Shown: piece by piece, positions 1-64,000 of the stretch | Position numbering within the stretch: the stretch's first letter is position 1 | How the letters are laid out: the number at the start of each line of letters is the position of its first letter | Assembly: GCA_977030845.1 (NCBI GenBank) | Contig: OZ365111.1 | Span: 21,266,001 to 21,330,000 of the forward strand | Source of the DNA: Fimbriosthenelais zetlandica | Lineage: Eukaryota | DNA: 64,000 bases | Direction: 5' to 3' | Position numbers and translations under genes: made by a program | The notes under the pieces: generated by a model | The model's database searches: none | Told to the model about the DNA's origin: nothing | What the model saw: the letters and a program-made list of their open reading frames with translations, nothing else

Positions 1-3000
1 TTGGATGTAGTTTGCTCAAGTCAAAAGGCGCAGCTCCAGGGACAAGCTGAAACTTGATGGCCTGTTCCTTCATGGCCATGTGGTGAGCATGCATGGCTTT
101 AGCTATGTTTGTTTTTGGTGGAGGTGGTGGCAGAATTCCAACTGGATAGTTCTTGTAGTGGTATGGAATGGGTATCACATGGGCAGTCACCTGGCTGCTG
201 TGGCGACCAGGGATGGGAGGAGGCTTGGTTGTCACCATATGTCCTATTGGATACGGATGCAAGTTCATTCCCTCTTGGTAACCAATATATGTATTCTGCA
301 CTTTGGACTCCGAAGAAGTCCCTCGTGAATCAGTGCCTCTGACTACAGAGAAAGCTCTGGAATATTGAGAGGGAACTATAACTCTCTCTTGCTCACCTCC
401 CACCGCACCTAACTCTTCATCAGTCTTGTCATCATTGTTCATGCTCTCTAACAGATGCAAAGGTATATCCGGCGGTACTGGCCCAACAATAATTTTTGGA
501 GGAGGTGGAGCTTCTGTGCTCTCAATATCATATGCCTGATTGCTCAGACTGCCCAAAACAGGATTAGCCGGACGAACGCTCACATGGACATCCCCCAGTC
601 TAGGGTCGGTCACCTTAGAGGTCTGTTGCGAGGTTTCGGGGTTATTTGGTTCCTCACACGACCCCACCCCTCGACCCCGTTCAGTGTCTCTACACATCTC
701 GTCTCTGTCGGAGTAATAGACCCTCCCTCCTTTGTCTACTTCATCCATATCATCTTTATCAACGATGAGCAGTTGGATGGGTTTGCCCCGTTTGTTGGTG
801 GCTATTGAGTTGCACTCGTTTGTGGATTTATTTTTGTGTCTCTCAGGAACCCCTTCACCTTTGTTCCTTGGCTTCCTTCCGTTCATGACTACAGACGGTT
901 GAGGTGGAGGAATGTTGCGCTGTATCAGACAAAAAATATCACAGCAAATCTTTGAAACGACAAGAAGTACCTCTATTAGTAGGCAACATTCATCCAATTC
1001 TACAGACATACCTTTAATTTTAATTAATCAAGAGGGGAGCAAAGGTGTTAGACTCTCGGGTTATTAAATTTGTTAAAGGTTGTAGAACCTGACCTAAACA
1101 CTACTGTATATGATTGTAAAATATTATGAGGTTCATTTCTTATTATTTTTTTAATTTTTAAGGTAATCATATTATCCCATCACTGGGCCCTTGGACGAAG
1201 TTCATTGAGCTTGTTAGAACCACATACCTTGTTCAGAGGTTCCTCTTCTGTGATGGTAATGACACAATAAGCATGTAGGCAGAGGATGAGGCAGATTAAG
1301 AGCAGACAGAAACCAAGACCAAGAAGGATGGCTCCCCATGATTGGTACACCCTGTAATTAAATAAGACTCAGAGTTTATTCTCTAGAAACTGTTGTGGAA
1401 GAAATACATACTGTCAAGTTATTTAAAGGATATGTTCACATGCATAGACCTGTGTTTTGCTATTCTGATATAAACAACACAATTAATAAGCACGCCCTAG
1501 CTTTGGAAAGCTGTTTTATAATATTAATCCCCGTGTTATAGAATGACCTGCAGGTTGTGGATAAATACCTTGAATATATATGCCATGAGTGCCATGAAAA
1601 ATGCACTAGATGAGAAGAAAAAAGATATGTTCTGGGCACCCCATAGAGAGAAGAGGGGATTGCCAGCCCACGAAATGGGACCACCCCACCAACTAAAGCA
1701 TGGTGTCTGACTCCCCGTTGACAAGGGGAGGAAAGAGAGACAAGCGACTAAGAAATGTGATTACTTGTACATCAAGGCTGATGACTGCATTGGTGGGGAT
1801 GAAGAAAACAAGATTATCTGTCTATCCTGTGTGTAAGTCTTTTTTCATGATTATGGAAGAACAGAGGGAAAGTGATTGAATAAGTGATTGAAAGGAATGA
1901 ATAAAACGCCTCAAACTAATGGGTTGATGGTATATAGGCCTGCCAGTCCTGATTAGTCTATGTAATGAATTCCATGGAATTCCTTACCTTTCAAAAGGTA
2001 TCAACAGATTTAAAACAGTACTAAAACAAACTACACTGAACTAAATGTACTCCAACATAAACAGTCAAACATCCTGACCACCGCCAACATTTCTCCTTTC
2101 CCTTCAGACCTGTATATCACTTATATTACCTCGAGACTTTCGGCTCAGACAAAACAATGAACTTGTAGGGTTTTCAAACTCGAGTGAAAATTGTTCAGCA
2201 AACCTTTATTCCCAACCTTTTACATCGGGCATCACCCTTCCATACTGCACCGTCCACCAGCACTTTAGACCGCAATTCGTGCAGTGAAAGGATATATCGT
2301 ATCACCCCCAATATTCAACACAGTCTCTCGGATGATGGAACTAAATGCTTTTGGCCTGGAACTAGTAAACATCAGAAGTAACTTTGAGAGCAGTGACCGG
2401 ATGGGATCTGGCATGTTACTTTGTTTTGGGAGATAACATTGGATACCATGCCTGAGGACCAGGTGGTCCACGGGCTACAGCGGTCAAACATGCCAGGTTT
2501 GTTTTCACTGACAGACACCCATTGCTTGTCATATTGGATCAGTCTGCTAAGGTGGTAATGGCAAACCAGTGAAGACGATAGATAAAAGAATACAGACTTT
2601 TTGTTGTTTGTTGATGTTTATACCCCTATGATAGAATTATCTATCGTAGAGGGTCGACAGGGTGATAACATAAAGTCAAATCTCAAGGCCTTGTGACAGT
2701 AATGTATGTGTAAGGAGGACTAGCAGCGTCTGGAACTCAAATTTATGATTTTTATGATTTTTATTTATATTTTATTTATTTTGGCCACCTGTCAATTAGT
2801 CTCTCAGACATCCTGCTAGACTAAATGTACGGTAATCATGCTCGCTTTGGCAACTGGCTTCATTCATATCAAGTACTCAAAGCATCAGTCTGCATCTGTT
2901 TGTTCTTTTGTCGAGTATTTGATGTCATCACTGGGTAAAATCTCACTAGACACTATGGCAAATGTTTACATTTTTTGGATTCAGTTGAATTTGTTGATAT

Positions 3001-6000
3001 TACAGGAAGATATCTACTTTATAAGGTAATCTAATTTAAAGTTTGCATGTGGGAATAATGATTATTTTTCATGGTGACTCCGGGATTTACGATAATAGAA
3101 TAGCAATTTATTTAAAAATATATTCATCAAAGTGATATCCGTCACATCAAGCAGGTACATTTATAGCCCTGAAGAACCGATTAGAGCACGCGCAAGCCTG
3201 TCAAAGCCAGTAGATTATCAGCTATATTTCTTATATTTATATGTGATAGACATAACCCCTATCTTTAGAACTCTGAAAACAAACCTATAACTAATACAAG
3301 CCAAAACATAAACCCTGTCAAAATAATGCAGCGAAATCTTAACTCATGATCCCTGTTTCACTGGCTATTTTCTCAGGATGTTTCTCATTGGAGTTTTGGC
3401 GTTTCTGCACTTATGTTTCATATATGATTCTATTCCTGTCTGATTCTTTATGGAATTTGTTCCCCAAACCTGAATCTGATTTACAACATATGGCTGAAGG
3501 CAGCATTCCATATAGGAAGGCATATAACTTGGTTAACATCATAGTATGAACTCAGGGATCAGACATGGACCTATATACAGAGGCTCAACCTCCATGATTC
3601 ACGACTTACTGGTCATGAAGAAGGCATGCCTCCAGCCATAATTGCATACATATCTGCTGAACAACATGGAAGAACATGATAAAACACGTTTTTCACAAAT
3701 CACAATAGATCTTGATCAGCAAAGTAATTCTATCTAAGATCCTTCTCTTAAAGATTTATGCTCAGTATACAATGTCAAAATGGATAGGCCTACGTACTTC
3801 ACTTGTATATTTTATTGCGTATTAAAATGCAACTAGATATCTGCATCAAATGAAAGTACAAGTAGTGTGAAAGGAAATTTGCCTTCTACTGACCTAAAAT
3901 CAGGCCATTGATCCCATGCATAGGTCTGTGGGACATTTTGGATTTTGGACTTGACCTATATGTTTGGGTACCGCAAGGGGTATATGCCAGGCATGCTATA
4001 GTGCTATAGCCTACTCAATCTTTTAACATTGGGGAAATTGGGGAGAAAGGTTCACATGATAAGAACCCTTCCCTTTCCTCCCTTTTCCACAGGCCACGTG
4101 ACCGACCTATATATGTTCAGTGTCCCAGATAATTGGTCATTATCTGTGAGAAACATGAGGGGCTCAGAACTTCTCAAGGGAGAGCAATGCAATTCACGAT
4201 GCCCTACTTTAAGCTCGATTATCCGGTGACTTGTATCTACTGTAGGCTACTAGAAATGTATTAGACTCTAAAACTATGATATGTAATACAGGATATCTAA
4301 TGTTTATATGAAAATTCCCTCTTACAATTATCGTAATGTAACTAATGGATTGTCAGGCATAGGGACATCAACATCATGGGTAAACTTTCAAAATCATTTC
4401 ATGAACCTGTAACATTTTACTGGCTCTTGATCTCTCTTGGTTCAAGTGTGAAATTCTTGCATTTGATGTAATGGTGTTGGGACAAGAGATGGCTGACAAA
4501 TCTGTAGCTCTTAACAAGGTCTAAAACTGATTTATGACGATCCTAACATAGGTGAACAGCGTGTGTCCAAGGTTATGATCACTTATATGAAAAATGATGA
4601 ATTAGACAGAAGGGAAAGGTGGGGAGGCTACAAACTGCCAGGTACATCCTGCTACATGCCATTTACAATGGGCCATATGTATAACTACCAGTTCTAACCC
4701 CTCATTTCTTCATGTGTATAAAACAGTGAGACACTAGCATTTTATTTTGCAGTAGTTAATGGGGCACTTAGTCAATACACTCCTCTTTGCATTACTTGTC
4801 AAAATGTTTCAAGGAGTTCATAATTATGCATTCAATCAATAGACAAAAAAGCTCACCATCCTGTTGACTCATTTTATCACATAATTCAAAACGAATATTA
4901 CAGGTACCTAGCTCAACACCAGCACAATAATATTTCAATATTTTCATAAGCACCTCCTACCCGTTTGGAAAAAAATTACTAATAGTAATATTTCATATAT
5001 TGGGCTTTGGTCATTAGGTTATCTATAGATATATGTATATGGTTTTGATGTTAGATTCTGCGGGAATTTTCAAACATACCTGTCCCCCCTTGATCTCATC
5101 GTTATAAAAAAAAGATCATCCCTAGACTGACCTTTAAAAATTTAAAATGCCGGAAATTGTTGAATCAATGAAAGAATGAAGCAGTGACTGAGAGGGAGAT
5201 TATGGCATTCAGTGACACGTATTATCCAATGATAGGGAAACACGCACTGCTCTGCAGGGGTCTTAACAGACTGGCCTCTGGGAGAGGGGTGGAGTTATTG
5301 GCTTGAGTAATGCCAGCATCAAGTCACTTCCTCTCTGGAAGTTGTTGGCCAGACTTCAGACTGGGTGTATGTATGACAGGCGTCAGGTAAACAAACAGAC
5401 ACTTCCTCACAATCCTTCTCAAAACAAAGGGGTAATTTCTGTTTTGAGCTCTGATCATCTTTTATTCAATTTGGGAATGTACTCGGTAGGTTACAGTTAC
5501 TGAGTAAGTTACACTCTGGTCTGAGATATATAGACCTGATGAGGCTATAGCTCAGAGCTGAGAACTCTGAACTTTAGAAACTAAAGTAATGACTATATAA
5601 CTTGTAGAATGAAAGCTAAGAGCAGGTTATATGTCAAGGACACGTGAAAGTCTGCGTTAATTGCTAACATAAGCTCTGGCTTATACTTAGATCTTTTTAT
5701 GGACCCCCTGTCAAAGAAATGTGACTAAAGTTATGATAGTATTATCGCTAAATGACAGCATGTATTTGGCATCGTTGCAAATATGTTCCTCTCTAAAGTA
5801 CCACAGCAGGTTACATATTATGCAAATCATTCGAAAGAGTGAACTGTGAGAATTCATTCATTGTATTGTCCTTAAAACCAGAAAAATGTATTGCTTGCAC
5901 TTTCGAAAGTCTTACGAGAGCTCTATCCTAATTATTGGACCCAAAGGGCCATGTTAAAACCCCAATCTATCTTTATCAACTGCAATTACGGTGGATTTCC

Positions 6001-6472
6001 ACACATAATCCTCTGTTATAAATAACATTCTGAGACTTAGTCTAAGTATAGAATCTATCCCGGATTTAAACCTTACCATGGGTGTTATAACAAAATACCT
6101 CATGCTAAATAATTTTATGAAATATAATGACCTTTTCTACTTTTAGTCCAAAGCAATATTTCCTAAAGTACCGTACACAAAATACCTAAATATTGAATAT
6201 AATATTCAATCCAATTGATGAAAGTTTGAAATACATGCACGTAAATCAAAACATTAATTCGAGGGTTTAGCTTTAAAAAAGTATACTTACTCTCCTTTAT
6301 GTTTACTGGTGACTAGAAGAATAATGCCAGTAAACAGTAGTATGATTCCAATCCAGAAGAATGCACACATCACTCTCCTGGGCACAATCCAATCATGGTT
6401 ACTTTTACCATCAATAATGATAGTCATATCCTTGTCGGTGTATCGACCAAATTCATCAGGTTCTCGCGCCAT
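1..6472 (-). CDS. Two-transmembrane protein with a long Pro-rich C-terminal tail; 3'-partial (runs off the window)
   Basis: Exon 1 6472-6291 (aagATGG start; MAREPDEF...AFFWIGIILLFTGIILLVTSKHKG; donor GA|gtaagt, phase 2). Exon 2 1351-1228 (tacag|G VYQSWGAILLGLGFCLLLICLILCLHAYCVITITEEEPLNK|gtatgt). Exon 3 starts at 919 (tacag|RNIPPPQPSVV...) and I read it stop-free to base 1 (306 codons). All splice phases are compatible. A UTR acceptor lies at ~6536. Confidence 0.8.
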
Positions 6473-6599
6473 CTTGTCGCTGCTTGTTGCTTCAGCGGTT
6501 CAAGGTAATTTAAATCCTAGCTGCTGATCCCTAACTGTAAAATACTTTCCGGTTACAAAAGGACTACTATTTTGCTACATTTTGTCACTCAGTAGTGTT

Positions 6600-8100
6600 C
6601 TGACATTGGAAAGCATCCATTGTCAAGTCAAGTAGATCCCCCTGGAGACGACGTTAAGAAAGTGGTACATTCCTTTGTGGTCACCATTTTAGACCCAGTC
6701 CTCCTCCTACTTGAAGTAGGCTATAATCTCAGATTCCATGAAATATCAGAATTGTTTAGGCCTAATTGATTGCCTCAGCTGCAAACCCAAAGTAGTGAGG
6801 AAACGGCTTCAATTAGCAGCAATCCATCATTGATAGCGCCTTATCTTCCCCTTGACAGGTTTGCTGACCCCAAAGCCGTCGACCCTGGCTTTTGATCTTC
6901 AGATATTGAATCCTAGATGAAGGAGGTTAGATTCCTTGCAAGCTTGGATCCTTCAAACATCTTATATGATGATGACCTGTCTAATCTGGCTATAGGTGGG
7001 GTCTGGTGTTAAGAATCTGGGTGAAATCTGGCACTCGTTTCTCTAGCATCTTCGTGTAATCAGGCTGTCTGATCGTCGAGCTCTTTGGGTCATTTGGGGG
7101 CGGGTGATCACAGGTCATTACCACGTGTCCTGCATCAACACCTGCCTATAGACCTGCTGTCTATAGCAGTGGTGGAGGGATGTTGATTGAATTACTAGCA
7201 TTCCAGTCGTTCGTGGCAGGCATGCCACCTGTGGTTAATGGCGTCCAGAGTGCTCTGGAGAAACCCTGCACATATCTAGCACCTCTTAAAAACCCTCTAA
7301 ATTTGACTCCTCAGGCCCGTGATCCAAAGTCGGGGAGATGAATCCTGCCTTCAAGAACCCACATGTATCAACTCAACACCTGATTAATTTATGGCTAGAA
7401 ACTTGTGGATTCCATTAACTTTCGATGAGGCATCAGAGCTGTTCTCGATTACTGCTTGGTCCCAGCTGGCTATCTGGCTATAGATGAAACTCCGAGAGCA
7501 AAATTCAATAACATTTTTCCCAAGGAATGAAAAAGGTCTGAGCACCATGTAGCATATGTATTGATCACACTCTCCACTCCAGATGTTGTATACATGTACT
7601 ATGTTCCTCTCTGAGGATAGAGCCAGGTCAAAGTTAAGCCTTGTGTTTAAGTTCAAGCTTAATCCAAGACAAATCCAGGAGGGTTCCTAACTCCATGAAG
7701 CCAGAATATGTTTCCACATGCTACGGGAGATAACGAGTAATATTAGACGATAAGATTCCATAGAACACCTTTCTCTCTACTTTCATGCGATGGAATATGC
7801 CCAGAGAGCACTCGGCACACCCTGGAGCAGATGCCTATTATAGCTTGGGCTGTTACGATGCTCTGGAGTTGGGCCCAGTTGGTGGAGGAGGGCTGAGCTT
7901 GTTGAAGCAAGGGGGTGTTGGTGTTGGTGTGCTGGAGGAGGAATAGATGGAGGTAGTGGTGGTACACATTCACACACTCACCCCCACTAACCTGGAGCCT
8001 TTTACCCTCCTGGCTGGTGGAGATGGGTCTTACACAGTGGTGGTGGTGGTGGTGGTGGTGGAGAGGCCCACCCCATCATAAGTATATACTCCAGGTGAAA
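6600..8100 (-). mobile_element. Possible highly degenerate retroelement remnant (DIRS-like)
   Basis: More GC-rich than its flanks. Broken minus-strand frames give RVPDFTQIL and LLHLGFNI*RSK, faintly like DIRS reverse-transcriptase segments. There are many stops and no intact YxDD. Confidence 0.2.
8037..8061. repeat. (GGT)n microsatellite
   Basis: gtggtggtggtggtggtggtggtgg seen directly. Confidence 0.9.
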
Positions 8101-8452
8101 AATCATACAGAAATATATGGACCTTCCATAGCAAAGCTCGAAAGCAACTAAGTTGCAAGGTAGGGAAGAAGTGTACACTACACAATGTTGTGTATACTAC
8201 AACTAATCATTATTGTTGTCACCCCAAAGAACATTTTTGTGAGTTATAGCCCCCAAGTCCAGTGAGTATATATATGTCGAGGATAGGACAAAAGAGTAGA
8301 GAAGATGAGTTTTCAGACTTGTACAAACTATGGACAGTTTAGTCACTCATTCATAGATTTAGTACTGACGTACATACAGTATGTGCTCACTTCTCCAGTG
8401 CAAGAATAATGAGGAGTCCATGACCAACACCCCAAGATTCCCGCCTCTAACT

Positions 8453-8506
8453 ACCCTATAGGCTATACCCCATACTTTGACCCTATAGGCTATACCCCAT
8501 ACCTTG
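8453..8506. repeat. 27-bp tandem direct repeat, two copies
   Basis: accctataggctataccccatactttg followed by accctataggctataccccataccttg. Confidence 0.9.
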
Positions 8507-10012
8507 AGCTACTCGTAGATCTACATCTTCACCACTGGCAGTTAGAACATTGAGATCCAAAGGTGAAAGGAGAGTATGGGAAGCCGAATGAAAAATTATA
8601 TTTTAAAGCCCTCTATTGTATCTGAGGATACAAATGAAAATGTCTCAGGTCTTGCAATAATACAATGACAATGCTACACATAATATAATCTTTATTCATA
8701 ACAAATTGAGATTCATAGCATAAAAGAAAAATTAGTCGGTGATTGTGGAGTAAAATGAGATTATATTTCAACGCTTTAAGAAAGTGAAGGACGAAGGACC
8801 AACTGAGGTAAATTCATAGCATACCCCTGTTCACATAGAGGTCAAATTTAAGGCACTCCTTAAAATGTTATTAATTCAATAATAAATAATGTTTTAAAAG
8901 GGAAATTCAGGAAAATACCAAAGAGTACAATTGATTATATAATGATTTCTATTATCCCAGAATACAATCCTGGCTCCTTACCTACATAACAATTTTCATG
9001 GGACCACTGTTGTGACACTAAAGTAAACCAAAAGAAATAACTTAGAATCTAAGTACATGTAACTAACAACTTTTAAAAGGCGTGGAAGGTAATAATTAAA
9101 GACTTTCATCTATCAATACATGATAGTGAAACAGAAAATTGATATACAATTACACACAATCTCACTTCTATGCTGCAAAAATATGTCATTCAGACAATAC
9201 GAATGAGCCTTAAAATATGTTGCAGAGCACGAGGTCTGCACTCATAATCTTTCTAATCTTGTATCACACAAAATATTGTGATATTAGTATATCACGCATT
9301 AGTATATTATATATTCTTATATAACATCTTATAAATAATAAATGAATGGATGAACGGTGGGTTAACACATTCCCAGCTTAGAAATATCTTTGGGACTTGT
9401 ACATATATAGTCATATCACACCGGGGACTCCCATTCCTCGCATTGAAAATATCACAATACTAAGGGAGGACTACAACCATAATCTATTCCAAAGTACAGG
9501 CGAAAAATAATAAATTCTAATAATCAGGGAGCACACCAAAACCCGGAAATAAGAGATTTCTTGTGTGATATCCCACATATATATATATACCAGTAATGGT
9601 CAGGCTTCAGATTAGTTAGATCAACAATTTTTCGGAATATAACTTGTTATTATTTCATGGTCATCCTTATGACCATGAAATAATATCAGGTCACTGAAAG
9701 TCTGAGCTACAATAATCTTGTCCACTGAGAAGTGTCATTCTATTAACGAAGGGTAAAAGAAAGCAAGTACCGGTATCGAAAGAACATTAGGACTTCTGGG
9801 TGTGAACATGGTTTGAAAAGAAGGAAATATTTGTGACTCTCAATGGAGGTAACACTTGAATTAAGGATTCAGATAAGATTTGAGAGTACCGAGATCGAGT
9901 GGTGTCCAATGAAATTTCAACATAAATTTCCAAGCACTTTGTGAAGGCCAAATTCAACATTTATCCGATAGTTACTAGTATATACACGTATTTGCAGCAT
10001 CTTGCAAAAATA

Positions 10013-11151
10013 TTAAAACTTACAAGCAAAAATGACACCCAGTGGATCACACTGACAGCTTTTAAGACTGGGATACTTCTCAAGTACTGGATCCATTTCC
10101 CTGTGGAAGAAGCAGAAGTGTTCTTCCCTGAGCCGGAATTTCAGGGCAGCTTCTCGATTCATTTCAACAAGATCTTCTAACAGTAAGTAGTTCTGGAGTC
10201 TGTGGGGTAAACCAAGCTGTGAGACTTTGGTATGGGGTCTGGGTTTCAGGTTTTGGATGATTGAATGGCGACAAAGATGCTGCAATGGGCGTGGTGAAGA
10301 GGAATTCCACAATAGGGACTGGTAAAGTTCATGAGGCAGGGTAGAGGGTTTGTCCCTTGCTGTCTGCAACAGTTCTAGTACCGAAGGCTCATTGGTGAAA
10401 TAAGGAATATATTCAATCAGGATAGATGCTATGGATGTGAGAAGTTTGCGTTTCTGCACTGACACGTATGGATTGCAGCAGTCCTGAAGAGCTATTTGTA
10501 AGGCAGTGGTGCCATTTTCATCAGGGATAGAGGGGTTGGAACCGGCTTTCAGGAGGGACAAAGTCAAACACACCAGACCTCCAGTTGCACATTGTCGGAG
10601 GGGCGTAGAACCGGTGTCAGCATAGCGAAAGTCAACACCAGCCCCATATTCCAAAAGAGTCTGTATCATATCTGAATGAGCTTGGTGGAGTTCAAATAAC
10701 CTTTCCTCTCTTTGTTGCATGAACTGCCACCGTTGGCATGTGGTTGCTGCAACCGTTCTGGTGACCATTGTGCAGTAATAGACACACCAGAATAGAACCG
10801 GTTTGTTGTCCACCCGGATGCCTTGATCGAGAAGGTACTTAAGGATATGCTGTTTGTCAGTCCTAAGAGCAAGGTTTATGTCTACATTCGGTTTGATTTC
10901 CATAAGAAAAGACAGTGTAGAGAGGTCAGCATTGGAGACTGCCAAATTGGCAGCTTTCTCAAGGATTTCATCATTGGTAACATAAGGCATGAGGACTTGC
11001 ACAGCCGCAGTGTTGTTGTAATACACAGCATTCCGTAAGACATTCTTGTTGGGTCTCTCCAAATTGTTGACAGGGTACCCTGCTTCAACCAGCTTAGAGA
11101 TGATTTTCTTTCTTCCCATTAATTGGATGGCAAGATCCATTGCTGTATTAC
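10013..11151 (-). CDS. ASB-like terminal exon C (ankyrin repeats + SOCS box + CQC tail)
   Basis: Phase-1 acceptor tttctgtttcatccag|GT AAT ACA GCA ATG gives SASGNTAMDLA, an ankyrin-type motif. Contains GSTPLRQC, GTTALQIAL and the SOCS box PRPLQHLCRHSIIQNL...LGLPHRLQNYLLL. Confidence 0.85.
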
Positions 11152-14100
11152 CTGGATGAAACAGAAATAAATATGATAACTACCAATGAATGATGGTTTC
11201 CATCTGTTGAATTAGATTTTAATCTAAACATTACCATATAGGCTTGCATTGCTTTTTAGTACACCGAATTGGGGGTTTTCGTTGTCTGTTGCTTCACATT
11301 CAGGTGGATTATGTGACCATAATCTACTGTACTAAAGTGGATAGAACCCTCAAGTCAAGCTTCACTCGTCCGGGCTCTATCCATTATTAAAGTATTATTA
11401 GGCTAAGGAGACAAATGAAACAACAAACCTTTCCATGCACATTCTAAGTAAAAAAGGGGAAACACGGGCAAGTTTCTGGAACATAGTTTCGGCCACCTAT
11501 CTTGGAAGCTGCAGAAAACCTACCAGCCATTAGGCATACGGCTCGATCCTGACTTTGCAAATCAGATAGGGCTATATATTCTCTCAATTGGGTTGGTATG
11601 TGTAAATTGGGATGACCATGTCTCAGAAATTGAGGTTTATAATGCTGAATGATGGTCAATCTACATAAGTGCTGTAGACTGCAGACATTCTTCGACCTAT
11701 ATAGAATTAAGTCTATCAGCTGGCGAGTACACTCTCGTAAGGTTTCAGGTTGGCGATGAGGGTCATTCACAGTCTCCTGGGCACAGAGTCTCGCCACAGA
11801 TCTGGGAATGGACTTACAAAATGAGCAAAGGATGAAGGCAGAACGAAGGAATTTCCGTCGCAAGCCACTCGAGCGATAAGTGTGCGAGATTGCCGTATAA
11901 ACGAGGTTTTCCATTTTTACCACATCAAGTTTTCTGTAGATGTATATTCCGCAGCCGTACCGGAGGAAATCCAAGAGCAAACATATGAGAGTGTGGGAGG
12001 CAGCTTGCATGAAAGGAGAAAGCTTTGCAACAATCATTGTGTTAATTTCCAGCCCATTTTGCACTAGTATCCAAAGGCCTTTCCTGAAGTAATTATGTAA
12101 AATTTGTCCTCTATTGCGGCTAGTGACATGAGCAAGAGATTCCCATCTCAAGAAAGGATATGTCGATACCACAGCAGAACTGGTAAAACACTGAATGACT
12201 ATCTCCCTGAATGGGTTATTGGTGCTATAGATGCTGAAATGTCCTTTCTTTGCAAGGTACTCCAAAGTAAAGAACTTTCCACAGCGGCATTCCCGGATGG
12301 CAGCCAATATGAGGTTGTTTCTACGATCGTATTTTTCCAGTACCTGAAGGAATGCGAGATCCTCTGACAAGACACAGTAAGAAAGTAAGTCTTGTACTTG
12401 TTCAGGGCTTTGCATAAAGCAGAGAAGAGTTGCTGGGAGAGTTGGGCGCCTTTTTATGGTTTTTGGGCCTTCACTTGGACTTGTGAGGGATGAAGGAACA
12501 GCTGATTCAGTGCCAGAAGTTTCTTCTAGAGCACGTCCATCTGAAAGGAAGACAACAAAAGAGTAGTCCCAGCCTCCCAGGCCTCCATGACCAGCTTCCT
12601 ACCAGCGCCTCCATCTCATATATTGTCGATTAATTTTTAATAATTCGATAGGTATTATTCTGAAAAATCTTAATAAAAAACTACTTTGGAGAGATTTCTT
12701 TCGGAGAGAGATATTTTAAAGATATTTCCATTTTCTAAAGATTCCAATATCAAAGTCCTTTAAATTGGGATAATATGCCATTTGAAAGAAGATATAATTT
12801 TATTAGGTGTCAAATATTTTATTGCCTGATGAAAGTATTAGAGAAATTAGTTCAGTAAAAGTAATGAATTTCCACAAGACTTATCTAAATTCAAACGCCC
12901 TTAATATAAAATTTGGTTATAAAATCAGTCACTCCAGAAAGGTAACACGAGATTTTGGAAAGTTGAGAGATTATTGCTTATAATTTATATATCATATAAA
13001 CAGTTAAAATATAAATACAGTTTATTATGATATAGTATTGGAATATAATTAAGGGTATACCTTATGGGTTGAGGTTTGAAAGAGTTGGGTGTGTATGTGA
13101 AGTTGTTGCAAACTGTTAATTTATCCCAACTACTCTTCCACTAGAATGAAAATGTTTTAAATATTGAAGAATAAACTTCAGAAAATTGTGACGCTCTCTA
13201 AAAAATTGTCATTGTGAGATTGTCTCTGACTTAGTGAAGAGAATCTAAATATAATATGGTCATTACAGGTTGGGACTACATAAACAGAGACACTGACTAT
13301 GACTGGGTGTAAGATTATTTTGGTGCACTCGTCTATTAATATCATAACATAAATCTTCCAAGTCTTGAAGGAGTATGTATTCCTTCAGCCTCGTAGGTAA
13401 AGGCAATTGATGCACTTTCTTATGAGCATTCAGTTTGAGAGATCTCAGCACTGCGATCCTACACAGATGACTGAGTTTATTTGGATTGCTCGACTTGTTG
13501 ATCAACAGGCACCGCAGTTCATTTATCACAGTTTTCATTTCAGGGGACAGATTGACAGCAGTTTCTAGATGCTGGGTTTTCTTCAGGTAGAGATCTACCG
13601 CAGGATCGTTGAGACTTGGCAGGTAGTTTATCCACAGGTAGGTCACTTTAATCATGTTGATGTTGAGAAAATAGGCAAACATGCCATTCAGGGCAGCAGC
13701 AAGCGGCGTTCTATTGTCCGGGATACGCTTTGGATCCACCCCGGCACGGAGCATCCAGAAAACGACACAAACCATGGATATTTTGGTGGCAAAGAACAAA
13801 GGAGACATCTGTGTGTCATGTCCCCTTTGATAGATATCTATCCCATTATCGAGCAAAATCTGGACTTTGTGTTCCGTTTCTATGTGCATCGCATGATGCA
13901 ATTGTCCCTTGGTCCTTGCTTTGTATCCGCCCACCTTCCAGCACTGTTGTATGCATTCGTACACTAATGAAAGGCCTTCTTCTATGGCTTCTTGACTCGT
14001 TGAGTGTCGCATGACGAGGGCTAGAACCCTTGAATCGCCATGTCTTACAATGAAACCCATGCTTAGGAGGAAGCCATGTTCCTTGATTAGAAACTGGAGG

Positions 14101-16474
14101 CATTTTAATGAACTCCATTCCACCGCCACCTCTTGCATTTCCTGTTGTGAATCAATGGCAGTGACATGCCAGATCATGGAAGAAAGGAATGGCAGGTCGT
14201 CTACCTTGAGGGCGGGCAGGAGGACTGAGATCAAGATATGCTGGGTAGGTTGATTGTACCCAGCTTTATACAGTCTTTGTAGCATGCATAGGCGTTTATC
14301 ATAGACACAAGCCAATACTGCATGCATCACTGTCATCCCTGGAAGTCGAAAAGAAATGGAGTGTGTGTTAGTATGGCTGCTCCTGTTGGGTTGTCCATGG
14401 TATATAATGGCTATAGACTTCAAATGCCTGGCATATCTTCTTTAATAGGAATTGCTGAATGTTTATGCTTATCACAGCTCTGTTGACACATCAATACACT
14501 ATTATGGAAAGGTCTCTAGATGCAGCTTCTTCCCTCACGGGGTTTCTACTGAGTAGGGAACTGCCAACTAAGGAAAGGTCTCTTTCTGCAGTCTCATGCC
14601 TCGTGGGTTATTGAATGAGTAGGGTAATGACTCATTCATACTCTAAAGGAAGGACTTTTTCTGCAGTTTTCTGCCTCGTGGGTTATTGAAGGAAAAGGGC
14701 AATGAACCTTGAGGTTTCAATGAAGAAATCCGAGCCGGTCTAAGTGAGACTAGCCACAGAAGACCCTACTAAAATCAGAGGTTTTCTTTGGTTACTCAAT
14801 TGGATACCGGTAGGCATAGCTATCGTATAAGGCCCCCTTAAGATAGGTTTTGTATATTGCCCAGTGCCCAGTGAGCCTATAATATTTTCATTCCATGAAT
14901 GGTCAAGTATACGCTTCACCAATGCAAGTCTTTGGCAATAACAGTATAATGAAAAATAGACCTACACTTCCAAGAAGGAATTTTAAGAGTTAGTATATAA
15001 GTACCTTAAAAACTGTAGAAAAACAAAGGTAAAAGTAACAGACACATGTTATGAAATTTTGCTTGATTATATTGCCCGCTTTTTATGTGTGCCATTGTGT
15101 TAACTTGTGGAGAAAAAAAATACCCAAAATGACTGTACATTTTTAGAAGAGGAAATGTAAAAATTAGTAGATTAAGAAACTCACAAATCTTTTACTTATT
15201 TCTGTTATTGCTAATTAACATAGGGAAAACTGAGTTGCAGTCTTACCGCTTGCAGATTTAGCATGTACATCCACTCCACATTCTAGTAATTTGTCTAAAC
15301 ATTCAACATCGCCATCTCTGACTGCATGTAAGATGGGCAGGTCACCCTCACCATCTGAAAGATAGGAGAAGACAACTCAATTCATTGCCAGGTTTAAAAT
15401 TCCTAAATTGAACCTAAAATGCAACGAGCATTTTGATCCAGAAGAAACATCATAATGACCCTGGTACACTAAAATCTTGTACAGTGAAAACTTTGCGGAT
15501 TGAGACAAAAACATTTTGGGAATTGAGACAAAAATGTTCACTATATGGGGGGTGTTGCCGAATCAGACTTAACTTACTTGGTCTGTTGAAATCACAGTTG
15601 TGCTCATTGAGTAGAGGCAGTAGATCATACTGGTTATATCTGACGGCTACATAGACAGCACCATCCTGATAGACGTTCAGGGGTTGGTGGAAGGCCCCAT
15701 TGCTCAGCAACCAGTTCACCATGTCCGCCTGGCCACACTTGATGGCCCAGAAGAGGGGAGTGGTAGCTTCATAATCTGACGTGGCCCAGTTTATAGAATC
15801 CGCTGGTTTGCTCACAAACTCTTGTAGGACTTTAAGGGCACCTGCGGGGGAAAAAAGTTTTTTTTAAATATATTTTTAAAAATCTTGTATCGAAAGTTAG
15901 GGTGTTTGAAAATCAGAAAATGTATGAGCTTTAAGGAAGTTAGGCCATAGTTGACCACAAGGCCAAGATATACTGATTTTTTCCCGATTTCTTTCCTAGT
16001 TTTTCTAACAAATCTCCAAATAGATGATCAATAATACATTTTAGAACATGATGGGATTTAATTCATTTTTAGAAGTGCTAATAAAAAGGTCACTTACCAT
16101 GCTCTGCAGCCAGATGAAGAATAGGTTTGTCAGCGTACTTTTGGAGCAGATCAGGAATTTCCACCAGAAGATGCTTAAACATAGACACGTCATCTGATTT
16201 CAAAGCTTGCTGGATTCTGAAAGCACAAAAACGTAATTAAGTAAATTATATTAAAATTTAGACCTGCAGATCTATCTATAGAATTGAATTTTATTAGCTC
16301 TATATGAATTACCAAGTAGTGATTAATCATTCACCTATTCTGTATTTCTTCCGCCTTCCTTTCCTCTTCAGTAGGAACTTTCTCAGGAAATTCCTCCTCA
16401 TCTCGAAGGAAACATGTGGACAATATATCTTCAGCATCTCCAAAATGCACGAGTGGTCGTTTGTCAGGATCCAT
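10013..16474 (-). CDS. Ankyrin repeat and SOCS box (ASB-like) gene with four shared exons and three candidate alternative terminal exons
   Basis: Shared exons: 16474-16335 (MDPDKRPLVH...), 16216-16098 (...KPILHLAAEHG), 15841-15578 (...TTPLFWAIKCGQADMVNWLLSNGA...) and 15354-15247 (NGEGDLPILHAVRDGDVECLDKLLECGVDVHAKSASG|gtaag). All are GT-AG with matching phases, and the last donor is phase 1. Ankyrin motifs run across the junctions. Confidence 0.85.
11444..12540 (-). CDS. ASB-like terminal exon B (no clear ankyrin repeat; SOCS box + CPC tail)
   Basis: Phase-1 acceptor ttgttgtcttcctttcag|AT GGA CGT. The frame is open for 125 nt up to the tracked ATG at 12415, with an in-frame stop upstream of the acceptor. 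SOCS box CSLQHLCRLTIIQHY...LHIPTQLREYIAL. ATTAAA on the minus strand at 11223-11218. Confidence 0.7.
13263..14338 (-). CDS. ASB-like terminal exon A (ankyrin-like repeats + SOCS box + CLCLC tail)
   Basis: Phase-1 acceptor tttcttttcgacttccag|GG ATG ACA GTG (junction reads SASG-MTVMHAV). Contains SPLFFAT, TPLAAAL and the SOCS box PNKLSHLCRIAVLRSL...LPLPTRLKEYILL. Stop at 13263; AATAAA on the minus strand at 13026-13021. Confidence 0.75.
14570..14697. repeat. Imperfect ~75-bp tandem duplication in the ASB-like variable intron
   Basis: aaggaa..g..ct.tttctgcagt.t..tgcctcgtgggttattgaa occurs at ~14570 and again at ~14646. Confidence 0.75.
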
Positions 16475-16599
16475 GCAGCTTGGAGTCTAATACACCGTTT
16501 ATTCACCCTCACTTCCTCAGCTCGGGGAAGGGGCAGCGACGCAGATGATTATTTTTTTAGTTGAGGAATAACATGTTTTTTTCTGAAACAGAAAAATAA

Positions 16600-17170
16600 T
16601 TAAATGTCTTCAAAAGCTAATTGAATGTTGTGTACTTCACCACTAAGGCTTCAATTAAGATAATACCGCCTATTACCGGGTAACTTTAAATTTCTATGAA
16701 TCTATCAAGTTATTTTAAATGACCAAAATTAAAGCCAAAAGTTATATTTTTTTAATAATAAATTCAGGAGTCACACTGGTGCCTACAGCCTAGTCTGAAT
16801 TGCCAATATATCTTATGTTGAAATGTTGTGAAATCGGCCCCGACCAAGTTCAAGTCATATCAAGAAGACATAAACAAACTAGTAGAATGCCTTAGTTACC
16901 TTCGACTTCCACTTCCAGGTTCGATGTTTACAAGCTCAGTGTTCGTTTTCTAACTTATTTTCCACAATTTACAAAAGTAACAATATTAAATAGTTTCCCG
17001 AGACTTTCAGTAGAGTTTCCACGATATATTCATGACAATTTGGCCAGAAACAACGACGATTGAAATGAAATGCTCCTACATCTACGCAAATTATGACTTT
17101 GGGCGGCCATTAAAAAAGAGTAAAACATCGTGATTGGCGTTGATACGGGTAACGACCGACCTCACTAGGT
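16600..17170 (-). promoter_or_regulatory. Probable promoter and non-coding first exon of the ASB-like gene
   Basis: Locally CpG-enriched. YY1-like aatggccgcc on the minus strand (~17101-17110) and a CCAAT box (gattggc, ~17131). Candidate donor gaag|gtaact at ~16899 and acceptor tttcag at ~16585. Confidence 0.45.
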
Positions 17171-17607
17171 GGCGCGTCTATCCAAAGTCGACACTTTTCC
17201 CAGAGGGAAAGCAACTTCACACTCAAGCGCCATTGAATATATCTCCATTATAATTTGTTTTTTTTAAATGCATACACTTTACATACGCACACTTATGTAG
17301 GTTAATGTTTAATTTTTATTTGATGTAATAAAGAGTGTACATCATAGGCCTAGGTTTCACGGTAGCCTCACATAAATTAATATTTAAAAACAAACATAGC
17401 CATAGGCCTAGAGTCCAAGAGTACCGGTCGGTATCTAGCATTAATACGATATGGCAGATACGGGAAATGCACAATTTCCATGCAAATAAGCTGACCAGTA
17501 TATATAGCTAGAAGGTTTCCTTTGATTGCTAGAAATCTCCGGTGTACAGTATCCATCACGACTTTACTTCAGCGCCAAACTTTTAACTAACTGTAAGGGA
17601 CTGCCTC

Positions 17608-20600
17608 TCAGCTAAGTTTTATTGTTTTAGCTTTGACTTTATGTTGACCCGGAACACGGCGACCACGAAAATCCCCGACTAAATCTTCAATATCCTTGAT
17701 TTCTTCTCTTCCACTATCTTCCCTATCACTCGCCAAATTATTTTCCTGAAAAATACCATACCCTTGAGTCAGGCTTCTACTGTTTTTTGAATAAAGATTT
17801 TTAATTACAGAAATAGAAACAACCCAAAATGTATGCCTACATTAGGCCAAAGTACTAAATGATTTACAATTCAGCCCGTTTCAAAACTAAAATTAGCCAT
17901 AGGCTTAACATGGTAAAGGTACCACTTTGTAGGATTAAGAAATGGCCTGATTTTATCTACTGGTAGGGATAGGAGTAAGATGTAGAAACTTACTGATTTT
18001 CCTGTTTCTGTACAGCACGTGGGTTTACTGCATTGACAACTTTTCTTTTTGCCTTCTGACTGAGCTGTAAAAAGCTCTATAGCAGCCTGCCAAAATTCTT
18101 TTTTCCACGCCATGAAATCTTTTTCTTGACCTGAAAAAACAAGAAACGATTTTATAAATATGAACAATGCTCTCCAATCATAAGTAATATAGAAAATGTA
18201 CTTCAATTCACTGCAAAAATCTAGTAAACCGACCTACCTCCTCCACTAATTTCTGAAATATTTTCATCCAATATCCCAACAGGTAATAGTCGATGGTTAG
18301 CACCAAGTATTTCTAATGAAGTGTCGATTGTCATTGCAACCTAGAAAAATCAATGAAAACATAGATGAATGCAAATGCCAGGATTCAATGCTAAACTAGG
18401 CATAATGTTACCAGTAATCATTAATAATCCCATTTCCCCTGCCAGACTTAGCTTTAAAAATCCACTAAGCCATTATAATATCATCATGACATACCCGGGA
18501 AAGTTTTACAAGACAGTCTCACACCTCAATCATTAACCTCGTTAAATCAGGCAGCGTTCATCTTTAGAGATCAAGTATTCATTTGCATTACCAAGAATTC
18601 TCATGATTCATATAGAATATAATTATAGAATTAATTCATCGGAATAGACTGAAGGTAATTATGTACCTCCTGTCCAGGTCGCCAATTACAATCAGCCTAA
18701 AACCTGTGTATATAACAAAGACCCTCTGTGAGAGAAAGATGTGTATTGAGAGGCAGACTGAAAATCATAGATGAGTACCAAAAAACATACTTAAAACCTG
18801 AATATTTACTTAAAAACTTAATATATAAATCCATCGTTTCCTAATGCCTGTTACTCTATGTTAAAATAATCTTTGAAATTTAAATATTTCAAAAATTCCC
18901 TTTTTGACATAAGTCCTCATGCAAGGACTAAGTGCTTTCCAAACATAGAAAAAGTAAAATCTTTAGTTCTAGGCCCATAGACACCAACTCAACACCTAAA
19001 TCCATCTTTTTGTAATTCCTATTCCACTATGTGTAAAGTGAACATTTTCAAACTTCTTTCTAGACTCTTGTCTCTAAGCAAGGAAACTCTAGTACTGGTC
19101 CTTAACTCCTGTCACAACACAGCCTCCTAGCCCTCTATTCAAATTCTCCAGTCCTGCAACCACCCACCATGCAGTCAGCCCTGTTGCCATAGCAACTGTA
19201 GAGGGTAGACCCCCTAGACTTGACCACAACTGCTTGGCCACACCACTAACCATACTCACACCCACTCACCAGGCACCCACCAGTTTCCCCCCTAGACTTG
19301 ACAACAAACCCCTTGGCTATATATAATTCTTTTGAATAATCACTTATTGTGTCAAAGTAATCAATTTCAGGCTAATGTTTTTAAATATGAGAGAACAAAA
19401 CTAAACTCTGGATAGGTATTACAAATTGTAGATTCAGATATTCTCTATTTTATACTTAACTTAATTCTCTCAGTGCCAGGAGGCATATAAGTTTCACTGT
19501 TACATGTGGACTCAAATGCTTCAATTACAGAGATGTGTCATTGCTTTCATTAAAAAGAAGCTGAACATTTAATTTTGCAATCGATCTTCTCATTGAATAG
19601 AGGCCATTGTTATGATTGACCAGCAGAGTTATTCATTGAATAGTTCAAATAAAAAATAGGCTTAATGAAAGAAAGGCTTAGGCAAGTCCACTAATCCTTA
19701 GCCCCTCCAAGTGAGCAGTGGAGGGCGGGGGGCTGCTGCAGGTGCTACCTTGACCTTCATGTTTTAAATATTGTGTATTGTAGGCATTAGAAAAAACAAT
19801 GACTGGAATGCATAATGCAATACATGTATGCAAAGGTCTATTTATGTGCTTCAATCTATCTAAGTCATACTAAGCTCTATCTTTAAAAATAAACTTGACA
19901 GAGTGAAAAAAGCATGAAAATATTGACCAATATGGAAAATATTAAAAAATTCATAACAAATCAACTTATGAGTGGAATGCATAATGCAATATAGGTATCA
20001 ACAGGTCTTTTTATGTACTTTCATTTATTTAATTCATTCCAAGCTCTATCTTTTAAAGTAAACTTGCTGGATTGAATAAACTGAAAATATTGGGTCAATT
20101 ACTTTTTACATCATTGTTTCATCATGTTTTGTCATGAAAATAAACAAAAAGAAATGACCACCTTATAAATAACAGCCAAGGGTAACTCATGTACTAAGTG
20201 TTTTTTTCTCAGAATAAAAACCAGGAAGGAGATCGATTTTAAGTGATTTCATCCCCCTGACCTAATTCCACGTAAATAATTAGGTCAAAGGTCAAATATG
20301 TAGGTCAACTTATGGTCCATCATGTATCTTTACACTACATACCATTCATCTTATTCTAGATCCTCATGGGTCAAAAAAAAATTACAATCAAATTTTACCA
20401 ATTTGGCTGGTTTGGTGACGTCATGTGACGTCATGTGATGACGTATGACATCCATTCATCACATGTGACCACTTCTTACTATGGTCTACAATATGTGTGA
20501 AAACCAGATTCCTAGCTCTAATATAAACCCGTTTTTCATCAGTTGTCTAACTACAACAATAATAAAAAAAAAAAAAAAAATAAGTGTAGAACAACGAGCA

Positions 20601-23600
20601 CAAAATCTACAACCCCATTTTCCCCATAAAGGGGAAATGGGATTAATTTCCTCCACATTTTAACTCAAAACGGTGGCATTATCAATTTTATAATTATTAT
20701 ATAATTTCAAATATCGGAAGAAAGCTAAAAACGACGTAATAAATGAGTAATAAATACCTCGCAAAAGTCTTCCTGATATTGACTGTTCCCAATTCCAAGC
20801 ACTGTATACTCAAGCCCCTCCAACATGTTCCTGGGCAGGCGGGAATCATTGGCGCCCTCAAGTAGCCATTTATGGAACCAGACGGTATCATCAGGAGGGA
20901 TTCCATCGTTACAGGTGGCAATGATAAACACTATTAAGATTCCATTATTAATCTGCAAAACATTTTATATTGATAATTTTAAGCATTAGTTGAAAAATGG
21001 AATCATGTCGAAATATCTGATTGACCGAAGAAGGAACGTGATTAATTTTTAAAAGTGACAAATTCTGTACCTCTTGGGACAAACAATCCTCTGCATCGTA
21101 ATCTCTTATATTAACCATGGAAGACTTCAGATTCTGAATTCTTGCTTCTTCATCAAGAATAACGGCATATTTCTGTAAAGGTAAATAATTGAATCAAAGG
21201 CGTAGCCCAAAATAAACCATTCTTTTTTCTTCGAATCATGGATAATACAAAGGAATTGGTTCATGATAGGTGATGATTGTTATTCAAGCCCATTTCTTGT
21301 TTCCTTCTGGATTTTTTACCTATAAAACGAGGCGTTATAATAACATGAAACAATCTAACCTGAAATCGTAGCTTGCCTGTGCAGCTTCTGTTTCGGAGCC
21401 ATATACAATTTTGATACCGTTCAATCTCTTGCGTCGACTTCCAAAGCTGCTAACAATTCTCTGTTGGAATTAAGGGGAAATACATTTTCTTCAGCTGCAA
21501 GTACGGTATAAGTCAAATTCGGAAGAAATTACTTATATTCTTTAATTAATAATACAACGGAATATGACAAAATTCATTAAAGACTTTACTAGTCCTATAA
21601 TTCTATATTCACTCAAAATATATACATGTACGCGTTTCTCACCTGAAGGGTGAAGGGAAAAATATCTTATAATTATGTAGATGAGTTGAACGCCTACCTT
21701 GATGTATAATTTTGACTTTGGCTGTGTAATCAGCCAAGTTAAAACAAATCCAGTAGTTGCTAGGCTTAATACAGATATGGTGACGTGTTGTCTCATTTGT
21801 GATAGTAATTGACCAAATAAAGACAATCGACCTGGAAAAAAAACCGTTTTAGCATTTAAACTTTTTTGTCAGATAAGTCTAAATTAAAGATATATGTTCG
21901 CATTAGGTATTGTAGACTAGTCACTAATCTACCATCATCCATAGCCAGGACTTGTGGGGTGGGGATAATCCATTGGAGTTGGGTGTAGGGACCCCAGGAT
22001 ATTTTTTTTTTCAGGAATGCCAGTTTTTCTCTCAATCTCAGAGCCAACATTTGTCTCAAAATAGTTATTAATCCCATTTCCCCTTTATGGGGAAAATGGG
22101 GTTTTAGATTTTGTGCTCGTTGTTCTACACTATTATTTTTTTTTTAATGTTGTAGTTAGACTTTTGATGAAAAACGGGTTTATATTAGAGGTAGGAATCT
22201 GGTTTTCACACATATTGTAGACCATAGTAAGGAGTGGTCAAATGTGATGAATGGATGTCATACGTCATCACATGACGTCATATGACGTCACCAAACCAGC
22301 CAAATTGGTAAAATTTGATTGTAATTTTTTTGGACCCATGCGGATCTAGAATAAGATGAATGGTATGTAGTGTAAAGATACATGATGGACTATAAGTTGA
22401 CCTACATATTTGACCTTTGACCTAATTAGTTATGTGTAATTAGGTCAGGGGTATGAAATCTCTCAAATGCCATTTCTTCCCAATTAAAAAATGTTAGTAA
22501 TTGATTACACTTGGTTAATAAGAATCCTTTGGGTGGGGCGTATCTGAAAAATAGTTTTTGGTGAAGACCCATGTGACGTAAATGACGTCACATTGATGTA
22601 AAATCTAATTAACCCAATATTTTCAGTTTATTTAATCCAGCAAGTTTATTTTTAAAGACAAAGCTTAAAATGAATTAGATGAATTAAAGTACATAAAAAG
22701 ACCTGTTGATACCTATATTGCATAATGTATTCCACTTGTAAGTTGATTTGTTATAAATTTTTTAATATTTTCCATTTTGGTCAATATTTTCATGCTTTTT
22801 TCACTCTGGCAAGTTTATTTTTAAAGATAGAGCTTAGTATGAATTACAAAAAATGATGCACATAAATAGACCTTTGCATACATGTATTGCATTATGCAGT
22901 ACAGTAATTCTTTCTAATTCAGCTTTTGAATACACAAAAATTTAAGACAAGGTCAAGGTAGCACCTGCAGCACCCCCCCCCCCCCCCACCCCCCAACCCT
23001 CCACTCTCGTGGTCACTTGGATTAGTGAAGAGAGACTTGCCTAAGTCTTTCTTTCTTTAAGCCTATTTTTTATTAGAACTGTTCAGAGAATAACTCTGCT
23101 GGTCAATCATAACAATGGCATCTATTTTATGAGAAGATTGATTGCACAATGAAATGTTCAGCTTCTTTTTAATGAAAGCAATGACACATCTCTGGTAATT
23201 GAAGCATTTGAGTCCACATGTAACAGTGAAACTTATATGCCTCATGGCACTGAGAGAATTAAATTAAGTATAAGATAGAGAATATCTAAATCTACAATTT
23301 GTAATACCTATCAAGAGTTTAGTTTTGTTCTCTCATATTTAAAAACATTAGCCTGAAATTGATTACTTTGACACAATAAGTGATTATCCAAAAGAATTAT
23401 ATATAGCCAAGGGGTTTGTGGTCAAGTCTAGGGGGAGACCCTGACTGGTGTGACTTAGAGGTGTTGTGGTCAAGTCTAGGAGGAAACTCTGTTGTTGCCA
23501 TGGCAGCAGGTCAGGGTGCAAGACTGGAGGATTAGAATAGAGGGCTAGGAGGCTGTGTTGTTATAGCAGTTAAGTACCAGTACTTTGCTTAGAGACAAGA

Positions 23601-24621
23601 GTCTAGACAGAAGTTTGAAAATGTTCACTTTACACATAGTGGAATAGGAATTACAAAAAGATGGATTTAGGTGTGTCTATGGGCCTAGAACTAAAGATTT
23701 TACTTTGTCTATGTTTGGAAAGCACTTAGTCCTTGCATGAGGAATTATGTCAAAATGTGAATTTTTGAACTATTTAAATTTCAAAGTGTATTTTACTATA
23801 GAGTACCAGGCATTAAGAAACGATGACTTATATATTAAGTTTTTATGTAAATATTATGGTTTTAAGTATGTTTTTTTGGTACTCATCTATAACTTTCAGT
23901 CTGCCTCTCAATACACATTTTTCTCTCAAAGAGGGTCTTTGTTGTGTACACAAGTTTTAGGCTGGTTGTAATTGGCGACCTGGACAGGAGATAGATAATT
24001 GCCTTCAGTCTATTCCTATAAATTAATTCTATAATTATGTTCTATATGAATCATCAGAATTCTTGGTAATGCAACTAAATAATTGATCTCTAAAGTTAAA
24101 CGCTGCCTGATTTAACGAGGTTAATCATTGAGGTGTGAGGCTGCCTTGTAAAACTCTCCTGGATATGTCATGATGATATTATAATGGCTTAGTGTATTTT
24201 TAAAGCTTATTCTGGCAGGGGAAATGGGATTATTAATGATTACTAGTAATCGTGGTGGCTAGTTGACAAAACATTTCTATACTGTAGGTATAACCACCTC
24301 GGAATTAAAGTGGGTACCTATCATCCTATGCTCGTTCCCAAATTCGAGGAGAAGCGGGTACTTTAAGGTATAGCTCCTTGTGGTTTGTATGATGCATTTT
24401 TATTTCACAGTGCATATTTTTCGTTGTGTTATTCGACCATATTTCATATAGTTGGCACAAGCGATGGTATTTTCTCCTTGATTTGTTTGAAAAAGGGGTG
24501 CTTTTGGACGGGTAAAATCTCCTTGTTTTTGAAGAAAAAGGGTATTTTTTAGGGTAAAATCCGTGAAAATGGTTGGATTTTGAAAGTAGGGAACGAGCAT
24601 AGGTACCCACTTTAATTCTGA

Positions 24622-24654
<33 letters not shown>

Positions 24655-24918
24655 GAGTGCATATATAATCCCCGCCCCACCCCATTATGCACAAACAAAT
24701 TTATCTCCAGGTTGATGGGGATATCAACTGCCCTATACCACCCATTGTCCAATTATTTTAGGCACCCCCACACTCCACATCCCCCACTCAAATTCTACAC
24801 TCTTTGACTTTTGACTCTACACTACAGTCTACACCACAGGCACAGGCAGTGCCAGTGGCACAGTCTCTAGCCTAGGCTACTCACCTGGATCGGCGTGAAC
24901 TGCAGACAGATGAAGCAT
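17608..24918 (-). CDS. TYW1-like protein with only the N-terminal membrane anchor and flavodoxin domain (no radical SAM domain)
   Basis: Exons 21831-21698 (hydrophobic ISVLSLATTGFVLTWLI), 21460-21377 (IKIVYGSETEAAQ), 21172-21071 (KYAVIL...NIRDYDAED), 20952-20758 (IVFIIATCNDGIPPDD...WFHKWL...LEYTVLGIGNSQY), 18340-18238, 18130-17994 (KDFMAWKKEF...CQCSKPTCC) and 17745-17608 (KDIEDL...stop). These align in order with the TYW1 N-terminal half as I recall it. The first coding exon is uncertain: 24918-24885 is phase-compatible, or translation starts at the internal MRQH. Confidence 0.75.
18396..20647 (-). mobile_element. ~2.2 kb non-autonomous repeat element, copy 1 (Helitron/Helentron-like ends)
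   Basis: Reverse complement of 22067-24262 and 37648-39853. One end carries the hairpin CCCATTTCCCC-TTTAT-GGGGAAAATGGG; the other carries the complementary GGGGAAATGGGATTA and ends CTAG|TT. No coding capacity seen. Confidence 0.8.
22067..24262 (+). mobile_element. ~2.2 kb non-autonomous repeat element, copy 2
   Basis: Colinear with copy 3 and inverted relative to copy 1. Starts attaatcccatttcccc and ends ...ggggaaatgggattattaatgattactagtaat...ctag|tt. Confidence 0.8.
24298..24622. mobile_element. MITE-like element with ~30-bp inverted arms, followed by a poly-C run
   Basis: gaattaaagtgggtacctat[catcctat]gctcgttccc (24302-24339) is the reverse complement of gggaacgagcataggtacccactttaattc (24589-24618) apart from an 8-nt insertion. 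Confidence 0.6.
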
Positions 24919-25358
24919 TAAAAAGAATAAATATGACAAAACTTTTCTAACGTCTAACATTCTAATCATTATGAACATGGATAGATGTCACTTTCAGATT
25001 GTTTTGTGTGGTTTTGAGTTTGACACTGTCTTCACAGACAGACATGTCCGACAGGTGCTCGTGCCAAGGGGAATCCCAGGATATGACGTCACAAAAAAAA
25101 CTAGGTTAAATAACCTCAAAGCGGGTTTATATTTTCCGAGGCATGTAATCATTTTCACATACCTTGATTCTTTGATAAAAATGTTATAATTCAATATTTA
25201 CAAACCTTGCTTTCCTCCAATAAGACATTTTTGTATACATGACAAATTTACAAACTCTCTCCTCGAGGCTATCTTTATGGGGAATTCCCTGACCTACTGA
25301 CCGACTTCGTCATGTTCGTGTTGGCGCCTTTTAAGAATCGGTAAAACGAAAAAATACC
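24919..25358. promoter_or_regulatory. Probable bidirectional promoter between the TYW1-like and HIRIP3-like genes
   Basis: Short region between divergent coding starts, with CpGs at 25260-25350 and a TGACGTCA at ~25084. Confidence 0.5.
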
Positions 25359-28300
25359 ATGGAAAAGTTTGTAAAGAACTTTATTAAGTCCACAGATGAC
25401 CTAAGGTAAATCTACGCATCTTCCTAATGTAGTCTAACTTATTGATCGTTTCTATTTAAAATATTGTCAATAATAATATTGCTATTATTCAATTTATTGG
25501 TTCTACCTGGATTGAATAGTGCCCCCGGGCAATACCCTACTGGCCCTAGCCTAGGTCTAGGGCTAGGGCTAGGCGTATCTATGTAGATGTATGAAATAAA
25601 TATCTCATTTTTTCACAGCACCCTGACTCAGCGAGTCATTCGAGACAAGTACATTGCTTCAATCCAAGAGGATGGTATCAGTGACCAGCAAAAAATTGAC
25701 CTGAGGGCTATCGCCCTGAAGTGCATAGCAGAAGAGGTATACGCCCTAAAACTTAAGCGGGTCTTAGGGGTACTAAAGCAGGCAAGCAAGGATTATATAG
25801 ACCTTATCAGTTAGGCCTATATAGTATAGCAAGGATAGTAAAGTACAGTAAAGCATCCTTGCCTAGTTTAATATATTACATAATACCAGCCCCCGATAAT
25901 GATTGATGTGTAATGATGAACATAGGCCCTATGTTCATCATTACACATTAATCATAGGGACATTGGTTTCATTGTGTTTGTTACAAAATGTAAATCTTCG
26001 TATCGTAAAGGTTACAGTACATATTCATCTTTGCCAACTTTGGAGCAATTTTCAGTCATAAGGCATGATTAGCCCAAGTATCACCTTTAAACAAAAACAA
26101 AAAAACAACTGATTATATATGCGATGATGGCCCATTATGTATGGTATTTCAATTTCAGAGTGAAGCCCGTGAGAAAAAAGAGGAATCTGAGAGTGAGGCC
26201 TCCACTGTCATCGATGAGAAGTCGAGGGAGGATTCAGACAGTGGTAATGGTGGAGAATCAGTGGTATGTATAAATTATCATTTGTAAATTGGTACTGTAG
26301 TAATGATGACCAAATATTTAACTGAGAAAGAAAGTGATTCTTCTACAAAAATATAAAAACCCAATAAGCCCTGTAAATGTGTAAGCTACTGCACTGAGCA
26401 TTATTTTTTTGCAGGCGGTTTCACCTGCCAAGAAGGACAAAGTAAATAAGAGAAAAAGATCCAGTACATCATCCGTAGATAAAGGAACACCAAGGTAGGT
26501 TCCTATCCCAGTTCCGAAAATGTAGAATTCTGGTGCTCATTAAAATAAGCCTGTTAGTTCTACCTCTACTCCTTTTCGAAGGGCACCCATTATGTAGTAC
26601 AGTCTTTCTATTATTTTCTTTGACATACTGCAGTTTTCCCTTAAAACGGTCTAATTTAAAATCCATGCATTCGTATCTCACAGGCGAAAGGCAAAGAAGC
26701 TAAAGAAGTCCTTCTCATCAGGATCAGACGATGAATCAGTCTCGGATGAAAGCATTGATTCTGAAGATTCAGCCCGCAAGCCTAGCCCCAAAAAATCCAC
26801 CAAAGTTGTAAAGAAGCCAGCCAAAAAGCGTACCCGCCCTAAAAATTCTAAAAGAAGGAAAACGCAAACGAAGAAAAAGAAGAAGGCGGGATATTGTGAA
26901 GATGAATTTGATGATGACTTTGTGAGCTCTGGGGAAGAAGATGACTCTGAGGGGGAATTTGAAATTGAACTTGAAGATCAACCCACACCCAAAAAAGGGC
27001 GACCAACACGTAGGGCTGTGAAGGAAAGACAAGTTGTTATTGACTCCCCATCAGAAGAATCCGATTTTGAACACGAAGATGTGGCCAAACGAAAACCCAA
27101 GGGCAAATCTAAAGCGCCCAAAAAAACATTGGCGAAGAAGTCTTTGGGTAGCAATGACAGTTTTTCAGATTCTGATTGCAAACAACGTAAAAAATCCGCA
27201 GACACAAGCAGTGATTCGGAGGCCGAAGTTCCCCTAAGCAAAATCAAATCAAAGAGGAAGACATCACCAAAAAAGTCCACATCACGAAATACAAAGCTAA
27301 AGGAATCCGAATCTGAATTCTCAGAGGAGGAAGGGGAGACAGTTGGGCGTAAGAAAAAAGGCCAAACTCAAAAACAGCCGTCAGAATCAGAGGAAACTGA
27401 TGTAGAACCAGTTAAGCCAAAAAAGAAAACTGTTCCACCGACTCCTGAGTCAAGCGATGAAGAGGAAGACGTGCCCCTTAACAAGTTACAATCTGATAAA
27501 AAATCTGGATCTGACGAGCATAAAGAAGCATCTGAAGAATCTGATGTTGGAGCAGTCAAAATATCAAAGAACGGTCAGAGAACAGTAGACTCGGATGAGA
27601 CAGAGGAGGATGTACCTCTTAAAAATTTAAAGACCCCTCCATCTGAAGCTGACTCGGGGAAAACTATCTCTGAGGAGGAACCAGAGCCTGAAGTCTTAAA
27701 AAGTGCTCAGGGTTCAGAATCTAGTCACTCGGAGCAAGAAGAAGTTCCTCTAAAACAATTGAAATCCAAGAATAAATCTGAGAAAGCTGAAGAACCCAAA
27801 AGGAAGAAGGGCAAGCCTTCATCAGAAGAATCTGAAGAGGAAATACCCTTGAAATCTGAAAAAAAGTCAAAGTCAAAAAGTAAGGTGATTGAATCAGATT
27901 CAGGTACAGAATTGGAATCAGGGAGTGAGAGTTTTTCTGGAAAAGCAAGATTGAGAAATAAGGTTTCAGCAAAATCTAGACTAAACACTAGTGTAGCTTC
28001 CCATAGTGGACGTCGAGCGTCAAAATCTGCTAAATACAAAGAAGACTCTGATTCTGATAGCCCCTCAGATGAAGAACCACTGAAAAAGAAATCTAGTAAA
28101 AGTACTCCAATGTCAAGCTCTGATAGTGATGAAGACATTCCCTTAAAACAAGTGAAGTCGAAGAAAAGCCCAGGTGTTAGTTCACCAAAGAAAAAACAAA
28201 GGAAGAAATGCAGGTCAAAATCTTCATCAGAAGAATCCGAAGAGGAAATGCCCTTGAAAAAAGTGAAATCTAAAAAAGAGTCAAAGTTAAAAAATAAGGC

Positions 28301-29768
28301 GATTTTATCAGATTCGGGTACAGAATCGGAATCAGGGAGTGGGAGTTCTTCTGAAAAACCAAGATTGAGAAATAAGGCTTCAGCAAAATCTAGACTGAAC
28401 ACTAGTGTAGCTTCCCGTAGTGCACGACGAACAACAAAATCTGCTAAATACAAAGAAGACTCTGATTCTGATAGCCCCTCAGATGAAGAACCACTGAAAA
28501 AGAAATCTAGAAAAAATACTCCAATGTCAAGCTCTGATAGTGATGAAGACATTCCCTTAAAACAAGTGAAGTCGAAGAAAAGCCCAAGTGTTAGCTCACC
28601 AAAGAAAAAACAAAGGAAGAAATGCAGGCCAAAATCTTCATCAGAAGAATCCGAAGAGGAAATGCCCTTGAAAAAAGTGAAATCTAAAAAAGAGTCAAAG
28701 TTAAAAAATAAGGCGATTTTATCAGATTCGGGTACAGAATCGGAATCAGGGAGTGGGAGTTCTTCTGAAAAACCAAGATTGAGAAATAAGGCTTCAGCAA
28801 AATCTAGACTGAACACTAGTGTAGCTTCCCGTAGTGGACGACGAACAACAAAATCTGCTAAATACAAAGAAGACTCTTATTCTGATAGCCCCTCAGACGA
28901 AGAACCACTGAAAAAGCTTAATCGCACTAAAAAGAAAACTATTTCTGAGGAATCTGACGAGGAACCAGAGCCTGAGGATTTGGGAAATGCTCATGGTTCT
29001 AGTGACACAGAGGAAGAAGTTCCGCTAAAACGATTGAAATCCAAGAAAGAATCTGAAGCTGAGGAACGCAAGAGGATGAAGGCCAGGCGAAGATCTTCAT
29101 CAGAAGAATCAGAAGAAGAAATGCCCTTGAAAAGGTTGAAATCTGAAAAAAAGACAAAGTCAAAAAGTAAGGTGATTGAATCAGACCCAGGTACAGAATC
29201 AGGGAGTGAGAATTCTTCTGAAAAAGCAAGATTGAGAAATAAGTCTACAGCAAAGTCTAGAATGAACACTAGTGTAGCTTCCCGTAGTGGTCGTCAAGCG
29301 ACAAAATCTATTAAATACGAAGACTCTGAGTCTGATAGCTCCTCAGATGAAGAACCACTGAAAAAGAAATCCGAAGTTAAAATACATTTGAAAAAATTAA
29401 AATCTCAAAAAGAATCAAAGTTAAAAAGTAAGGCGATTGAATCAGATCCGGCTACAGAATCAGAATCAGGGAGTGAGAGTTCTTCTGAAAAAGCCGCATT
29501 GAAAAATAAGTCTCCATCAAAATCCAGAATGAAAACCGGTGTAGCTTCCCGTAGTGGACGTCAAGTGACAAAATCTATTAAATACGAAGACTCGGAGTCT
29601 GATTGCTCCTCAGATGAACCATTGAATAATAAATCTAGAAAAAATACCCCATCATCAAGCTCTGATAGTGAGGAGGACATTCCCTTAAAACAAGTGAAGT
29701 CGAAGAAAAGCCCAGGTGTTAGTTCAACAAAGAAATGTCATGTCATCTTATATCGCGTAGATGTATAA
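25359..29768 (+). CDS. HIRIP3-like protein (~1140 aa): conserved N-terminal helical domain plus a very long Lys/Ser/Glu-rich repeat region
   Basis: Exons 25359-25405, 25619-25736, 26159-26263, 26415-26494 and 26684-29768 are all phase-compatible. The N-terminus MEKFVKNFIKSTDDLSTLTQRVIRDKY...QKIDLRAIAL resembles human HIRIP3 (EMQEFTRSFFRGRPDLSTLTHSIVRRRY, from memory). No C-terminal CHZ domain seen. Confidence 0.65.
27930..29740 (+). repeat. Coding tandem repeat with a 420-bp (140-aa) period; near-identical central copies and diverged flanking copies
   Basis: For example agaaatctag...actccaatgtcaagctctgatagtgatgaagacattccc recurs 420 bp apart (~28087 and ~28507). The RLRNK..AKSRLNTSVASRS block occurs five times in the translation. 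Confidence 0.9.
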
Positions 29769-30181
29769 TTTTTAATATGTTTGATGATATATTTTACGTA
29801 ATGCATGTAATTCTTATGCATGTTGCAGACTTCTGAATAATAATTATGTGATTGTCCACAATGTATTTTTGGCATTTAATCACGCTATGGAATGCGCTGC
29901 CAGTTTTTGCATTTTAATGTTAGCTCTAGATGTACAGCCAAGTTCATACATGATGTATCATCATGTCTATTCATTCTGTTCCGCTGTTCGTTTAAGTTAT
30001 GAATTGTCAGATTAATCCATACCCCGGTAACTTAAAGTTGCCGTTTTGTTATATGTAGGCTTTTATAAACAAAACAAAATTGAATTATTTATCTTGAAAC
30101 ACATTTGGTGAAAAATTACAGAATATTTAGCAACATATTTCAAGAAAACAACTGTAGATCTGGGGATCAATGACGTCACTC

Positions 30182-30342
30182 AGTGGCGCCCTCTTATGAA
30201 TATAGGCTTAATCAGTTCATTGCCGCCAATATAGACGGAGTATCTGTCCCGGTGAGGCTATTCTCGCTGGGAGGACGAGGCTTGTTATACAGGCTACCGC
30301 CAATAGAGAGTATTAGGCCGATATTCATCAGAGTGCGCCACT
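30182..30342. mobile_element. Small MITE-like inverted-repeat element (~160 bp)
   Basis: Left arm agtggcgccctcttatgaatataggcttaat versus the reverse complement of the right arm agtggcgcactctgatgaatatcggcctaat: 31 nt with 4 mismatches. Confidence 0.6.
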
Positions 30343-33300
30343 TGCTAAATATATGTATTCTATAATTTTTTTTCACCATATGTGCGTCTGATAAATAATA
30401 CAATTTCTTATGTTTATAAAACCCTACACATGTTACTATTGTGTCCGCTTTAATAAGGCGGTATTGCCAAATAAAGTGTTCGAATAATTAAAAAAAGGTT
30501 AAAAATATACCAACTTGTGTACATGTATATAATATTGAAGCTGTCGTCACTAGTCCTAATGTGTTTGCAATATATTCCATGATATGTACATTTATTTTGA
30601 ATAAAATAAGGTGGACTAGAGAACAAAAATTAATCCCTACCATTCCATATCTGACTGATAAACGTGTCTCAGAAAGGGATTATAAAAAGGACTAGAAAAT
30701 AATGGATTAAGTCAATAATTCATTTCGCCTAGATATGATGTATTAATACATTTATATATTTTTATTCTGAATACTCTAAAATTTTATATATCGTCAGAAT
30801 TATCATAAATTAGGTTATTTAGTTTTAATTAAAAAGACAGATCTACTTGGTGGTATGTGCGTTTCCTTGTTTTTTAACAACATAATTATCAGTTTATACA
30901 GGATGTACATTGCGTGTAGTTATAATTTTGCATGATGGCTGCCTGGTAATTAAAATGACAGAAGCGCTTGTAAATGGCTTAAAAGTACCATTTGTCAAAT
31001 ACATTAAAATTTCCTCTCTTCACTGCGTTGAAATAAACTTGAACCATAAAACCCAAATACCAAGCACTCGCCTACTCTTTATGATGGATCAGTGACCAAG
31101 TACCAGTTCCGTTACCATGACAATCTCTTCGGTTGCTATGGTAACGGTTATAATAAAATGACCTGAGGGCTTTGCAGAGCGCAGGTAGAGGATAACAAAC
31201 GAAGGTCATCCAGAGGTGACCTTGAGTGAATGCCTACCGGAACCGCCGGTGCCATGACATGTTAGGATTTAATGCATGACATTTCCCTTGGTTTGCCGAT
31301 AAATTCCTGCATCCAGGAAGATTCCGTTCATTTGATAGGAGGACGGATGGGGGAACATATTACCGTTTTGACACGTCCTGTATTGTTTTTGCCATTCCCG
31401 CATTGGTCATAAATCCAGGAAGAGACGGAATGGCTTATTTTCATTCGTTGGGAAACTTTCATTCAGTTGCATTGGACTCTTGGAGTTCGGATGAAACATA
31501 TATATTGGAGAGCTTATACTTTCCGAGGCATACCGCACCTTAATACGGTACTTCAATGAAATCAAATTCATATTTACTGAGGGACGTATAGGCTTAGGCC
31601 TATGCATCATATTGCATACTGCATATAGACCAGAGTCATATCGGTACTTTATGCAGACTCAATCTTTTTAAAAGAGATCAATTTAAACTGAGGAAAAAGT
31701 CTTCAAATTGGACAAGTGAGGAACCAAATCGTGGGGGCTCAGAGGTAAGCGATTTAACATATTTCTCACACATTGAAATAGAAAAGTACATTTTCTTTAT
31801 GAGCTTTTCATAGATTTCAATCAGTTTGCATTCTCTACAAGATCCTTGACTAAGTACAGTTGTAATTTTTGTGGAATGATAGGCTTGTTAAGGAATTTTT
31901 AAATATTGACTACATATTACATATATTGGGCCTACCTCTACTTGTTTTCAGTTGACAACTACCAATCAGAATCCAATAAAGTGAAAGAACAACAAGTACA
32001 TTTTCTATGGAAAACTGCTACTTCCAGTAAATCTTGGGCATCAATTAGGCCTCGTCTACTAACAGCAAGATATTCACTTCAAATAGGCCTACCTTGTAAA
32101 AAGGACGGTAAGCTCATTTAACCCAAATTATACTCAATCCAATCCCATATTTTTTCTTTCCATTCCCCAACTTTTCATTTCATTTGACGAATTTTTCACA
32201 TAGGCTCACAGAAAGCTCTGCATAAATCTAAAGATGAGCTAATTGTAATAAATTGCTCTTTTTTGTCCAGAACTTTGAAACAAATAATGTTAGTAATACA
32301 AAATGATACTTCGCATAATACTGCTCAGTGTAGTTGCTCTATTGTATCCCATTTCCGGGATTCAAGAATAAAATATGAATATGTGGCACTTTCTGAACCG
32401 TTACTTCAGGCTTGAGGGACGAACACGTCAACCTGAGGGCTCCACTGTACCATTATGGCCCTGTATGTGTTGCTTCGGGCCATGTGCGATCAGTGAGGCT
32501 CTCATGTGGACAACACTACACTTGATCGATCCAGTAGGAAATACAATATAGGCCTATGTGATCATATGTGGTTGATAGAGATCATAAGAGAGAGAAAGAG
32601 GCGGGGGAGGGGGAGCTATTTATTTATTCATTTATTTATCTATTTATTTCGGAGACAGATGTCTCGTGGATAGGCCTATCTCAAACATTCTTCATTCGGA
32701 CTTGGTCATCTTTGACTCAAAGATGCTGATATTCCTGTACCCCTATCCACTGTTCCTATCGGCCCTAGTCCTTCTAAACTGTAGGGCTCATGAGGACGGT
32801 TGGTGAGGTTACATTGAAATCACAGATCGGCCTACCTTATATAATTATCATAATCATCCATAAGACAAACCATCTAAATTTATGATTACATATTAATTAA
32901 CGGCTAACTCGGAAACAGCAGACAGGGAAGTTTCACATCCTTGTTTATAAAATGTGAAGAAACAGCTATTATAAGTGGTGCTGATTGGATCATCATACAT
33001 TTAATTTTATAATAAAAAATACAATGGAATTATATTGTTGGCACTCACAATTTCCCCGCTTCAAATTTAACTATAAAGGTCCCCTTTTCCCTTTTATTTA
33101 TTTTATTGGCCGACCATTAAACTATCGTTATATCTCTTCCCCGTTAATTGGTGATAGCCGAGGGATGGTTTATTTTTAAATTGCCTCGGGTCTATCCGCT
33201 GAGTACACATGGACACTGCCCCCGACTTCCTGCCTCAGGCTTAAAATGATAAAACCTTTCATGTGTGCCATCCTCCCGTCATGAATAAAACCAACGCTAT

Positions 33301-33880
33301 CCGGTTATTACCCATAGAATACCGATGTGTTTTTACTGCCGGTTTTTGTGGTATTTCAAGCTATTTGATAAAGCAATTAATTAATGTTTAGAATATATTC
33401 AAATTTACATTTACAATTTTTATGGTCAGATGGTTGAAAAAGAATTATCAAAATGTATCTCGCTTTACTGCATGAACATGGCAGAGCAAGACATAAAAAG
33501 GCCTGATGTATTCACAAAGTTTTTTCCTCTCTTATTTTCAGAATGAAGAGAGCAATCGAAAATAGATTCACATTCTGGAGGGTTCCAACTTATTGTGTAT
33601 GAAGTTCGTGATGCATAGATTTCCTAGAAAAAATCTGACCCAAGAATCTACAATACTCATGGGCCCAGATCGGCGGAACTATTCCCCTTAGTTTCCATCG
33701 TAAAAACTAAAATAATGCATGGAAAACTAAATTATCCCTTAAAAAGTTAATTTATTTACAGATACTTTGTAATTTCCATAAGTGATTTGATATGTACAAG
33801 AGTGACACATATATATATACGATGTGTATTTTCCGATTTAAATTAGCCTAATAAAGTTGATAGTTAAAATATATGCTTCC

Positions 33881-36449
33881 TCACTCGCCATTGTCTTCAT
33901 ATTCTTCTGTACCATAAACCATATCTCGGTCTTGTGGATCATCCTCGAACTCCTTGATAATAAAAGCAGAATTCATAATTAGACTAAATAAGTGAGGGAA
34001 ACAATAAATGTACGAGATAAAGGTTGTTGTGTATTAACTCATATAATTATGAATTTATAAGTAATGTTTCATATTACAATTAATAAACTTTCATTAAATA
34101 TTGCCTCTTTAATGATCCAGAGTGTCAAGAGTGCTTAGAGTAGAGGTACCTACTTTCATTTCTTTAACTTCAAGATCCTCTCCATATTGAATGGCATGGT
34201 CTATTTGTAACATCACATCTCCAACTGTTTCTTCATCGGTGATGTCCAAGGGCAGGAATTTTACCATGCTGTAATCATCAATCTGAAAGAAATCAAAATA
34301 AAAACTTAATTGCAAAATAGAAACTCAATTGCAAGTTGTCTATAAAATTTAATAAGACACAACATTCCAGCTGTGATAGACGCTTAAGACATAATACCAT
34401 CCACAGCGTATTCGGTCATTTAATAGCTAACTTTTATTAAACGACTAATGCATTAACCTACCAACTTGGCAATGGATTGTGAAAGCTTTTGGTACTTCTT
34501 TCCGAAATGGCTTGCCTCCAACTCTTCCCCTAATATGTCCTCCATTTCTGGTTCCAAATACCTGAAAGGAAAGACATTGAAAGGTGAGAATAAAGTATCA
34601 TTTACCTAGATTAAAAGTGCAACATTTCTTTTACAATGAAATAAAATGTGATAAAAACCAAGAAATAGCCACTAAATGAAGCGTGCCCATCAGTGAACTT
34701 CTTATATATGTCCATATCGTCGACGTTTTATTGAGTAATAAAGAGAAAAAAAAGTAGCAAAGTGTAGTGACCGGCGGATAGACAATGGGTGACCGGAGAG
34801 CTGTGTGGGAGGCACTATCACGGTGGACCCAGGTGGCCACTAGGTGACACCAAAAGTGGCTTCTTGCAATCCATCCATGTCAGAGTAATATAATAGTAAA
34901 TAGCATTTTTTCTTAGTACCAGTAACATGCACGTACCTCCATAGTTCCTTCTTAGCTTTAGGGTTGAGCAGATCTAATTTTGTCATCACACTGAAATGGG
35001 GTATTTCTAAGTTCACCATGGTAGAGAGTGCTGCCATTACACCCGAGACGAATTTGGAAGGCTCTATCATAAACTGGGAATCCATGATGAATACTCCCGC
35101 CAAACGAAAATCTAGCTGTTGAAGATGGTCCACTAATGTTTTCATCACAGGTATGTGAGTGTACAGTTCAATTTGGCCTGAAAAATATATATATATATAT
35201 ACAAGAATAAAATTATGCTTGTAACCTTAGATAACATCATACTCATAGACTTACATGGGAAAAGAAAAAGAATAGTATATTTTTAGAGAACAATTTATAA
35301 AGGAAATCCAAGATATATGGCTCTAATAATAATTGTAGGCCTAACTAAAAAGAAATATAGAAAATATCATAACAGATTACCTGGACAGTCAAATAATATA
35401 TAGTCATCTTCAACTTCGTCCAATTGTTCATCCAGCCAGTCTAAATTCTGGGTAAGGTATCTGAAATTTACGAATGCATGACAGACACATTAAAACCCAA
35501 TTTATATACAATGCATGGCTCCAGCTAGACCTAAAAGGGCAGAAGCCATTTTTGTTTCCAATTGGGGCTCCATATTGAAAAGAAAGAGACAGGGTGGGTA
35601 GGGTGGAATGGTTGGCTTATATTAGACTACCCTTTGTTGAATGAAAAAAGGAAATTTAGTACCCGGATTTTTGGAATTATTAATTTAATGTACCGGTTAC
35701 TTACTCCATGCAGAAGACGAGTCCTCCATTGGGTCCAAACCTCAAGGCATCATCATCCATAGCATCATCCAGTCCAATGAGATCACGTATATCTACAAAA
35801 ACATGCAAAGAGTTAAACCAATTTTTTTGTCAGTTCCAAATTTACCACATTCATAAAGTGTTATTAATATTTAATTAGACTTCTAGAGGGCCTACCTGTA
35901 TGTATGGGATAATCGAAATATTCGGCTGCTGGGTCTAGATTTATTACATGGACGACGCGTTTGGCTGATTCCCCATGTCTCACCATGGTGCTGCAGTATG
36001 TGGACTGAAAAAAAAGTGCCAACATTTTTTTAAAATAATTATGATCAATTATGGTGGTTAGACCAATTTATTTACATTGAATAAATAACATATGAATGAA
36101 ATTTTAACATCAGGTATTGAACATACTTTGAATAACAATGTAATGCGAGCAGGGATAGGTTAATGCATACGGACTGCCTCTAAAAATGATTTTGAACTAG
36201 CATTTCATACCCTGACCAAAGCTACAAGAGACCGGGCCAGCACTAGATTTCCAGCGGGACTTGGAGGCATCAAGTGCCGCCGAGCATGAGAGGCACACAC
36301 GGTCTCGTAGTGTTACGATTCTATAACTTAGATTATGATTACCGATATTTAGCGATATAAATCAAAGATGAGGTTATGGGATTGTCGGGTATTTCACATA
36401 CCTTTCCACTCCCTGCAGGGCCCATAACTAGCTGTGCGTAGCGAGGCAT
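33881..36449 (-). CDS. GPN3: GPN-loop GTPase 3
   Basis: Eight exons: 36449-36402, 36004-35896, 35792-35705, 35460-35381, 35177-34937, 34561-34462, 34282-34154, 33952-33881. Translation includes [50 protein letters not shown] and [12 protein letters not shown]. Confidence 0.97.
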
Positions 36450-36767
36450 CGTGAAAAGTTTGCTTTCTTACAAAAATTGAAATATCCACATGGCCTTCCG
36501 GTCGATTATTGAGGCCGCTAATAACAAAATTAATAGAAACTTTTCTTACCTAATCCGACCAGAAATGCACAATTATTTTTCATTTGTGTCATTTGTTATT
36601 TAGAAAATATCTATATTCATCACTAACTCTTCAAAGAGTGTATGACAATGTTGTTTATTTTCATGGATATCAGCGACCTGAGTCATGAACCGGATGTGCC
36701 GCCATTAACGCGGAAGTGGGCCGTCCACAGAACTTTTTTTCCAAAATCGACAGATCAAACAAGAAAT
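36450..36767. promoter_or_regulatory. Bidirectional promoter, GPN3/ARPC3
   Basis: Divergent ATGs are 318 bp apart. ETS-like gcggaagtg at ~36710. GC-box-rich sequence (gggcggggcgggg) lies in ARPC3 intron 1 at ~36948. Confidence 0.7.
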
Positions 36768-39700
36768 ATGCCTGTAAGTACTGTTTTCGCCGAGATATTG
36801 GATCAGGGTTTGATTATTTATAATATAGAGACAACAAAGAGTCATTGTACTTCGTCATTAGATATCTAGGATTGTGTAAATTCTGGATTTTCTATATCCC
36901 CCGCCCGGCCCCGGGTCCGGGGTCCCCGGCATCCTTCACCGAACGAGGGCGGGGCGGGGCCGGGGGAGGGAGGTAGGGGGCTAGGGCTTGTTTGGCACGC
37001 GTTAACTTTTCAGGTTGGACTTGATTTGACCATGAGAAAATGTTGCTTTGGTTATATAATAGTTCACCTCTCTAGTATTATACAGAATAAAGTCATGTCT
37101 GACTATAATTGGAGGTGTCAGGTCAAAGCCAAGGGATTATATTTTATAAATTATAGCCTACTACCGGGTCGATTTAAAAAAGGTCTAAATATGTATGTTC
37201 TTCTTCTTTCAGGCCAATCATTCCCAGTTTCTCAATTCCAAACTAGTGGTTGGAAACATGGCAATGTTGCCTTTAAGAACTCAGTTCAAAGGGCCAGCTC
37301 CTAAGGAAAGTAAGTCAAGTGATATAGCCTAGTTATTATAGCCAATATTATATAGGCCTATAGTTTATTAATTTATACCGCGGTCCGGAGTTATTCACTT
37401 GAATGAATTTCTGCTTTAATTACAATTACCAGTAAATCCTTTCTTTTTGTAAAATATTTTATTACATTCGAACAGGTGGTGATTTCGATATTATTGACGA
37501 ATCGCTCCACTATTTTAAGGCCAATGTGTTCTTTAGGAACTATGAAATCAAGGTAAGACAAGAAGTAAACCTAAATTCTATGCTAGAGTCCTGAATTCAT
37601 TTTATTGCCTAATTTTAATTTACCGCTCCTGTACCTGTATTGTATTTATTAATCCCATTTCCCCTTTATGGGGAAAATGGGGTTTTAGATTTTGTGCTCG
37701 TTGTTCTACACTATTATTTTTTTTTTTTTTATTAATGTTGTAGTTAGACTTTTGATGAAAAACGGGTTTATATTAGAGGTAGGAATCTGGTTTTCACACA
37801 TATTGTAGACCATAGTAAGAAGTGGTCACATGTGATGAATGGATGTCATACGTCATCACATGACGTCATATGACGTCACCAAACCAGCCAAATTGGTAAA
37901 ATTTGATTGTAATTTTTTTGGACCCATGCGGATCTAGAATAAGATGAATGGTATGTAGTGTAAAGATACATGATGGACTATAAGTTGACCTACATATTTG
38001 ACCTTTGACCTAATTAGTTACATGGAATTAGGTCAGGGGTATGAAATCACTTAAATGCTATTTTGGCCAGATTAAAAATATTCAAGAGTGATTACACTTG
38101 GTTCATGAGCAGTCAGTGGGTGAGGCATATATGAGAAATATATTTTGTAGTTGGTTGAAACGACGTAAGATGACGTCAAAGTGATGTAAAAACTAATTAA
38201 CCTAATATTTTCAGTTTATTTAATTCAGCAAGTTTATTTTTAAAGATAAAACTTAAAATGAATTAGATGAATTAAAGTACATAAAAAGACCTGTTGATAC
38301 CTATATCGCATTATGCATTCCACTCATAGGTTGATTTGTTATGAATTTTTTAATATTTTCCATTTTGGTCAATATTTTCATGTTTTTTTCACTCTGGCAA
38401 GTTTATTTTTAAAGATAGAGCTTAGTATGTACTAGACAAAAAAAGCACAAAAATAGACCTTTGCATACATGTATTGCATTATGCAGTCCAGTAATTTTTT
38501 CTATATATACATTTCAATACACAAAATTTAAGACAAAGGTCACTTGGAGCTAGGGGATCAAGGTAGCACCTGCAGCAGCCCCCACCCTCCACTGGCCACT
38601 TGGAGGGGGGTCAGGATTATTGGACAGAGACTTGCCTAAGTCTTTCTTTCATTAATCCTATTTTTTATTTGAACTGTTCAGTGAATAACTCTGCTGGTCA
38701 ATCATAACAATGGCCTCTATTTAATGAGAAGATTGATTGCAAAATGAGATGTTCAGCTTCTTTTGAATGAAAGCCATGAAACATCTCTGGTAATTGAAGC
38801 ATTTGAGTCCACATGTAACAGTGAAACTTATATGCCTCTCCTGGCACTGAGAGAATTAAGTTAAGTATAAGATAGAGAATATCTGAATCTACAATTTGTA
38901 ATACCTATCCAGAGTTTAGTTTCTGTTCTCTCATATTTAAAAACATTAGCCTGAAATTGATTACTTTGACACAATAAGTGATTATCCAAAAGAATTATAT
39001 ACAGCCAAGGGGTTTGTGGTCAAGTCTAGGGGGAGACCCTGACTGGTGTGTTTGCTTAGAGGTATGACCAAGAAGTTGTGGTCAAGTCTAGGAGGAAACT
39101 CTCTCGTTGCCATGGCAACAGGTCAGAATGGTGGGTGGGTGGGTGCAAGAGTGGAGGATTAGAATAGAGGGCTTGGAGGCTGTGTTGTTACTGCAGTTAA
39201 GTACCAGTACCAGTAGAGACAAGAGTCTAGACAGAAGTTTGAAAATGTTCACTTTACACATAGTGGAATAGGAATTACAAATAGATGGATTTAGGTGTGG
39301 AGTTGCTTTATGTGGGCCTAGAACAAAAGATTTTACTTTTTCTATGTTTGGAAAGCACTTAGTCCTTGCATGAGGAATTATGTCAAAAAGTGAATTTTTG
39401 AAATATTTAAATTTCAAAGTTTATTTTAACAGAGTAACAGGCATTAGATAGATTTATATATTAAGTTTTTAAGTAAATATTAAGGTTTGAAGTGTGTTTT
39501 TTGGTACTCATCTATGATTTTTAGTCTGCCTCTCAATACACATCTTTCTCTCACAGAGGGTATTTGTTATGTACACAGGTTTTAGGCTGATTGTAATTGG
39601 CGACCTGGACAGGAGGTAGATAATTGCCTTCAGTCTATTCCTATAAATTAATTGTATAGTTATATTCTATATGAATCATCAGAATTCTTGGTAATGTAAT

Positions 39701-40885
39701 TGAATACTTGATCTCTAAAGATAAACGCTGCCTGATTTAACGAGGTTAATCATTGAGATGTGAGACTGTCTTGTAAAACTTTCCCGGGTATACCATGATG
39801 ATATTATAATGGCTTAGTGGATTATTAATGATTACTGGTAACATTATGACTAGTTACCGTATTGATAACAAATATTTATTTCCATATTTCTTTTACAGAG
39901 TGAGGCTGACCGAACGTTAATCTACATTACTTTATACATCACAGAATGTTTGAAAAAGTTACAAAAGGTGAGGAAAAAGTTGTGTTTTGAGCTGTGTAAA
40001 AAAAATCACAAATATCATGATTGGCATTAAATTGTAGTTCCTGTTCGGCTTTTAACCTTTAGCCTTAATAATGTGGGGGTATAAATTATATCCCATAATC
40101 TCTGTACAGCCTTGATTCTTCTGACCATTAAAATGATTGTTTTTTTCCAGTGCCAGTCCAAAAATCAGGGATTGAAGGAGATGCACTCACTTGCCATCTC
40201 TCGGTTCTTCATTCCTGGCGAGTCAAATTTCCCCCTCAACGCCTTGTATGGAAAACCTTCTAATCGCCAGGAAGAAGGTAGGAAATTATTTTTACTATGG
40301 TTTTTTCATAAGGTCACAATATCTTAAATAAATGGGACCGAGCTCAAATTCATAGCTGAAGTATTTCATTTCTGAATTTTAAAGTAGTTTATGGACATGT
40401 ATTGAACCACTGCTTGGTTTTGCATCTGGCGTTATATTAAATTTTCATCCTCAGTTGTAAAGGAGAATTTTGATTTAATATTGCACAGATATGATGAGAA
40501 ACTACGTTCAACAACTGCGACAGGAGACAGGCGTTCGTGTAGTTGAAAAGATATTTGATCCTGCTACGGATAAACCTTCAAAGGTGAGTAAATCGAGTTC
40601 TCATAATAAAATATTGTTCATGGAGTTATTTATAGTCAGTTAATTAATGTAAAAAACAATTCAGACAGGATGATTCTCTAACGCCCCAGATACTTTCTTG
40701 TACACATTCAGTTATTTTTCTTAATAATTGTGTAAATACGTCTTTTCCAAATACATATATATAAATATTGAATTCCTAAGTGGTTTATTTGAGATTCTGA
40801 TATGATAAGCTTTCCTTTGCAGTGGTGGATGTGCTTCGTTAAAAGGAAATTCATGGACAAGTCTTTGTCTCAACCAGGACATTAA
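36768..40885 (+). CDS. ARPC3: Actin-related protein 2/3 complex subunit 3 (p21)
   Basis: Exons 36768-36773, 37213-37309, 37476-37552, 39899-39967, 40151-40277, 40489-40583, 40823-40885. Translation includes [45 protein letters not shown] and [19 protein letters not shown]. Confidence 0.97.
37648..39853 (+). mobile_element. ~2.2 kb non-autonomous repeat element, copy 3 (ARPC3 intron 3)
   Basis: Colinear with copy 2. It has a small deletion that removes the distal GGGGAAATG motif, and it ends cattatgactag|tt 45 nt before the exon-4 start. Confidence 0.8.
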
Positions 40886-42026
40886 TTCATCAATTTTTAT
40901 AACAACAATGACTGAAAATGATTGGTTGGGTAGTCACTAGAATAAAACTAGTATTTCCATCGTGGGAAATGTTTTATTTTGAGAATCAGAATAATGGAAT
41001 TTATTAAAAACTATCCAAATATTGTTAAGTTCTAGAAATAATACTGTTAGGGAAACTCAAATGGTTCCCTTTCGTTGAGGTTTTGTACTGAATAGTAGTG
41101 AAAACCACTCCCTGGTCGGAGAGGTGGGTTTTTTAACCTTTAGTCCATCTAGCCAGGTATTGATTAAGCATTTCATGGCATATATGTAAATGCCATCGTA
41201 GGAGTACATATTACATGTATACGCATGTTAATTTAAAAGCTAATATTCCTTAATTCATCTACATAAGATTCATCTATCTCTAGGTTGTTGATATATCAGT
41301 AACCGAATCATACTCCGATGAGAATACAGAAATTTAATTTAAATGCTGACTTCTGACTTAAGACAAATTATATAGAACTTAAGATGTTGTAAACTCATTC
41401 CAGGAATGCATGGTTTTCTCATACTATCTCTCAGATCGGTGTATTCTAGTGTTCCTTTGAATATTAACTTGGAAGACTTCAATAAAAATCAACAATACAC
41501 TTTCCAATGACTAAAGGTGTTTCTTACTCGGCCAAACTCGAGAGTAACGATTGTTTTGGCTTGAATATTTATTACAAAGCAGTTGTACAATTGACAATAA
41601 GGTGAAGTTATGGTAATGGGGTAAAAGATGGCTTTTAACGAGGTTAACACTTGAGCATCTAAGTCAAACAAGATTTAATATGGACCAATGATATTTATAT
41701 AGTCCCAAAATATAGGTCCCCCTTTAAATGCATGAAAAGACCAAACTTATACTTCGCATTTAAGACTCGGGTACTCGTTACTAAGACTACAATGGGCAGA
41801 ACCCTTTTGATCTTAGAATTTTAGACATTTAAATATTTTTTCCCATTATTCTCATTTCAACAATGGTGTTAAAGCATTTCCAAAAAGAGTAATTGCAGAT
41901 CTTAATATGCTCTCTGCAATAAAAATACGCGTCTAAGAACTTTAATTTAAAGTTCATCGGTTGCGTCCATTCAATTTTTCCTTGAGTCAAGAGCCAGTTT
42001 CCAAGCATAGATAGCAGTTATAATGA

Positions 42027-45000
42027 TTAAACCCTGCAAATATATAAACGTAAATATTTAGTACAAATAAAAAACTGTGTTTACTACAGGGGGAGACACA
42101 CATGGACGACCTTAGTTGATTTCAGGGTGACAAATTGCAGAAACGTAATTAAAATTAAAAATTATCGAAACTCACCTTTTCACAACTTGAACCACATCCT
42201 CATCATTCAGCGGATGTTCTTTACCAACCTTCTGAGGTTGATATTTCACCGATGTTCCCCAAACGATTGCACTAGGGTAGAAAAAAAGTAAATATAGCGG
42301 ACAATGGAACTAACAGTGGATTAGACTCTCAGTACATGTACAATTGAGACTTTAATATTTTGTTAAAAAATTCCTACGGTACTCACTATTTAAATTCTTT
42401 GATGATGCTCCTGTGAAGTTTGTTACAGAAATCTTCTACCGTGCAGTGATCCAATTTCAATACCACAGGCGATTCGTAATCGGGGAGCTGACCCTTCGGT
42501 TTGGTGTATCTGAAATAGAATGGCAACTTATGTCATAACATTTTTTGCACTACAATATTTCTCAAAGCATTCACCGAATTCCAAAAATGGGAAACGGGAT
42601 AATAATTCAGGGTGTACTGCAAGAATCCGGGGCAAAGGCCAAATGTGTTTTACTTACATCCGCACAAGCATTAAATAGTCCCACATTTTTTCTAGCAAGT
42701 CGTCGAAGTTCCATTTGTGATGAGCTGAGATAGGCACACAGTGGGGGATTTTGTAAATAATGTCCAATTCCTGAAACGTAAGGAGAACGAAAAACTCATT
42801 TCATAAAATCTTAATAATTCAATTTTTTTTTGTAAAGAATTTTTATAGAGCCTGTTATGGGTGAATACCAGCTCACACTCTTAATCACTTTTTCTCCCAT
42901 AACATAGATACTACAAGTATAATAATAGATTTTATTATTTGTATATTTTAGAACACCAATCTAAAACAGATCCGTGAAGAGGCTTTTTATATCGAGCCGC
43001 GAAAATTTTCTTACAGACTATTGCCATTGTTATTTCAAGGCGTCACCCACCTCTACGGATATTTGATCAATCTTGTTGAGGACGTATATACACGGGATGT
43101 AGATACGGTTGCCTTCAATGACGTCTATCAAGTCTTCAGAGGTGGCGTCGTATCGGAGAGTGATATCAGCATTATGTATCCTGTATTCACCGAGGATTGT
43201 CTTCACAAGGTCTATATCCAGCTCAGACTGAGTAACCTAGAAAATTCACATTGCGACAATTATAAGTAATGTAATTTTCATAATTTATTAGCAAAAATGT
43301 GAAAGTCTTTTGGGATACTTTATTGATTTTTTTTGTAAGGTGTGTTTTAGGGTAATTTATTGATTAAATGTAGGGTGTAAGTTACTATTTGATAAAATTT
43401 GATAAAATATTGATGGAAATATATGAAAGAATCTTTCGTAACCCGTTTTGTCATGAAAATTGAGTCGATTATTAAGAATTTCATGCATTTTCAGTTACTT
43501 TCATCCAAGTAAGTTAGGAAGTTGCGACCTTACAAAGAGAGTAGAGAGTACATCTTTAGGAAAGACTCCTCAAAGACTTACAGTGGTCGTGAGGTTGATG
43601 CCACCTTTGTCTTTCTTCCGGTAGGATATGTTTGGTGGGTCCTTATTAAGTCTGATACCGAATCCTTCCAACTCGTGCTCAAGCAGGTTTTTGTGTTGAA
43701 GTGGTTTTAAGACGTCCAAGACCATGAAAATAATATTGCAAGTCCTGGCAACTGAAAAAAATAATGCGATTATTAAATATTAATATTCAAAAATATCTGT
43801 CTATAACACAGCCAAATGTCAGTTGTTCATCTGTATATATGTGGCTAATAATTAATGATAATTCACCTGCGATGACTTGCTTTCCTCGACCCTTTCCGTC
43901 TTTGGCACCTTCGATGATTCCGGGCAAATCTAATAACTGAAAACCAACGAAATGGTTAGTACCGGTACATAGGAGAAGTAATGTTTCTACCGCGCCCAGC
44001 CCCCACCCCTCCCACACACACATACATAGGCCTACCCCAAAAAAGAAAAATTATGACAAACTAAAAATATTAATAAGTAAATGTTTACAATAACTCGAAT
44101 GAAAAATAGGAGCATGGATATAATTACATTTTCGTTATACACTGGGTTAAAAAATAGCATTATGGATATATTTTTTTTTGTTGGGAGGGGGGGGGGGGGG
44201 CGAGGGGATAACATACCTGAACTTTAGCACCCTTGTACCTGATAACACCAGGCACCGTTGTTAAAGTTGTAAACTCGTAGGCTGCTACTTCTGAATATAC
44301 ACCAGCTAAGTTGGACAGCAGGGTAGATTTTCCGACAGATGGGAAACCTGGAATACAAAAAAAAATTCGATTCCGAATCATTCACCGAGGACATGTGAAA
44401 AATTATATCATGAGAAAACATATATATTTTTAACGGGAGCAATGATTATAGGCCCTTTTTGATTTGAGTGAAAATTTGGAAGTCTTAAAAAATACTGTTC
44501 TATCTAGAGGTAAAAATTAGTGTCTACATTAGGCCTATACACACCTACAAATCCTATTCTGGCATCTCCTGTTTTGGCGACATCGAAGCCTTCTCCAGTG
44601 CCACCACCTCCGCCTTTAGGTTCGATGAGTTCTCTTCTTAACTTGGCTAACCGAGCTTTGAGGAGACCAAGATGACCCATGGTGTTCTTGTTCCTTTGGG
44701 TACGGGCCATCTGTCAGATTAAAAAAAAACATTTTTAACTTAAGGCACGCAACTGATGTACCGGTAGCATGATTGTAGGCCTCGGCCTATTACATAAATT
44801 ACGGTAATAAAAGATAAATCAGGGAGTATTTGTGACGATACCAGGCATGACATTGCTAGTAAGTCTAGTCGATTTATTCAAAAAATAGTTTTAAATAAAT
44901 TATAATTAATTCTAATAATAATTTTTGGGATCGGTGGAGTCTGGTTTCTGGACTGGAGAAAATGTATCAGTCATTTTTAACATTATGATTTATGAAAAAA

Positions 45001-45291
45001 CGGGGTAGATCTAATATTATCTCGATATACAAACTTAGATACATCTTCCAAACTGGATATTATGGACCCATTGGAACGGAAGTGTGCACACTCAAAAAAT
45101 GACACTATGTTTACAGGGTAGGCTACCCCACTGGCACTGTCAGCAGCCCGACATATTGACACTGTCACTGCTGAGCAGGTGCTCGTGCAGTCGTGGTGAA
45201 AAATCGTTATGATACCGATTTATTTACTAGACAAACATCAACCACGCCTTACCTCCGCCTCGATCTCAGCTATCTTCTCGAGAATCCCCAT
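42027..45291 (-). CDS. DRG1: Developmentally regulated GTP-binding protein 1
   Basis: Exons 45291-45253, 44710-44545, 44347-44217, 43936-43867, 43751-43582, 43236-43051, 42770-42658, 42509-42387, 42271-42177 and a probable tiny last coding exon 42033-42027 (G GTT TAA). Translation includes [58 protein letters not shown] and NKID. Confidence 0.96.
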
Positions 45292-45848
45292 CTTGAATAT
45301 CTTTTGAAGGTGTCAGAAGGAAAAATGTGGCTAGTAACTTAAAAACAACATGCGATTTTAACACCACACACCACACGGCATAATGGCGCCGGCTGGGTGA
45401 CCTCCGGAAGTACAAGACGACTTCCGGTAGACGAAATTCCAAAACGTCAATTAAAAAAACGATTTTTTTCCTTTGCTTACTTTATAAATGAATTAAAAAC
45501 CCAAAGAAATGCAATATAACAAATTTCCTTTAGATTAAAATTCATAATCCACGGCGCTGATGCAAATGAAAGGTCAAACATTGACTGCGCATGTCAACAT
45601 CCGGGCTCTTTGTGTCCAGCGACATATTCTAATTTTCGCAACAATTGAAAATTTGTGTGGCTTTCCGTTCGGATTTTTTGTAACAATGCTTGTTGGTTTA
45701 TACATGTAGCTGACACCGACGACCCGTTAAGGCTCTTTAGATACTGCGGTATTCATTTCGTTTCGACATCTGTCTGCGAAACCGTCTTCTGAAGCCAGTA
45801 TATCTGACAGCCCCCCGAACAACCTTGGATTCTTCAAGTCGAGCATAG
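45292..45848. promoter_or_regulatory. Bidirectional promoter, DRG1/EIF4ENIF1, and a probable non-coding first exon of EIF4ENIF1
   Basis: CpG-enriched, with aatggcg (YY1-like, ~45381), ccggaagt (ETS, ~45405) and tgcgcatg (NRF1-like, ~45586). Plus-strand donor catag|gtaaag at 45848/45849. Confidence 0.6.
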
Positions 45849-47888
45849 GTAAAGATGCACGTCTACTTATTTCGTCTTGTTTGACAGATGTGTATTGTGT
45901 AAATTGAGACAAATATCTGTCATGTATTTCTCTTTACTGGAATTTTAAAAGATATTTTACTATCTCTGTTCCAGTATTTAAATAGACTTTTAAAATGGTC
46001 CACCGAGATGACAGGTTCAAAACATTTTTGTTTGTGTTTTCTGTGAGTGTGACTGTGGAACCAAACAACAGTAGATCTAGCCTAAGGCTAAGTACTGAAC
46101 ATGTGACCTGCTGTTTTGACAGGTCCCATTCTCTTGCAGTGTATTATAAGTTTTTGTTGTTCGCGTCTTTATTAAATAGTAACAGATCCATATTTAAATT
46201 GTCATGTATTAATTATTGTTCATGAAATTCACATATCTCTCCTCACTTGTCCCCACACCTCGATCATACTTCATCCGTCAGATAATTGTCCAACATTGCA
46301 ACAACATTAGCATTTGACATTTCTTCCTTCGCTTGGATGTGTGTGCAAGTACGCAGTTGGAACTGAGTCAGCTAAATTTATTATGCCGGGTATTATTGTT
46401 ATAACCTTGGTCATAATATTTTTACTCAGGTGAAAATTATTCATAAAGTCAAAGCGAACAAAACTATTCAGTCATATTTCACTGGGGCCTGCTATGCTGT
46501 TACAAAATCAGTAATAAAAACAACCAAGCAAATGTCTGCTGAATTTCTTTAGTCAAATACTTTAAATAGTGATCATTTTAAGTGCAAAGATAGTTTGTTG
46601 CCTACTTGCAGGCCACATAAGCATATGGAAGACAAAGAATTTTTGCCACTTCAGCATGATTATGCCTTATATAGTAGACAAAAGAACGAAGGAGAATACG
46701 AAGGAAGATGTCCATGTTGGGACATTCTACCCTTTAGAGGAAAACTTGAGATTCATGACTACATGAGGAAATTCTGAAGTCATTCAGTCCATGACTTGGA
46801 AATTTTTAGTTATATTTTATAGAATACTTAACCAAAGTTTTATGCGAGGATGATACACAGGTGTATATTAGAGTCTAGTACTAGAGCGTAAAGGACTACA
46901 TTCCTGGCAATCATTTGAGTTCAACTTCAAGGTTCTGAGGTTGAAGTATTGTATTGCTCTCTGAGCCTAGGTTACTTTAAACTCCACCCTAATTATGGGG
47001 CCTATTCGTGGATTGTAAGATCTCTAATCATAGTCGCCAAAATCGTGCGTCTGGCTGGCTTCCTGCTCCGTGCCTGTGGGCGTTTTGCTGTGGGCAGTGG
47101 CCATAGATAGATATAATATAGGAGTTATGTTTTTATCAGTTCCTTTGGTGAATACAATTCCCTTTATTCCCCCCAAAACGGAAATATACCGTCCCAACCC
47201 ATTTCCTATAATAGTACTTACTATTACTTAGAATACTATGACGTGACTATTACTAGTATCACATTGATCATTTATCTTCTTTTCTTGGAGGCGGGGGAGG
47301 GGGTGGGGGCGGCTTGCAGGCCTGTGACAGTTGATGATGGTCATTGTTGCTAACCACTTGCTAATGATCTTGACCATGTAGCGTTCCATCTTGAAATGTA
47401 GCGTTCTATATTCATACCTTTATGTTTACATTGTCAAACGCGTTGACTCCTATTTCGCTTATCATTATCTTATCTCATCAAGGTGCCAGAACATTTGTAT
47501 TGTTTACAATAATCAGTTCCAAAGTTTGAAACGCGAGAGTGCTCTCGATCTCACCTGCCCCTTAGGTCATAAGTTAAGTTATCTGTGGTGAACTTATCTA
47601 CACATTAAGGTTTATCTGGCCCTGCTCACTTTCAGATGTGACCTAACACCAATTGTCTTTCTCATCCTTGACACGTTTGACGCACACTAAATTATTCTTA
47701 TAATTTATTTCCATATTTCTTTGTTTATAAACAAATTCCTTGAGCATGTGATGTTTAATAATCTGTTGAAATCATGGCCTCGAGTCGTACTAGTCCCTGT
47801 TTAGAATTTATAATATGGTAAATATTTCCTGAGAAATTAGTTGAAGTTTGTTCTGCACCTTTTTTCCAGATATCCGAGCGTTTTCCTG

Positions 47889-50800
47889 ATGGATGCGGAA
47901 TTGAAGGAAACTCAAGTGAAAGAAGTGGAAGAAAAGGAAAATGGCACTGAAAGTGAGCAATCTGGTTCGGGTTCTGCTACTCCTCGTACAGAAACCCCTG
48001 GTACTCTACCCAAATATCAGTACGGAAGGGTAGGTTCAGTAATTAATTTTATTATGATTCAGTGAATTTAAAGTAATAATTTTCGTTATTCTGCATTAAT
48101 GACATTGCATTTAATAACATTAAATTAATTTCAGGACGAATTATTACGACTGAGCCAGAGCCCAACTCCTGACCGTCTCAAGTGTCTTAATAAAGCTTTT
48201 GATACGTAAGTATGCTTCGAATTATGTAATATACAGGTCTACTACTTCAGGTTCCTGTACGGAGAATTACCGGTAGTTCTCCAGATTTCCGAATAGGCCT
48301 TCAAGCTACATAATATTATATATAAGATGCCTAAAAATAGAGCTCATTATATGACGGTACTTATTTCATAAGATACAATATTAAAGCTGAATAATTTATA
48401 AAACCGGCCCCATGATGTAAATAACAAATTTATATAGAATGTCGGGCGTCATGCATCTACTTCCTTTGTAAGCTCGTATTATAACTTGATAACATTATGT
48501 TACGAAATGACTTGGATGTTTTGAAATAATTATTTATCTACAGTTCTGAGGGTGTGTGGGATCCTGAGCGTTGGCACCGGTCTTTGAATGGTTCACGTGG
48601 CAGTTCCCCACTTTCATTCATCAGTGCTCGTAGAGACAGTACCGGTGATAGGAAAAGACCTGCTGAACTCGACCGAGACTTGCTATTCAAAAGGAGACCT
48701 TCAGGTCAGTATTGTTTTTAACTCATTCTCAATGAATAATGGTCCAGTGATTTAAATATATAGATACATTTTCACGATTATACCTCTGAGAAAAAAAAAG
48801 AATCCAATATAGGCTCAAGTTTCTGAAGCAAAATGGGAAAGTTCTTACTTAAAAGAAAAGCTAATCACTTGAAACCTTCAATATACCTTGACTCCAGCAT
48901 TAAACAAATCGGTTAATACTAGTTACATAATACATGAAACAGCCTTCCATACGCTCTTCTTGCATAATAAACTCCAGTTTCCCTTTAATGCAGATCCTCT
49001 CAGCGTTGGGATTTCAGGATGAAATAAATATGAAGAAAAAATTTATTAAAATTCACTTTCTTATTTTTGCACAGCTGACCCTAAAGGTCGGATCAGGGAA
49101 GAGGAAGACGAGGGGCTAGGTATAGTACTCAGTCCACAGAGACGTAGTTTTGGTACTGGCTGTCATGTGACCACTACGTCGACACGTCGCACTGGGAGTC
49201 CAACTGACCTGGATCGTGAGCGGTATGTATTACATAGTCCTAGCTTCAAAAACTAAAACGCGGATACATTGAAATAATGTCAGTAACATGGGGAAGATTC
49301 GTGAAATGGAAATAGACCTCACTTAATAATTCCAAATTAAATTTGTGAATGCTTTAAAGTAAAGATAAATTGCAGTTAATTTTTTTTCTATTTCTATTGT
49401 TTAATCTCTTCATTTTCTACCAATCCTTTATTCCAGTGATCGGCGTGGAGATCGCATGGAAAGAAGAATCGGAAGCGGTCGCATTCAGATTGATAGAGAT
49501 CGCGAATTGGCTCGCGACAGGGACAGAGACCTTGGGCGAGACAGGGATCTTGGCCGAGACAGAGACAGAGACCTAGGTCGCGACAGGGACAGGGATCGTG
49601 ATTTTGGAAGGAGTGGAGATAGAGACAGAGAGAGGGACAGGGATTTTGGAAGGCCCAGGGATAGGGACATGGACAGGGACAGAGACAGCCGTGATTTCAG
49701 GGACGTACGTTCCTCGTTTGACCGGCGCTATGACAGGCGTAGTCATGATAGGGTGAGCATAGATTATATCCCTGATAAAAAAAATAATTATATTGTATAG
49801 GTGTGCACTCACTATTACGATAGACAACAAAGATAGCTGTTAAGACAGGTTATAAATATGATAAAGGAAACCCCTACAATGTAGCTAAAATGTATTCACG
49901 TTCAAATTAGTTAAATTAATTGAAATATATTCATTGCTCTATCGTGATTTTGGACCCAGTTTAATTTTCCTCGTGTAGAGCAATGGGAATATACTCTTAT
50001 TTATATTGGGATCTGAGAAAGTGTAACATTTAAAACATTGAAATTCATTTGTTGAATTTTTACTGAATTCTATTCTTTTTTTTCTTTCAACAGCGTGACA
50101 ATTACGGTAAGTCAAATATAGTCTTCAGACTTAAAAATCGATTTTTGGAATCGAAATTTACTGTATCTTGACTTCGTTCATTCAAATCGTTGGACGTATT
50201 TGTTTTATAGTCTGGTTAAATTCCACTCTTCCATTACTATAGGTCGCGGCTATAAACATAGAGAGGAAGCAGAACCAGAATGGTTCAGTGCTGGGCCCAT
50301 GAGTCAAACGGACACCATCGAGCTCCATGGCTTTGAAAGAGAAGAGGATAAAGATCCTCATAGGACTCCTCGTAAGTAGATTCCTTTATTATTACAAATG
50401 ATATGATATCCTACTCGTAGAGTTAGCGCAATTTAAACAATATACTGTAATACAACCAAAAGAAATTTGCCTTTACCTGAAGATAATATTATGTTAGAAT
50501 TGCTCATCAGACTAAATAGCTTTGGTAATGATTACAAGAATTGCAAATCATTTCCTTTACTTATACTAAAATATTTCGGCCTTTTTACATCAATTTTCAG
50601 TTTCAAATGTGCATTTAACTCATCTTTTTTTGTGAGATCCTCTATATAATTTGTAATTTCTAATATTTTAACCTAGAATTAATCTTTTATTGAATTTCTA
50701 GGCTCCAAATTTTCGGAGAGTCCGGACAAGGAGAGAAGGAAAGCAGGATCGGGTAGAGATACGAGAGTAAGAGAGAGTGAGAGAGCTAATAATAATAGGG

Positions 50801-53800
50801 AAGATAAAGACGGTAAAGATGCGGCCAAACCCTCCCACCCACCTGGCATCCCCACTCCTGCTGAACAGAAAACTTCAGAGAACGATTTTGACTTCAATGA
50901 CTTCTTCAAGTCATTTGACAATATCCCGGGGCTCGGGGTAAGTGTAAGTGCTAAAACTATAATAACTCTTCCTTTAGTATTATAGATATATAAAATTATC
51001 ATCTTTATTGAGCTCTGTTTTGATTATGAAGTGTGGTACAAGTTTTTTTTCATAGATAGTACCAAAGATCCACTTGAATGTACATTCAATGATTGTATAA
51101 AAGTATGGTTTCAAGTTGATGTAGTCAAATAACACATCACAGCTTTGTTAAAGCTTGAAAAAGTAGGTACATGTATGAGGGCGGTATATTATAATAATCC
51201 CTGATTCGGTGGTGTCTCGAAAATATAATTTCTTTAATCAGAGGAATTATGCACAATGGATGGTTCCAAGTACCTGGAAGTATGTGCAGTATTCAGAGAC
51301 CCTGTGTCCATTTATTTCAGTTTTTACTGTAGATAACACGCTGGTGTTTAATTATTTTCAGGACCTTACCCCTCAGCCGGACAGTACCGGACCAGTGAGT
51401 GGCAGCCGCTTCAGTCAGTGGTTCAACGCTGCAAGTAACAGCGCTGGTAACAGCCAGCCCAACAGTCGGCGATCCTCCATCAACGAGGAGTTCAGCTATC
51501 TGGCAGGTAAGCTGTTTTTTCCCATTAATCTATTTATTCAGCAGGTGCAACAGATTGAAAGACAAAATGCAGTTGCAGCAAACCATATTAAGTCCTATAT
51601 AGTTTATAAACACTCTAATGCGCTGAAATTATTTATTAATAAGTCCACCTTTGTTTTTAAAAACCTGCAATGAAATGATGCAATGAAAAAAAAATTGGGT
51701 TTAAGATCATGGAAATATGTTAAGAACTTAGAATTGCATTAAAATTCAATTTTATTTCATTCACGTAGAATGTGCAGTTTAATTCAAGTAAACAAAATTT
51801 GAAATTAAATATAAACAAACCAGGGGTAAACAAAACATTAAACTGCTGGAAAATGGTCATTTGTAAGTTAATTTGTTTTATTTTAAATTCAGACTTGGTG
51901 GGTGGACCCGCTGTCAAAAGTCCAAAGGTGATGTCACCCATCCCTGCGACCATAGACAGCCGTCTCTTCTCACCCATCAGTACACCAGAGGAACGCCAGC
52001 AGCAGAACATCCTGGACATGCTTCATAACTCCAAACTCAATGTCCAACCACTGGCCAATGTCCAGCCTGGTCAGCAGATGAACCATGCTGCCATGCACCA
52101 CCGCCAGGCACCTCCCATGAACATGCCTGGACACTTCATGAACAAGATGTCCAAGCCTGAAAGTAAGTTGCGTTTCATAAAATAATTATAATGCAATGAT
52201 ATACCTTTCATATTGTGATTAAGTCATAACTAGTGAGCATTTTGGAAGTGTCTTATATTGGGAGAAAAGTAAATTGTCTTCACAAATATTCCTATTTAAT
52301 GTTCATTATTGCTATCTTAGTTTATGAGAAAAGTTGTGATCTTAATGAAAAGGATGAAAAATCTAAATTTTAAATATCTGCCTTGTGGTGAATATGATAG
52401 ATGATTTCGACGTTGATAATGTATAATGCTTGAGGTTTTTGGAGAAAGTTTTAATTTAATTTAATAAATACATGTAAATGTTATTTCTTTCAGTGCCCCA
52501 AGGGCTGCTTGCCAGTGATGTAGAGCGTGATCTAAAAGCTCTGCTCATGCCGGGCAACAAAGGGAATAATGCTGGATCCGAGATGAACCAAGCCCCAGTA
52601 CCCAACCCACACATGCCACCTCTCAGTAAGTATATTCCATCCCAATTAAGGGTAAACTAATTAATAGGAACTGCATAGAAAATGGAAAATTTGATTTTAA
52701 AAAAACCAGGAAAATAAGGTAGCTCAAACTTGCGATAAATCGCAAATTCATGCCACGGATGGTAAAAACCTGGTTATTTTGTTTCTGGTGGACCTATATT
52801 TTTTAGGGCTAGGTTCCCGTTCTAAAGCAGTATCCTAAGATTCAATCTTGTTTTCAGGTTTAGATTTTAGATCTGGGGAAAAACGCAGCGAAAAAAATGC
52901 ATACCGTGTACTCGTCATACTGTGCCCGGCATACCCCTTACTTGGGAGGACTTATTAAGCGCCCTTGTGCTTTTCGCCTGAATTATATACAATAGCAACC
53001 GCGGCTAGTAAAATAATACTGCAGATAATTAGAAATAAGATACAGACAAAAAGTAAATAACAATCTTGATAATTCAGAACGTTGGATTCAACACGGGAAC
53101 TCCAACATTCGTGGAATGAATGTTTCCAACCCGGAAGGTATGTCCGCCGAATTCAACTGCTCAACTTGGGTTGATTGAAAAAAAAAAAACATTCTTAACA
53201 TTCACTTCTTAATTCCTTTGATCATTGGGTAGTGAAATACCCAGTCTGATTTGAACTGGATTTCGATTAAATATCGTCATCAATTTAGCCTTTCCAATCT
53301 TGCATGCTTGTTAGATTCTTGATTCTAAAAGTCTCTCATGAGGATTCTAGCTCCATTTTGTTTGGAATTGTCTGTGACCATCCCGAGATAGTTTTAGCTT
53401 GTAGTTCAGCTTTCTTGGAAGGAAAGAATAGAACTTTGCATGTGTTTTTATCAATCGATGTATATTTAGGTTTAAATAGACCCGCTGAAGATTTTATGTG
53501 GTATTTTCTACAGTCCCCTTTCCTCGAGTTTTTCAAATCTCAATGTCGTCTATGAATGATGCATGGGTGTTTTACAACCGAAGACTAGAAATATATGCTT
53601 CTCTTCCTTGAATTTCCTAGAGTACCTTGGCTTTAGCAGTATTCAGTACGGTACACATGCCACCTAATGCTTGTCTTTATAATCTCGTGACATTTTCATT
53701 CTTCATCAATTCCCATGATAATTCATGGTAATTTCTCCAGAAATTGGTCTTTACTTCCATGGGTTGTGCTGTTGTATATTGTTTCATTTCTTTCATCAAC

Positions 53801-56800
53801 GGCGCCAAAATGCTCAAATAATTTGCATATGGTCCTCCTAGAATAAGAAATATTCCCATATTCATGATGCCGGTTGTATTTTTGTTGAAACAGTCATTGA
53901 TATACCTTCTTTTTATCTGTCATACTACATTGAACCAAAACCATGATGTTCCTAGTTGTATAGGAGGAACTATGTATATTTCTGGACCTTGTTGAGATTT
54001 TTCTCAGTAAGGTGTTGGGTATTTAGGGACAAATGTTTTCCGGTTACATTGGACTTGGTCATTTTCTTCTGGAAGTTCAAAGTTGTTCAAAAAGTTCAAA
54101 CCTGTTCAGAATTGGGTTGAAGACAAGATTGTCCCTTTCTTGAGTGTGTAGATTAATTCTCCATTTCAACTTTTCAGATCTGCCTATCCCTGGAAAAGTG
54201 ACCACAGTGGCTGAGCTGGAGGCCAATATGAAAGAGATGAGTATTGCCAACAACAACCAGGTACAACAACAGATGAAACATGCGCAACAGCACCACCAGC
54301 AACAACAACAACAGCAACAGCAGTACCAAGTGCCACCGCAGCACATGAACCACATCTCTCAACAGATTCAGCAGATGCAGCAGAAATCTCAGCAACAGCA
54401 ACAACAGGCTGTTCAACAACATCAACAGCAACAGCAGCTGCAGAAGACTGAGGCTGATATGTCTGCCTTTAACAAACTGCTGGGCATGATGAAAATGACA
54501 GGCGCCCTAAATGAGACGCCGAAAATGCCGGTAAGGTTATTTGTATTTATTTATATGCCCACCCTGTTTCCCTTTCGAAAATTATTACCCTTTCCATTGT
54601 AATGCCTTGACGTTTGAATAAATATTTTTTATCCTTGAAGCGTAAAGCTGATGGTCGCCCACTCTCACCTATTTCTGTGGCACCTGTAGTCAAGGATCAG
54701 CAGGCCTCTCAACAACAGAAAGACATGCTGCAGGTGAGAATTGTACCTATTATGATAAAAAAAAAAACAATTAAAAATAAACTATAGTACTTACTTCATC
54801 AAAGCGTTTGTCCACCCAGTGCTGCTAACTGGGATATTGATCAATGGCCGGTCATGCCTTTCACTGTCTAAGAGGCATATGTGAATGTAAAAAAATAAGA
54901 CCTGAGATAGCTTTAAAAAAAAGACCATTCACCCTACCATTCACCCTCCTATATATAATTATCCCCATCACTTGAGTTAACATTTCTTGTCTCTCGTCAG
55001 AAGTTGTTGGCCCAGAAGCAGCAGAAACAGCTGCAGCAGCAGCAGGCTCAGGTGGCCAAGTTCAAACAGCAGCAGCAGATCCAGGAGCAGATCCTCAAGT
55101 TTGTCAAACAGAACCCAACCATCATCACCAAGCCGGCCTCTCCCATCCCTCCACAGATGGCGGCCACTCTACAGCCGGGCAACTCTCCACGCTGCGCCTC
55201 GCCAGCCGTACCCACACTGTCTGTACCCAACCCGCCCTCCCCGAGAGCTCCCTCACCTATAAGTGAGTTCACATTATAATTATCCTGGTCTACCCAGCAT
55301 ACGAAGAAAAGAAAGAAAAAAATGGTTAAGTTACTTACATTGAAAAGGAAAGAGTTTAGCAAATACAATGAAATGTTCATGACAACATGGGCTTGTTACA
55401 TCAAAGCAAATGATTAATATTGAGACATTACTTGTGTGTCCCAATTCGTTTTCTTTGGTAAAAGTGTTTATCAATTAGAATAAAGAATCCCTCGATAAGC
55501 GTAGAATACTTGAGATTGGAAAAGTGTAAAAATCAAGGTACCAGGGCATTGGAAAATTAATATGCCTTGGTTCATGTATGTAATGTATTCTTTTTATGAA
55601 AAATGTCACTGATGAAGTCTTCCTCTGTAAATTCTCTCTAAACATACTGTATTTTCTCCTTTTCAAATCGTCATCGCTGTTGTAACTTGCTGTTTTATTT
55701 TGCAGTGTTTGGCAGTCAGCCGCCTCTTCACCTCACAGCGCCTGCTCCCATTCATCCTGGTCAACTCCAGCCCCAGGCTAACAGCCAGAACCTCAACACT
55801 CTACAAGTCAACCAAGTATGGCTACTCTATATACTCTATCTTAAAGAATATTTAGTATTTACTATAGTGTATGTTGTGACTTGAACTGCCCGATTTCGAG
55901 AAGTAAAAAAACCAGTAAATACACAGGAAAACTATCCATGTGGCGAAGCAAAAAATATTTATTTTTTTAGTTATTTGTAGGGTTTTGTGGATTGTCTCGG
56001 CAAATTAAATTTATAAACAATACCCAGCTTGTTTACAGCGTTATATCTCATGGTTAATTTCTTCAAAATGTTAAATATTTTTCCTAAATGTAACAATGTT
56101 GATTTCTTATTACAGGGAGCCCAGTCACCTGTGACGGCCCGCATTCCCTCGCCCCAGGAGCTGATTGTCCACACACAGGCCATCATGCAGAATGCTCTCA
56201 TCAAGAAACAACTGGAGGACCAGAAGGAACGCTTCCTAAAGAAGCAACAAGATTGGTATGTCTCCAATCATAACTTTCATGTCTTTGTCATTTCAAAAGT
56301 TTCTTTCTTCAGTTATCTATTCGTCAGTACGTTACATATAGGCAAAAGTTTTTATCCGAAGTTCACAACACAAGTTAAACAGTAATGGAAATCATATACC
56401 CCTCCTATTCTCATTTTATGGTTAGTCAATTGTAAGTATCTATTTTCCGCTGGCGAAAATTTGAACGTCTTCGCATTGTTCTTTTTTTTTCAGCACTCGT
56501 GCAAAATCACCCAACATGATCTCTGGAGCCGTTCAGAATTCGGTCCCTCCAACAATTCAGGTAAGTTTTATTTCCACTTAAAGTTAAAAGTTAAAGTTTC
56601 CTGGAAAATGTAAAAAAAAAAAAAAAAGAAGAAGAAAATATTCAAATTGAATTTAGTGTCCATGTGGAATTGTACTCTCGAGGCCTCCGATATCTTAGAT
56701 TTTTCTTCATAAATACGTAAGCATAAATCTCATAAATTTCGGATTTTTACCAAATCTCGTACCATATATACACAGGAGGATCCCAATGAAGACTGTTGCT

Positions 56801-59800
56801 CTGAGACCTCTGCCTCATCTGCCCCAAAGACCCCAGCCACCGCCCCTGTGATGCCCACCCCGATGACCCCGCTCCACCCCGGCCCACCCACCCCACGCTC
56901 AGCTCCCGCTCTCCCTCCCGGCTATGCCCGTCACCCCATGTTCACTAGTACCCCGACCCAGGGCAAGGTTAACCCCTTCATGGCCTCTTTTCCGGGTACC
57001 GACGAACCTGGTACCCCTACCACCCCGAGTACCCCATCCTACAAGGTAAACGACTAGTAGATAAGAATTGTACCTAACTAAGATAAGTTGTTCATTTCCT
57101 TCGTAGGCAAGATCATTGGGAATTCTGGGAAAGTTGTCTAGCACTTGAATTTATGGTTCAACACATTGATTCTGAACTTTTGGGTCGTTAACATGACTTA
57201 TGTTGGGCTCTTCCAAGCTCTGAAGAGTTCCTCAATTGCTTGGTTGTGTATTGATCGTTGCCCTTACCAGGGATATGGCTAATTTTATATTCATTGTATA
57301 ACTCGATTTTAGCCAATTTCTTAATTGAAGAAAGAAAATTCATTGGGTATCAACTTTCCCTTTTAAATTACAATGTACCATTAAGTACTGTACAAGAAAA
57401 ATTTATCAAAATATTTGGATCTTGGTTAACTTGCAGATCACTAATGACGCTAACAAAATGTTCCCAGTTGCATAATGATTTTGGTGCATGTACACTTGTT
57501 AGGCCTGGACTATGGGGTATCTGTTCTGTATTGACGAAAAGCTTTAAAAGTAACAATTGGTAAATTATCAAAACATTTAAGATTTTAAAATCTGCCGTGG
57601 ACCAGTCATTGTTTCAAAATCTCAAGATAAAGTTCCAAGCTAAATGGTTTCTATGAACGATGCTGGTTTCTAATGATCATGACTGGTTTCTCTGAACTTT
57701 ACTGGTTTCTATGAACATACATTTAGTAGTTTCTATGGCCTTGACTGGTTTCTATGACCATGGCTTGTTTCTAATGAACATGACTGATTTATATATCGGC
57801 CATGACTCACTGGATTCTAATGATCATACTGGTTTCTTCTATTCAGGCGGCTGTCACCCCTGCCTTCACCCCCACATCTGTGATTCGTAAAATGGCTAAC
57901 GAGAAGGCTGAGAAGGAGGAAAAAGAGCGGAGTCGCACTGATTCTAACCTTCAATTAATGGGTAAGTAACACAGGCTTTTGTGAACTGTAACTGGTAACA
58001 CCTGACGCATGTGACTAACATGCTTGTGCTAGAAATTTTCTTTTTCAGCGAAAATCATTGCAGAAAGATTGATTGCTTCTTAGATATTCTGCACTTTTGA
58101 GATTAATCAGTAATTGCCAAGAGATCTGAAAGAATAGGAAAATAAACACATTTGGCTAAATTGGCCATTTGGGTGGTTTTAGATGATTTGAAAAGGTTGT
58201 ACAAAAATGTTTAATCCTTAGCGTCTTGGTCCTAAAAATGTTTTCCAAACTTTGTAGAGTGTATGGAGTTCATTCTCTAGGGGGAAAACATGTTACAGGC
58301 TTTTGCCCAAACAACGTCCAAGTAAATAATCAAACACTCATTTGGGTTGAAAACTTTGTCAAATTGTAGGAATCCTATTTAGATTTTTGAGAACAGACCC
58401 AAGCTTCTCTTTCACAAATGTTCAAAATTGATTAACCAAACCCAACTCTTCAATATAATTATTTTATGTAACTTGAATGGGCTGAGAGCACTAGGGAAGG
58501 GATCAGTTTTCATTAGCAGGCACCGAGGCTTACTTCTTGCGTTTTACATGTATTTGTCACTGTTTAAGCGAGATGCACCCCTATAAGTAAGAGAGTGACC
58601 TGTATGGATATTTTGGTTGGCTTGGTTATGAGGTGCTTGGTGTTGGTTCTGCAGGCTCTCCGGAACACCGCCCTCCGCCCATCGTCCTCCAGCTGGTCCA
58701 GCCTGACCGTGACACACCTACTGAACTCATGTCTGCCCCGCCCCCTCCTCCCCCCTCCATCGGTTCATCCTACATTCCGGCCTGCACGGCACTCAATTCC
58801 TTCCATCTCTCCTCCACCCCTTGTGTGTCCGTCTCATGCGAAGACAATAGCACCATCACTTTGGTTGTTCCCAACCGTGGGCCGCAGCTCCCCTGCCCGA
58901 GCGTGGACCTTAGCAGTCACTGCGGGGCCCAACCGCCCATGAGTTTGGCTACGGGTGGGGCGGCTGCGGCCGGGGGAGACGGGGGTGTGGCTGGTGCCGC
59001 GGAGGGCTCGGGGCTCTTCATGGAGGCTCCCTCCGCCGGGGCTGGTGCCAGCATCATGGTGACTTCACCAGGTGAGGCGACAGTACCCACACTACCACTT
59101 GTTTTTTTACCATATTTTACCGTTCACCAGTTCAGTATTGTTTTTTGATCTTTTCATCCGTTTCTTATTGCTGTCGCATGGCATGTACCAGTTATATTGT
59201 GGTATCACTATTATCCACAGTTCCCCACCCCTTCCCTCCGTCAACGGCTGCTTTCATCCATACTACTTCCTTGATGTACCTATTCTTATCATTCAGACGT
59301 GTCAAGTAATTGTAGGTGGTTACACCGGTAGCGTGTTTCCACCTGCTCCGATAGTACCCAGTCCTAAGTTGTTAAATTGTGTGATGAATTATAATACTTG
59401 TTTATGATTTAATGATGAAATTTAAACAAAGATTATTACGAAGATTGAAGAGTAGAAGAAGGAATTGTGAAAATGCCTCGTCCACTTATTTCTGTCAGTT
59501 TAAAAAAAGAAATAAGAGACTAACAGTCTTTGTGTTTCTAATAAGGACTGGGTGAAAGCTGTGCAGAAAATATTTGTCGTTTCTTACCATTATACCTTCC
59601 TGTTCCAATTTCTCCATTCTGTGTTGACTGTTTCTCATAATTCGGTAGACCTGTGTCATACTGTATTCCCAAAATCTTTTTCCTTAGATTTGTGCTGATC
59701 AATTCCTGACTGAACCGAAATAATTTTTTTCCAGATGGAAAAATAAATATTCATCTCTTTTGAATTTATGTTCGTGGGCTTGTTTATACCCCTACTTATG

Positions 59801-62516
59801 ACTGTTTCCATGTTTAAATATTTACCTCAGACTCTTTTCTGAGAATTGATATGGCTTTTAACCTAACCTGGTTCTTAGTTTTTAACATCCCTGGTTAGTT
59901 TCGTGCTCGTACTTTCAGCGTGAAACCAATATCTGTTATATTTTCCACGTTCAATTAACATTTAATCTGTACCACTAACTCTTTGTGAAATTTGTTATGA
60001 GAGCTTATACAGCTGGCTTATAGATCGTGCCATAGGTTTTCAATGTTTTCTCCCATTTTTGTACAGATAATCTTATAGATCTGTAGATAGCAAGTTTGAA
60101 AGAAAATGTAGTTATATACGTTTTTAGATTCTAGATACCTTGCCTAGGGCTTTTTACCAAGTAAAAATATCGACTGTTGCAGAACAGGCTACAAAGCTTT
60201 GCGTAGACCATATTGCCCATATAAAAAATAAATTATCAATATGGCCACAGAGAAGAACATTTTTGAAACGTTCATTGTTTTGCTTTGCTCTAGGTGCCAG
60301 TGGTCCTACGTTCAGTCAGAAACAAGATATGTCCAAACCGTTACAACTGTTGACGAGCCAGCCGGGCATCAATACTAGCACTACATTGTCTCAGATGCAG
60401 CAAGGCAGGCCAATTGTTAAGGGTAAGTTTTACAGCACAAAACTACAGACCAAGTCAATAATTCACTGCTTATCATTTACCGGGAGCGATCGCTTTCACT
60501 TCCTTAAGCTCTCGTAAATTGCATGTCAAAAGAGCAAGTCAATACCCTTGAACCAGAACGGACCCCTGATATGAATAAAAAACAATCAAATTGATGATCC
60601 ACATTTACCCTGGTATTCTGATAAGATTTGGCAAGTCACACTGCAATGTATTGAGTAGAAAATCTGTACGCATTTTTTAAAACATAACATTTATAAGTAT
60701 TTTAGTAAATCTAACTATATCCTTGGTAGGTCTACTGTTTATTATGAGAAAAATCGACTAATGATCATATGAAATTTCAGGTGTTTCTATACAGCCTGGC
60801 CAAAACCAGAGACCACTCCACCCCGGTGTCGGACCCATGAAACCCGAGTCGGCATCCCGGCCAATCATGGGTTCCGCCCAGCAACAACAACAGCAGAATG
60901 TTGATCTAGTCAAACTGATGGAGCATCAGCGCATGCAGCAACAGCAAGTTCAGCAACAGCAGGCACAACAGCAACGGCAGGCCTCCCTGTCCCCGGCCAG
61001 CCCCAACGTGCAGCGTGCTGCTGGGAGTAACTTTGGTGTGGCCATCACAGGCCGTATGGGTCACTCCCCGACCCCAATGGTGCACCCAGCTAACAATCCC
61101 AACTCAGCTAATGCTCTCCTTCTACAGAGGATGCTCAGCTCCAACCTGCAAACTTCTCCTAACTCTCCAAGGCCAGGTGAGTGTCTGATCCAATGGAACC
61201 TCTCTATAACGTTCATCGTTGATTCCGAAATTGACCAAAGTGACCGCTTTAGGGGGTGGTCGGTTTAGGGGCAGTCGGATGTGGGTGGTCGAGAGCACTT
61301 TACTGTACATGATATAATAAATGGAAACATGATAAGAATTTGTTTTTCTCCATTTAGCTGGTCTTCAACAAGTGAACCAGCTGCAGCAGATGAACCAAGT
61401 GAACCAGCTTGCTGCACTGCAGGCGCAGGCAGCCCAGAACCAGCAGCAGCAACGATCACTCGACCCTCGTATTCAGAATGCTGCTGCAGCTCGTGCGACA
61501 CTACTTCCCGGTAATTTGACTTGTATATTTCATTTCATATTGCCATCAGCTTCAAATAACATTAGGCTTCCAGTGTCTTCTACCCATGAAAAATGGTCTC
61601 ATTATCCATGGGTAACCCTAGTTCCAACTCAAATAAAGTATAAAAATATTTTGAAACTAGATATATTATAAATCTAGAGGTTCATGTTTTTGAATAAGGC
61701 TGTACATTCTGCCCTTGTTTAAGAATATATTTATAATTTCCCATATTATTTATGAATATTGTTTCTAATTCCATCCGTATGTTCCTTACTTTAAAAGAAA
61801 AAATATAGCTCTTTTTCTTGGCTATTCGAATCTTGTCCCTGGCCATTCTGATATTCATTAAAACACGTTTATCTTTCTTGCAGGGCTTAGCCCAATGGTC
61901 AGCCCTAGCACACCAAGGACGGTCTCCTTCACCAACAGCCAATTTGCTGCTGCAGCTGCACTCAACGCAGCTAATAATATCTCCCGGGCACTCTCCCCCC
62001 AGCCACAGATACCACAACCCATGGTTTCACTCGGCAAAGGTAAATAAATTACATCAAATTTTATTCATTATCCAAGTTCAAAGTTTCTCACAGTGATGCA
62101 AAAATTCAAGTACAACTGTGTGGGAATTCTCTCGTAAAATAAAAGTCTATGCGATTTAGGGTTATGAATTTGGAAAACCTGGTACTGTTTAGGACTGGAT
62201 AAACCATTCACATATAAATTAAGTCCCCCAAATTAAAAAAAAAAAAAATAGAAGAAAACGTTTCAACTATTTTTTTTCTCATTCAGATGGTTTCAATGGA
62301 CCCCTATCACCAGGAGGATACAACCGAACCGCCAGCCCCAACATCTCCGCCATGCTGGGCTCACGCGGCAACCCTCTCGACAACAACCTAGCCAAGTTCT
62401 TCGGAGCCGACATCTTCAAGCAACAAATGCCAAACATGCCACCGCTGCCGGCCCAAGGCCAGCGAGTGCTCACAGTGGACGAGATTGAGCGCAGGCAGCA
62501 AATGGTCACTAACTAA
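47889..62516 (+). CDS. EIF4ENIF1: eIF4E transporter (4E-T), multi-exon and Gln/Pro-rich
   Basis: Spliced translation gives the eIF4E-binding YxxxxL-phi motif (YGR|DELL), [61 protein letters not shown] and the C-terminal [14 protein letters not shown] at 47889; TAA at 62514-62516. Confidence 0.93.
49490..49735 (+). repeat. Arg-Asp dipeptide repeat tract in a 4E-T exon
   Basis: [40 protein letters not shown]... within exon 49437-49752. Confidence 0.9.
54255..54445 (+). repeat. CAG/CAA poly-glutamine-rich coding tract in 4E-T
   Basis: [20 protein letters not shown]...[16 protein letters not shown]. Further Q-runs lie at ~55016-55090 and ~60878-60980. Confidence 0.9.
57645..57835. repeat. Degenerate intronic minisatellite (~20-25 bp unit, core ctggtttcta..tga)
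   Basis: About eight imperfect units such as gctggtttctaatgatcat, gactggtttctctgaac and actggtttctatgaac, ending at the acceptor at ~57846. Confidence 0.7.
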
Positions 62517-62967
62517 AAGAAAAAAGATGATGTTGTCCGTATAACTCGTAACAACTCTGCTGTTCATTAAGGTTTTTTGGGGTTTTTTTTTGGTTGATTA
62601 TTTTGAGGCCCCGTCCACTGCTTCACGGGGCGCTATGACCAGATGCTGCCGTTGGCGGACATTGAAAGGTAGTCATATATAAATATGGTTGTTGCGTGTT
62701 CGAGAATTGAAGGGAATCTTCCTGCGTTGATAAGGTGGATGATGGCAGCTTACCTAGTGAAGCATGTTAAGTCTGTAATGGGAAACGGGTGTCCACGTCC
62801 TGGAGAACATGTACCTACTATGTATAAATTCCTCTAAATCTCCCTTGTCTTACCTTATGGCAGACGTAGAATGAAGATATTCATGTAAATACAACTTGAC
62901 CGTGCTCCTAGTGCGCCAGTGATTTCAGTTCTCAGCTGTGGTTTTCTGTAGTAGACCTGTTGGAGTC

Positions 62968-62990
62968 ATTTTCTATCTCTCTCTCTCTCC
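62968..62990. repeat. (CT)n microsatellite in the probable 4E-T 3' UTR
   Basis: tctatctctctctctctcc seen directly. Confidence 0.7.
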
Positions 62991-64000
62991 CTACTCCTGC
63001 CTCGCCTCTCCCATGAGGGGAATCAGGGCTGGAAGATGGTTAAGTTATTGATTTAAGCGTCACTCTTCATACTTTATTCATTCAATGGCACGGTTCAGTG
63101 TTCACATTTATCAATGATATTTTTCAGTTGGAGAGAGATGGCTTAGTGTAGGCTGAGTAGCACTGTTGGTAATTATACCCATTGGGTTGAGAACAGTGAT
63201 AGGAAAGCTTGCTTGGTTGTACATACCTCTTATCCCACACACTCCTATACATTGTCAATACATTATCAAAGATGGCCTCCTCTTCTATTTAAGATTGTCA
63301 GTTTGATCTGTGTAGTACATTCCACACTAGTCCAATCACTACTTGGCTAGAATCGTTTTTTCTCCAAACACTATTATATATTAAACCTCCGATGGAGGAG
63401 TAAAAAAAATACAAAGCAAAGTTTAGATGGCAGATTTCGATGTGTATATTTTAACTTTTCTTAGTTGGTTCTTGCGTATCTGTCCGTGACCTCCTCTATG
63501 ATAGGTGAGAGATGTTTTGTATGTGTCGATGGGCATGGAGCATATGCAACCATCTCAGTGTTTCAACATGTGGTATTAATCATATGAATATATAATTATA
63601 TACATAAATATCTAGGGATTTGACGCTGCTATCAGCTCTCCATTTTGATGGGAAGTTTTTTCCATCGGATCTACCATACGTGTATGGGGAGGGTTTTACA
63701 GACTTCTCGAACGGGTGTCTTGTCATCCAAAATGAAAAAGAAAGACAATTAACCCGTCGAACAAAACTGTGCTTGCTGAATTTACTAGTGGATGTGTGAT
63801 TGGAGTATGGAATGAAACCTATATTAAAAAAGAAACCTTCAATGCCAACGGAGTATTTAAAGTTGTTGTGTATAATTATTGAACGCCAATAAGTGATTAT
63901 TGAGGGAAAAACTTAAAAATGTAGGAGCGTAGTAGATATACGTGTGTTAACAAATGGAAACTCTTTAGAGGGGTGTGTGGATCACGATTGCCAAGTGTCT

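What the first reader, a model, noticed from the sequence alone, without database searches (positions are those of the whole stretch)
10013..15354. ASB-like gene with three interchangeable terminal exons, each carrying its own SOCS box
Seen in sequence: the shared ankyrin exons end at one phase-1 donor (15247, AGC G|gtaag). Downstream lie three ~1.1 kb open exons (14338-13263, 12540-11444, 11151-10013). Each has a polypyrimidine tract, a phase-1 AG, a SOCS box, a stop and a candidate poly(A) signal. Junctions A and C complete ankyrin-type motifs (SASG-MTVMHAV, SASG-NTAMDLA), and all three frames are closed by a stop shortly upstream of the acceptor. Established: ankyrin + SOCS box proteins recruit Elongin B/C-Cullin5 and select substrates through the ankyrin region. 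Inference: one promoter and one constant N-terminus are joined to one of three very divergent variable modules, giving a constant/variable E3-adaptor repertoire produced by tandem exon duplication. Isoform choice would be set by splicing and polyadenylation. I know of no ASB gene described with this architecture, but I could not search.
Basis: partly seen in the sequence, partly recalled or inferred. Interest (0 to 1): 0.92.

Follow-up and report, generated by a model that had tools for sequence, protein, structure and literature searches.

The report
ASB gene with three alternative end-exons
One ankyrin/SOCS-box ubiquitin-ligase adaptor gene carries three old, still-selected copies of its last exon, so it probably makes three different adaptors from one promoter; flies have genes built this way, but I found no ASB-family case in the papers searched, and no RNA data could be obtained to confirm it.

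Summary
On the minus strand, four constant coding exons (ATG 16474; exon 4 ends at a phase-1 donor, 15247) are followed by three about 1.1 kb open exons: A 14338-13263, B 12540-11444, C 11151-10013. Each has a pyrimidine tract, a phase-1 AG, a Pfam SOCS box and a stop. Joining gives clean proteins of 568, 575 and 589 aa.

New evidence comes from a related species (Logan contigs L003+L001). It has the same four exons and A-B-C in the same order. Synonymous sites are saturated (pS 0.75-0.79), yet pN/pS is 0.19-0.35 in all four parts. DNA similarity starts about 30 nt upstream of each acceptor and ends at each stop. The donor and acceptor phases are kept. Module B has 42 conserved codons before its first possible start codon, so it must take its reading frame from an upstream exon.

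No sequencing runs were listed, so no splice junction has been seen. Independent promoters for A or C are not excluded.

The design matches Drosophila pipe and PGRP-LC (duplicated alternative terminal exons) and resembles lola and mod(mdg4). Two paper searches found no ASB example.

The same scan holds untested first-reader notes of other alternative-terminal-exon arrays in this genome.

Confidence is 0.7 and interest is moderate.

The parts
16335..16474 (-). Constant coding exon 1. ATG at 16474-16472; the donor AG|gtgaat leaves phase 2. Acidic N-terminus, 46 codons plus 2 nt.
   Evidence: Sequence. The joined frame is open. A stop lies 4 codons upstream of the ATG. Conserved in the related species at L003 1357-1493.
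16098..16216 (-). Constant exon 2 (119 nt). Starts ankyrin repeat 1 and ends in phase 1 (CATG|gtaagt).
   Evidence: The related species has an exon of identical length, 119 nt.
15578..15841 (-). Constant exon 3 (264 nt, phase 1 to 1), ankyrin repeats.
   Evidence: Pfam Ank_2/Ank_3/Ank. 83-85% aa identity to the related species, same length.
15247..15354 (-). Constant exon 4 (108 nt, phase 1 to 1). It is exactly one ankyrin repeat. The donor GCG|gtaaga is the proposed shared donor.
   Evidence: The related species has a 108-nt exon with a phase-1 donor ACA|gtaagt.
14339..15246 (-). Intron between the shared donor and module A. It holds a TACTAAC branch-point-like motif about 30 nt before the AG, and 3-4 copies of a 63-75 nt repeat at 14502-14705.
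13263..14338 (-). Module A: terminal exon of 358 codons plus stop, with ankyrin-like repeats. SOCS box at 13371-13484.
   Evidence: Pfam SOCS_box 7e-12. 70% aa identity to the related species, pN/pS 0.25. The acceptor and 14 nt upstream are nearly identical in the related species.
13021..13026 (-). AATAAA, 237 nt after the stop of A: candidate poly(A) signal for isoform A.
   Evidence: The related species has AATAAA at +233.
11444..12540 (-). Module B: terminal exon of 365 codons plus stop. A Ser/Thr/Pro-rich linker of 42 codons has no in-frame ATG, GTG or TTG. It is followed by a diverged helical region and a SOCS box at 11573-11689.
   Evidence: Pfam SOCS_box 3e-8. Homologous to C (25% over 303 aa, E 6e-11). 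55% aa identity to the related species, pN/pS 0.35. The linker is conserved: z 4.4, 2 of 2000 shuffles reach the score.
11218..11223 (-). ATTAAA, the only canonical poly(A) hexamer in the 292-nt gap between B and C. It lies 72 nt before the acceptor of C.
   Evidence: The related species also has a single ATTAAA in its 210-nt gap, 63 nt before the acceptor of C.
10013..11151 (-). Module C: terminal exon of 379 codons plus stop, with clear ankyrin repeats. SOCS box at 10181-10297.
   Evidence: Pfam Ank_2 9e-12 and SOCS_box 5e-11. 68.5% aa identity to the related species, pN/pS 0.25. The three codons before the first ATG are kept, with two synonymous changes.
8691..8696 (-). First canonical AATAAA after module C (+1317 nt). 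It implies a long 3' UTR or a non-canonical signal for isoform C.

Best explanation
This is one ASB-type gene, encoding an ankyrin-repeat and SOCS-box substrate receptor of an Elongin B/C-Cullin 5 ubiquitin ligase. It has four constant coding exons (about 210 aa, four ankyrin repeats) and three alternative last exons that arose by old tandem duplications of the terminal exon. The phase-1 donor of exon 4 would be spliced to the acceptor of A, B or C. The phase-1 donors of exons 2 and 3 would also fit. The predicted proteins are 568, 575 and 589 aa. They share the N-terminal repeats and differ in the remaining repeat region, the SOCS box and the tail. Which isoform is made would depend on competition between the three 3' splice sites and the poly(A) sites after A and B.

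Shown here: the exons, their phases, open frames and domains; purifying selection on every part; and conservation of the whole layout in a second species.

Inferred: that all three junctions are used in mRNA, how the choice is regulated, and that the products bind Elongin B/C and Cullin 5.
For: (1) Joining the constant exons to each module gives a frame with only the terminal stop.
(2) The related species (L003 joined to L001 by a 24-nt overlap) has exons 1-4 with the same lengths (exon 1: 137 vs 140 nt) and phases, then A, B and C in the same order.
(3) Between the two species pS is 0.75-0.79, which is saturated. pN/pS is 0.19 for the constant part, 0.25 for A, 0.35 for B and 0.25 for C. All three modules are therefore selected coding sequence.
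(4) DNA similarity begins 27-33 nt upstream of each acceptor AG and ends at each stop. Nothing else in the gaps aligns. That is the footprint of a 3' splice site.
(5) The last base of exon 4 differs between the species (G vs A), yet all three junction codons stay sense: G/D/G vs R/N/K.
(6) Module B has 42 codons between its acceptor and its first in-frame ATG, GTG or TTG. They stay open in both species, with indels that are multiples of three, and they are conserved. B therefore needs an upstream coding exon.
(7) The codons N-T-A before the first ATG of C are kept through two synonymous changes.
(8) The junction falls at an ankyrin repeat boundary, and A and C continue the repeat.
(9) The gaps between modules are only 722 and 292 nt and hold no copy of the constant exons.
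(10) Ortholog pairs group with 100/99 support, so the triplication predates the split of the two species.
(11) A decayed fourth copy in the related species includes the acceptor region. The duplicated unit is therefore the exon together with its 3' splice site.
Against: No transcript evidence of any kind was obtained. No runs were listed, and no spliced full-length protein appeared in three protein searches. A and C each have an in-frame ATG within 5 codons of the acceptor, with a purine at -3, so independent translation from a separate transcript is possible for them. C has no canonical poly(A) hexamer within 1.3 kb. Module B breaks the ankyrin repeat at its junction. No competing RNA pairing between the shared intron and the regions upstream of the acceptors stood out from shuffled sequence.
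Confidence: 0.7

Rival explanations
1. This is a cluster of separate genes. The constant exons plus A form one gene. B and/or C, or all three modules, are transcribed from their own promoters in the gaps. They would be translated from internal ATGs into short ASB proteins of about 323-375 aa. The conserved AG would then serve only a private untranslated leader exon, or have no function.
For: Each module has an in-frame ATG near its start: codon 2 or 5 in A, codon 5 in C, codon 43 in B. The prokaryote-style gene calls on the related contigs treat them as separate ORFs. Short ASB proteins with six or seven ankyrin repeats exist in vertebrates (my own knowledge).
Against: The 42 codons of B upstream of its first start codon are open, conserved and free of frame-shifting indels in both species. 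All three acceptors keep phase 1, matching the one upstream donor phase, in both species. The B-C gap is only 292 nt here and 210 nt in the relative, and it must also hold B's 3' UTR and poly(A) signal. No conserved block that could be a private first exon was found in any gap.
Confidence: 0.17
2. Trans-splicing as in mod(mdg4). Each module would be transcribed on its own pre-mRNA from its own promoter, and its acceptor would be joined in trans to the donor of the constant exons.
For: [quoted passage not shown] The layout here is compatible: conserved acceptors, one donor phase, all on the same strand.
Against: Nothing here requires it. All modules lie downstream of the donor on the same strand and within 5.3 kb, so ordinary cis-splicing suffices. 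No conserved intronic motifs were seen outside the splice-site footprints.
Confidence: 0.03
3. Only one module is a working terminal exon. The other two are relics of duplication that are never included in mRNA.
For: Decayed copies do occur. The related species has a fourth partial copy of C with an 11-nt deletion and a stop.
Against: A, B and C are only 22-26% identical to each other, so they are old. Yet each keeps an open frame of 358-379 codons in two species whose synonymous sites are saturated, with pN/pS 0.25-0.35. Relics would have lost their frames, as the fourth copy did.
Confidence: 0.03

Closest known systems
Drosophila PGRP-LC, pipe (pip) and CG42235: tandemly duplicated, mutually exclusive 3' variable regions or terminal exons (reviewed in PMC9013439)
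   Same: A constant 5' part is joined to one of several homologous terminal exons or exon groups lying in tandem on the same strand. Each encodes a whole domain with its own stop and 3' end. They arose by tandem exon duplication.
   Different: Those genes encode a peptidoglycan receptor and a sulfotransferase, not a ubiquitin-ligase receptor. Their choice of exon is reported to depend on competing RNA structures, which I could not detect here. Their isoforms are shown by RNA data, and these are not.
Drosophila lola and mod(mdg4): a constant BTB N-terminus with many alternative 3' exons (PMC13490949 for mod(mdg4))
   Same: One promoter and a constant N-terminal protein part are combined with one of several alternative C-terminal modules carried by 3' exons.
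   Different: There the constant part is the oligomerisation/adaptor domain (BTB) and the variable part is a zinc finger or FLYWCH domain. Here the ligase-docking element (the SOCS box) sits in every variable module. mod(mdg4) uses trans-splicing. Only three modules are present here.
Vertebrate ASB proteins (ASB1-18), receptors of Elongin B/C-Cullin 5 ligases (PMC3779351); ASB2 alpha/beta isoforms (PMC8042406)
   Same: Ankyrin repeats are followed by a C-terminal SOCS box with a BC box (L-x-x-x-C-x-x-x-[IV]) and a Cul5 box (L-P-x-P-like). The sizes of 568-589 aa are within the family's range.
   Different: No close ortholog was found. The best named hit is a crinoid 'ASB3-like' protein at about 37% identity over 17% of the query. 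I found no ASB gene reported with alternative terminal exons that each carry a SOCS box. From my own knowledge, the ASB2 isoforms differ at the N-terminus. These modules also carry a 40-60 aa tail after the SOCS box that ends in a shared C-x-C-x-P motif.

Membership tests
ASB (ankyrin repeat and SOCS box) proteins | Ankyrin repeats N-terminal to the SOCS box | tested here: met
   Pfam Ank families hit exon 3, module C (Ank_2 9e-12) and, weakly, module A. PDB hits of C are ankyrin or DARPin chains. Module B has no Pfam ankyrin hit but is homologous to A and C along its length.
ASB (ankyrin repeat and SOCS box) proteins | C-terminal SOCS box with a BC box and a Cul5 box | tested here: met
   Pfam SOCS_box is above the gathering score in all three modules: 45.8, 34.0 and 43.2 bits against a cut-off of 23.5. 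L-x-x-x-C-x-x-x-[IV] and L-[PGH]-[LI]-P-x-x-L-x-x-Y motifs are visible in alignment A4. The Cul5 box of window module B reads L-H-I-P, which is degenerate. Its ortholog reads L-P-L-P.
ASB (ankyrin repeat and SOCS box) proteins | Binds Elongin B/C and Cullin 5 and targets substrates for ubiquitination | not testable with these tools
   This needs co-immunoprecipitation or reconstitution. The structure models were too poor to use (pLDDT 39-40).
Tandemly duplicated alternative terminal exons (pipe / PGRP-LC type) | Homologous terminal exons in tandem on one strand, each with an acceptor, a stop and a 3' end signal | tested here: met
   The poly(A) hexamer is canonical after A and B. After C it appears only 1.3 kb downstream.
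Tandemly duplicated alternative terminal exons (pipe / PGRP-LC type) | One upstream donor whose phase fits all alternatives, conserved across species | tested here: met
   Phase-1 donor at 15247 and three phase-1 acceptors. The same holds in the related species although the donor's last base differs.
Tandemly duplicated alternative terminal exons (pipe / PGRP-LC type) | Each alternative is found, mutually exclusively, in mature mRNA | not testable with these tools
   The look-up of sequencing runs listed no run, so read laying could not be used. No spliced product was in the protein collections.
Tandemly duplicated alternative terminal exons (pipe / PGRP-LC type) | Competing RNA pairings (docking and selector sites) that direct the choice | tested here: inconclusive
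   Short complementary stretches exist, for example 15193-15206 with 11160-11173, but about as many are expected by chance. Duplex energies between the intron start and the 200 nt before each acceptor did not differ from shuffles in the window (z +0.2 to -0.8). Only one of three pairs did in the relative (z -2.4).
mod(mdg4)-type trans-spliced loci | Variable 3' exons transcribed separately and joined in trans | not testable with these tools
   This needs 5'-end mapping and nascent RNA data.

The most novel reading that the evidence does not exclude
This would be a conserved locus with one promoter and three receptors for a Cullin-5 ligase. Alternative last exons would swap most of the substrate-binding ankyrin surface together with the SOCS box and a Cys-rich tail, while four N-terminal repeats stay constant. 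Modules would be gained and lost over time: the related species has a decayed fourth copy, and a third unknown eukaryote has three near-identical tandem modules. On this reading, ubiquitin-ligase receptor diversity in this lineage is generated the way flies diversify PGRP-LC.
Probability: 0.6. Interest if true: 0.6.

Novelty: new variant of a known kind. Interest (0 to 1): 0.5.

Why it matters
If the three junctions are used, one transcription unit yields three ligase receptors. They would share an N-terminal ankyrin platform and differ in the rest of the binding surface and in the ligase-docking box. Receptor choice would then be a splicing and polyadenylation decision rather than a transcriptional one. 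That would be a compact natural system for two questions: which part of an ASB protein sets substrate choice, and how proximal and distal last exons compete when they are as little as 292 nt apart. It would also add an E3-ligase example to the short list of genes diversified by duplicated terminal exons. The general principle is already established in Drosophila, so the interest is moderate.

Tried and rejected
(1) RNA evidence. Two sequencing-run runs (module C alone; the 6-kb locus, any kind) listed no run, so read laying could not be used.

(2) Spliced proteins in public collections. Searches with C, with A and with a six-module profile found only ORF-level calls on genomic contigs of one relative, plus generic ankyrin proteins. 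I could not search with the spliced isoforms, because they have no reference and I did not type long sequences.

(3) Representative search with exon 3. It was swamped by giant multi-ankyrin proteins. The only specific hit was a 110-aa exon-3 ORF on a 536-bp marine metagenome contig (L004).

(4) Metagenome scan with an exon-3 alignment. The best locus, L005, has a 45% identical exon 3 but no recognisable exon 4 or module within 3.3 kb.

(5) Structure prediction of modules A and B from two-sequence alignments. Mean pLDDT was 40 and 39, so no fold search was run.

(6) Docking/selector RNA pairing. The signal was not above chance. A first version of that script timed out.

(7) L015, a tandem triple of ASB-like modules in a third eukaryote. 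I could not walk upstream to look for constant exons, because the neighbouring gene calls read through stops and are not accepted by reference.

(8) In the tree I gave one L015 row in the wrong frame. Only the window and related-species pairs are used from that tree.

(9) A hand-built nucleotide-identity comparison with free end gaps was badly designed and is ignored. The blastn footprints are used instead.

(10) The organism was not identified.
Full report
**1. What is in the sequence**

The minus strand of 10013-16474 holds a compact gene.

Each carries a Pfam SOCS box above the gathering score: A 7e-12, B 3e-8, C 5e-11. Ankyrin families hit C strongly and A weakly.
- Reading the DNA and joining exons in a script gave four constant coding exons: 16474-16335 (ATG at 16474, ends in phase 2), 16216-16098, 15841-15578 and 15354-15247. 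The last three all end in phase 1.
- Each of the three terminal exons starts after a pyrimidine tract and an AG, in phase 1: A 14338-13263, B 12540-11444, C 11151-10013.
- The constant part (210 codons plus one base) joined to A, B or C gives 568, 575 or 589 codons, each with a single terminal stop.
- The frame is closed 35, 20 and 10 codons upstream of the three junction codons.
- The modules are 22-26% identical to each other. B aligns with C over 303 residues. They are therefore old copies of one exon.
- The gene upstream (21.8-17.6 kb, same strand) has a flavodoxin domain and its own stop, so it is a separate gene.

**2. A second species has the same layout**

- Protein searches with C and with A each found one close relative, at 68% and 70% identity, on Logan contigs. 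L001 and L002 carry B and C. L003 carries four constant exons and A.
- L003 ends with the 24 bases that start L001. Joined, they give exons 1-4, then A, B and C in the same order on 11.6 kb.
- Exons 2, 3 and 4 have exactly the same lengths as in the window (119, 264 and 108 nt) and the same phases.
- The last base of exon 4 is A there instead of G. The three junction codons read R, N and K instead of G, D and G, and none is a stop.

**3. Selection**

- Codon alignments between the two species give pS of 0.75-0.79 in every part. Synonymous sites are saturated.
- pN is only 0.15-0.28. pN/pS is 0.19 for the constant part, 0.25 for A, 0.35 for B and 0.25 for C.
- All three modules are therefore working coding sequence, which disposes of the idea that two of them are relics.
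- For contrast, the related species has a fourth partial copy of C's acceptor and first 50 codons about 1.4 kb downstream of C. It already has an 11-nt deletion and a stop.
- In a tree, the A, B and C ortholog pairs each group with 100/99 support. The triplication is older than the split of the two species.

**4. Are the modules spliced exons or separate genes?**

Several results favour spliced exons.

- (a) DNA similarity between the species starts 27-33 nt upstream of each of the three AGs and stops at each stop codon. Nothing else in the introns or gaps aligns. That is what a branch point, pyrimidine tract and AG followed by coding sequence would leave.
- (b) Module B has no in-frame ATG, GTG or TTG for its first 42 codons. 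Yet this Ser/Thr/Pro-rich stretch is open in both species, differs by indels of whole codons, and aligns better than 1998 of 2000 shuffles. B cannot start its own translation there, so it must receive its frame from an upstream exon with a phase-1 donor.
- (c) In C, the three codons before the first ATG (N-T-A) are kept through two synonymous changes.
- (d) Exon 4 ends exactly at an ankyrin repeat boundary. A and C continue with G/x-x-T-x-M-H/D-x-A, as a next repeat should.
- (e) The gaps between modules are 722 and 292 nt (1506 and 210 nt in the relative) and hold no copy of the constant exons.

Against this, A and C do have an ATG within five codons of their acceptors. A private promoter for them cannot be ruled out from sequence.

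**5. 3' ends**

- AATAAA follows A at +237 nt, and at +233 nt in the relative.
- The short B-C gap holds a single ATTAAA in each species, 72 and 63 nt before C's acceptor.
- C has no canonical hexamer for 1317 nt in the window and 914 nt in the relative.
- The tight, conserved spacing means that B's cleavage site and C's branch-point region almost overlap. This would make the two choices compete directly. That is inference.

**6. What could not be tested**

- No sequencing run was listed for this DNA, so no junction has been seen.
- No spliced product was in the protein collections.
- Structure models of A and B were of low confidence.
- A search for competing RNA pairings of the kind reported for PGRP-LC gave nothing above chance.

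**7. Comparison with what is known**

- The products meet the sequence definition of ASB proteins: ankyrin repeats plus a SOCS box with BC and Cul5 boxes. [quoted passage not shown] No close named ortholog exists in the collections.
- The gene design is not new in principle. Drosophila pipe has eight clusters of mutually exclusive, tandemly duplicated terminal exons. PGRP-LC and CG42235 choose among 3' variable regions (PMC9013439). mod(mdg4) joins common exons to one of more than 30 variable 3' exons, in trans (PMC13490949).
- Two full-text searches combining 'SOCS box' with alternative last or terminal exons found no ASB case. A third, on ASB isoforms, found only the ASB2 isoforms.
- I therefore file it as a new variant: a known way of diversifying a protein, here applied to a Cullin-5 receptor, with the ligase-docking box repeated in every variable module.

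**8. Other leads**

- A profile of the six modules found a 1.86-Mb contig of a third, unidentified eukaryote (L015). It has three tandem ankyrin-SOCS modules in units of about 3.5 kb that are 77-90% identical. One module is intact, one is split and one is truncated. I could not reach the sequence upstream of that array.
- All modules share a C-x-C-x-P motif near the C-terminus.
- Earlier notes of this scan list other suspected alternative-terminal-exon arrays and other ankyrin-SOCS ORFs in the same genome. I did not test them.

**9. Verdict**

- The constant/variable reading is well supported by comparative evidence, but no transcript has shown it (confidence 0.7).
- It is a new variant of a known kind, of moderate interest (0.5).

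Noticed in passing
window 10013-10060, 11444-11475, 13263-13300; alignment A4: All six modules (A, B and C in two species) carry a 40-60 aa tail after the Cul5 box that ends in a shared C-x-C-x-P motif (CQCDP, CLCSP, CPCFP). The L015 modules also end with C-L-C. From my own knowledge, vertebrate ASB proteins lack such a tail. Its role is unknown; metal binding or lipidation are guesses.
   Followed up: no
L001 about 3990-4190 (related species, about 1.4 kb downstream of module C): A fourth, decayed copy of module C's acceptor region and first 50 or so codons, about 75% identical to that species' own C. An 11-nt deletion leads to a stop, and the contig ends soon after. The window has no counterpart downstream of C.
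   Followed up: partly
L015 2673-10792 (ENA ERZ26052378, contig ctg10296, 1.86 Mb): A third, unidentified eukaryote has three tandem ankyrin plus SOCS-box modules on one strand, in units of about 3.5 kb that are 77-90% identical. Module 2 is intact (395 aa), module 1 is split into two frames, and module 3 lacks its N-terminal part. Whether constant exons lie upstream could not be checked.
   Followed up: partly
window 14502-14705 (minus-strand intron between exon 4 and module A): Three adjacent copies of a 63-75 nt repeat (70-100% identical) sit just upstream of module A's acceptor region. A weaker fourth match (63%) lies inside module A at 13964-14026.
   Followed up: no
window 17611-21831, minus strand: The upstream neighbour has a flavodoxin domain (Pfam Flavodoxin_1, 8.5e-9, at 20728-20964). 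It ends at a stop near 17611, with an AATAAA near 17318, about 850 nt before the ASB start codon. I saw no radical SAM exons in 1-10000.
   Followed up: partly
window 26655-29765, plus strand: A 1037-codon open frame, very rich in Ser, Lys and Glu, with long internal repeats (repeated ...SKKSPxVSSPKKKQRKKCR... blocks). It has no Pfam family.
   Followed up: no
window 15578, 16098 and 15247 (donors of exons 3, 2 and 4): All three donors are phase 1, and exon 4 is a symmetric single-repeat exon of 108 nt. Skipping exon 4, or exons 3 and 4, would also join in frame to any module, so up to nine in-frame products are possible on paper.
   Followed up: no

What the first reader, a model, noticed from the sequence alone, without database searches (positions are those of the whole stretch)
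18396..24262. Inverted pair of 2.2 kb elements brackets four exons: giant pre-mRNA hairpin and circRNA candidate
Seen: copies 1 and 2 of the element are reverse complements in two introns of the same gene, separated by ~1.4 kb that holds exons 21831-21698, 21460-21377, 21172-21071 and 20952-20758 (134+84+102+195 = 515 nt). Established: complementary repeats in flanking introns promote back-splicing and exon skipping, attract ADAR editing and can mediate inversion. Inference: the locus may produce a 515-nt circRNA, a skipped linear isoform lacking most of the flavodoxin domain, long dsRNA or endo-siRNAs, or an inversion polymorphism of the enclosed exons.
Basis: partly seen in the sequence, partly recalled or inferred. 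Interest (0 to 1): 0.7.

Follow-up and report, generated by a model that had tools for sequence, protein, structure and literature searches.

The report
Inverted transposon pair around four exons
Two recently inserted, oppositely oriented copies of a 2.2-kb non-coding rolling-circle transposon lie on either side of four exons of a TYW1-like gene; such pairs are known to promote circular RNA, but no RNA data were available to show that it happens here.

Summary
Copy 1 (18396-20646) and copy 2 (22068-24262) are reverse complements, 86% identical with gaps and 89% without. They enclose 1,421 nt holding the four stated exons (515 nt, flavodoxin domain).

The element is a non-coding Helitron-superfamily transposon built like DINE-1/HINE, the non-autonomous partners of Helentrons. 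It leaves no target duplication, forms head-to-tail arrays and has at least 1,164 copies. Intact Helentron genes are present in the genome.

The two arms belong to different subfamilies. Each differs by about 0.3% from its closest relatives, so these are two independent, very young insertions. The same tail-to-tail arrangement occurs at least three more times among 100 listed termini.

Copy 1 is certainly intronic. It expanded a 166-nt intron and ends 55 nt from the acceptor. Copy 2 is intronic only if a candidate first exon ending at 24885 is real. I rate that about 65% on sequence statistics alone.

If both arms are transcribed together, they could form about 1,980 base pairs starting 236 and 111 nt from the back-splice sites. 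This is the geometry of Drosophila laccase2. No sequencing run was listed, so circRNA, editing and siRNAs remain untested.

Skipping the four exons would shift the reading frame. Inversion is unlikely.

The scan had not noted this kind of element pair elsewhere. The finding is ordinary and of low interest.

The parts
18396..20646 (-). Copy 1, subfamily A, 2,251 nt. The element's sense (5' TTAAT...CCTAG 3') is on the minus strand, the same sense as the host gene. It lies in the intron between exons 20952-20758 and 18340-18238.
   Evidence: 99-100% identical to more than 30 full-length copies. (0.36% from the majority of its subfamily). (ends).
22068..24262 (+). Copy 2, subfamily B, 2,195 nt. 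The element's sense is on the plus strand, antisense to the host gene. It lies 236 nt upstream of acceptor 21831.
   Evidence: 97-99% identical to dozens of copies of its own subfamily. (0.27% from the majority). (ends).
20647..22067 (-). Unique 1,421-nt spacer, the 'loop', holding the four bracketed exons.
   Evidence: single copy in the 447-Mb assembly.
21698..21831 (-). Exon (134 nt) coding the N-terminal transmembrane segment. It carries the back-splice acceptor candidate at 21831.
21377..21460 (-). Exon (84 nt), followed by a GC-AG intron.
21071..21172 (-). Exon (102 nt), flavodoxin domain.
20758..20952 (-). Exon (195 nt), flavodoxin domain. It carries the back-splice donor candidate at 20758.
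18238..18340 (-). Next exon (103 nt). Its acceptor lies 55 nt from the end of copy 1.
17994..18130 (-). Exon (137 nt).
17608..17745 (-). Last recognisable exon, ending in TGA. No radical SAM part follows.
24885..24978 (-). Candidate first coding exon (model b). In-frame ATGs lie at 24978, 24969, 24960 and 24918. The donor is CAG|GTGAGT after 24885, in phase 1, which matches acceptor 21831. TGACGTCA at 25091 and TATAAA at 25131 lie upstream.
   Evidence: (unique DNA). (the only donor of 6 bits or more on this strand between 26000 and 21832; chance 0.3%)..
21933..21942 (-). Rival first coding exon (model a): ATGGATGATG|gtagat followed by a 101-nt intron. It would leave copy 2 upstream of the start codon by 125 nt.
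   Evidence: (donor -0.6 bits; such a candidate arises by chance in 21% of resampled sequences).
24298..24622 (.). MITE-like insert with 46-nt terminal inverted repeats, between copy 2 and candidate exon 1.
   Evidence: (I14).
37649..39853 (+). Copy 3, subfamily C, in the same orientation as copy 2. It is not part of the hairpin.

Best explanation
Two independent, very recent insertions of a 2.2-kb non-coding rolling-circle transposon landed tail-to-tail in a TYW1-like, flavodoxin-only gene on the minus strand. The element is built like DINE-1/HINE, the non-autonomous partners of Helentrons, and the two copies come from different subfamilies. Copy 1 expanded a 166-nt intron to 2.4 kb (shown). 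Copy 2 sits 236 nt upstream of the acceptor of the first bracketed exon, most likely inside a first intron of about 3 kb (inferred, about 65%). The pair is a by-product of a transposon burst, not a built-in device. If both copies are transcribed in one pre-mRNA, they would pair over about 2 kb and bring donor 20758 next to acceptor 21831. That would favour a 515-nt exonic circRNA at the expense of the linear mRNA, as shown experimentally for the inverted DINE-1 repeats of Drosophila laccase2. This last step is prediction only. I put the chance of a detectable back-splice at about 0.3.
For: Repeat pair.

High copy number and youth:
- each window copy is 97-100% identical to dozens of full-length copies of its own subfamily.
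- 0.2-0.4% from the subfamily majority, against 89% between the arms.
- 1,164 exact 25-nt termini in the genome, against 0 for the control pattern.

Transposon type:
- No target duplication. Seven uninterrupted paralogues of a Helentron gene give the empty site.
- 21 of 21 copies are flanked by A on one side and 20 of 21 by T on the other.
- A head-to-tail tandem junction has no extra base.
- The first 16 nt of the TTAAT end are an inverted repeat of a sequence about 30 nt from the CTAG end, and there is a strong 5' hairpin with z = -4.2.
- There are internal repeats and no ORF over 74 aa.
- This matches the HINE/DINE-1 description in PMC4067079.
- Intact Rep + PIF1 + endonuclease (Helentron) ORFs are in the genome.

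Gene model.

Candidate exon 1.

Duplex.

Precedent: PMC4617980 and PMC12404201.
Against: - No RNA evidence of any kind. No run was listed, and no protein from this species was found.
- The upstream exon is inferred from a donor matrix recalled from the human consensus and from resampling, not from transcripts.
- A proximal ATG exon (21942-21933) is also possible. It would put copy 2 outside the transcript.
- The host gene lacks the catalytic half of TYW1 and has an altered FMN-binding loop. It may be weakly expressed or decaying.
- The 3' palindrome of the element folds no better than shuffled sequence.
- No autonomous partner with the same ends was found.
Confidence: 0.75

Rival explanations
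1. Copy 2 is not transcribed with the gene. The gene starts at the proximal exon (ATG 21942, 101-nt intron) or at the internal ATG in exon 21831-21698. Copy 2 is then a promoter or 5'-flank insertion, and no hairpin or repeat-driven back-splicing occurs.
For: - An in-frame ATG has a good context (G at -3 and +4), and a 101-nt intron is typical of this gene.
- Two homology-supported donors of the gene are equally weak, at about 0 bits.
- TYW1 relatives begin only 2-13 residues before the aligned segment.
Against: - Such a candidate arises by chance in 21% of resampled 235-nt sequences.
- The distal exon's features arise in only 0.3%.
- The distal exon lies in unique DNA, with a TGACGTCA palindrome and a TATAAA upstream.
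Confidence: 0.25
2. One reading: the locus actually produces a 515-nt circRNA and/or long dsRNA that is edited or diced, lowering output of the linear mRNA.
For: - The geometry and duplex strength are favourable.
- About 100 nt of each repeat sufficed for laccase2 circularisation, and about 40 nt in human cells (PMC4617980).
- Complementary matches flanking fly circRNAs are enriched for Helitrons (PMC12404201).
Against: - There are no RNA data.
- It requires copy 2 to be intronic, the gene to be expressed, and intron 1 to survive until copy 1 is transcribed.
- From general knowledge, long duplexes are also unwound or edited, which suppresses circles.
Confidence: 0.3
3. The host gene is a dead or dying remnant of TYW1 that tolerates insertions and is barely transcribed, so the pair has no consequence at all.
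For: - No Radical_SAM or Wyosine_form part was found in the window or anywhere in the assembly.
- The FMN phosphate loop reads GSETEAA where most relatives keep a TG pair.
- Three young insertions lie in or next to the gene.
Against: - All seven exons keep one open frame of about 300 codons with intact splice sites.
- The insertions spared splice sites and the branch-point region.
Confidence: 0.2
4. The inverted pair is an assembly artefact, or marks an inversion of the enclosed exons.
For: Inverted repeats can mislead assemblers and can mediate inversion (general knowledge).
Against: - The arms are from different subfamilies, 89% identical with a longest perfect match of 74 bp, so they are easy to tell apart in assembly and poor substrates for homologous exchange.
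- Exon order and strand are collinear with the exons outside the pair.
- The spacer is single copy.
Confidence: 0.03

Closest known systems
Drosophila laccase2 and PlexA circRNA loci flanked by inverted DNAREP1_DM (DINE-1) repeats (Kramer et al. 2015, PMC4617980)
   Same: Both have an inverted pair of non-autonomous Helentron-type elements lying close to the splice sites on either side of the circularising exon(s). In the fly, base pairing between the repeats was shown to be necessary.
   Different: - Here the arms are far longer and better matched: about 2.2 kb at 86-89%, against 106-272 nt at 69-75%.
- They enclose four exons rather than one.
- They are very young.
- No circle has been observed.
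- The upstream arm's intronic status is inferred.
Mouse Sry circular transcript formed by long flanking inverted repeats (as summarised in PMC4288412)
   Same: Kilobase-scale inverted repeats form a stem-loop in the primary transcript that places the donor next to an upstream acceptor.
   Different: The Sry repeats are a large palindromic duplication, not transposon copies, and they enclose a single exon. Circularisation depends on use of a distal promoter, which is analogous to the start-site question here.
Alu and other reverse-complementary matches flanking animal and plant circRNAs (general knowledge; cited within PMC4617980 and PMC12404201)
   Same: Transposon copies in opposite orientation in flanking introns promote back-splicing and compete with linear splicing.
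   Different: The transposon class is different (SINE/LINE). Typical matches are 30-300 nt.
DINE-1 / HINE, non-autonomous Helentrons (Thomas et al. 2014, PMC4067079)
   Same: - Non-coding.
- A subterminal inverted repeat starts 2 nt from the 5' end and ends about 30 nt from the 3' end.
- An extra 5' inverted repeat forms a hairpin.
- Internal repeats and an A/T microsatellite.
- A short 3' palindrome.
- T-rich target without duplication.
- Head-to-tail arrays.
   Different: - The element is 2.2 kb, larger than many HINEs.
- The 3' end reads CTAG, which also fits the canonical Helitron CTRR.
- A|T and T|T insertion cannot be told apart.
- No autonomous partner sharing the ends has been identified.

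Membership tests
HINE / DINE-1-like non-autonomous Helentron | No coding capacity | tested here: met
   The longest ORF in either copy is 74 aa.
HINE / DINE-1-like non-autonomous Helentron | 12-15 bp subterminal inverted repeats, 2-4 nt from the 5' end and tens of nt from the 3' end (PMC4067079) | tested here: met
   The 5' end reads TT+AATCCCATTTCCCC, and its complement GGGGAAATGGGATT ends 30 nt before the CTAG end. This holds in all three subfamilies.
HINE / DINE-1-like non-autonomous Helentron | Short palindrome 8-35 bp from the 3' end | tested here: inconclusive
   Palindromes are present (ATTACTAGTAAT in subfamily B, an imperfect one in A). Their folding energy is not better than shuffles, z = -0.5 to -0.6.
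HINE / DINE-1-like non-autonomous Helentron | Insertion at TT without target duplication | tested here: inconclusive
   The absence of a duplication is shown by one filled site against seven empty sites. Because of a 3-nt microhomology and conserved AA...TT flanks, A|T and T|T each fit 20 of 21 copies.
HINE / DINE-1-like non-autonomous Helentron | Autonomous Helentron (Rep + helicase + endonuclease) sharing the termini | tested here: inconclusive
   Intact Helentron ORFs exist in the genome. The two examined do not show the same ends.
Canonical Helitron | 5' TC, 3' CTRR, 16-20 nt hairpin about 11 nt from the 3' end, A|T insertion | tested here: not met
   The 3' CTAG fits CTRR and A|T is possible. 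However, the 5' end is TT, the strong hairpin is at the 5' end, and the 3' palindrome is weak.
Repeat-driven exonic circRNA locus (laccase2 type) | Reverse-complementary sequences on both sides of the circularised exons | tested here: met
Repeat-driven exonic circRNA locus (laccase2 type) | Both repeats lie in introns of one pre-mRNA | tested here: inconclusive
   The downstream repeat does. The upstream repeat does only if candidate exon 24978-24885 is real.
Repeat-driven exonic circRNA locus (laccase2 type) | Observed back-splice junction, RNase R resistant | not testable with these tools
   No sequencing run was listed for the locus.
TYW1 (tRNA wybutosine-synthesising protein 1), host gene | N-terminal flavodoxin domain plus Radical_SAM and Wyosine_form domains | tested here: not met
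   Flavodoxin_1 is present. The best full-length relatives carry all three domains. The other two were found neither in the window nor in the assembly.

The most novel reading that the evidence does not exclude
The two insertions have just created a new circRNA or hairpin-RNA locus. If they are still polymorphic, individuals carrying both insertions would divert TYW1-like pre-mRNA into a 515-nt circle and long dsRNA and so silence the gene. That would be a natural before-and-after case of circRNA birth by Helentron-type elements outside Drosophila.
Probability: 0.2. Interest if true: 0.4.

Novelty: new member of a known kind. Interest (0 to 1): 0.2.

Why it matters
If RNA data confirmed a back-splice, this would be a clean, very young example of how a transposon burst creates circRNA or dsRNA loci, with an exceptionally long stem. 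It would also extend the DINE-1/laccase2 mechanism beyond flies. As it stands, it is one of many inverted transposon pairs in a genome with over a thousand copies of the family, placed in a gene of doubtful function. The practical value is the annotation. It defines a high-copy, currently active HINE-like family with three subfamilies, gives its exact ends and one empty site, and gives a corrected model of the host gene.

Tried and rejected
- RNA and DNA runs. The look-up of sequencing runs on the spacer (kind any) and on the exon block (kind rna) listed none (one search failed as busy). Read laying was therefore never used.
- Same-species proteins or transcripts. The search for homologous proteins with the 65-aa exon found no candidate.
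- The rest of TYW1. Neither Pfam Wyosine_form nor full-length TYW1 P0022 found a catalytic half in the genome. tblastn of four TYW1 proteins found none in the window.
- A capture or duplication origin for the enclosed exons is rejected. The spacer is single copy.
- The idea that the 2.2-kb element is the 3' part of the Helentron on C27 is rejected. It is a nested insertion that splits the helicase motif, and seven paralogues lack it.
- Autonomous partner by shared termini: not found in the two Helentrons examined.
- Canonical Helitron classification is rejected on the 5' end and the hairpin position.
- A|T versus T|T could not be resolved. The tandem junction fits both.
- The donor scoring uses a matrix recalled from the human consensus and is only approximate.

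Full report
**1. The observation**

The region holds a long inverted repeat. The repeat finder returns 13 collinear inverted segments that tile 18408-20647 against 22067-24249, at 78-99% complementarity. blastn aligns them as one block, 85.65% identical over 2,272 columns with E = 0. A third copy lies at 37.6-39.9 kb.

They sum to 515 nt, are open in a single frame and match Pfam Flavodoxin_1 at E = 3e-16.

**2. What the element is**

Each of the three window copies is 97-100% identical over its full length to dozens of copies elsewhere in the 447-Mb assembly, but each to a different set.
- Within a subfamily, the window copies differ from the majority state at 0.23-0.36% of positions.
- Between subfamilies, identity is 89-92%.

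The 86-89% identity between the two arms therefore reflects subfamily divergence, not age. Both arms are very young, independent insertions.

An exact 25-nt terminus occurs 1,164 times in the genome, against 0 for the control pattern. The element has no ORF above 74 aa.

A subfamily-B copy is nested in the helicase region of a large transposon gene on C27. Seven uninterrupted paralogues give the empty site. The insert is exactly CTAG...GGGATTAA, with no target duplication. In 21 copies the flanks are A (21/21) and T (20/21). Head-to-tail arrays exist, and one junction reads ATTAA|CTAG with no extra base.

Read from the TTAAT end, the element has these features:
- a subterminal inverted repeat that starts 2 nt from the 5' end, with its partner ending 30 nt before the 3' CTAG;
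- a strong 5' hairpin (-10.5 kcal/mol, z = -4.2);
- internal repeats of about 125 nt;
- an A/T microsatellite;
- a short, weak 3' palindrome.

This is the architecture described for DINE-1 and HINEs, the non-autonomous partners of Helentrons (PMC4067079). It is not that of canonical Helitrons, which have 5' TC and a hairpin near the 3' end.

The genome carries about 30 Helitron_like_N matches, with open frames of up to 4,260 aa. One examined ORF has Rep, PIF1 helicase and a C-terminal Exo_endo_phos endonuclease, which is the Helentron make-up. I did not find an autonomous copy with the same ends. A|T and T|T insertion cannot be distinguished.

**3. The host gene**

On the minus strand the four exons are followed by 18340-18238, 18130-17994 and 17745-17608 (stop). 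All are in frame and align to the N-terminal third of TYW1 proteins.

Copy 1 therefore sits in an intron that was 166 nt long before the insertion. It lies 111 nt from donor 20758 and 55 nt from acceptor 18340.

No Radical_SAM or Wyosine_form part was found in the window or in the assembly. That is the subject of another note (s1-214095). It matters here only because it raises doubt about how much the gene is used.

**4. Is copy 2 in an intron?**

Exon 21831-21698 begins in phase 1 at a strong acceptor, so a coding exon should lie upstream. There are two candidates.

(a) ATGGATGATG|gtagat at 21942-21933, followed by a 101-nt intron. This would leave copy 2 125 nt upstream of the start codon, in the promoter or 5' UTR.

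(b) An exon ending at 24885 with a perfect CAG|GTGAGT donor in phase 1. An open frame runs back to ATGs at 24978-24918. TGACGTCA and TATAAA motifs lie 100-150 nt further up. The DNA is unique.

I scored donors with a matrix recalled from the human consensus, which is an approximation.
- Candidate (b) scores 9.3 bits and is the only donor of 6 bits or more on this strand between 26000 and 21832.
- An exon with its properties arises in 0.3% of resampled sequences.
- A type-(a) candidate arises in 21% of resampled sequences.
- Two bona fide donors of the gene are as weak as (a), so (a) is not excluded.

I put about 65% on copy 2 being intronic. Intron 1 would then be 3,053 nt, of which 2,195 nt is copy 2 and about 325 nt is a MITE-like insert.

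**5. What would follow**

If both arms are on one pre-mRNA, RNAduplex predicts 1,980 base pairs (-3018 kcal/mol). There are 26 perfect helices of 25 bp or more, the longest 74 bp. The elements are tail-to-tail, so pairing starts at the very edges of the 1,421-nt loop.

For Drosophila laccase2, inverted DNAREP1_DM (DINE-1) repeats that are only 69-75% identical over 106-272 nt are necessary for circularisation, and about 100 nt of each suffices (PMC4617980). In fly neurons, complementary matches flanking circRNAs are enriched for Helitrons (PMC12404201). The mouse Sry circle is the kilobase-scale precedent (PMC4288412). Back-splicing of 20758 to 21831 is therefore mechanistically plausible.

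- Skipping 515 nt shifts the frame and stops after 14 codons. It would give a decay target, not a shortened protein.
- Inversion by recombination is unlikely with 89% identity.

**6. What could not be done**

No sequencing run was listed for the locus, and no same-species protein was found. Other agents working on this genome also report no transcript data. Expression, start site, back-splice, editing, small RNAs and insertion polymorphism are all untested.

**7. How unusual it is**

Among the first 100 listed termini on one contig, three further tail-to-tail pairs with spacers under 500 nt occur, and I checked one by sequence. With more than a thousand young copies, inverted pairs near or in genes are expected.

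**Verdict**

The structure is real and well defined. It is a new instance of a known kind and is functionally unproven. Interest is low.

Noticed in passing
window 17608-24978 (minus strand): The TYW1-like gene encodes only the membrane anchor and flavodoxin part, about 300 codons. No Radical_SAM or Wyosine_form part was found in the window or anywhere in the assembly. The FMN-binding loop reads GSETEAA where most relatives keep a TG pair. This overlaps note s1-214095.
   Followed up: partly
window 24885-24978 (minus strand): The candidate first exon would add a signal-peptide-like N-terminus (hydrophobic core followed by AVHA|DP) in front of the usual TYW1 membrane anchor.
   Followed up: partly
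window 24298-24653: A MITE-like insert with 46-nt terminal inverted repeats (24298-24343 and 24577-24622) lies next to a run of 29 C (G on the minus strand) at 24625-24653.
   Followed up: no
window 26922-29768 (plus strand): A 948-aa open frame rich in Ser, Glu and Lys contains 414-nt and 267-nt tandem repeats (27850-28916 and 29127-29618). It is the divergent neighbour of the TYW1-like gene.
   Followed up: no
window 37649-39853: A third full-length copy of the element, subfamily C, lies in the same orientation as copy 2 and is 0.23% from its subfamily majority.
   Followed up: yes
L033+L035 (G000:C27:6882000-6901500): A Helentron-type gene has a 4,260-aa open frame whose N-terminal part holds in-frame tandem repeats of 786 nt. 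Its helicase region is split by a nested subfamily-B copy, and seven paralogues are uninterrupted.
   Followed up: partly
G000:C1:43087998-43094550 and C29:13005073-13010428; L047: The 2.2-kb element forms head-to-tail tandem arrays. One junction reads ATTAA|CTAG with no intervening base, as expected for rolling-circle read-through.
   Followed up: partly
G000:C1:30363308/30363704, 30421353/30421748, 30444846/30444982; L048: These are further tail-to-tail inverted pairs of the same element, with spacers of about 135-400 nt. The first two look like a duplicated pair.
   Followed up: partly
window 21376-21375 (minus strand): The intron after exon 21460-21377 has a GC-AG boundary (CAG|gcaagc).
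   Followed up: no
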